The position numbers and the translations under genes are program-made. The notes under the pieces are model-generated. The model saw only the letters and a program-made list of their open reading frames with translations, searched no databases and was not told the origin of the DNA. Shown here piece after piece: positions 1 to 32,000 of a stretch of 32,000 nucleotides of DNA (positions within the stretch are counted from its first letter, which is position 1; every line of letters begins with the position of its first letter). This DNA is from Schaalia odontolytica (lineage in GTDB: Bacteria; Actinomycetota; Actinomycetes; Actinomycetales; Actinomycetaceae). The stretch lies in the NCBI RefSeq assembly GCF_005696695.1, contig NZ_CP040006.1:210001-242000 (forward strand), read 5' to 3'.

Positions 1-961
1 CAACGCCAGCAGCGATGATGTACGCCGCCGTCGAGTACACGCGGGTTGCAGCCATGACGCCGATGTTCTCGGCGTAGGTGGTCGTACCCGAACCGCCGCC
101 GCTGCCGGCCAGCATCGTGGAGAGGCCGTCCGCGACGAGCGCGCGGCCCGTCAGATCGTCCATGTTCTCGCCCGTCATCGCGGACACCGACTTCACGTGG
201 CCGACGTTCTCGGCGACCAGGATGAACACAACCGGCAGGAACAGGCCGAGGGTCGAGAAGGAGAATGCGGGGGTGTGGAATTCGGGGAAGCCGATCCAAG
301 CGGCGTTGCTCACCTTGGAGAAGTCGACCTCGCCCTGGATGATCGCGGCCACGTAGCCGATCAGCACGCCGATGAGGATCGAGAGGCGACCGAGGATGCC
401 CTTGAAGAGGACGGTCACGAGGCAGATCGACACGATCGTCACGACGGCCGTGATCGGCCCTCGCTTGACCCAGTCCCACGCGGGGGGCGCCAGGTTCAGG
501 CCGATGAGCGCCACGATCGCGCCCGTCACCACGGGCGGCATGACAGCGTCAATCCAACGCACGCCCGCGAAGTGGACGATCAGGCCGACGAGCGCCAGCG
601 TCGCGCCGACCGCAATGATGCCGCCGAGCGCGTAGGAGGGGCCCATGGAGGAGCTGACTGCCTGGATCGGCGCGATCAGCGCGAACGAGGAACCCAGGTA
701 CGAGGGCAGGCGACCCGCCGTAATCAGGAAGAACAGCAGGGTGCCGATCGCGGTGAAAAAAAGCGTTGTTGACGGGGGGAAACCCGTCAACAACGGAACA
801 AGGAACGTGGCGCCAAACATCGCGACCACGTGCTGAGCACCAATACCAGCGGTGCGCGGCCACGAGAGTCGTTCACTCGGAAGGACGACGTCGCCGGGAT
901 TAATGGACGTGCCGTTACCGTGAAGCTTCCAACGGAACAGCGGGGTCTTCGTTTCGCTCAT
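1..961 (-). CDS. NCS2-family nucleobase:cation symporter (uracil/xanthine permease type). N-terminal ~320 codons only; the 3' end lies beyond the window start.
   Basis: Absent from the ORF track because there is no stop inside the window. My reverse-strand translation from the ATG at 961-959 reads MSETKTPLFRWKLHGNGTSINPGDVVLPSERLSWPRTAGIGAQHVVAMFGATFLVPLLTG...TTYAENIGVMAATRVYS and stays open to position 1. The QHVxAMFGATxLVP and ENIGVxxxTRV motifs are typical of this family. Third codon positions are G/C-rich. Confidence 0.8.
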   Translation of the reverse strand, partial: MSETKTPLFRWKLHGNGTSINPGDVVLPSERLSWPRTAGIGAQHVVAMFGATFLVPLLTGFPPSTTLFFTAIGTLLFFLITAGRLPSYLGSSFALIAPIQAVSSSMGPSYALGGIIAVGATLALVGLIVHFAGVRWIDAVMPPVVTGAIVALIGLNLAPPAWDWVKRGPITAVVTIVSICLVTVLFKGILGRLSILIGVLIGYVAAIIQGEVDFSKVSNAAWIGFPEFHTPAFSFSTLGLFLPVVFILVAENVGHVKSVSAMTGENMDDLTGRALVADGLSTMLAGSGGGSGTTTYAENIGVMAATRVYSTAAYIIAAGV

Positions 962-1120
962 AAGCGTACAAATCCGATCAGTTGATGGGCAGAATGGCCG
1001 TACCGGTCGGAATAACAGGGTAGCGCGTCCGTCCCCGTCCCCGCAGGTTTCGCCACGCCTAAACCCCTCCAGCGGGCAAAGTGTGGTGCATGCCCCTCCC
1101 ATTATGGAATAGTGGAGCAC

Positions 1121-1567
1121 ATGAGTCAGCCGTCCTCGAATATCGCCCCCGCCGTCTCGAGCGTGCCCTGGGCGACCCCGGATGTGACCTCGTCGATGGA
1201 TGCGCCGGGCGACCGCTTCGGATACGCGCCGGGCCGCCTTCGCGTCCCCAGCGCCGACCTCTCGGGGCCCACGTTCCCCGGGACGCAGTACGTGGACGTT
1301 GCTGCGATCTTCGCCGACGGCGGCTACAACTCGCCCAAGCCGATCGGGAATCCCCTCGCGAAGGCTGCCCTGTGGGTCAGCGTCTTCGGACTTTTCGGCC
1401 TTCCGGTGATCGCCTCGGTCGTCCTTGCGATCATTGCCCTCGTGCAGGCGCAAAACCTGCCTGACCGCGTCGGCGCGCGCGAAGCCATCGCAGCCCTCGC
1501 ATTCGACGGCATCCTGATCGGCGGCGCCGTGATCTTCTATCTGATTGGCCTCTCTGGGCTCTTCTAA
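1121..1567 (+). CDS. Small membrane protein (DUF4190-like, two C-terminal hydrophobic helices)
   Basis: Track ORF 1112..1567. The frame has high GC3. The C-terminal half (AALWVSVFGLFGLPVIASVVLAIIALV...GILIGGAVIFYLIGLSGLF) is hydrophobic. The start is uncertain (GTG 1112 or ATG 1121). Confidence 0.55.
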   Translation: MSQPSSNIAPAVSSVPWATPDVTSSMDAPGDRFGYAPGRLRVPSADLSGPTFPGTQYVDVAAIFADGGYNSPKPIGNPLAKAALWVSVFGLFGLPVIASVVLAIIALVQAQNLPDRVGAREAIAALAFDGILIGGAVIFYLIGLSGLF

Positions 1568-1657
1568 GGGGTTCGTGCCGCGCTGTGACCTGCTCCATTG
1601 GCCAGGATTGGCGCTGAGAGCCTTTTGTCGCTTATGATTGTCCGGCACGATGTGCAC

Positions 1658-1745
1658 GGAGGATTCGCCTAGTGGCCTATGGCGCACGCTTGGAAAGCGT
1701 GTTGGGTGCAAGCCCTCGGGGGTTCGAATCCCCCATCCTCCGCCA
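1658..1745 (+). tRNA. tRNA-Ser (anticodon GGA), CCA encoded
   Basis: Manual cloverleaf: acceptor GGAGGAT/ATCCTCC, anticodon stem CACGC/GCGTG with loop TTGGAAA, a long variable arm, T arm GGGGG-TTCGAAT-CCCCC, and a 3' GCCA. Confidence 0.9.
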
Positions 1746-1750
1746 CCGGA

Positions 1751-1781
1751 CCCCGGGACCGCTTCAGGTTCCGGGGTTTTT
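1751..1781 (+). terminator. Rho-independent terminator after tRNA-Ser
   Basis: CCCCGGGACC-gcttca-GGTTCCGGGG forms a 10-bp stem with one G-U pair and is followed by TTTTT. Confidence 0.65.
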
Positions 1782-1852
1782 GTTGCCTATGGCGTCGCTG
1801 GCGTTCCGGGCGCCGTCGGGCCCGGCCGCCTTGATTGGCCGGGCCGCTGTGT

Positions 1853-1954
1853 GTGTCGGTGGGCGGTGGCCCGCCCGCGAGCCGTCCGCGCCGCGAGCTC
1901 CGCTCGGCGCGTCGTCTCGAAGCCCGGCCAGGCCCCGCCACCGCCCACCGGCAC
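1853..1954 (+). repeat. GC-rich hairpin repeat element, copy A (~102 bp, 17-nt terminal inverted arms)
   Basis: Arms GTGTCGGTGGGCGGTGG (1853-1869) and CCACCGCCCACCGGCAC (1938-1954) are complementary at 16/17 positions. Internal blocks CCCGCCCGCGAG and GCCCGGCCAGGCC are shared with the copy at 29546-29649. An internal small hairpin GAGC-tcc-GCTC is present. Confidence 0.7.
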
Positions 1955-2069
1955 CGCGGCCAGGCCCTCCAAACCAGTGGCGCTCTCCGCACCGGCGGCG
2001 CTTGTGGTGCTGTGCGCATCGGCCGGCAATCGGACGGTCCCGCGCTGCTGAACCCAGGCCTCGTCCCCC

Positions 2070-2633
2070 TTAGACTCCGAGGCCCTCGACGATCTCTGCG
2101 CCCGGGAGCGCGGCCAGGACCTCGCCCGTCACAAAGAGCTTCGATCGGCGCAGGCCCGAGCCGATGCAGCTCCATCCGACCGCGCACGCCGAGTCGATGA
2201 GGAGCCGCCATGAGCCGGGTACGCCCACCGGCGTGATGCCGCCGTACTCCATGCCCGACGCCTCGACCGCGCGTTCCTGCGGCCAGAAACTCGCCTTGCG
2301 CACGTCGAGGCGCTTCTTCACGACGTGGTTGACGTCCGCGTTCGTCGTCGCGCGCACGACGCACGCCGCGATCCGCTCTTCGCCGGCGCGCTTGCCGGCC
2401 ACCAGAATGCAGTTCGACGACAGCGCCAGGTCCATGCCGAATTCGCGCGTCATGACCTCCGTGTCCGCGAGCTCCGGGTCGATCGCGACAACCAGTGCCG
2501 ACGAGGCCGTGGCCACGCCGCGCTCGGCCAACGCGGTCAGTGCGGCGGCGACGGGTGGGGCGAGCAGATCGAGATGGTCCAGTGCGGGTGCCGGCTCCAG
2601 TGAGCCGATGCCGGGAATGATGATGTCGCTCAT
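2070..2633 (-). CDS. YbaK/EbsC-type aminoacyl-tRNA editing (deacylase) domain protein, 187 aa
   Basis: This is the C-terminal 187 aa of track ORF 2070..3002, starting at MSDIIIPGIG (ATG at 2633-2631). The sequence ...NCILVAGKRAGEERIAACVV...GMEYGGITPVGVP... resembles YbaK/ProX-family deacylases. The upstream 123 codons of the ORF are low-complexity and overlap intergenic sequence. Confidence 0.7.
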   Translation of the reverse strand: MSDIIIPGIGSLEPAPALDHLDLLAPPVAAALTALAERGVATASSALVVAIDPELADTEVMTREFGMDLALSSNCILVAGKRAGEERIAACVVRATTNADVNHVVKKRLDVRKASFWPQERAVEASGMEYGGITPVGVPGSWRLLIDSACAVGWSCIGSGLRRSKLFVTGEVLAALPGAEIVEGLGV

Positions 2634-3009
2634 GGTCTCAGGGTAGGTCTGCTTGCCACGGCTTGGTGGCGCCTGGTCATTCCTTAAGCGCGTGTAACGA
2701 TCGTGGTGTGTGCGTTGTGCGTGGGGTGTTTGTGTGAGGCTGGCGCGTTGCGGTCGTCGCAGCTGCGCGCGGGGGGCGAAAACGTGTATGCTGGGGGCCG
2801 GTCCTCCGCGTGACGGTATCATCCGAACCTCCCCAGGGCAGGAATGCAGCAAGGATAAGGGTGCGCTGCCGGGTGCGCGGAGGATCTTTGTATATGCTGC
2901 TCGATCTTGGTCGACTGCAGGATGCTTTTCTTCGATGTGGTTCAGGCCATAGCTCTTGATTTTGCATCCCGGCGAAGAGCGTGTAAGCTTATACCCAGCC
3001 AAACGGCAA

Positions 3010-3082
3010 GCGCCCGTAGCTCAATGGATAGAGCATCTGATTACGGTTCAGAAGGTTGGGGGTTCGAGTCCCTCCGGGCGCG
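3010..3082 (+). tRNA. tRNA-Arg (anticodon ACG)
   Basis: Manual cloverleaf: acceptor GCGCCCG/CGGGCGC, D arm GCTC-AATGGATA-GAGC, anticodon stem TCTGA/TCAGA with loop TTACGGT, T loop TTCGAGT. No CCA is encoded. Confidence 0.9.
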
Positions 3083-3133
3083 CAGCGGCCCCCCTCGGTG
3101 CGATCCACCGGTGGGGGTTCTGCATTTCTACCA

Positions 3134-3158
3134 AGCACTCCTTCGGGAGTGCTTTTTT
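3134..3158 (+). terminator. Rho-independent terminator after tRNA-Arg
   Basis: AGCACTCC-ttcg-GGAGTGCT is a perfect 8-bp stem with a tetraloop, followed by TTTTT. Confidence 0.75.
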
Positions 3159-3309
3159 CATGCTCATTTCGCGACTGTGATGGTCTCAGCAAGTCGGTTC
3201 CCGCTTGAGCCGAGACAAAGTTCGCCCAACGCTGTCCCTTCAGTGGTACTTCCGTGAAAAAATTCGCCCTGCTCGACAAAAACCACTCATTTTGGGCTGT
3301 TTTGAGCGC

Positions 3310-3382
3310 GCTGGGCGAGTTTTTTCGCGTTCTGGGGTGCATCCGTGCCGTGCTGGGCGAATTTTGTCGCGTTCTGGGGCAA
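3310..3382 (+). repeat. Pair of 31-bp imperfect direct repeats (period ~42 bp)
   Basis: GCTGGGCGAGTTTTTTCGCGTTCTGGGGTGC (3310-3340) matches GCTGGGCGAATTTTGTCGCGTTCTGGGGCAA (3352-3382). Confidence 0.6.
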
Positions 3383-3397
3383 CGGACGCCATCGCTA

Positions 3398-3560
3398 TGA
3401 AACCGGTGGCACCTTTGCGAGCGGATGTGGGCGGCTGAATGAAACCGACATCGCCTCTGCGAGCGAGAAACGCGCTCGAAAAGACTGAAAGTGGTGAGCA
3501 AAGGTGCTGCGGGTTTCAGTGTCGCGACGGTTTGCCCGTGCAAAGGTGCTGGCGGTTTCA
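3398..3560. repeat. Nested inverted arrangement of four 21-nt units, which could form a ~160-nt imperfect hairpin
   Basis: Units are TGAAACCGGTGGCACCTTTGC (3398-3418) and TGAAACCGACATCGCCTCTGC (3440-3460) on the plus strand. Reverse-complement copies are GCAAAGGTGCTGCGGGTTTCA (3498-3518) and GCAAAGGTGCTGGCGGTTTCA (3540-3560). The outer pair matches 18/21, the inner pair 16/21, and the two inverted units match each other 19/21. A central small hairpin GAGCG-agaaacg-CGCTC is present. Confidence 0.6.
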
Positions 3561-3616
3561 ATCTGGTGGAAGTGCTCGCCAGTAGGGTGTCACCGCATTC
3601 ATCTGAGGTGGCTGCG

Positions 3617-3662
3617 GTGCCCGTGGGTGGCGGCGGGGCCTGGCCGGGCTTCGAGACGACGC
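3617..3662 (-). repeat. Partial copy (3' half) of the GC-rich hairpin repeat, inverted orientation
   Basis: The reverse complement of 3617-3662 matches 1909-1954 at 43/46 positions by manual alignment (GCGTCGTCTCGAAGCCCGGCCAGGCCCCGCC...). Confidence 0.75.
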
Positions 3663-3695
3663 GTAGAGCTGCCGAACAGCGACCCAGCCCCACTG

Positions 3696-3807
3696 GTGTG
3701 GAGGGCGCCGGAGGGACCGGAGGGCACGGGCGGGCTTCGAGGCGCGGCGCCGAACGAAGTGAGGCCCTAGCCTCGCGGGCGACCGGGCCCTGCGGCGCCC
3801 GGAACAC
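3696..3807 (-). repeat. Degenerate copy of the GC-rich hairpin repeat, inverted orientation
   Basis: Arms GTGTGGAGGGCGCCGG (3696-3711) and GCGGCGCCCGGAACAC (3792-3807) are about 12/16 complementary. On the reverse strand the element begins GTGTTCCGGGCGCC...CGCCCGCGAGG, like the other copies. Confidence 0.5.
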
Positions 3808-3885
3808 CCGTGGGGGCCACAAGCAGCCCGGCCCAACAGGGCACATAGAGCAGCCCGGAACACCCGTGGGGGCCACAAGCAGCCC
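3798..3885 (+). repeat. Two perfect 32-bp direct repeats (period 56 bp)
   Basis: CCCGGAACACCCGTGGGGGCCACAAGCAGCCC occurs at 3798-3829 and 3854-3885. The second copy abuts the gluQ stop codon. Confidence 0.8.
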
Positions 3886-4800
3886 TCAGGAACTGGGAGG
3901 CGTCACGACCCACGGCTCGGTCGGCAGGGAACGCAATCCTGAAATCCCCAGGGCGTCCGCAATGTCGGAGGCGCAACGCGCCCCGGGCACTCCCAGGGAC
4001 GACCCGATAAACGAAACGACGTCCTCGGTGGACCAGCCCAGGCCTCGTAGGTCAGAGAGGGTGACGGCGCCGTCGCGCTTGGCCAACCGGGCCCCTGAGG
4101 GCGCGAGCGCGAGGGGCACGTGCGCGTACGTTGGCTCGGGGGCCCCGAGCAAGTGGGCGAGCTGCGCCTGCGCGGGCGCCTGGGAGAGCAGGTCGAAGCC
4201 GCGCACGACCTGGTCGACGCCCTGGAACGCGTCGTCGACGACGGCCGCCAGGTTGTAGGCGGGCACGCCGTCCGCGCGGCGTACGACGAAGTGGTCGACA
4301 GCCCCGGTGTAGGAGCCGTGCAGCTCGTCGAACACGGTCCACTCGGGCGAGGGGGCGGCCAGGCGCAGCGCGGGGGCGCGCCCAGCGGCGGCCAGTGCCG
4401 CGCGTTTAGCCTCGCGCTCGGAGTCGCTCAGCGTCAGGCAGGTGCCCGGGTAGTGGCCGGGTGGGACGTGCGGCGCGGAGGCGGCCTCGCGGATGTCGCG
4501 GCGGGTGCAGTAGCACTCGAAGATGAGCCCGCGCGCGGCCAGCGACGCCAGGGCGGCCTCGTGCGCGTCGGCCCGCGTGGTTTGGATGAGGGGCTCGCCG
4601 TCCCAGTCGACTCCGATCGCCGCCAGGTCCTCGATCTGGCGCTCGGCGGACCCCGCGCGTTCGCGGTCGATGTCCTCGATGCGTAGGACGAATCGCCGCC
4701 CGGTCGTGCGCGCCCACGCCCACGCGAGGATCGCGGTGCGCAGGTTGCCCAGGTGGAAGTCGCCCGTGGGGGAGGGCGCGAATCGTCCGGTGTTCGTCAT
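3886..4800 (-). CDS. gluQ: Glutamyl-Q tRNA(Asp) synthetase (GluQRS/YadB)
   Basis: 304 aa. A truncated GluRS-like catalytic domain without an anticodon-binding domain. It has the SPTGDFHLGNLRTA (HIGH-type) motif, the FECYCTRRD cysteine cluster, and RLAKRDG (KMSKS-like). Confidence 0.85.
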   Translation of the reverse strand: MTNTGRFAPSPTGDFHLGNLRTAILAWAWARTTGRRFVLRIEDIDRERAGSAERQIEDLAAIGVDWDGEPLIQTTRADAHEAALASLAARGLIFECYCTRRDIREAASAPHVPPGHYPGTCLTLSDSEREAKRAALAAAGRAPALRLAAPSPEWTVFDELHGSYTGAVDHFVVRRADGVPAYNLAAVVDDAFQGVDQVVRGFDLLSQAPAQAQLAHLLGAPEPTYAHVPLALAPSGARLAKRDGAVTLSDLRGLGWSTEDVVSFIGSSLGVPGARCASDIADALGISGLRSLPTEPWVVTPPSS

Positions 4801-4880
4801 GCGCCCAGTGTACGAGGCGGTGGCCGCCTCCCGGGATCCGCCTCCCCGGGTGGTGGCGCGGCGGGCGTACAGTGGGGTGC

Positions 4881-5345
4881 ATGGTGAGTTTTCGGGTGCC
4901 CGACTGGTTGGCGGTCTTCGTGGGCGGGGTCGTGGGGACGGCTGCGCGTGCCGGCCTGGACGAGGTCGCGAAGGCCTCTCCCGTGCGTGGCCTCTTCCTG
5001 TCGTGGTCGACGCTGACGGTCAACGCCGTGGGTGCGTTCCTCCTGGGCGCGCTGGCCGCGTGGGTGTCGGGACACCTGGCTCGCGGAGTGGGGGATGCAG
5101 CCTCACTGAAATCCCTGAAGCTCCTGGTTGGCACGGGTTTCGCGGGCGCATTCACCACGTACGGGACATACATCGTTGCGTCGGTGGGGTACGCCTCGCT
5201 TAATGGAATTGTCGAGGCCGTCTCTCAGTCCCTCGGTCTCCTGGCCCTGGGCGGGGCCTGCGCCTGGGCAGGGATGTGCGTGGGGGAGTGGCTGTGCGCC
5301 CCATCGGGCGCGCGCCCTGTCAGCGGCGAGGAGGGGCAAGCATGA
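4881..5345 (+). CDS. crcB: Fluoride channel CrcB/Fluc, subunit 1
   Basis: Track ORF 4872..5345. Motifs GGVVGTAAR, NAVGAFLLG and GFAGAFTTYGT are present. The stop overlaps the next crcB start (ATGA). The start is uncertain (4872, 4881 or 4884). Confidence 0.8.
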   Translation: MVSFRVPDWLAVFVGGVVGTAARAGLDEVAKASPVRGLFLSWSTLTVNAVGAFLLGALAAWVSGHLARGVGDAASLKSLKLLVGTGFAGAFTTYGTYIVASVGYASLNGIVEAVSQSLGLLALGGACAWAGMCVGEWLCAPSGARPVSGEEGQA

Positions 5346-5713
5346 GCGGATCGACCTTCCTGTTCGTGGTCCTGGCCGGCGGCGTAGGTGCGTGCGCCCG
5401 CTTCTGGCTGGATCGAGGGACTCAGCGCGCCCTGTCGTCGTGGGGTGACCCGGCGGGAGCGAAGCTCGGCATCCTGGTCGTCAACGTCATCGGGTGTTTC
5501 CTGGCCGGCGCGGCCACTCAGCTGGTGCCCGTGGGCCTCATGCCGATCGTGTCGACGGGGTTCCTGGGTGGCTTCACGACGTTTTCGACGGCGCTCGTGG
5601 ATTCGGTGACCCTGTGGGCGGACGGGTTCCGGGGGCGCGGCCTCGCCCTGGCCCTCGGCACGTGGGCGGCCTCGTGGGGCGCTGCGCTCGCTGGCATCGC
5701 CTGTGCCGGATAG
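5342..5713 (+). CDS. crcB: Fluoride channel CrcB/Fluc, subunit 2
   Basis: MSGSTFLFVVLAGGVGACARF...NVIGCFLAG...GFLGGFTTFST, 123 aa. The ATG at 5342 overlaps the upstream stop. Paired crcB genes are typical of actinobacteria. Confidence 0.85.
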   Translation: MSGSTFLFVVLAGGVGACARFWLDRGTQRALSSWGDPAGAKLGILVVNVIGCFLAGAATQLVPVGLMPIVSTGFLGGFTTFSTALVDSVTLWADGFRGRGLALALGTWAASWGAALAGIACAG

Positions 5714-5863
5714 GCGTTTGTCACGCAACTGGGGCCACTATACGGGCTGATGGGTGAGGGTTTAGCCACGATACGGAGTTTTGTAACAGCATTCCGAGCG
5801 CTCGCGACGCTGGCCCTCATATGCTGATGTTGCGGGCCGTGCGGCCCAGTAACGGAGATGCAC

Positions 5864-6886
5864 ATGATTGACCTCACCGGGGTGTCCAAGGTCTACCCCG
5901 TGAAAAACGGCGGCACGGTCGTCGCGCTCGATGGGGTGAACCTGCACGTTGATCGCGGTTCGATCCACGGGATCGTCGGCCGCTCGGGCGCCGGTAAGTC
6001 CACGCTTATCCGCTGTCTGACGGCACTGGAGAAGCCCACCGAGGGCCACATTGTCGTCGACGGCCTCGACCTGGCGACCCTGACGGGTTCAGCGCTGCGC
6101 GCCGCCCGTCGTCGCATCGGCATGGTCTTCCAGGCCGCGAACCTCCTGGACGCTCGCACTGCCGCCGATAACATCGGCTACCCGCTCAAGCTGGCAGGCG
6201 TGCCCGCCGCGAAGCGCCGTGAGCGCGTCGAAGAGCTCCTATCGCTCGTGGGCCTCGAGGGCCGCGGCGACTCCTACCCGTCCCAGCTGTCGGGCGGCCA
6301 GCGTCAGCGCGTCGGCATCGCCCGCGCCCTGGCCGACAACCCCGCCGTTCTCCTGTGCGACGAGCCGACCAGCGCGCTCGACACCGAGTCGACCGCTCAG
6401 ATCCTGTCCCTGCTGCGCCACGTGCGCGACGTCGCCGGCGTCACCGTCGTCGTCATCACCCACGAGATGGCCGTCGTCCGCGAGATCTGCGACTCCGTGA
6501 CCCTCCTCGGCCACGGCCAGGTCCTGCAGACCGGCCCCCTCGAAGAGGTCGTGGCCGATCCTTCGACTCCGCTGGCCCGCGAACTGGTCCCCATGCCGGT
6601 CGTCGAGTCGCTTCCGACGGAATCCGCCGAGGGCCGCTTCGAGCCGAACGCGGTGGGCACCGTCCTCCTCGACGTCGTCTTCACCTCGCACCCGGGCGTG
6701 CCCACGGGCGCCACGGTCCTGCACCTGGCCTCGTCGATGGGCGCTGACGTGACCGCAGGAACCTTCGAGTCCCTCGGCAGCGTGCAGGTGGGGCGCCTGG
6801 CCCTGACCGTGCCCGCGTACCACGCTGACAAGATCATCGAGCAGCTGCGCAAGAACAACGTCCACGCGGAAGTGAGGGACCAATGA
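5864..6886 (+). CDS. metN: Methionine ABC transporter ATP-binding protein (with C-terminal NIL domain)
   Basis: Walker A GRSGAGKST, signature LSGGQRQR, Walker B LLCDEPTSALD. The C-terminal ~100 aa extension is typical of MetN. The ATG at 5864 sits 6 nt after GGAG; the track start at 5858 sits immediately after the SD. Confidence 0.9.
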   Translation: MIDLTGVSKVYPVKNGGTVVALDGVNLHVDRGSIHGIVGRSGAGKSTLIRCLTALEKPTEGHIVVDGLDLATLTGSALRAARRRIGMVFQAANLLDARTAADNIGYPLKLAGVPAAKRRERVEELLSLVGLEGRGDSYPSQLSGGQRQRVGIARALADNPAVLLCDEPTSALDTESTAQILSLLRHVRDVAGVTVVVITHEMAVVREICDSVTLLGHGQVLQTGPLEEVVADPSTPLARELVPMPVVESLPTESAEGRFEPNAVGTVLLDVVFTSHPGVPTGATVLHLASSMGADVTAGTFESLGSVQVGRLALTVPAYHADKIIEQLRKNNVHAEVRDQ

Positions 6887-7614
6887 CCGCCGCACACACT
6901 GCCGCTCACGCGTTGGCGCTCCTGCCTGCGGGCAAAGGCGACCCGACGTGGTTTGACAACCCGGCCCTCACCGAGAAGTTCGGTCCGGCAATCCTCGAGA
7001 CCCTCATGATGACGGGCCTCTCCACGCTCTTCGCGGTCATTATTGGAACGCTCCTCGGCCTCCTCCTCGTGCAGACCGGCAAGGGCGGCCTCACCCCGAA
7101 CAAGGGCGTGTACCAGGCCGTGTCCTTCGTCGTGAATATCGTGCGCTCCCTGCCCTTCATCATCGGCATCATCATGCTGATCCCGGTCACGAAGATGATC
7201 GTCGGCAAGTCCACGGGCTCGCTCGCGACCGTCGTGCCGCTCGTCATCCTCTCCGCGCCCTTCTTCGCGCGCCTCGTGGAGACGAACCTGTTGGCCGTCG
7301 ATCCCGGCAAGATCGAGGCCGCCCAGATGATGGGTGCCTCCAACCGTCAGATCCGCTGGGGTGTCCTCATTCGCGAGGCCATGCCGGCCCTCATCCAGTC
7401 CATCACGACCCTGGCGATCACCCTGATCGGCTACTCCGCGATGGCGGGTGCCGTCGGCGGCGGCGGCTTGGGCCAGATGGCCATCAACTATGGCTACAAC
7501 CGCTGGCAGGACGACGTCATGATCTCCACCGTCGTCGCCATCATCGTCATCGTGCAGATCATCCAGCTGATCGGCGACATCCTCTCGCGCCTGGTCGACC
7601 ACCGCGCGCGCTGA
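6883..7614 (+). CDS. metI: Methionine ABC transporter permease
   Basis: 243 aa, hydrophobic, with ATGA overlap to metN. It is an ABC permease and sits between metN and metQ. Confidence 0.85.
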   Translation: MTAAHTAAHALALLPAGKGDPTWFDNPALTEKFGPAILETLMMTGLSTLFAVIIGTLLGLLLVQTGKGGLTPNKGVYQAVSFVVNIVRSLPFIIGIIMLIPVTKMIVGKSTGSLATVVPLVILSAPFFARLVETNLLAVDPGKIEAAQMMGASNRQIRWGVLIREAMPALIQSITTLAITLIGYSAMAGAVGGGGLGQMAINYGYNRWQDDVMISTVVAIIVIVQIIQLIGDILSRLVDHRAR

Positions 7615-7685
7615 CAGACCCCGGTCAGGCCACCCCGGCCTCGGCCATCCATCCCATCCTGTACGCAGAAGAAAAGAGAAACACC

Positions 7686-8519
7686 ATGCGTCACCGCTCT
7701 CTCGCAGCTATCGGCCTGGCGGCCGTTGCCACCCTGGGCCTGGCGGCCTGCGGCGGCGGCTCCTCCTCCTCGGATGCTTCCGGCTCCTCCTCGGACGTCG
7801 TCACCCTGACCGTGGGCGCGACCCCCTCGCCCCACGCGAAGATCCTCACCTACATCAACGACAACCTGGCCGCGGACGCGGGCATCAAGCTCGACATCGT
7901 TGAGTACACCGACTACGTCCAGCCCAACACCGCACTGAACGACGGCGACCTGGACGCCAACTTCTACCAGACCGTTCCCTACCTGGAGAACGCGGAGAAG
8001 CAGTTCGGCTACAACTTCGAGGCCGGCGAGGGCATCCACCTCGAGCCCCTCGGCGTGTTCTCCAACAAGCACAAGTCCCTCGACGAGCTGCCCGACGGCG
8101 GCACGATCGGCATCATCTCCGACACGGCCAACCAGTCCCGCGCGCTCGAGCTCCTGGCCACCCAGGGCCTCGTTTCGATCCCCGAGGGCGGCGGCGACGT
8201 CAACATCAACACCGTCACCAAGCTGAAGAACTTCGACTTCCGCGAGGTCGAGGGCCCGCAGCTGGTCCGCTCGCTCGACGACTTCGACTACGCGGTCATC
8301 AACGGCAACTTCGCCCAGGAGGGTGGCAAGACCATCTCCGGTGACGCGCTCGTCGTCGAGTCCCCCGTGGACAACCCGGCCGTGAACGTCCTCGTGTGGA
8401 AGGGCGACTCCAAGAAGGCCGATGCCATCGCGAAGCTCGAGAAGCGCCTGCACTCCGATGAGGTGAAGCAGTACATCGAGAAGACCTGGTCGGACGGCTC
8501 GGTCATCCCGGCGTTCTGA
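7686..8519 (+). CDS. metQ: MetQ/NlpA-family methionine-binding lipoprotein
   Basis: 277 aa. It has a signal peptide with lipobox LGLAAC. NlpA-family sequence is present (TLTVGATPSPHAKIL...DANFYQTVPYLE...). Confidence 0.9.
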   Translation: MRHRSLAAIGLAAVATLGLAACGGGSSSSDASGSSSDVVTLTVGATPSPHAKILTYINDNLAADAGIKLDIVEYTDYVQPNTALNDGDLDANFYQTVPYLENAEKQFGYNFEAGEGIHLEPLGVFSNKHKSLDELPDGGTIGIISDTANQSRALELLATQGLVSIPEGGGDVNINTVTKLKNFDFREVEGPQLVRSLDDFDYAVINGNFAQEGGKTISGDALVVESPVDNPAVNVLVWKGDSKKADAIAKLEKRLHSDEVKQYIEKTWSDGSVIPAF

Positions 8520-8588
8520 TCCACGAGGCCGGGGCGCGCTGGCGCCGAGGCTGACGGAACGCGTGGCCGACAGGCTCGCATAGAAAAC

Positions 8589-8626
8589 GGGTGGGCCCCG
8601 GAACCTTAGGGTTCCGGGGCCCACCC
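8589..8626. terminator. Bidirectional hairpin terminator between metQ and yagU
   Basis: A perfect 17-bp stem GGGTGGGCCCCGGAACC / GGTTCCGGGGCCCACCC with loop TTAG. An A-tract lies upstream on the plus strand, which gives a T-tract after the hairpin for the minus-strand gene. Confidence 0.75.
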
Positions 8627-8647
8627 GTGCGTCCGCGCAAGCGGCGA

Positions 8648-9202
8648 TCAGTTGGTGCGAGACTCGAGCGGGAACTCGGCGTCCGGCTCGTGCGTGATGC
8701 GGTTACGCATGTCGCGGCGGAAGACTTCGATGACCCACAGCCAGATGATGTGTCCGAAGAACTCGGAGAAGTGCTCCGCGAAGGGCTGGTTCCAGGGCGC
8801 CGGGACGGTGCCCATCAGCGGCATGAGGACGACGTGGAAGGCCACGTAGACGAAGATGCCGAAGGCGGCACCCTGCCAGAGCTTGATCTGGGGGAAGCGC
8901 TCGGCCAGCAGACAGTAGATGAGCGCGAAGGCGATCGAGAACGAGAAGTGGACGATGAAGGAGACCCAGGGGAGTCCTTCGTTACCGTTGAAGGTGTAGG
9001 ACAGGTGGGTGACGCTCTCCGGGAGGCCCAGCTGCTGGAGCAGCTCCTGGGGCGGGTTGGTGGCGTTACGCTCGGGCGTACGCGGAGGCAGCGGCACCTC
9101 CCAGCCGAACTTCACGATGGCGGAGACGATACCGCCGAGAACACCTGCGATTGCTGCGACGCCGTAGCGGCGGCGCTTGGGATTGGTCTGAATCAGTGCC
9201 AT
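8648..9202 (-). CDS. yagU: YagU-family inner membrane protein (DUF1440)
   Basis: 184 aa. RRRYGVAAIAGVLGGIVSAIVKFGWEVPLPPRTP, FPQIKLWQG and FGHIIWLWVIEVFRRDMRNRITHEPDAEFPLE closely parallel E. coli YagU as I recall it. Confidence 0.85.
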   Translation of the reverse strand: MALIQTNPKRRRYGVAAIAGVLGGIVSAIVKFGWEVPLPPRTPERNATNPPQELLQQLGLPESVTHLSYTFNGNEGLPWVSFIVHFSFSIAFALIYCLLAERFPQIKLWQGAAFGIFVYVAFHVVLMPLMGTVPAPWNQPFAEHFSEFFGHIIWLWVIEVFRRDMRNRITHEPDAEFPLESRTN

Positions 9203-9342
9203 GTGACAAGCATGAAACGTGCGCAGGGTATTTTCGAGGCCTTGGGGTGCTTAGCGCTCAAGGTCACACGTGGGTGTGATCAGGGAAAATGGGCTAAAAA
9301 TAGCCAATGTGGTTAATTTGCGCCTTTATTGTTGAGTAAATG

Positions 9343-9384
9343 CGAGGGGTGGGCGCGGGACTTTCATCCCGCGCCCATCCCTCG
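9343..9384 (-). terminator. Hairpin terminator downstream of upp
   Basis: An 18-bp stem CGAGGGGTGGGCGCGGGA / TCCCGCGCCCATCCCTCG with one non-Watson-Crick position and loop CTTTCA. A T/A-rich tract follows on the minus strand. Confidence 0.6.
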
Positions 9385-9443
9385 TGTGGCGTTAACTGCG
9401 TCGCATCCCCCGGCGCTACGATGTGCGAGGGGCGCGTGCCTCG

Positions 9444-10082
9444 TCAGTCGATGATGCCGTACAGGCGGTCGCCCGCGTCGCCCAGGCCGGGGACGATGTA
9501 CGACTTCTCGTTGAGGTGATCGTCAACGGCGGCGACAACGACGTTCACGTCGGCGCGATCGCCGATCGCGTCCTCAAGGGTCTTGATGCCCTCCGGAGCG
9601 GCCAGGATGCACACGCAGGTGACGTCCTTTGCGCCGCGCTCGAAGAGGTAGTTGGTGGCGGCGACCATGGTGTGGCCGGTGGCCAGCATCGGGTCCAGCA
9701 CGAAGCACTGGCGGCCCGACAGGTCATCCGGCAGGCGGTTCGCGTAGGTCTCGATCTCCAGGGTGTCGTCGTCGCGGCGCATGCCCAGGAAGCCAACCTC
9801 GGCGGTGGGCAGCATGCGGGTCATGCCCTCGAGCATGCCCAGACCCGCGCGCAGGACGGGGACCACGATCGGGCGAGGCTCGGAGAGCTTCAGGCCGACG
9901 GTGGGAGCGACCGGGGTCTGGATGGGGGTCTCGGTGACAGCCACTTCGCGCGTCGCCTCGTAGGCGAGCAGGGTGACCAGTTCGTCCACGAGCTGGCGGA
10001 ACGTCGCCGACGGCGTTTCGCGATCGCGCAGGACGGTGAGCTTATGGGTGATCAGGGGGTGATTAGCAACGTGGAGGCGCAT
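9444..10082 (-). CDS. upp: Uracil phosphoribosyltransferase
   Basis: 212 aa. It begins [13 protein letters not shown], has the PRPP-binding loop [12 protein letters not shown], and ends [14 protein letters not shown]. Confidence 0.95.
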
Positions 10083-10295
10083 GGTTATAGGCTACCTTGT
10101 TCGTCCGTTGGCGCGCATCCAGTGCGTTGAAGACGAGGTCGGGGTCTCCTCGGCGCTTCCGCTGCGCCGGTCGGCGGCCCGGATCGGCAGTGTGTCGGGC
10201 CTCGTGTCAAACTCATTCGTCACACGAGCATCATGAGTCACTGTGGACTCCAACTACCCCAACAGTGATTTGGCCGGTAAGCTAGGAGGGTGACC

Positions 10296-11645
10296 GTGAA
10301 TGAGCAGTACCGCGAAGCAATGGGCAAGGCCCTCTTCCTGGCCAACCGCGCCCGCGAAACGGGAGACGTCCCCGTCGGAGCCGTCGTCGTCGACGAAAAC
10401 GGCCGCATCATCGGACGCGGGTGGAACTGCCGCGAAGCTCACCATGATCCCGCAGGTCACGCCGAAATCGTCGCCCTGCGCGAGGCCGGCCGTGCCAGGG
10501 GTACCTGGCGCCTGACGGGCTGCACGCTCATCGTCACCCTTGAGCCCTGCACGATGTGTGCGGGCGCGATTCTCGCCTCCCGCATCGACCGCGTCGTCTT
10601 CGGCGCCTGGGACCCCAAGGCCGGTGCCGCCGGATCCCTGCGCGATGTCCTGCGCGACGCCCGCATGCCCCACCCGACCGAGGTCATCGGCGGCGTCCTC
10701 GCCCAAGAGGCCGCCATGCAGCTGCGATCCTTCTTCCTCGGCTGCCGCACGCCCGACGAAATGCCCGTCGTCCAGGCTCCCGTTCACGAGCCCAGCGACC
10801 TGGTCGCGCCCATCGTCGTCCCCTACGAGGAGGATGAGGCCCCCGAGCAGGTCCACGAGGAAGCTCCCTGTGAGGAAGCCGCCCACGGTGAGGGCGTTCC
10901 CGCGCAGCTCGTTACCCCCGAGGCGCCGGCCGCTCCTGCCGTCCCCGCTCCTTCCGACGAAAACCCCCGCTCTGGAGCCTTCCCCGTGCCTCCCCAGCAC
11001 GGTCGGGTCAGCCACCGTGGCGCCGAGGCCTCGCCCCTGCCTCGTCGAGCAGGACGCCCGTTCTCGGAGCGCGTCTCCGGTAATGCCGACAACCCCGCCG
11101 ACATCCCCGTGGGCGAGTCGATCGGGCCCGCTGCCCCCGTCTCGCAGCCGCCCTACCGCAGCGCCGCACCCGTTCTGCCGGCGGTCTCGCCGAGCACGAC
11201 GCGCGGTCCCATCACGCGCTCCGTCCCCCAGATTCGCCCCGTCCACGTGCGCCCCTCCGCGTCCGTGCCCGAAGGCCTCTACACGCCCGCGCAGCCCGGC
11301 CGCCCCGTGGCTCAGCCGCTGCGCGATAGCGCGCCCCGGCCTCGTCCTGCGGAGCCCGTCGCCGCACCCGCGCCCACGGAACCGCCGGCCCCCGTCGTGC
11401 AGGCCGCACCCGCACCCGTCGAAGAGCAGCCGGCACCGATCCCCGCGCCGCCCGCGTTCCCGCAGCGCGCCTCGTCGCGCCAGAGCGCGCGCCCGCAGCG
11501 CCCCCTCCCGCAGGCCTTCGAGCCCGAGCCCGCGCGCCGCGTCGACTACGAGCTGTCCCCGCGCCAGTTCAACGACGTCGACCCCATCACCTCCGGTATC
11601 CGCGTGCGCCGCTCCGCCCGCCGCCGTGGCAATGCTCGTCACTGA
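10296..11645 (+). CDS. tadA: tRNA-specific adenosine deaminase TadA with a ~300-aa Pro/Ala-rich C-terminal extension
   Basis: The N-terminal ~150 aa carry the deaminase zinc motifs HAEIVALREAG and PCTMCAGAI. The same frame continues without a stop for ~300 low-complexity Pro-rich codons with G/C-rich third positions. GTG 10296 lies 6 nt after AGGAGG; the track start at 10290 abuts the SD. Confidence 0.8.
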   Translation: MNEQYREAMGKALFLANRARETGDVPVGAVVVDENGRIIGRGWNCREAHHDPAGHAEIVALREAGRARGTWRLTGCTLIVTLEPCTMCAGAILASRIDRVVFGAWDPKAGAAGSLRDVLRDARMPHPTEVIGGVLAQEAAMQLRSFFLGCRTPDEMPVVQAPVHEPSDLVAPIVVPYEEDEAPEQVHEEAPCEEAAHGEGVPAQLVTPEAPAAPAVPAPSDENPRSGAFPVPPQHGRVSHRGAEASPLPRRAGRPFSERVSGNADNPADIPVGESIGPAAPVSQPPYRSAAPVLPAVSPSTTRGPITRSVPQIRPVHVRPSASVPEGLYTPAQPGRPVAQPLRDSAPRPRPAEPVAAPAPTEPPAPVVQAAPAPVEEQPAPIPAPPAFPQRASSRQSARPQRPLPQAFEPEPARRVDYELSPRQFNDVDPITSGIRVRRSARRRGNARH

Positions 11646-12138
11646 CATGATCCCGGCACGCGTCATCACGGTCTCGGACCGCTGCTCTGCCGGCCTCGCC
11701 GAGGACCTCTCCGGGCCCCTCGCCGCGCGTCTCCTCGCCGATCACGGCGTCGACGCCTCGGTCGTGATCGTCCCCGACGAGGTCGACGCCATTCGCGCCG
11801 CGATCACTGCTGCCGTGGAGGACGGCGCCCGCTTCGTCTTCACGACCGGCGGCACCGGCATCTCTCCCCGCGACGTCACCCCCGAGGCCACCGAGCCGCT
11901 CCTCGTCACCCGCATTGACGGCCTCGCCGACGCGATTCGCCGCCGCGGCGAGGAAAAGGTCGCGTCCGCCGCCCTGTCGCGAGGCCTCGTCGGCGTGACC
12001 GCGCGTTCCCCCGAGGGAGCCCTCGTCGTCAACGCGCCCGGCTCGCGCGGCGGCGTCACCGATACGGTGGCCGTCATCGGCTCTCTCGTCGCCCACATCG
12101 TCGACCAGCTCGCGGGCGGAGATCACCCGCGCTCCTAA
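11632..12138 (+). CDS. mogA: Molybdopterin adenylyltransferase MogA/MoaB-family protein
   Basis: This is the C-terminal 168 aa of track ORF 10540..12138: MLVTDMIPARVITVSDR...FTTGGTGISPRDVTPEAT...NAPGSRGGV. The canonical GGTG..RD.TPEA motif is present. An alternative start at ATG 11647 lies 2 nt after the tadA stop. Confidence 0.85.
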   Translation: MLVTDMIPARVITVSDRCSAGLAEDLSGPLAARLLADHGVDASVVIVPDEVDAIRAAITAAVEDGARFVFTTGGTGISPRDVTPEATEPLLVTRIDGLADAIRRRGEEKVASAALSRGLVGVTARSPEGALVVNAPGSRGGVTDTVAVIGSLVAHIVDQLAGGDHPRS

Positions 12139-12159
12139 AAGCCTGCGATAGCAACGAAA

Positions 12160-12191
12160 AGGCCGCCCGGCAGATGTACTGCGGGCGGCCT
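12160..12191. terminator. Bidirectional hairpin terminator between mogA and moaC
   Basis: AGGCCGCCCGGCAG-atgta-CTGCGGGCGGCCT forms a 13-bp stem with one bulged G. An A-tract precedes it on the plus strand, giving a T-tract after the hairpin on the minus strand. Confidence 0.75.
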
Positions 12192-12208
12192 CCTCGTACA
12201 GTGGGGCG

Positions 12209-12691
12209 TCAGTCCTGCGGATCCTCCGGGCGCACCCAGTCGCCGCTGCGTCCGCCCGACTTCGCCACGATCTTCGCCTCGCGGATGCGGGCGGAGCGAT
12301 CCACCCCCTTGACCATGTCGACGATTGCGAGAGCCGCCACCGTCACCGAAGTCAACGCCTCCATCTCCACGCCCGTGCGGTCGGCCGTGCGCACGGTCGC
12401 ACGGATCGCCACGTGGTCCTCCTCCAGGCTCAGGTCCACCGCGCAGCCGTGCACGCCGATCGTGTGCGCGAGGGGCAGCAGCTCGGGGACGCGCTTCGCC
12501 GCCGAAATGCCGGCCACGCGCGCCACCGCCAGGACGTCGCCCTTCGGGACGGTGCCGTCACGCAGGGCCTGCATGACCTCGGGTGAGCAATCCACGCGGC
12601 ACACGGCGCTCGCCTGGCGCACCGTCGGATTCTTCGCGGTCACGTCCACCATGTAGGCGGCGCCGTCCTCGTTCAGATGCGTAAATTTCAC
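12209..12691 (-). CDS. moaC: Cyclic pyranopterin monophosphate synthase MoaC
   Basis: This is the C-terminal 160 aa of track ORF 12209..13192: VKFTHLNEDGAAYMVDVTAK...LPLAHTIGVHG...TGVEMEALTSVTVAALAIVDMVK. The GTG at 12691 is preceded by AAGGAGAGG. Confidence 0.9.
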   Translation of the reverse strand: MKFTHLNEDGAAYMVDVTAKNPTVRQASAVCRVDCSPEVMQALRDGTVPKGDVLAVARVAGISAAKRVPELLPLAHTIGVHGCAVDLSLEEDHVAIRATVRTADRTGVEMEALTSVTVAALAIVDMVKGVDRSARIREAKIVAKSGGRSGDWVRPEDPQD

Positions 12692-12725
12692 GGTTTTCCT
12701 CTCCTTAATTCTCTCCATGGTGGGG

Positions 12726-14003
12726 TTAGCCCACGAGTGGGACGACCGCCAGCTCCTGGCCGGCCTCGACCTGCTCGATGTCTGGGGCGACCACGCCGAT
12801 CGCCTCCGCGTTCGCGAGCGAGGCCACCAGGTGCGACTTCGACCCCAGGGGGTGTACCGGCTCCACCCAGCGGGCCCCGGCCTCGTCCCCCTTTCCGGAG
12901 ACGAAGCGAAGTGGGATGAACTGCGTCTTTCCGGGCGGGCAGTCCCAGCCCACGTGCGCGCGGGCGATGACGCCGCTGGGGACCGTTCCGCCGTGCTCCG
13001 GGGCGACGAGGCCGGACATGACCGCCAGCGCGCCCGCGACGTACATGTGGAACGTCGTAAAGACCGAGACCGGGTTGCCGGGCAGGCAGATGACCGGCGT
13101 TTCGCGGCCACCCGTGCCCACCTGCGTCGAGCCCACGCCCTGCGGGCCGCCCGGCTGCTGGGCGACGTGGTGGAAGCCCGCGTCCGTGCCAAGCGTCAGG
13201 CGCACAACCTCGAAGGCGCCCGCCGAAATGCCGCCGGCCGTGAGGACCAGGTCGGCCTCCGGGGCCTTATCGAGGGCCGCGCGCAGCTCGGCCGGGGTGT
13301 CCCCCGTGCGCAGGTGCGCGACGACGCGTCCGCCGGCCTCCTCGACGAGGCCGCGCAGCAGGATGCCGTTCGAATCGGGAATCTGCCCGCGCTCGAGGGC
13401 CTCGCCGGCGCGCTTGAGCTCCGTGCCTGTCGAGACGACGATGACGCGCGGGCGGGGCAGAACCGTGAGGGTGCCGTGGCCGACCGAGGCGGCGGCCGAC
13501 AGGGCCGTCCCGTCTAGGATGTGGCCCGCCTCCAGGACCGGGGAGCCCGCCTCGAGGGCCTCGCCCGCCACGCGCACATTCGTGCCCTGCTTCGGGGCGA
13601 CGCGGATCTCGACGGTGTCGGGCGCCTGAGCGATGCCCGCCGCGTGGTCCGTGTCCTCGACTTTCACGACAGTGTCCGCGCCTTTGGGGATCGGCGCGCC
13701 CGTCATGATGCGCCAGGCCTGCCCCCGCTCGAGGCGATTCTCGCGGGTGTCGCCCGCCGGAATGTCGCCCGCGACGGGCAGAGTCCACGGGCCCTCGCCC
13801 TCCAGGTCCTCGCGGCACACCGCAAACCCGTCCATCGCGGAGTTCGTAAACGGAGGGAGGGGAATCAGCGAGGAAACGTCGACCGCCAGGCGGCGCCCCA
13901 AGCATTCCTCGACGGGAAGCGTCTCGTGGGGGAGGACGTGGCTGAGTGCCAGCGCCTCGATCAGCTCGCGATGCTGCGCGGTAGACAGAGCGGGATCGTG
14001 CAT
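12726..14003 (-). CDS. moeA: Molybdopterin molybdotransferase MoeA
   Basis: 425 aa from MHDPALSTAQHRELIEAL (ATG at 14003-14001) within track ORF 12726..14342. Motifs PPFTNSAMDGFAV and GGISAGAFEVV are present. The upstream 113 codons of the ORF are low-complexity leader sequence. Confidence 0.9.
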   Translation of the reverse strand: MHDPALSTAQHRELIEALALSHVLPHETLPVEECLGRRLAVDVSSLIPLPPFTNSAMDGFAVCREDLEGEGPWTLPVAGDIPAGDTRENRLERGQAWRIMTGAPIPKGADTVVKVEDTDHAAGIAQAPDTVEIRVAPKQGTNVRVAGEALEAGSPVLEAGHILDGTALSAAASVGHGTLTVLPRPRVIVVSTGTELKRAGEALERGQIPDSNGILLRGLVEEAGGRVVAHLRTGDTPAELRAALDKAPEADLVLTAGGISAGAFEVVRLTLGTDAGFHHVAQQPGGPQGVGSTQVGTGGRETPVICLPGNPVSVFTTFHMYVAGALAVMSGLVAPEHGGTVPSGVIARAHVGWDCPPGKTQFIPLRFVSGKGDEAGARWVEPVHPLGSKSHLVASLANAEAIGVVAPDIEQVEAGQELAVVPLVG

Positions 14004-14441
14004 GTCACCAGTGTAGGGCCAGGTGGGGTGGGGCAGGCGTGTGGGGGCGTTTGCTCGGCGCTCGCTCGACGAGGCGTGGGTCGGGTTGTGTGGTTGGGGT
14101 GCGTTTGGGCTGTGCGTCCGTGGATGTCGGGGGAATTGCACTACATGAGGGTTCGACACGCCGGCGACACGCCGTTGGAAGGCCTCGTGTAGTGCAAAAC
14201 CCCCACGCGCGTGGCCTGGTGGGCCGTTGCTGGGGTGAATGTGGCTGTGGCCGCCACCAACAGGTGCAATGAACTGGTTTCGCACTGCCGGGGTGGTGGC
14301 TGCATGATCCTCGCTCGATGACGCTGATTGGGTGGCGGCCACTGTCTCCTTTCTCTCAACGACGAGGCAGGGGCCGCGTCATGCCGTTCGAGCTTGTTTT
14401 TCGAGGGGCGAACACAGGGCAAATCGCGGTAGGGTTGCGCC

Positions 14442-15506
14442 ATGTCTGTCGAGTTCGTTTCCGCCTCTCAGGGGGCAGATGCGGTGGCGTGTGACGCGCC
14501 GCTGCGGCTCGTCGACACCTTCGGGCGTGTGGCCCGAGACCTGCGTGTCTCGCTCACCGACCGCTGCAACCTGCGCTGTTCCTACTGCATGCCCCCCGAA
14601 GGCCTGGACTGGCTGCCCACCGAGGAAACCCTGACGGACGACGAGGTCGTGCGCCTCGTGCGCGTCGGCGTCGAGCGGCTCGGGATCCGCCAAGTCCGCT
14701 TCACCGGCGGAGAACCCCTCCTGCGCCGAGGCCTCGAGGGGATCATCGAAGCGTGCTCCCACCTGCGCACTGACGAGGGAAACCCCCTTGACCTGGCCCT
14801 CACGACGAATGCGCTCGGCCTGGCCAAGCGCGCCCAGGGCCTGAAGGATGCGGGCCTGAACCGCGTCAATATTTCGCTTGATTCGCTGGACCCCGAGCAC
14901 TTTGCGGCGATCACCCGCCGCGACCGTCTTGGCGACGTCCTGGAGGGCATCGAGGCCGCCGCCCGCGCGGGCCTGAGTCCCATCAAGGTCAACGCCCTCG
15001 TCCTGCGCGGCATGAACGAGGCGGACCTGCCCGACCTGGTCGACTACTGCCTGGACCGGGGCATCGAGCTGCGCGTCATCGAGCAGATGCCGATCGGCCC
15101 GCCGGACACGTGGGATCGTCAGAACATCATGACGGCCGACGAGATACTGCACATCATGAGCACCCGCCACACGCTGACCCCCGCGCCCCGCGAGGATCCG
15201 CATTCGCCGGCGGGACGCTGGATCGTGGACGGTGACCCCGCGAAGCGGCTCGGAGTTATCGCCTCCGTGTCCGATCCCTTCTGTAGCGCGTGCGACCGCA
15301 CCCGCCTGACCTCGGACGGCATGGTGCGATCCTGCCTGTTCTCCACCGAGGAGACCTCACTGCGCGACCTGCTGCGCGGCGACGGGGACGACGCTCAGAT
15401 TGCCGCCCGGTGGGCCGACGCGATGTGGGCCAAGCCGGCCGCACACGGGCTCAATATCGACACCTTTGCTCGCGCGTCGCGCACCATGAGCCGTATTGGC
15501 GGGTAA
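14442..15506 (+). CDS. moaA: GTP 3',8-cyclase MoaA (radical SAM)
   Basis: 354 aa. It has the CNLRCSYC radical-SAM cluster motif, the C-terminal CSACDRTRLTSDGMVRSCLF second-cluster motif, and a C-terminal GG. Confidence 0.95.
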   Translation: MSVEFVSASQGADAVACDAPLRLVDTFGRVARDLRVSLTDRCNLRCSYCMPPEGLDWLPTEETLTDDEVVRLVRVGVERLGIRQVRFTGGEPLLRRGLEGIIEACSHLRTDEGNPLDLALTTNALGLAKRAQGLKDAGLNRVNISLDSLDPEHFAAITRRDRLGDVLEGIEAAARAGLSPIKVNALVLRGMNEADLPDLVDYCLDRGIELRVIEQMPIGPPDTWDRQNIMTADEILHIMSTRHTLTPAPREDPHSPAGRWIVDGDPAKRLGVIASVSDPFCSACDRTRLTSDGMVRSCLFSTEETSLRDLLRGDGDDAQIAARWADAMWAKPAAHGLNIDTFARASRTMSRIGG

Positions 15507-15575
15507 TCCCCACTAATTTCGTGACGCCGATGTTTTCTAACAGCGGTCAATTGCTTGTTTGTTCACGGGAGGAAT

Positions 15576-15596
15576 GTCCCTGGCGAGGGGACTTTT
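15576..15596 (+). terminator. Weak candidate terminator after moaA
   Basis: GTCCCT-ggcg-AGGGGAC forms a short 5-6 bp stem followed by TTTT. It could instead be a regulatory inverted repeat in the narK promoter region. Confidence 0.3.
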
Positions 15597-15729
15597 CATA
15601 GCGTTTACAAGGGTGATGCACGTCCCAATGAGTTCGTGTGGGTTACGTCATTTCAATTGGTAGCCTCCGTGTTAAAGAATGTCCGGCGCATGCCCGCGCT
15701 CGGACGTCCCTTTCGACCCGAGGAGAGCC

Positions 15730-17073
15730 ATGAGCGCGACCGACCCCGCGGCCAAGAAGAGCCGCTACCTGCTCACTGACTGGAACCCCAACGACGAGTC
15801 CAAGTGGGACTCGAAGCTCGCGTGGCGCACGCTGTGGATCACGACCTACTCGCTGATCCTGGCGTTCTGCGTGTGGTTCCTGCCCAGCGCGATCGCCCCC
15901 AAGCTGACTGCCCTTGGCTTCCACCTGGATAAGTCTCAGCTCTACTGGCTCACCGCCCTCCCGGGCCTGGCCGCCGGCATCCTGCGCCTCATCTACATGT
16001 TCCTGCCCCCGCTCATCGGCACCCGCAAGCTCGTGGGTATCACCTCACTGCTGTGCATCATCCCCATGGTTGGTTGGTTCTACGTCGTTCAGGACAACAC
16101 GACCCCCTACTGGGTCCTGCTGACCCTGGCCTTCATGTGTGGCATCGGCGGCGGCGCGTTCTCCGGCTACATGCCCTCCACCGGCTACTTCTTCCCCAAG
16201 CGCCTGTCCGGCACGGCCCTCGGCCTGCAGGGCGGCATCGGTAACCTCGGCATGTCCGTCATTCTGCTTGTTGGTCCTGTGTTGATGGGCTTTGGTCTTT
16301 TCGGTCTGACCTGGCTGGCGCCCCAGCAGCAGGTCGCCGGCGACCACGTCGGTGAGAGCATCTGGGTCTACAACGCAGCGATCTTCTTCGTTCCGTGGTG
16401 CATCCTCGCGGCGATCCTCGCCTTCGTCTGGCTGCGTGACGTGCCCGTCAAGGCCAACCTCAAGCAGCAGCTGGACATCTTCTCCAACCCCAACACCTGG
16501 TACATGACCATCCTCTACGTCATGACCTTCGGCCTCTTCTCCGGCTTCTCCGCCGTCTTCGCTCTCCTCATCAACAACCAGTTCGGTGACCAGTCGGCCC
16601 TCAACCTGGGTGTCAAGGGCGCGACCTACGCCTTCCTCGGCCCCCTCATCGGCTCGCTCATCCGCATGTCCTGGGGAATCTTCTGCGACCGCATGGGCGG
16701 CGCCATCTGGACCTTCATCTCCGGCGTCGGCATGGCGGTCACCATGGGCGGCATCGCCTGGGTCCTGACCAACCCCACCGGTAAGACGGACTTCTACATC
16801 TTCCTGGGCCTCATGCTCGCCATGTTCCTGTTCTCCGGCTTCGGTAACGCCGGTACCTTCAAGCAGATGCCGATGATCATGCCGGCCCGCCAGGCCGGCG
16901 GCGCCATCGGCTTCACCGCGGCGATCGCCTCCCTCGGCCCCTTCCTGGTCGGCGTCGCGCTCTCCGCTATCAGCGCCCCGGTCTTCTTCGCGGGCTGCGC
17001 CATCTTCTGCGCCCTGTGCTCGGTCCTGTGCTGGATCATGTACGCGCGCAAGAACGCCCCGTTCCCCGGCTGA
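15730..17073 (+). CDS. narK: Nitrate/nitrite transporter NarK (MFS)
   Basis: 447 aa from MSATDPAAKKSRYLLTDWNP. The ATG at 15730 is preceded by GAGGAGA. It has about 12 hydrophobic segments and lies immediately upstream of narGHJI. Confidence 0.9.
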   Translation: MSATDPAAKKSRYLLTDWNPNDESKWDSKLAWRTLWITTYSLILAFCVWFLPSAIAPKLTALGFHLDKSQLYWLTALPGLAAGILRLIYMFLPPLIGTRKLVGITSLLCIIPMVGWFYVVQDNTTPYWVLLTLAFMCGIGGGAFSGYMPSTGYFFPKRLSGTALGLQGGIGNLGMSVILLVGPVLMGFGLFGLTWLAPQQQVAGDHVGESIWVYNAAIFFVPWCILAAILAFVWLRDVPVKANLKQQLDIFSNPNTWYMTILYVMTFGLFSGFSAVFALLINNQFGDQSALNLGVKGATYAFLGPLIGSLIRMSWGIFCDRMGGAIWTFISGVGMAVTMGGIAWVLTNPTGKTDFYIFLGLMLAMFLFSGFGNAGTFKQMPMIMPARQAGGAIGFTAAIASLGPFLVGVALSAISAPVFFAGCAIFCALCSVLCWIMYARKNAPFPG

Positions 17074-17141
17074 TCCACCCGGCACTGCGTGGTGCCGACG
17101 GACCTGCCACTGCCTCGTCAATCGACTCTTAGGAGCACCCC

Positions 17142-20100
17142 ATGACGAATCTCGAATCCGATATGACCTTCCCGACCTACGGCGGCGAGGTCAAGCCCGC
17201 GACCGGCGCGACCCTGTTCGCGCTCGGCTCGTGGCTGCGTCGCGGCAAGGCGTCCGCCGACGCGCGCCAGCTCTTCCTTGAGGGCGGCCGCGACGGCGAC
17301 TCCTTCTACCGCGACCGCTGGAGCTACGACAAGATCGTGCGCTCCACCCATGGCGTGAACTGCACGGGCTCCTGCTCGTGGAAGATCTTCGTCAAGGACG
17401 GCGTCATCACCTGGGAAACCCAGCAGACTGACTACCCGTCGACCGGCGCGGACATGCCCGAGTACGAGCCCCGCGGCTGCCCGCGTGGTGCGGCGTTCTC
17501 GTGGTACGAGTACTCGCCGACCCGTATCAAGTACCCCTACGTGCGCGGCGTCCTGCTCGACATGTTCCGCGAGGCCAAGAAGCGCCTCGGGGATCCCGTC
17601 GACGCGTGGGCCGCGGTCGTCGAGGACCCGGAGAAGGCACGCGCCTACAAGTCGCAGCGTGGCCGCGGCGGCATGGTCCGCGTGTCGTGGGAAGAGGCGA
17701 TGGAGATCGTCGCCGCCGCCTACGTGCACACGATCAAGCAGTACGGCCCCGACCGCATCGCCGGCTTCTCGGTCATCCCCGCCATGTCGATGATCTCCTA
17801 CGGTGCGGGTGCCCGCTTCCACGAGCTCATCGGCGCCACCATGCTGTCCTTCTACGACTGGTACGCGGACCTGCCCCCGGCCTCGCCGCAGGTGTTCGGC
17901 GACCAGACCGACGTGCCCGAGGCCGGCGACTGGTTCAACTCGCAGTACCTCATCATGTGGGGCACGAACCTGCCGCTGACCCGTACCCCCGACGCTCACT
18001 TCATGGCCGAGGCCCGCTACCACGGCCAGAAGGTCATCGTCGTGTCCCCGGACTTCGCGGACAACACGAAGTTCGCGGACGACTGGTTGCGCGTCCAGCC
18101 CGGCACGGACGGCGCCCTGGCCCAGTCCATGGGTCACGTCATCCTCAAGGAATTCCACGTCGGCAAGCGCGAGCCCATGTTCCTCGATTACATGAAGCGC
18201 TACACCGACTCCCCGTTCCTGGTGGAGATCAACGAGGTCGGTGAGGGCGCCCACGAGGGAGTCGCCCCGACGACCCTGGTCCCCGGCAAGTTCCTGACGG
18301 CCGCCAAGATGCCCGCAGGCACGACCGAGCGCACCGAGAACAACCAGTTCCGTCCCCTCGTCATCGAGGCCGACGGCACGGTCAAGGACCCGGGCGGCAC
18401 GCTCGCCGATCGCTTCGGCGAGGAGGGCGCCGGCCACTGGAACCTCAACCTGGATGGCGTCGAGCCCGTCATGTCCATCATGGACACGGACGAGTGGGAA
18501 GCCGTTGAGATTGCCCTGCCGCGCTTCGACCTGCCCGCGGCCCCCGGCCAGGCCTCGGTCGGCGGCGGCTACGTGAAGCGTGGCGTGCCCGCGCGCCGCG
18601 TCAACGGCCGCCTCGTGACGACCGTGTTCGACATCCTGCTCGCCCAGTACGCCGTCGAGCGTGAGGGCCTGCCGGGCCAGTGGCCCACCGACTACATGGA
18701 CGCCTCCACGCCGGGCACCCCCGCGTGGCAGGAGGAGTTCACGTCGGTTCCCGCCGGAGCCGCCATCAAGATCGGCCGCGAGTTCGCACAGAACGCGGTT
18801 GAGACCGAGGGCCGTTCCATGATCCTCATGGGTGCCGGCACGAACCACTACTACCACTCCGACGAGATGTACCGTACGTTCCTGGCGCTCACGGAAATGT
18901 GTGGCACCCAGGGTCGCAACGGTGGCGGCTGGGCCCACTACGTGGGTCAGGAGAAGGTCCGCCCGATCATGGGTTGGGGCTCCTTCACCTTCGCCCTGGA
19001 CTGGGCGCGCCCGCCGCGCCAGATGATCTCCACCGGCTGGTACTACATGACCACCGACCAGTGGCGCTACGACGGGGCCCCGGCCTCGGCCATGGCGAAC
19101 CCGATCAAGTCCTCGCACCTGGACGGCAAGCAGCTGGTCGATACCCTCGTCGAGTCGGTTCAGCGCGGCTGGATGCCCTGCTACCCGACGTTCTCCAAGG
19201 GCTCGACCCAGCTGGGTCGCGAGGCCGCCGAGGCCGGCATGGCCCCCGCGGAATACGTGTCCCAGGAGCTGCGCGAGGGTCGCCTCCAGTTCGCGATCGA
19301 GGACCCGGACGCCCACCACAACGTCCCGAAGATCCTCGCGAACTGGCGTACGAACCTGCTTGGCTCGTCCGCGAAGGGCACCGAGTTCTTCCTGCGCCAC
19401 ATGCTGGGTACCGGCAACGAGGTCAACGCCGAGGAGCTGGAAGAGGGCAACCGCCCCGCGTCCGTCAACTGGCGTGAGGCTCACCCCGGCAAGCTCGACC
19501 TCATGTGGGTCGCGGACTTCCGCAACACCTCGACGACGCTGCACTCCGACGTCGTGCTGCCCGCCGCCACTTGGTATGAGAAGCACGACCTGTCCTCCAC
19601 GGACATGCACCCCTTCATGCACTGCTTCGACGAGGCCGTGAACCCGCCGTGGGAGGCGCGTACCGACTTCGAGGTGTTCCAGACCCTGGCTCGCCTCGTC
19701 GGCCGCATGGCCCCCGGCCACCTGGACACCCAGACGGACGTCGTCGCGGTCCCGCTGGGCCACGACTCCCCGGACGCCATGACCATGGTGGACGGCGTCG
19801 TTCCCGAGCAGACGTGGACGCCCGGCAAGACCATGCCGAAGCTGGTCCCGATCGAGCGCGACTACACGCAGGTTGGCTACAAGTTCGACCGCATGGGTCC
19901 GCTCCTGCCCAAGGCCGGACTGGCCTCGAAGGGCGTTGCGTACAACGTGCAGGAGGCGTACGAGCAGCTCGGCGACCTCAACGGCCGCGCCCCGATGGAC
20001 GGCAACGCCGGCGAGGGCATGCCGCTGTGCGACACCGCCATCAAGGCGGCGAACATGGCGCTGCGCTTCTCGGGCACCACGAACGGCTCGCTGGCCGTTC

Positions 20101-20912
20101 AGGGCTTCCGCACGCTGGAAAAGCGCGTCGGCAACGAGATGGCGTTCCTGGCCGAAGGTGACGAAGAAAAGAAGATCACCTACCAGGACACCGTCCTGCA
20201 GCCGCGCAGCGTCATCACCAGCCCCGAGTGGTCGGGTTCCGAGCACGGCGGTCGCCGCTACAGCGCCTTCGTGCAGAACGTCGAGTGCCGCAAGCCGTGG
20301 CACACGCTCACGGGCCGCCCGCAGTTCTACGTCGACCACGACTGGATGATGGACATGGGCGAGTCCCTGCCGATCTTCCGTCCGCCGCTCGACCTGGCGC
20401 ACATCTACGGTGAGCGCCCCGTCGGCGACCACCGTCCCGGCCAGCCGGGTCAGGCCGAGGTCGCGGTGCGCTACCTGACGATCCACAACAAGTGGGCCAT
20501 CCACTCTCAGTACTACGACAACCCGTACATGCTGACGCTGGGTCGTGGTGGCCAGACGGTGTGGATGAGCCCGCAGGACGCCGAGAAGATCGGCGTGCGC
20601 GACAACGAGTGGATCGAGGCGAAGAACCGTAACGGCACCGTGTCGGCTCGCGCTGTCGTCTCCCACCGCATCCCGGAGGGCACGGTGTTCATGCACCACG
20701 CCCAGGATCGCCAGATCAACACCCCGCTGAACGAGGGGTCCGGCAAGCGCGGCGGTACGCACAACTCGCTGACCCGAATCTTCATTAAGCCGACCCACCT
20801 GGCCGGCGGATACGCGCAGTTCGCCTACGCGTTCAACTACTACGGTCCCACCGGCAATAACCGCGACGAGGTCACGGTTATCCGCCGCCGCTCCCAGGAG
20901 GTGCAGTTCTGA
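17142..20912 (+). CDS. narG: Respiratory nitrate reductase alpha subunit NarG
   Basis: 1256 aa. It has the N-terminal HGVNCTGSCSWK motif (FS0 His/Cys cluster) and no Tat signal. AGGAG lies upstream. The stop overlaps the narH start. Confidence 0.97.
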   Translation: MTNLESDMTFPTYGGEVKPATGATLFALGSWLRRGKASADARQLFLEGGRDGDSFYRDRWSYDKIVRSTHGVNCTGSCSWKIFVKDGVITWETQQTDYPSTGADMPEYEPRGCPRGAAFSWYEYSPTRIKYPYVRGVLLDMFREAKKRLGDPVDAWAAVVEDPEKARAYKSQRGRGGMVRVSWEEAMEIVAAAYVHTIKQYGPDRIAGFSVIPAMSMISYGAGARFHELIGATMLSFYDWYADLPPASPQVFGDQTDVPEAGDWFNSQYLIMWGTNLPLTRTPDAHFMAEARYHGQKVIVVSPDFADNTKFADDWLRVQPGTDGALAQSMGHVILKEFHVGKREPMFLDYMKRYTDSPFLVEINEVGEGAHEGVAPTTLVPGKFLTAAKMPAGTTERTENNQFRPLVIEADGTVKDPGGTLADRFGEEGAGHWNLNLDGVEPVMSIMDTDEWEAVEIALPRFDLPAAPGQASVGGGYVKRGVPARRVNGRLVTTVFDILLAQYAVEREGLPGQWPTDYMDASTPGTPAWQEEFTSVPAGAAIKIGREFAQNAVETEGRSMILMGAGTNHYYHSDEMYRTFLALTEMCGTQGRNGGGWAHYVGQEKVRPIMGWGSFTFALDWARPPRQMISTGWYYMTTDQWRYDGAPASAMANPIKSSHLDGKQLVDTLVESVQRGWMPCYPTFSKGSTQLGREAAEAGMAPAEYVSQELREGRLQFAIEDPDAHHNVPKILANWRTNLLGSSAKGTEFFLRHMLGTGNEVNAEELEEGNRPASVNWREAHPGKLDLMWVADFRNTSTTLHSDVVLPAATWYEKHDLSSTDMHPFMHCFDEAVNPPWEARTDFEVFQTLARLVGRMAPGHLDTQTDVVAVPLGHDSPDAMTMVDGVVPEQTWTPGKTMPKLVPIERDYTQVGYKFDRMGPLLPKAGLASKGVAYNVQEAYEQLGDLNGRAPMDGNAGEGMPLCDTAIKAANMALRFSGTTNGSLAVQGFRTLEKRVGNEMAFLAEGDEEKKITYQDTVLQPRSVITSPEWSGSEHGGRRYSAFVQNVECRKPWHTLTGRPQFYVDHDWMMDMGESLPIFRPPLDLAHIYGERPVGDHRPGQPGQAEVAVRYLTIHNKWAIHSQYYDNPYMLTLGRGGQTVWMSPQDAEKIGVRDNEWIEAKNRNGTVSARAVVSHRIPEGTVFMHHAQDRQINTPLNEGSGKRGGTHNSLTRIFIKPTHLAGGYAQFAYAFNYYGPTGNNRDEVTVIRRRSQEVQF

Positions 20913-22462
20913 TGAAGGTCATGGCTCAGATCGCGATGGTGATGAACCTCGACAAGTGCATCGGCTGCCACACCTGTTCGGTCACCTGTAAGCAGGTGTG
21001 GACGAACCGCGAGGGTACCGAGTACATCTGGTTCAACAACGTCGAAACCCGTCCCGGCGTGGGCTACCCCCGCGGCTGGGAGGACCAGAAGAAGTGGAAG
21101 GGCGGCTGGAAGCGCACCGCCACGGGCCGCCTCGTTCCCCGTCAGGGCGGACGCGTCGCCTCGCTCGCGAAGATCTTCGCGAACCCGACGCAGCCGACCA
21201 TGAAGGACTACTACGAGCCGTGGACGTACGAGTACGACAAGCTGCTCCAGGCGCCCGCGAACTCCCGCGCGATCCCGACGGCCCGCGCGAAGTCCAAGAT
21301 CACGGGCGAGCACATTGACAAGCCCGAGTGGGGCCCGAACTGGGACGATGACCTGGGCGGCTCCATGGAGACCCTGGATCAGGACCCGGTCCTGCACCAG
21401 ATGAACCTCCAGGTCGCGAAGACCATCGAGGACGCGTACATGTTCTACCTGCCTCGCATCTGCGAGCACTGCCTGAATCCGACCTGCGTGTCGGCGTGCC
21501 CCTCGGGCGCGATGTACAAGCGCACCGAGGATGGCATCGTCCTCGTTGACCAGGATCAGTGCCGCGGCTGGCGCATGTGCGTGTCGGCCTGCCCCTACAA
21601 GAAGGTCTACTTCAACCACAACACGGGCAAGGCCGAGAAGTGCACGCTGTGCTACCCGCGCCTCGAGGTCGGCCAGCCGACCATCTGCTCGGAGACCTGC
21701 GTGGGCCGCCTGCGCTACATGGGCGTGCTGCTCTACGACGCGGACCGCGTCACCTGGGCCGCGTCCCAGGAGGACGAGCGCGACCTGTACCGCGCCCAGC
21801 GCGAGATCCTGCTCGACCCGAACGACCCGCAGGTGGTCGCCCAGGCCCAGGCCAACGGCGTTCCCCACTCGTGGATCACGGCCGCCCAGCAGTCCCCGAT
21901 CTGGAAGCTCATCACCGAGTACGAGGTTGCCCTGCCGCTGCACCCCGAGTTCCGCACCCTGCCGATGGTCTGGTACGTGCCGCCGCTCTCCCCGGTCGTC
22001 GACCAGGTGACCGCGTCCGGTAGCGACGGCGAGGACCACAAGGTTCTGCTGTCCGCCATCTCGCAGATGCGCATCCCGCTGGAGTACCTGGCCGGCCTGT
22101 TCACGGCCGGAGATACGGCCCCCGTGGAGCTGGCGCTGCGTCGCCTCGCCGCGATGCGCTCCTACATGCGCGACGTGTTCGTCGATAACCCGACGAACGA
22201 GGAGATCCCGGCCTCCGTGGGCATGACCCCGGAGAAGGTCAAGGAGATGTACCGCCTGCTGTCGATCGCTAAGTACGACGACCGCTTCGTCATCCCGACC
22301 GCCCACCCCGAGATGCCTCGCGGCATCAAGGATCTCGAGGGCTGCCCGGTGTCCTACGACGTCGAGGCCTTCCACGGCCTGGCCCCCGCCACGTCGAACC
22401 GCCCGATGGGTGGCTCGTCGCCGGAGGGACGCCAGATGCTCCCCCTTGAGGTCGTTCGATGA
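20912..22462 (+). CDS. narH: Respiratory nitrate reductase beta subunit NarH
   Basis: 516 aa. Ferredoxin-type cysteine groups are present: CIGCHTCSVTCK, CEHCLNPTCVSACP, CRGWRMCVSACP and CTLCYPR. Confidence 0.97.
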   Translation: MKVMAQIAMVMNLDKCIGCHTCSVTCKQVWTNREGTEYIWFNNVETRPGVGYPRGWEDQKKWKGGWKRTATGRLVPRQGGRVASLAKIFANPTQPTMKDYYEPWTYEYDKLLQAPANSRAIPTARAKSKITGEHIDKPEWGPNWDDDLGGSMETLDQDPVLHQMNLQVAKTIEDAYMFYLPRICEHCLNPTCVSACPSGAMYKRTEDGIVLVDQDQCRGWRMCVSACPYKKVYFNHNTGKAEKCTLCYPRLEVGQPTICSETCVGRLRYMGVLLYDADRVTWAASQEDERDLYRAQREILLDPNDPQVVAQAQANGVPHSWITAAQQSPIWKLITEYEVALPLHPEFRTLPMVWYVPPLSPVVDQVTASGSDGEDHKVLLSAISQMRIPLEYLAGLFTAGDTAPVELALRRLAAMRSYMRDVFVDNPTNEEIPASVGMTPEKVKEMYRLLSIAKYDDRFVIPTAHPEMPRGIKDLEGCPVSYDVEAFHGLAPATSNRPMGGSSPEGRQMLPLEVVR

Positions 22463-23148
22463 GTACTTTCGTCGGCATTCCGCGCATTCCTACGGCCGCT
22501 CCGGAGACGGAGATGGATCCGCAGGACGCGCGCGGTGTGCGCATGGCGGTCTCGGTCCTCCTGGACTATCCGGGGGATGACTTCGAGACCAAGCTGGACG
22601 CGGTCGAGGAGGCTCTGGCGAACCTGCCGGAGCCGGCCTCGGCGTCCCTGGCCACGTTCGTGAGCTACGCTCGCGCCGCTGGCCTGCGCGCCATGCAGAC
22701 CACCTACGTGGAGACGTTCGACCAGCGCCGACGCTGCGCGCTCGGCCTGACGTACTACACGCACGGCGACACTCGCGGACGCGGCCAGGCCATCTTGGCC
22801 TTCAAGGAGATCCTGCGCCGCGCCGGTTTCGAGATGGAACGCGAGGAGCTGCCCGATCACCTGCCGGTGGTCCTGGAGTTCGCGGCCTTCGACGAGACCG
22901 GTACGGCCGAGGGCCTGCTGCGCTCCAACCGCGAGGGTATCGAGGTGATCCGCACGGCGCTGCGCGCCGCGGACTCCCCGTACGCGCCGCTGCTGGATGC
23001 GCTGGTCGCGACGCTGCCCGAGCCGGACGAAAAGACCATTGAGGGCTTCCGTAAGCTCATTAGCCAGGGGCCGCCCACCGAACTGGTGGGCGTGGGCGAT
23101 CTGTCTGCCACGCCCTTCCCGACTTCCAATTCAACGATGGGACGGTAA
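22459..23148 (+). CDS. narJ: Nitrate reductase molybdenum cofactor assembly chaperone NarJ
   Basis: 229 aa, with ATGA overlap to narH. NarJ-like core: YVETFDQRRRCALGLTYYTHGDTRGRGQAILAFKE...LPDHLPVVLEFAAF. Confidence 0.9.
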   Translation: MSTFVGIPRIPTAAPETEMDPQDARGVRMAVSVLLDYPGDDFETKLDAVEEALANLPEPASASLATFVSYARAAGLRAMQTTYVETFDQRRRCALGLTYYTHGDTRGRGQAILAFKEILRRAGFEMEREELPDHLPVVLEFAAFDETGTAEGLLRSNREGIEVIRTALRAADSPYAPLLDALVATLPEPDEKTIEGFRKLISQGPPTELVGVGDLSATPFPTSNSTMGR

Positions 23149-23153
23149 CGTTC

Positions 23154-23930
23154 ATGGAATCCGCACTTTTGCATGCCGCGTCTGCAGCCGAGACGCAGTC
23201 GCTGTCCTTCCTGGACATTGCCCTGTGGGTGGTCCTGCCCTACGTGTCCTTCGCGATCCTCATCGTGGGCCTCGCGTGGCGCTACAAGACGGACCAGTAC
23301 GGCTGGACGTCTCGTTCCTCGCAGTGGAATGAGCCGACCATCCTGCGCTGGGCGTCGCCGCTGTTCCACTTCGGTGTTCTCTTCGTGTTCATGGGCCACA
23401 TCCTCGGCCTTGTGATCCCGAAGACGTGGACCGAGGCGGCCGGCGTGCCCCAGCACGTGTACCACCTGATGGCCACGATCCCCGGTACGATCGCCGGAAT
23501 CATGACGATCGTCGGCCTCGCGATGCTGATCTACCGCCGTCTGGTGTACAAGTCGGTGCGCGTGGCGACGACCCGCATGGATATCGTCACCTACGTCATG
23601 CTGACCATTCCGGTGCTCCTGGGCGGCGCGGCGACGCTGCTGAACCAGGTGCTCGGTGGGCACGAGGGCTACGACTACCGCGAGACGATCTCCGTCTGGT
23701 TCCGGTCGATCTTCTACCTGCACCCGCAGGCGCATCTGATGGTCGACGTGCCCCTCAGCTTCAAGCTGCACATCGTCGCTGGCCTGCTGCTCTTCTGCGT
23801 GTGGCCGTTCACCCGCCTCGTGCACGCGGTGAGCGCGCCGGTCGGCTACGTGGCGCGTCCCCCGGTGGTCTACCGTGCGCGCGACGAGCGCCGCGAGCAC
23901 CAGCTGACGCGCGGCGGTATGTCGGACTGA
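23154..23930 (+). CDS. narI: Respiratory nitrate reductase gamma subunit NarI
   Basis: 258 aa with five hydrophobic helices. Conserved WRYKTDQYGWTSRSSQ and FHFGVLFVFMGH segments are present. It is the last gene of narGHJI. Confidence 0.93.
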   Translation: MESALLHAASAAETQSLSFLDIALWVVLPYVSFAILIVGLAWRYKTDQYGWTSRSSQWNEPTILRWASPLFHFGVLFVFMGHILGLVIPKTWTEAAGVPQHVYHLMATIPGTIAGIMTIVGLAMLIYRRLVYKSVRVATTRMDIVTYVMLTIPVLLGGAATLLNQVLGGHEGYDYRETISVWFRSIFYLHPQAHLMVDVPLSFKLHIVAGLLLFCVWPFTRLVHAVSAPVGYVARPPVVYRARDERREHQLTRGGMSD

Positions 23931-23995
23931 TCGATGGCCGTGCCCGTCGCGGTCCCTCGCTCCTTGGCGAGGCCGTGGCGTGGTGATCGGCAGGG

Positions 23996-24029
23996 GCGGG
24001 GGCGAGCGCAGGCTCGCCCCCGCGTCTTT
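23996..24029 (+). terminator. Terminator after narI
   Basis: A perfect 12-bp stem GCGGGGGCGAGC / GCTCGCCCCCGC with loop GCAG, followed by GTCTTTA. Confidence 0.7.
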
Positions 24030-24130
24030 ATCGTGGTCCCCGCGTTCTCACCTGTATGAATAGAGCGATAGACCCCGCGTAATGCGACCGACTGCTGGTA
24101 TTGGCCGTGCGGGTGGCTGTCTGTGATGGG

Positions 24131-24148
24131 TAGAATAAAGCGCGCTTT
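24131..24148 (+). promoter_or_regulatory. Candidate -10 box (TAGAAT) abutting a 12-bp perfect palindrome AAAGCGCGCTTT, upstream of the wHTH-MoaD gene
   Basis: TAGAAT lies at 24131-24136 in an AT-rich island. The palindrome at 24137-24148 lies ~85 nt upstream of the ATG at 24232. I found no convincing -35. A palindrome of this size is not statistically exceptional. Confidence 0.3.
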
Positions 24149-24231
24149 GTTAGTAACGTAACAGCTTTAATGCCGTATGGAGATGCCTATGAAGGGCATT
24201 TCCGCTGATTATGAGGGAGAGAGGATACGTC

Positions 24232-25227
24232 ATGAGTGATACCTCCCGTGCTCGGCCTCTGGCTGAAACACTCGCCGCAATGGCAGCGTTGACCCCTGCG
24301 CAGCACGCGCTCTTGGAACGCATCTCGCACCACGCGACGCCCGTGACCGTGGCGGAGTTGGCTCAGGAAGCTGGCTTGCACGTCTCGAGCGTGCGCGAGA
24401 CCCTTGAGGGCCTGTTCGCCCTTGGCCTCGTGGAAAAGCAGCAGCTCCCCTCATCCGGCCGTGGCCGCCCCGCGCTGGGCTATTCGACGATGACCCCGGC
24501 GGACCCCTCGTTTGCGGCGCAGATGCTGCACCAGCTCACCTCGTCGCTGCTGGCCTGGCTGCGCGTTGACGCGGCCGACCCGGCGGCTTCCGTGCGTGAG
24601 ATCGGCTCGCGCTGGGCGGACGCCGCCCTCGAGACGATGGCGGTGCCTGATCACAGCCACAATGCGAACCGTCGCCCCGTGCGCGACACCTTCAACATCG
24701 CGTCGCACCTGGGCAAGGTGCGCCTGTTCATGAACGCCATGGGTTTTGCGTCCGTCCCGCACGACACTGATCCGATGGCGGTCGTCCTGACGGCATGCCC
24801 GTTCACCGAGCCGGGCACCCCCGATGACCTGGCCCTCGAGCTGCGCCGCGGCATCGTCGAGCGAGTCTTCGAGCGGACGGCGACCGGCTTTGCCACCTGG
24901 TCACTGGAGAGCGATCCCGAGGATCCTCTGCGCCTGACGGTCTATATTCGACGGCTCGACGAGGCGAACCCGAAGCCGCTGTCGACGACCCTTCACTTCT
25001 TCGGTGGAGCGGCCGAGGCTGCCGGTGGGTACATGCGAGAACTGCCCTCCGATGAGACCCCCGCGACCCTGGGTGAACTCATCGATCAGCTCAGCTCAGA
25101 GAGCCCTGAGCTGGAGCGAATCCTCGCTGTGTCGAGCTACCTGGTCAACGAGCGCTCCGCTCGTCTGGATGCCGAGCTTGCGCCCGGCGCGCGCGTCGAC
25201 GTGCTGCCTCCGTTCGCCGGCGGGTGA
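24232..25227 (+). CDS. moaD: Fusion protein: N-terminal winged-helix regulator-like module (COG2345/SufR-like architecture) plus a C-terminal MoaD/ThiS sulfur-carrier domain ending in GG
   Basis: The ATG at 24232 lies 6 nt after GGGAGAGAGGA (the track ORF starts at 24211). The N-terminus reads LTPAQHALLERISHHATPVTVAELAQEAGLHVSSVRETLEGLFALGLVEKQQLPSSGRGRPALGY. The C-terminal ~80 aa read TLHFFGGAAEAAGG...LIDQL...RVDVLPPFAGG-stop. The frame is continuous, and moaE follows. Confidence 0.75.
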   Translation: MSDTSRARPLAETLAAMAALTPAQHALLERISHHATPVTVAELAQEAGLHVSSVRETLEGLFALGLVEKQQLPSSGRGRPALGYSTMTPADPSFAAQMLHQLTSSLLAWLRVDAADPAASVREIGSRWADAALETMAVPDHSHNANRRPVRDTFNIASHLGKVRLFMNAMGFASVPHDTDPMAVVLTACPFTEPGTPDDLALELRRGIVERVFERTATGFATWSLESDPEDPLRLTVYIRRLDEANPKPLSTTLHFFGGAAEAAGGYMRELPSDETPATLGELIDQLSSESPELERILAVSSYLVNERSARLDAELAPGARVDVLPPFAGG

Positions 25228-25328
25228 GATTTTTTAGTCATTTGTGTGGGGCGGTCAGGGTTGTAAGACAATCCTGACCGCTCCCTCGTAAGATGGAGGG
25301 GAAGGCATTCCCGTCCCTGGAGGATCCC

Positions 25329-25748
25329 ATGTCAGCTGAGATTGCAACCGGCATCACCGATGAGCCGCTGGATACTGGCGCGCTGATTGATAGCGCACGT
25401 CGGGATACGTGTGGTGCTGTGGCTTCCTTTATTGGGGTTGTGCGTAACCATGATGGTGGGGAGAGCGTGGACGCGATCGAGTATTCCTCGCACCCTTCGT
25501 CGCAGCAGATTCTGCGGGACATCGTCATGGAGTTCAAGGATCGTCCGGGTGTGCATTGCATCGTTGCGTGGCACCGCGTGGGGCATCTGGAGATCGGCGA
25601 GGATGCGATGGTCGTCGCCGTCGCTGCAGAGCATCGCGCGCAGGCATTCCGTGCGGTCGAGGCCATTGTCGAGGAAGTGAAGGCGAAGCTCCCGATCTGG
25701 AAGAAGCAGGAATTGACTGACGGTTCGCACAACTGGTCGGGTCTGTGA
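25329..25748 (+). CDS. moaE: Molybdopterin synthase catalytic subunit MoaE
   Basis: 139 aa from MSAEIATG. The ATG at 25329 lies 6 nt after GGAGGA. Sequence: GAVASFIGVVRNHDGGESV..LEYSSHP...VAVAAEHRAQAF...VKAKLPIWKKQ. Confidence 0.9.
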   Translation: MSAEIATGITDEPLDTGALIDSARRDTCGAVASFIGVVRNHDGGESVDAIEYSSHPSSQQILRDIVMEFKDRPGVHCIVAWHRVGHLEIGEDAMVVAVAAEHRAQAFRAVEAIVEEVKAKLPIWKKQELTDGSHNWSGL

Positions 25749-25749
25749 G

Positions 25750-26574
25750 ATGACGATCGGCGATCCTTATTCCCGTGATGCGGCCGTTTCGGGTCGCACC
25801 GTCGCGCTTCCGCTGATCAATCAGCCCGTCCCGTACGAGGCCGGGGATCCTGCGCTGGAGCGTTTCCGTCGCAATTGGCTGGTGTCCGGTATTGGCGAGG
25901 CCGGTCAGGCGCGCCTGGCAGCCGCGCGCGTGCTCGTGGTGGGCGCGGGCGGCCTCGGCTCGCCCGTCCTCCTGTACCTGACGGCGGCGGGCATCGGCAC
26001 GATCGGTATCTGCGATTCCGACGTGGTCGAGGTGTCGAATCTTCAGCGTCAGCTCCTGCATGGCGAGGGTGATGTGGGGGATCCGAAGCCGGATTCTGCG
26101 GTGCGTCACCTGAGCGGACTGAACTCCTCGGTGCGCTTTGAGCGCTACGGGCACGTGACCCGCGAGTGGCTGGACGAGCATGGCCGTGAGTGGGACCTGA
26201 TCGTCGAGTGCACGGATAGCTTTGACTCGAAGTACCTCGTGGCGGACTACTGCGCGGATTCTGGTGTTCCGCTGGTGTGGGGCACGGTCGTGTCGATGGC
26301 CTTCCAGGTGAGCGTGTTCTGGTCTGCGGCACCGGCTCCCGTGCCGTCTCTGACGCTGCGGAGCCTGCACCCGGTCAAGCCTGCCCCCGGGACGACCCCG
26401 GCCTCGCCGAAGGTTGGCGTGCTCGGTCCCGTGGTCGGTCAGGCGGGCACCGCGATGGCGACGGAGGCAATCAAGCTGCTGGTGGGCTTTGGTGAGCCGC
26501 TGATCGGGCGCGTCCTCATGACGGATGCGGCGACGCAGCGCGCCGACGTGCTGACCTTCGCCCCGTGGGACTGA
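25750..26574 (+). CDS. moeB: MoeB/ThiF-family adenylyltransferase (E1-like), with no rhodanese domain and no CxxC zinc motifs
   Basis: 274 aa. It has the Rossmann motif VLVVGAGGLGSP, NLQRQ, ECTDSFDSKY and GVLGPVVG. The positions of the two CxxC pairs in E. coli MoeB read LRSL here, and the protein ends before the second pair. Confidence 0.85.
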   Translation: MTIGDPYSRDAAVSGRTVALPLINQPVPYEAGDPALERFRRNWLVSGIGEAGQARLAAARVLVVGAGGLGSPVLLYLTAAGIGTIGICDSDVVEVSNLQRQLLHGEGDVGDPKPDSAVRHLSGLNSSVRFERYGHVTREWLDEHGREWDLIVECTDSFDSKYLVADYCADSGVPLVWGTVVSMAFQVSVFWSAAPAPVPSLTLRSLHPVKPAPGTTPASPKVGVLGPVVGQAGTAMATEAIKLLVGFGEPLIGRVLMTDAATQRADVLTFAPWD

Positions 26575-27197
26575 GTCCCGTGGCTGCCCCGCGCGCTGAC
26601 GTCGCTGCGATCGTCGTCGGCGGCGGTGGGGGAGAGCGCCTGGGTGGCGTCTCCAAGCCTGACCTGACGCTGGGTGGCGTGCGCTTGATCGACCGCGTCT
26701 GCGGGGTCTTGACGGAGGCGTGCAGTGCGGGTTGCGTGGCTGTCGTGCCGCCCAGTGTACGCGTCCCGGATGGCGTCGCACGCACCCTCGAGGATCCGCC
26801 AAGCGGCGGCCCGCTGGCCGGTATCGACGCCGGCCTGCGTGCGCTGAGCGTCGGCGACGACGTCCTCGTCGTGGTTGTTTCCGTCGATGCTCCCGGCGTG
26901 GGTGCTTTCCTGCCCGCCCTCCTTGAGCCCGCGTTAGGTGAGAGTAGCGACGGGCGTATCGTGCGCGGTGGCGATCCGGAGCCTTTTGACCAGTACCTGA
27001 TGGGCGTCTACCGCGCTGGCGCGCTGCGCCGCGTCCTCGACGAGGCCGTGGCCGCCCTCGGGTCGGTCCGTGGCGTGGGGGTTCGTCGGGTGCTGCGCGC
27101 CCTTGACGTCGAGCGGGTGAGCGTGGGCGCTGACGTCTGCAGGGACATCGATACCCCTGAGGATGTGGCCTGGTGGGAGACATTTCTGAGCAACTGA
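26565..27197 (+). CDS. mobA: Molybdenum cofactor guanylyltransferase MobA
   Basis: 210 aa. It has the N-terminal IVVGGGGGERLGG nucleotide-binding motif and NTP_transf_3-like features (VSVDAPGV, CRDIDTPED). The GTG start is uncertain (26565 overlaps moeB; 26580 is the alternative). Confidence 0.8.
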   Translation: MGLSPVAAPRADVAAIVVGGGGGERLGGVSKPDLTLGGVRLIDRVCGVLTEACSAGCVAVVPPSVRVPDGVARTLEDPPSGGPLAGIDAGLRALSVGDDVLVVVVSVDAPGVGAFLPALLEPALGESSDGRIVRGGDPEPFDQYLMGVYRAGALRRVLDEAVAALGSVRGVGVRRVLRALDVERVSVGADVCRDIDTPEDVAWWETFLSN

Positions 27198-27272
27198 TTT
27201 GTCAGTAACGCGCTTTTGGGTGTAGGTTTAGCTAGTAAGCATCTAGTGACCCATCCCACTCAAGGCGTGCTC

Positions 27273-29330
27273 ATGAATCTTCGTCACGGACAACTGTGGC
27301 AGCGACTCGGACTGGCCGTACTGTCAGGCATTCTCGTCGCCTCCCTCGCTCCTGCCACTGCCGCCGCTCCGACAGATGGCCAGAACATGCATGGCGACAT
27401 GGAGTCTACCGACCTCGATGCGTCGAGCTCCGACTCCGGCGTTTCCGCCCCCGACACCGCGCAGGACCGTGCGGCCTCGGACGGTGCTGATGCTTCCGAT
27501 GCCGCCGAATCCGCGGATTCCGCAGACGAGGCCACGGCCTCGTCCGAGGAAGAAAGCACGGACGGCGTCGACGCGCAGGTCTACACTTTCCCCGGCACGG
27601 ATGGCCCCACCCGCATTCATGTTCTAACGACGACGGGTTCGGCGGACGCCATCCTACTCGAGTCGCGCGGCGTCTTCGCCATGATCGACGGAGCCGAGGG
27701 GGTCGGCGCCCCCGACGGCAAGGATCCGCGTTACCCCCTGCGCGAGGGAGTCGTTAATGCCGCGCTCGGAGATACCGACTGGGTACTCGGCTATATGTCC
27801 AACCATGGCGTCACCTCCTCGAACCTCGCGTTCTACCTGGGCACGCACGCCCACTCCGACCACATCGACAACGCGGATGAGATCATCAAGAAGTTCCGCC
27901 CGAAGGTCATTCTCAGCCCCGAGTATTCCGACGAGTGGATTACGGATAAGTCCCGCCTGTGGGACAACCAGTGGATCTACGACAACATGATGGCGGCCGC
28001 GCGATGGGCTCAGGGCGCGTACGGAGCCTCGATCGTGCAGAACATCAAGGACTACAACACCCACATCACGCTGGGTGATATGGATGTCCAGATCATCCCC
28101 ACGGATCCGGCTGAAAACTACAAGAAGACCGGCGTGCGCGATGCAAACCTCATCGCATATACCGCGAAGGTGAGCGCCTTCGGGCATTCCGCCTACCTGG
28201 CCGCCGACCTGGAGGCTGGTGGAGGTTACGAGGACCGCATAGCCCCGATCGTTGGGCATGTTGACATGCTCAAGGCCGGTCACCATGGCCTGCCGACCTC
28301 TAACTCGAGTGCCTTCATGAAGGCGCTGAGCCCCTCCATGATCGCCCAGACCGGGCCGGAGTGGTACATCCCCGACAATCTGACTGAGAGCGTCATTCAT
28401 GGCGACTCATCGTGGGTGCCGCTGATGGATCTGTGGTCCAGTGCGCACATTCCCTCGCTCATCGCAACTTTCGGCCCTTCCGGCATTTCGTACAACGATC
28501 TGTCCTACGCTTCCTGGGGGCATGAGTACGGCCTGGAAAGTCCGCGCGCCTGGTGGTTCAAGGGCGGCCGACCCGCGGCTACGACCGGCTGGTGGAAGGG
28601 AAGCAGCGGCAACTGGTACTACTTCGCCGGCAAGCCCTCCGCCGAGGCCAGTACCTGGGTGTATGACGGCGGCCAGTGGTACTGGATGGATTACTCCGGG
28701 GCGATGGCATCCTCGGGGCTGGTCGACACGGGTAAAGGCCTCTACTATCTCGACTCTGCGGGGCACCCTTCCGGTAATGGGTGGATGCAGATTAAAGGCA
28801 AGTGGTACTACCTACACGACGGACGCGCCCATAACGGTTGGCTGTACGACGGCGGCTCCTGGTACTGGCTCGATGGACGCACGGGCGATATGGCCACCGG
28901 CTGGACGAGCGTTCAGGGATCCTGGTACTACATGCGTTCTTCGGGCGCGATGGTCACCGGGTGGCTGGACGGCGGCGGCACCTGGTACTACCTGAGCGCC
29001 AGTGGTGTGATGGTGACCGGATGGCTGTACGACAACGGCTCCTGGTACTACTTCGGCAGCGAGGGAATGATGGCCCTCGGCTGGTTCTCGGATGGAAGCG
29101 CTGTGTACTACGCGGCACCCTCCGGTGCGATGGCGACCGGCTGGCTCTACTCGAACGGCTCCTGGTACTACCTGGGCTTGAGCGGCGCTCGGGCAACAGG
29201 CTGGGTTCTGGATGGTGGTGCGTGGTACTACCTGTCGTATGACGGGCGGATGGTCACCGGTCGGAACTATATCGATGGGCGCTTCTCGGTCTTTACTGAC
29301 TCCGGCGTCTGGGTGGGGTACACCTTCTGA
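27273..29330 (+). CDS. Secreted metallo-beta-lactamase-fold hydrolase with ~12 C-terminal cell-wall/choline-binding-type repeats (Pce/CbpE-like architecture)
   Basis: MNLRHGQLWQRLGLAVLSGILVASLAPATAAA is a signal peptide, followed by an acidic Ser/Asp-rich linker. The MBL motif HAHSDH lies at 27846-27863, with KAGHHG later. About 12 repeats of ~20 aa follow (GWxxxxGxWYYxxxSGxMxT). The track ORF starts at 27216. Confidence 0.85.
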   Translation: MNLRHGQLWQRLGLAVLSGILVASLAPATAAAPTDGQNMHGDMESTDLDASSSDSGVSAPDTAQDRAASDGADASDAAESADSADEATASSEEESTDGVDAQVYTFPGTDGPTRIHVLTTTGSADAILLESRGVFAMIDGAEGVGAPDGKDPRYPLREGVVNAALGDTDWVLGYMSNHGVTSSNLAFYLGTHAHSDHIDNADEIIKKFRPKVILSPEYSDEWITDKSRLWDNQWIYDNMMAAARWAQGAYGASIVQNIKDYNTHITLGDMDVQIIPTDPAENYKKTGVRDANLIAYTAKVSAFGHSAYLAADLEAGGGYEDRIAPIVGHVDMLKAGHHGLPTSNSSAFMKALSPSMIAQTGPEWYIPDNLTESVIHGDSSWVPLMDLWSSAHIPSLIATFGPSGISYNDLSYASWGHEYGLESPRAWWFKGGRPAATTGWWKGSSGNWYYFAGKPSAEASTWVYDGGQWYWMDYSGAMASSGLVDTGKGLYYLDSAGHPSGNGWMQIKGKWYYLHDGRAHNGWLYDGGSWYWLDGRTGDMATGWTSVQGSWYYMRSSGAMVTGWLDGGGTWYYLSASGVMVTGWLYDNGSWYYFGSEGMMALGWFSDGSAVYYAAPSGAMATGWLYSNGSWYYLGLSGARATGWVLDGGAWYYLSYDGRMVTGRNYIDGRFSVFTDSGVWVGYTF
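28587..29327 (+). repeat. Coding tandem repeats (~60-bp period) encoding cell-wall-binding repeats
   Basis: The core TCCTGGTACTAC(C/T)T recurs at about 60-bp intervals. The peptide units follow GW(L/T)xxxGSWYY(L/M/F)xxSGxM(V/A)T. Confidence 0.85.
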
Positions 29331-29355
29331 GTGAGCCCCGGCGAGCATCCTCACA

Positions 29356-29397
29356 AAGCGCCGCCCGTCGCGTATTGACGCAGATGGGCGGCGTTTG
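29356..29397 (+). terminator. Candidate terminator after the MBL-repeat gene
   Basis: The stem CGCCGCCC / GGGCGGCG is extendable by AAG/TTT pairs and has a 19-nt loop containing an internal GCG/CGC pair. It ends in TTT. Confidence 0.5.
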
Positions 29398-29545
29398 CCC
29401 GTTGTAGTGTGAGGGGGCAGATCCTGAGCGAAAGGCCACTCATGACGTTCCTTCGTGCCCGCATCGCAGCGGTCCTGACGATGACCGTCGCGGCCGCCGT
29501 GGCCTCGGTCTCGGCGTTGTTGCGCCGCGGCCTCGTTCGTTTCTG

Positions 29546-29649
29546 GTGTCCGGGGGCGGCGGCCCGCCCGCGAGATCGCCACACTCGAGCCTACGGCTCG
29601 GAGTGATCGATCAGATGCCCGGCCAGGCCTCGCCGCCGCCCCCGGACAC
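29546..29649 (+). repeat. GC-rich hairpin repeat element, copy C (104 bp, perfect 17-bp terminal inverted arms)
   Basis: Arms GTGTCCGGGGGCGGCGG (29546-29562) and CCGCCGCCCCCGGACAC (29633-29649) are perfectly complementary. It shares internal CCCGCCCGCGAG and GCCCGGCCAGGCC with copy A and has an internal hairpin CGAGCC-tac-GGCTCG. Confidence 0.75.
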
Positions 29650-29686
29650 TAACGAGCCGAGGCCTCGTTCCTTGCTGCTTGTTGGG

Positions 29687-30199
29687 TCAGCGCTGCTCGT
29701 CGAGCTGGTGGAAGATCGCGGGGAGCAGGGGCGTGACCACCTCGAGGGTGTCGAGCGCGCCGCCTCGCGAGCCGGGAGAGGAGATGATGAGCGCGCCCGA
29801 GGCGTCGCGCGCCGTCATGCCGACCACCTCGCGGGACAGGCCTGACAGGGGAGTGTTGCTCAGGCCGTGGGCACGGATCTGCTCGGCGATGCCGGGGATC
29901 TCGACCTCGATGATCGAGCGGACGATCTCGGGCGCGTAGTTGCCCACGCCGAAACCCGAGCCACCCAGGACCAGGATGAAGCGCGCGCCGGCCTCGAGCG
30001 CGTCGCGAATCTCCGTCTCGAGGATGTCGGCGCTCTCGGGGATCGCTGCGACCGTCACGGGACCCAGGCCGGCTTCGACTAGCGCCGCTGTGCAGGCAGG
30101 GGTCGCCCGGTCCTCCTTCGTGCCGCGCTGGATGCGGTCGGAATAGGTGATGACGTGGGCGCTGATCTGGCTGAGGTCGTAGTCGACAGGCTTGGGCAT
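29687..30199 (-). CDS. moaB: MoaB/MogA-family protein, divergent paralog
   Basis: 170 aa: HVITYSDR...ARFILVLGGSGFGVGNYAPEI...SSPGSRGGALD. The fold-family pattern is clear, but the canonical TTGGTG..RD.TPE motif is replaced by LGGSGFGVGNYAPE. Confidence 0.75.
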   Translation of the reverse strand: MPKPVDYDLSQISAHVITYSDRIQRGTKEDRATPACTAALVEAGLGPVTVAAIPESADILETEIRDALEAGARFILVLGGSGFGVGNYAPEIVRSIIEVEIPGIAEQIRAHGLSNTPLSGLSREVVGMTARDASGALIISSPGSRGGALDTLEVVTPLLPAIFHQLDEQR

Positions 30200-30547
30200 G
30201 GTGTCCTCCGAGGTGTGGTGACGTGCTGGTGACTGTGATCCTAGTCCCTTCCTGCTGTGGAGGCGGGGCTGAGGGCAGGCGTGAGCGTGAGGTGATTTTG
30301 TGTGCGCGTCGCCCGAGGGAAAAGGGGCCTCCGGACGTCTGAGTGCGCTGATGCGCGACTGAAGCGGCCTGCGGATGGCGGCTCACCCCGTTTTATGATG
30401 GGTGAAAACAAGTTAAATAACTTTCTGGCTTTCCCCGGTATTAAAAGCAAAAGTAACAATTTGGGTGCGCTCTTGCGAAGCGTTGCGTGCTTGCTGCGCC
30501 CCTTGTTAGATTTAACGCGTTCGATTCCCTCTCAAAAGGAGATATGA

Positions 30548-31342
30548 GTGCGTTCCCTCCGCATCCTCCCCGCCATCGGCGCCGCCGCCCTGGCACTCGC
30601 CGCCTGCACGGGCGGCTCCACCCCCGCCGACTCCACGGCCTCGGCCGAGGCGACGCAGCCCGCCGAGACCACCGTCCTTAACGTCTACGCCGCCGCCTCC
30701 CTCACCGAGACCTTCGGTGAACTCGAGAAGACCTTCGAGGAAGCCAACCCCGGCGTGGACGTACGCTTCAACTTCGCGGGCTCCCAGGACCTCGTGACCC
30801 AGCTCGGCGAAGGGGCGGACGTCGACGTCCTGGCCACCGCCAACGAGTCCACCATGAAGAAGGCCGCCGAGGCCTCGCAGGTCGACGCGCAGACCATCTT
30901 CGTCACCAACACCCTCACCCTCATCACGACGCCCGGCAACCCGGCGGGCGTGACCGGCCTCGACTCCTCGCTCGACGGAGTCAAGCTGGTGATCTGTGCG
31001 CCCGAGGTCCCCTGCGGCAAGCTCACCAAGACCCTCACCGAGAAGCTCGGCGTGACCCTGAACCCCGTCTCCGAGGAGCAGGCCGTCACCGACGTGCGCG
31101 GCAAGGTCTCCTCTGGCCAGGCCGACGCCGGCATCGTCTACAAGACCGACGCCCTCGCCGAGGGCGACGCCGTCGACACCGTCGCCATCCAGGGCGCCGA
31201 CGAGGCCGTCAACAAGTACCCGATCGCCCTCGTGAGTGCCTCGACCAAGAAGGACCTCGGCCAGAAGTGGATCGACCTGGTTCTGTCCGCCGACGGCCAG
31301 AAGATCCTCGAAAACGCCGGATTCACGCCCGCCGCGAAGTAA
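30548..31342 (+). CDS. modA: Molybdate ABC transporter substrate-binding lipoprotein ModA
   Basis: 264 aa. The GTG start lies 4 nt after AAGGAGA. The lipobox is LALAAC. Sequence: LNVYAAASLTETF...FNFAGSQDLVTQL...AGIVYKTDA. modB follows. Confidence 0.9.
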   Translation: MRSLRILPAIGAAALALAACTGGSTPADSTASAEATQPAETTVLNVYAAASLTETFGELEKTFEEANPGVDVRFNFAGSQDLVTQLGEGADVDVLATANESTMKKAAEASQVDAQTIFVTNTLTLITTPGNPAGVTGLDSSLDGVKLVICAPEVPCGKLTKTLTEKLGVTLNPVSEEQAVTDVRGKVSSGQADAGIVYKTDALAEGDAVDTVAIQGADEAVNKYPIALVSASTKKDLGQKWIDLVLSADGQKILENAGFTPAAK

Positions 31343-31351
31343 CATCGACGC

Positions 31352-32000
31352 GTGAAGTCACGCAGGACACCCGCCGTCAGCCCCCTGCCCGTCTGGGCGG
31401 GGGGCCTCGGTGCGCTCGCCCTGTGCTTCCTGATCCTGCCCCTGGCCTTCATGCTGGGGCGCGTCAACTGGGCCACCCTCGGCACGACCCTCGCGACGCC
31501 GGAGGCGGCCTCGGCCCTGGGCCTCTCGCTGCGCACGTGCGCCATCGCGCTCGGCGTGGACCTCCTCCTCGGCATCCCCGCGGCCCTCGTGCTGTCCCGT
31601 TCGTGGCGGGGCGTGCGCGCCGCCCGTATTCTCGTCGCCCTGCCGCTCTCGCTGCCGCCCGTCGTCGCGGGCATCGCGCTGCTCGCTGCCTTCGGCAGGC
31701 GCTCGGCCCTCGGCGCGCTCCTCAGCGGCGTCGGCCTCGACATCGCCTTCACGACAACCGCCGTCGTCATCGCCCAGGTCTTCGTTTCCCTGCCCTTCCT
31801 CATCGTCACCCTCGAGTCCGCGCTGCGCGCCCGCGAGCAGGGGCTCGACGAGATGGCCTCCTCCCTGGGGGCCTCGCCCACGCGCGTGTTCTGGCAGATC
31901 ACCCTGCCGACGGTCCTGCCCGGCCTTGGGCGTGGCGCCGCCCTCGCGCTGGCCCGATGCCTCGGCGAGTTCGGTGCGACCCTCACCTTCGCGGGGTCCA
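31352..32000 (+). CDS. modB: Molybdate ABC transporter permease ModB (N-terminal ~216 codons; continues past the window end)
   Basis: Absent from the ORF track because there is no stop in the window. My translation from GTG 31352 reads VKSRRTPAVSPLPVWAGGLGALALCFLILPL...LPLSLPPVVAGIALLAAFG...MASSLGASPTRVFWQITLP...GEFGATLTFAGS, which includes the ABC permease EAA-type loop. Confidence 0.85.
   Translation, partial: MKSRRTPAVSPLPVWAGGLGALALCFLILPLAFMLGRVNWATLGTTLATPEAASALGLSLRTCAIALGVDLLLGIPAALVLSRSWRGVRAARILVALPLSLPPVVAGIALLAAFGRRSALGALLSGVGLDIAFTTTAVVIAQVFVSLPFLIVTLESALRAREQGLDEMASSLGASPTRVFWQITLPTVLPGLGRGAALALARCLGEFGATLTFAGS

Follow-up and report, generated by a model that had tools for sequence, protein, structure and literature searches.

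The gene at positions 24232-25227 on the forward strand of the Schaalia odontolytica window (the whole 32,000-nucleotide stretch of DNA analysed here) encodes, in 331 codons followed by a stop, an ArnR-like regulator of the COG2345 group joined to MoaD, the sulphur carrier of molybdopterin (MPT) synthase. We consider it probable that the protein is bifunctional, acting both as that carrier and as a cluster-less regulator of the ArnR type. It is possible that the two activities influence each other, and a passive fusion of neighbouring genes fits the data equally well. S. odontolytica is an oral nitrate-reducing bacterium, and respiratory nitrate reductase needs the molybdenum cofactor (Moco). 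To our knowledge, essentially nothing is known about the regulation of nar and Moco genes in the Actinomycetaceae. The only characterised ArnR requires its Fe-S cluster for DNA binding (PMC12343034). The fusion can be regarded as a natural experiment, in which an ArnR-type regulator has discarded the cluster and become covalently attached to the sulphur carrier of Moco synthesis.

The frame is free of stops from 24193 to 25224 and closes with the stop codon at 25225-25227. Translation probably starts from the ATG at 24232, preceded by the putative Shine-Dalgarno (SD) sequence GAGGGAGAGAGGA at 24213-24225 on the same strand, and then yields a product of 331 aa, the length of most of the orthologues; an alternative ATG further upstream, at 24211, would give 338 aa. 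Pfam assigns aa 17-83 to MarR_2/HTH_IclR and aa 255-331 to ThiS/MoaD (PF02597), each match exceeding its gathering threshold. The protein is predicted to comprise three parts, namely a winged helix with a GRGRP hook, a sensor-type domain of ~150 aa and a full MoaD beta-grasp with a free Gly-Gly end. A reading of the sequence only had pointed out the wing GRGRPALGY, the motif VLTACPF and the VDVLPPFAGG terminus before the stop, and all of them are present as described.

That sequence-only reading proposed the fusion on the understanding that a frameshift or missed stop at the junction would undo it. Orthologous junctions are in frame in the genomes of 44 species: the frame runs uninterrupted from the helix-turn-helix (HTH) to the Gly-Gly in 44 of 46 species-level loci from independently assembled genomes, and the in-frame junction recurs in dozens of metagenome clusters, which excludes a frameshift or missed stop as well as an assembly error. 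By this comparison, the S. odontolytica fusion is a real single gene and not an assembly artefact. Its carriers among the 44 species-level genomes belong to Schaalia/Pauljensenia, Actinomyces, Buchananella, Peptidiphaga, Actinobaculum and some Propionibacteriaceae, in which the gene nearly always sits between narGHJI and moaE-moeB. Full-length fusions form ~60 clusters at 90% identity, the most distant of which share 41% identity with the protein of the window, and 8 clusters at 50% identity in an exhaustive search. The regulator half and the MoaD half diverge at similar rates. Several close matches that look like stand-alone MoaDs (P0079-P0086) were considered as split genes and rejected, as they come from frameshifted, truncated or gapped contigs. 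P0084 stems from an error-ridden metagenome-assembled genome in which narI and moeB are broken too, and P0080 represents copies of the fusion that are cut off by a contig end or interrupted by Ns; P0043 and P0064 are likewise frameshifted copies and not split genes. Databases name the fusion proteins inconsistently, as "MoaD/ThiS family protein" or "MarR family transcriptional regulator", and we found no paper describing a regulator-MoaD arrangement.

The C-terminal 80 residues (aa 252-331; 24985-25224, forward strand) form a conventional actinobacterial MoaD whose Gly-Gly tail is free, in the slot where moaD is expected. Pfam ThiS scores 45.6-47.4 bits on this half, above its gathering score, and covers profile positions 2-76 of 76. 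AlphaFold2 (AF2) models aa 252-320 of the fusion with pLDDT values mostly between 86 and 94, and Foldseek superposes the domain with TM-scores of 0.83-0.85 on MoaD2, on Escherichia coli MoaD (1fm0_D) and on MoeB-bound MoaD (1jwb_D), so that the beta-grasp assignment of the earlier reading is borne out by profile and model alike. In a PDB search, the closest solved structures by sequence are those of mycobacterial MoaD2, in the MPT synthase entries 6jc0 and 6jbz. Stand-alone actinobacterial MoaDs are 47-57% identical to this half and have an identical VDVLPPFAGG tail; the VLPPFAGG end, and with it the PPFAGG-stop terminus, is invariant in all fused orthologues.

It might nevertheless be that this domain is a MoaD-derived input module that reports the availability of MoaE or MoeB, while a separate MoaD encoded elsewhere in the genome serves MPT synthase. 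In keeping with such a role, the NCBIfam moaD equivalog TIGR01682 gives the domain only 25-30 bits (25.6-29.8), below its cutoff of 66.15, and Actinobacteria such as Mycobacterium tuberculosis are described in PMC4326299 as having several moaD and moaE paralogues. However, the domain occupies the moaD slot beside moaE and moeB in every genus, in some cases overlapping moaE, and its tail and core are as well conserved as those of stand-alone MoaDs. The claim that the window has no other MoaD withstood both a six-frame search with an HMM built from the C-terminal domain and a scan for open reading frames ending in GG, neither of which revealed a second MoaD/ThiS-like frame, and no other MoaD-like frame lies in the ~20-kb orthologous loci of the 44 species. 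In a search of 5.8 billion proteins, the true stand-alone MoaDs nearest to the fusion (at most ~57% identity) belong to other organisms where their source could be identified, which held for a minority of the hits. We therefore regard a mere sensor or decoy function as unlikely.

A Gly-Gly tail activated by MoeB might also be conjugated to lysines of target proteins, as in SAMP/Urm1-like systems, thereby tethering the DNA-binding module to partners. The operon does encode an E1-like enzyme, and a weak likeness to SAMP1 is detectable, with 19.9-25.5 bits for the NCBIfam model NF041918 and additional Foldseek matches to 3po0 and 4hro. These bit scores nevertheless lie far below the cutoff of 60, the best matches are bona fide MoaDs of MPT synthases, the gene context is purely that of Moco synthesis and nitrate respiration, and the annotated neighbours include no JAMM protease that could reverse such conjugation. 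Conjugation is thus highly improbable.

Between the sensory domain and MoaD lies a linker that is predicted to be flexible (aa 242-251, ending in DEANPKPLST; 24955-24984, forward strand), with a pLDDT of 59 in the full-length model and poorly conserved columns that differ among genera. The full-length AF2 model has a pTM of 0.62, and its inter-domain geometry is uncertain, such that contacts between MoaD and the sensory domain are not readable from it. A flexible linker would suit a precursor or dual-product gene, from which a free MoaD is released by proteolysis or made by internal initiation, the mature proteins being separate. There is a precedent in MoaX, the MoaD-MoaE fusion of M. tuberculosis, which according to PMC4326299 is active only after cleavage. 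Yet that cleavage serves only to free the GG tail, which in the Schaalia protein is free already, and the linker displays no conserved cleavage motif, nor is a JAMM/MPN protease found among the annotated neighbours. As for internal initiation, a methionine is found at the junction in 4 of the 44 fused species loci; the other 40 have none. In agreement with the earlier reading, codons ~236 to 256 of the window gene include no in-frame ATG, GTG or TTG, and no SD sequence lies near the junction. The first in-frame ATG past it, M268, falls within the MoaD fold. An internal translation start was accordingly rejected, and a precursor appears distinctly unlikely.

The regulator half begins with a winged helix (24259-24495, forward strand), as the earlier reading proposed, supported by the Pfam match above gathering score, by AF2 secondary structure and by Foldseek matches to ArsR, SmtB, MarR and Lrs14 proteins. 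Its predicted recognition helix is LHVSSVRETL (aa 49-58), and its wing bears the GRGRP 'AT-hook' at aa 76-80 (24457-24471); H50, V54, R55 and G78-R79-P80 are invariant in the fusions and also in unfused relatives. SufR has been reported to read DNA with a GRP AT-hook together with the HTH (preprint). Dimerisation helices and a sensory domain follow at aa ~94-241 (24511-24954, forward strand), with a predicted fold of the TRAPPC3/Bet3-V4R-H-NOX type. AF2 models the sensory domain alone with a pLDDT of 91 and a pTM of 0.86, and Foldseek retrieves TRAPP subunits of the Bet3/TRAPPC3 family first, then BcsD, H-NOX, PoxR and YslB, at TM-scores of ~0.5. A TRAPPC3-like fold has been described for the sensory domain of ArnR (PMC12343034).

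The N-terminal 250 residues of the fusion are homologous to Corynebacterium ArnR along their full length: hhalign aligns the family with C. glutamicum ArnR at 99.4% probability (E 1.6e-21, 209 columns), and a BLASTP alignment of 115 aa shows 29% identity. The S. meyeri orthologue of the fusion is, in addition, among the 326 COG2345 representatives of CDD, so that the COG2345/SufR-like nature guessed for the middle domain has independent confirmation. In the hhalign mapping, other residues occupy three of the four [4Fe-4S] ligand positions, L202, R205 and L235 of the fusion standing where ArnR has C193, H196 and C223, and the whole window protein has a single Cys residue, C189 (24796-24798). 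The S. meyeri orthologue is flagged "CysClusterOutlier" in the dataset of the preprint, which does not discuss it. With three ligands replaced and one Cys left, the regulator half is, as far as its residues tell, a homologue of the ArnR/SufR type (COG2345) that stands outside the Fe-S-sensing functional class. Loss of any single Cys ligand deprives ArnR of both cluster and DNA binding (PMC12343034), and the cluster-less relative might therefore bind DNA differently. We considered H141, H159 and C189 as a substitute metal site and rejected it, H141 and H159 being present in many relatives of the Fe-S type as well. Four lineages of fusions have S, A, L or I in place of C189, which speaks against a metal site and against an obligatory persulphide relay at this position.

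Unfused relatives of the two halves give indications of how the fusion arose. The closest one of the regulator is P0269, from the Acidipropionibacterium virtanenii cluster, with 41% identity. Its locus has the order narKGHJI-regulator-moaA-moaD-moaE with overlapping genes, and the moaD and moaE products are 55% and 53% identical to those of the window. As in the window, the regulator gene directly follows narI; unlike there, regulator and MoaD are separate with moaA between them, whereas the window moaA is upstream of narK. In loci of the Micropruina type, the regulator gene is divergent from moaA-moaD, and in Actinomyces graevenitzii regulator and moaD are separate genes. Such arrangements indicate that the fusion arose by the joining of an ArnR-type regulator gene and the moaD of one nar-moa cluster. 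The P0269 regulator already lacks the Cys2 and His ligands (F/R in their place). The Fe-S ligands are missing as well from the unfused P0271 and P0272 and from HTH-only forms, so that, judging from this distribution, ligand loss is earlier than the fusion. Schaalia sp. 19OD2882, S. vaccimaxillae and one metagenome contig have intact regulator-only forms with no nar or moa neighbours; by its persistence without MoaD, the module is evidently an autonomous unit. In a neighbour-joining tree without support values, the MoaD-less forms fall among the fused ones. Together with the ligand loss before the fusion, these MoaD-less sisters show that the regulator has no need of MoaD, and they weaken the reading in which MoaD took over from the Fe-S cluster as input when the genes were joined.

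The same relatives lend weight to a passive fusion of the 'Rosetta-stone' kind, in which adjacent, co-transcribed genes were joined by losing moaA and a stop codon, the halves stay independent, and the tether only guarantees their co-expression. We find this quite possible, if somewhat short of probable. An ancestor-like operon with overlapping unfused genes exists, a short linker of variable sequence and predicted flexibility joins the halves, the regulator module survives without MoaD in several lineages, P0269 had lost its ligands while still unfused, and the fusion clade is narrow, with its 8 clusters at 50% identity. On the other hand, the frame has been kept down to ~41% identity in two families, and a passive tether forces a transcription factor to the stoichiometry of an enzyme subunit, which is unusual and would be counter-selected if harmful. 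The position of the MoaD-less forms among the fused ones, in that tree without support values, also sits uneasily with it. None of these points is proof of coupling.

The genomic context is consistent with the bifunctional protein that we favour. On the forward strand of the window, moaA (14442-15506) is followed by narK (15679-17073) and narGHJI (17142-23930), as assigned by Pfam and by the order narK-narGHJI-fusion conserved in Actinomycetaceae and Propionibacteriaceae. The distance of 302 nt from narI to the fusion gene includes a predicted intrinsic terminator (23996-24033), with a 12-bp GC-rich stem followed by a T-run, between the nar and fusion operons; this gene order is common across genera. 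A phylogenetic footprint of 13 Schaalia-group species delineates a putative promoter and 5'-UTR of the fusion operon (24100-24225), with a conserved upstream block ATTGGCCGTGCGG (24100-24112), a -10-like TAGAAT (24131-24136) and, just downstream of it, the AT-rich dyad TGTTA-N6-TAACA (24148-24163) as a candidate operator, all on the forward strand. Terminator, conserved -10 and conserved dyad suggest that the fusion operon has its own promoter. A 5'-UTR hairpin on the same strand (24179-24203) shows weak covariation; with only one compensatory pair, we do not put it forward as a structured RNA element. Upstream of the fusion gene, we detected no Moco riboswitch, be it at the Rfam gathering score or in a permissive E-value scan.

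Pfam and synteny agree with the proposed placement of the fusion gene directly upstream of moaE and moeB, an order found in nearly all 44 species. The SD-preceded and conserved ATG of moaE at 25329 lies 102 nt past the fusion stop, close to the 100 nt first given, and in L040-L042 moaE overlaps the fusion gene. In the spacer, a conserved hairpin (GCGGTCAGG...CCTGACCGC; 25251-25281, forward strand), with a T-run at the stop codon before it, might be an attenuator or a processing site; in the alignment, a T-A pair of the hairpin is replaced by a compensatory C-G pair in L024, and terminator-like matches are found at 25209-25238. [quoted passage not shown]

Our search for operators gave no site that we can assign to the fusion regulator. 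The regions previously singled out as candidates for regulation share no statistically supported motif, and neither at the promoters of narK, moaA and modA nor elsewhere in the window are the conserved boxes upstream of the fusion gene found again more often than by chance. We rejected GTTAGTAAC, TTGGCCGTGCGG, AGTAACGTAAC and GTTACGTAAC as shared operators, their frequencies in the window being at or near chance; sites like GTTACGTAAC are also found upstream of the unrelated metNIQ genes. The modA box TTGTTAGATTTAA is conserved and may simply be a -10 element. Unbiased k-mer discovery in the strictly intergenic regions of 13-15 divergent lineages returned nothing above shuffled controls. Sites resembling TTACGTAA are present in 5 of 13 narK upstream regions vs 0.5 expected, but the motif was defined post hoc, its position is variable and it is missing from most fusion promoters, and we do not attribute it to the fusion regulator.

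From what is known of the protein families, MoeB would adenylate and thiocarboxylate the MoaD domain, whose tail would then be inserted into MoaE to produce molybdopterin while still tethered through the flexible linker of ~10 residues. The N-terminal module would dimerise and bind AT-rich operator DNA without a cluster, probably at its own promoter (that of fusion-moaE-moeB-mobA) and/or at narK, as ArnR does. In Corynebacterium, ArnR represses narKGHJI, and arnR is directly downstream of these genes (PMC12343034). With carrier and regulator in one polypeptide, the dose of repressor would equal that of MoaD, which would amount to negative autoregulation of MPT synthase. More speculatively, and as the earlier reading proposed for MoaE/MoeB and the tail, DNA binding may respond to the capture of the MoaD domain by MoaE or MoeB, or to the chemistry of its tail; such a response would stand in for the Fe-S input that was lost. 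The tethered MoaD would then be the signal input of a cluster-less ArnR-type repressor, the DNA binding of whose dimer is switched either by capture by MoaE/MoeB or by the form of the Gly-Gly tail, be it free, adenylated or thiocarboxylated, the tail being possibly docked in the vacated cluster pocket near C189/R205, and sulphur and Moco flux would set the transcription of moa and perhaps nar genes. We regard this elaboration as rather unlikely.

If the halves do communicate, the protein would be the first case of a ubiquitin-like protein of the ThiS/MoaD type serving as the regulatory domain of a transcription factor, and would let cofactor synthesis feed back directly on respiration genes. 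Were MoaD truly the input module, a prokaryotic ubiquitin-like sulphur carrier would serve a transcription factor as an allosteric domain in cis. Even if they do not communicate, the fusion firmly ties an uncharacterised cluster-less COG2345 subgroup to nar and Moco biology, offers a stepwise record of its own origin and corrects inconsistent database names. The system is small and experimentally tractable.

Among known systems, the closest to the regulator half is ArnR of C. glutamicum (NP_600411.1), a full-length homologue of residues ~15-238 of the fusion. Both have the winged helix with GRGRP hook, the dimerisation helix, the TRAPPC3-like sensory domain and a gene located downstream of narKGHJI, and the first cluster cysteine is kept (C179 of ArnR, C189 of the fusion), but the fusion lacks the canonical [4Fe-4S] site and has in addition the 80-aa C-terminal MoaD. 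SufR, the founding member of COG2345 (M. tuberculosis Rv1460, cyanobacteria, Streptomyces), has the same domain architecture and GRP AT-hook/HTH elements as the regulator half; unlike the fusion, it controls the suf operon, and its cluster needs C179/C192/E195/C220. As Schaalia also encodes a separate canonical SufR (WP_050694806.1), the fusion is a paralogue of different role. Stand-alone MoaDs (MoaD2 in 6JC0/6JBZ, those of A. graevenitzii and Propionibacteriaceae) resemble the MoaD half in beta-grasp fold, length, VDVLPPFAGG tail and adjacency to moaE/moeB or moaA; they are free proteins of ~80 aa, whereas here MoaD is predicted to be the C-terminal domain of a 331-aa protein of the DNA-binding type. 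Other MoaD/ThiS fusions are known, namely MoaD-MoaE (MoaX), ThiS-ThiG, aldehyde ferredoxin oxidoreductase-MoaD and sulphite reductase-ThiS; in these, too, the carrier is joined to a functional neighbour. The survey of Iyer et al. (2006) lists none with a transcription factor, and our literature searches found none either. In aldehyde ferredoxin oxidoreductase-MoaD and sulphite reductase-ThiS (Iyer et al. 2006), the carrier is C-terminal and its GG tail free, as in the Schaalia protein. The listed fusion partners are, however, all enzymes of the same sulphur-transfer or cofactor-using pathway, unlike the regulator to which MoaD is joined in Schaalia.

The regulator and the sulphur carrier are encoded by a single gene at 24232-25227 (+), within an uninterrupted frame that runs from 24193 to the stop codon at 25225-25227. 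Translation from the ATG at 24232, which is preceded by GAGGGAGAGAGGA, yields a 331-aa protein, the length of most orthologues; initiation at 24211, also an ATG, is less likely. Pfam recognises a winged helix of the MarR_2/HTH_IclR type at residues 17-83 and, at residues 255-331, a complete ThiS/MoaD domain that spans profile positions 2-76 of 76 and scores 45.6 bits with a cutoff of 22.5 bits. The motifs picked out in the sequence-only reading, GRGRPALGY, VLTACPF and the terminal VDVLPPFAGG, are all present. As that reading had also proposed, there is no in-frame ATG, GTG or TTG near the junction, the first in-frame ATG being M268, within the beta-grasp, and the fusion is the sole MoaD-like ORF of the window, as judged by a search of the six frames with an HMM of the C-terminal domain and by screening ORFs for a terminal Gly-Gly. 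The latter returned the fusion, moaA, whose product also has a Gly-Gly C-terminus, and compositional junk only.

The fusion gene lies downstream of moaA (14442-15506), narK (15679-17073) and narGHJI (17142-23930), likewise on the forward strand, with a strong terminator after narI at about 23996-24023. It is followed by moaE (25329-25748), moeB (25750-26574), a mobA-like gene (26565-27197), a gene for a choline-binding-repeat protein (27216-29330) and modA (30548-31342), all on the forward strand, and by a mog/moaB-like gene on the reverse strand (29687-30199). The 704-aa product of 27216-29330, with choline-binding/cell-wall-binding repeats, is encoded between mobA and mog/modA; the mobA-mog distance differs widely among close relatives, which points to a variable site of insertion within the Moco cluster. 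Pfam scanning of the window ORFs revealed neither moaC nor moeA; both are present in the moa cluster of Actinomyces graevenitzii (L061/L062). The ORFs at 8591-9316, 9423-10130, 12174-12656, 12717-13517 and 13521-14192 have no Pfam match.

The C-terminal domain of the fusion is an orthodox MoaD occupying the moaD slot. By sequence, the solved structures nearest to it are those of mycobacterial MoaD2 in the two MPT synthase entries 6JC0 and 6JBZ. In the AF2 model of the fusion (mean pLDDT 86), the domain matches those chains, Escherichia coli MoaD (1FM0) and MoeB-bound MoaD (1JWB) with TM scores of 0.83-0.85. The VLPPFAGG C-terminus is invariant across all fusions and identical to that of stand-alone actinobacterial MoaDs, with which overall identity is 47-57%. 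The score against the NCBIfam moaD equivalog model is under its cutoff. The order narK-narGHJI, fusion, moaE, then moeB, is kept in essentially every genus, and in Peptidiphaga, Actinobaculum and Ancrocorticia the 3' end of the fusion gene overlaps moaE, resembling classical coupled moaD-moaE pairs.

A search of 5.8 billion proteins retrieved about 60 full-length two-domain clusters, from 98% down to 41% identity, and 46 loci came from a scan in which each GTDB species was represented by one genome; the window matches the Schaalia odontolytica/Pauljensenia group at 99%. A frameshift or missed stop at the junction can be dismissed: in 44 of these 46 loci, MoaD closes a single stop-free frame that reaches at least 240 residues further upstream. 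Fusions occur in Schaalia/Pauljensenia, Actinomyces culturomici, A. mediterranea, A. bouchesdurhonensis, Buchananella, Peptidiphaga, Actinobaculum, Ancrocorticia, Propionibacterium cyclohexanicum and Propionibacteriaceae MAGs. Since an exhaustive HMMER search of 1.84 billion representatives gave end-to-end profile matches to only 8 clusters at 50% identity, the fused clade is real but narrow. Short matches of high similarity that looked like stand-alone MoaDs are artefacts: one stems from a MAG with narI and moeB likewise fragmented, another from contig ends and a scaffold gap. Two loci that are 97-99% identical to the Schaalia window carry the titles Xylanimonas cellulosilytica 352_XCEL (L003, NZ_JVKM01000060.1) and Sanguibacter keddieii 250_SKED (L014, NZ_JVOJ01000034.1); these assemblies are probably mislabelled.

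An ArnR-type (COG2345) regulator whose Fe-S site is missing makes up the N-terminal 250 residues. ArnR of Corynebacterium glutamicum, encoded directly downstream of narKGHJI, is an aerobic repressor of narKGHJI and hmp; it comprises a wHTH, a dimerisation helix and a TRAPPC3-like sensory domain, and its C179, C193 and C223 ligate a [4Fe-4S] cluster (PMC12343034). ArnR and SufR both belong to COG2345, whose members read DNA through the HTH and the 'GRP' AT-hook of the wing (10.64898/2025.12.26.696629). The earlier assignment of the regulator half to COG2345/SufR-like proteins holds: residues 13-227 of the 230 of ArnR, taken from the dataset of that preprint, align with the N-terminal module over 209 columns in a profile comparison (99.4% probability, E 1.6e-21), and BLASTP finds 29% identity over 115 residues. 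Modelled alone, residues 86-250 fold with a pLDDT of 91 and a pTM of 0.86, and in the PDB they match Bet3/TRAPPC3-family subunits best, then BcsD, H-NOX, the PoxR phenol sensor and YslB (TM about 0.5, best E-value 6e-4). The fusion thus shares with ArnR the combination of a wHTH and a TRAPPC3-like sensory fold. As for the cluster ligands, ArnR C179 is kept as C189, the only cysteine of the entire 331-aa protein, and C193, H196 and C223 are replaced by L202, R205 and L235, respectively. In the preprint dataset, the Schaalia meyeri orthologue, which is among the 326 CDD representatives of COG2345, is labelled 'CysClusterOutlier' (10.64898/2025.12.26.696629). Aerobic growth of S. odontolytica was too poor for testing (PMC11904265); a relaxed need for an O2/NO-sensing cluster would be compatible with this, which we offer only as a suggestion.

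Unfused relatives beyond the fusion-containing clade all have the signature C-X13-C-X2-H-X28-32-C. In all members of that clade, the second Cys is replaced by L, F, A, S or E and the His by Arg. Because the unfused proteins P0269-P0272 and the HTH-only proteins share these replacements, loss of the cluster ligands preceded the fusion. The closest unfused regulator, P0269, from a cluster that includes Acidipropionibacterium virtanenii, shows 41% identity over 234 aa. It is encoded in a tight narK-narGHJI-regulator-moaA-moaD-moaE operon, whose MoaD and MoaE share 55% and 53% identity with their counterparts in the window. From this gene order, joining the regulator to moaD would need only the loss of moaA and of one stop codon; in the window moaA is located elsewhere, upstream of narK. 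The comparison of fused and split loci among Actinomycetaceae called for by the sequence-only reading shows separate genes in the oral species A. graevenitzii of the same family: its COG2345 regulator, of 301 aa, still has Cys1, Cys2 and the His, and its 82-aa MoaD is encoded after moaA inside a moa-nar cluster. Elsewhere, Micropruina-type loci have an Fe-S-type homologue divergent from moaA-moaD, and in Nocardia the genes for Fe-S-type COG2345 homologues and for a rhodanese sulfurtransferase form divergent pairs (L055, Nocardia cyriacigeorgica, 5927-7750), a further tie of this regulator subfamily to sulphur-transfer genes.

Intact HTH-only regulators without nar or moa neighbours are found in Schaalia sp. 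19OD2882, S. vaccimaxillae and one metagenome contig, which shows that the regulator module can stand by itself. The first two adjoin a tadA-like deaminase gene (8001-8753 of L001 in Schaalia sp. 19OD2882, 9974-10714 of L046 in S. vaccimaxillae). At both of these loci the entire nar-moa island is absent and the regulator module is intact; a metNIQ transporter is also near the L001 regulator, and the same genes are found at 5858-11642 of the window. As HTH-only proteins branch among the fusions in NJ trees (no support values), secondary loss of MoaD in these lineages is suggested.

Alignment of 13 Schaalia-group species revealed several conserved elements upstream of the fusion gene. A box, ATTGGCCGTGCGG (24100-24112), lies about 20 nt upstream of a -10-like TAGAAT (24131-24136), too distant for a normal -35; its conservation extends to Pauljensenia hongkongensis and S. 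georgiae, although protein identity there is down to 67%. Directly downstream of the -10 is an AT-rich dyad, TGTTA-N6-TAACA (24148-24163), a candidate operator that is built like SufR and ArnR sites, as a palindrome with A/T flanks (10.64898/2025.12.26.696629), and its position just past the -10 would suit an autorepressor. The 5'-UTR contains a weakly covarying hairpin (24179-24203) of 9 predicted bp, GGAGATGCC / GGCATTTCC, followed by a conserved GCTGATTA and the SD; a compensatory change in one pair only among 10 species is weak evidence for structure. No Moco riboswitch was found upstream of the fusion gene. In the fusion-moaE spacer (25229-25281), a T-run overlaps the stop codon, and a conserved 9-bp hairpin, GCGGTCAGG...CCTGACCGC, shows a compensatory T-A to C-G change in L024, a related locus. 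This hairpin, absent from genera in which the fusion gene and moaE overlap, could be an attenuator or an RNA-processing site that sets the fusion:MoaE ratio.

The conserved boxes of the fusion promoter do not recur above chance at the narK, moaA and modA promoters, and an unbiased k-mer search of strictly intergenic regions from 13-15 divergent lineages gave nothing above shuffled controls. A TTACGTAA-like palindrome, a motif picked post hoc, is present in 5 of 13 narK upstream regions, with 0.5 expected from shuffles (15643-15650 of the window and the L041, L034, L038 and L027 loci of different genera). Its distance to narK varies and it is missing from most fusion promoters; it may be the target of some nar regulator, not necessarily the fusion. 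Directly upstream of narK, an extended -10 (TGnTAnnnT; TGGTAGCCT at 15658-15666) was found in every genus examined, in a comparison of the window with the narK upstream regions of L024-L044. As it is only about 13 nt from the annotated ATG at 15679, it suggests that the narK mRNA is very short-leadered or leaderless, or that the start codon is mis-set. The region upstream of modA (30449-30516) has strongly conserved AT-rich boxes, AAAAGTAAC (30449-30457) and TTGTTAGATTTAA (30504-30516), of which the second could be no more than the -10 element of modA.

By analogy with the respective families, the tethered MoaD domain would serve as the small subunit of MPT synthase with the adjacent MoaE and MoeB, and the N-terminal module would dimerise and bind AT-rich DNA without a cluster; its own promoter is a probable target, narK a possible one. 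With regulator and carrier on one chain, the dose of repressor would equal that of MoaD, and hence MPT synthase would be under simple negative autoregulation. More speculatively, DNA binding might be modulated by MoaE/MoeB capture or by the chemical state of the tail. We consider it rather improbable that a ubiquitin-like sulphur carrier acts here as the regulatory domain of a transcription factor. A passive fusion of neighbouring genes is a strong rival explanation, because sister lineages have the regulator but no MoaD, ligand loss predates the fusion, and DNA binding by ArnR requires its cluster (PMC12343034).

Both modules belong to known families, and their combination has not been described before in the literature searched. 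Database names for the fusion are inconsistent ('MoaD/ThiS family protein', 'MarR family transcriptional regulator', 'ArsR family transcriptional regulator/m...'). We found no description of an HTH-MoaD fusion in the survey of ThiS/MoaD architectures by Iyer et al., in the ArnR paper (PMC12343034), in the SufR preprint (10.64898/2025.12.26.696629) or by targeted literature searches; one orthologue is listed without comment in a supplementary table of the preprint, the text of which does not mention MoaD. The fusion is a well-supported, tractable oddity in a medically relevant nitrate reducer. With MoaD placed at the C-terminus its GG tail stays free, an arrangement shared with the AOR-MoaD and sulfite reductase-ThiS fusions reported by Iyer et al.
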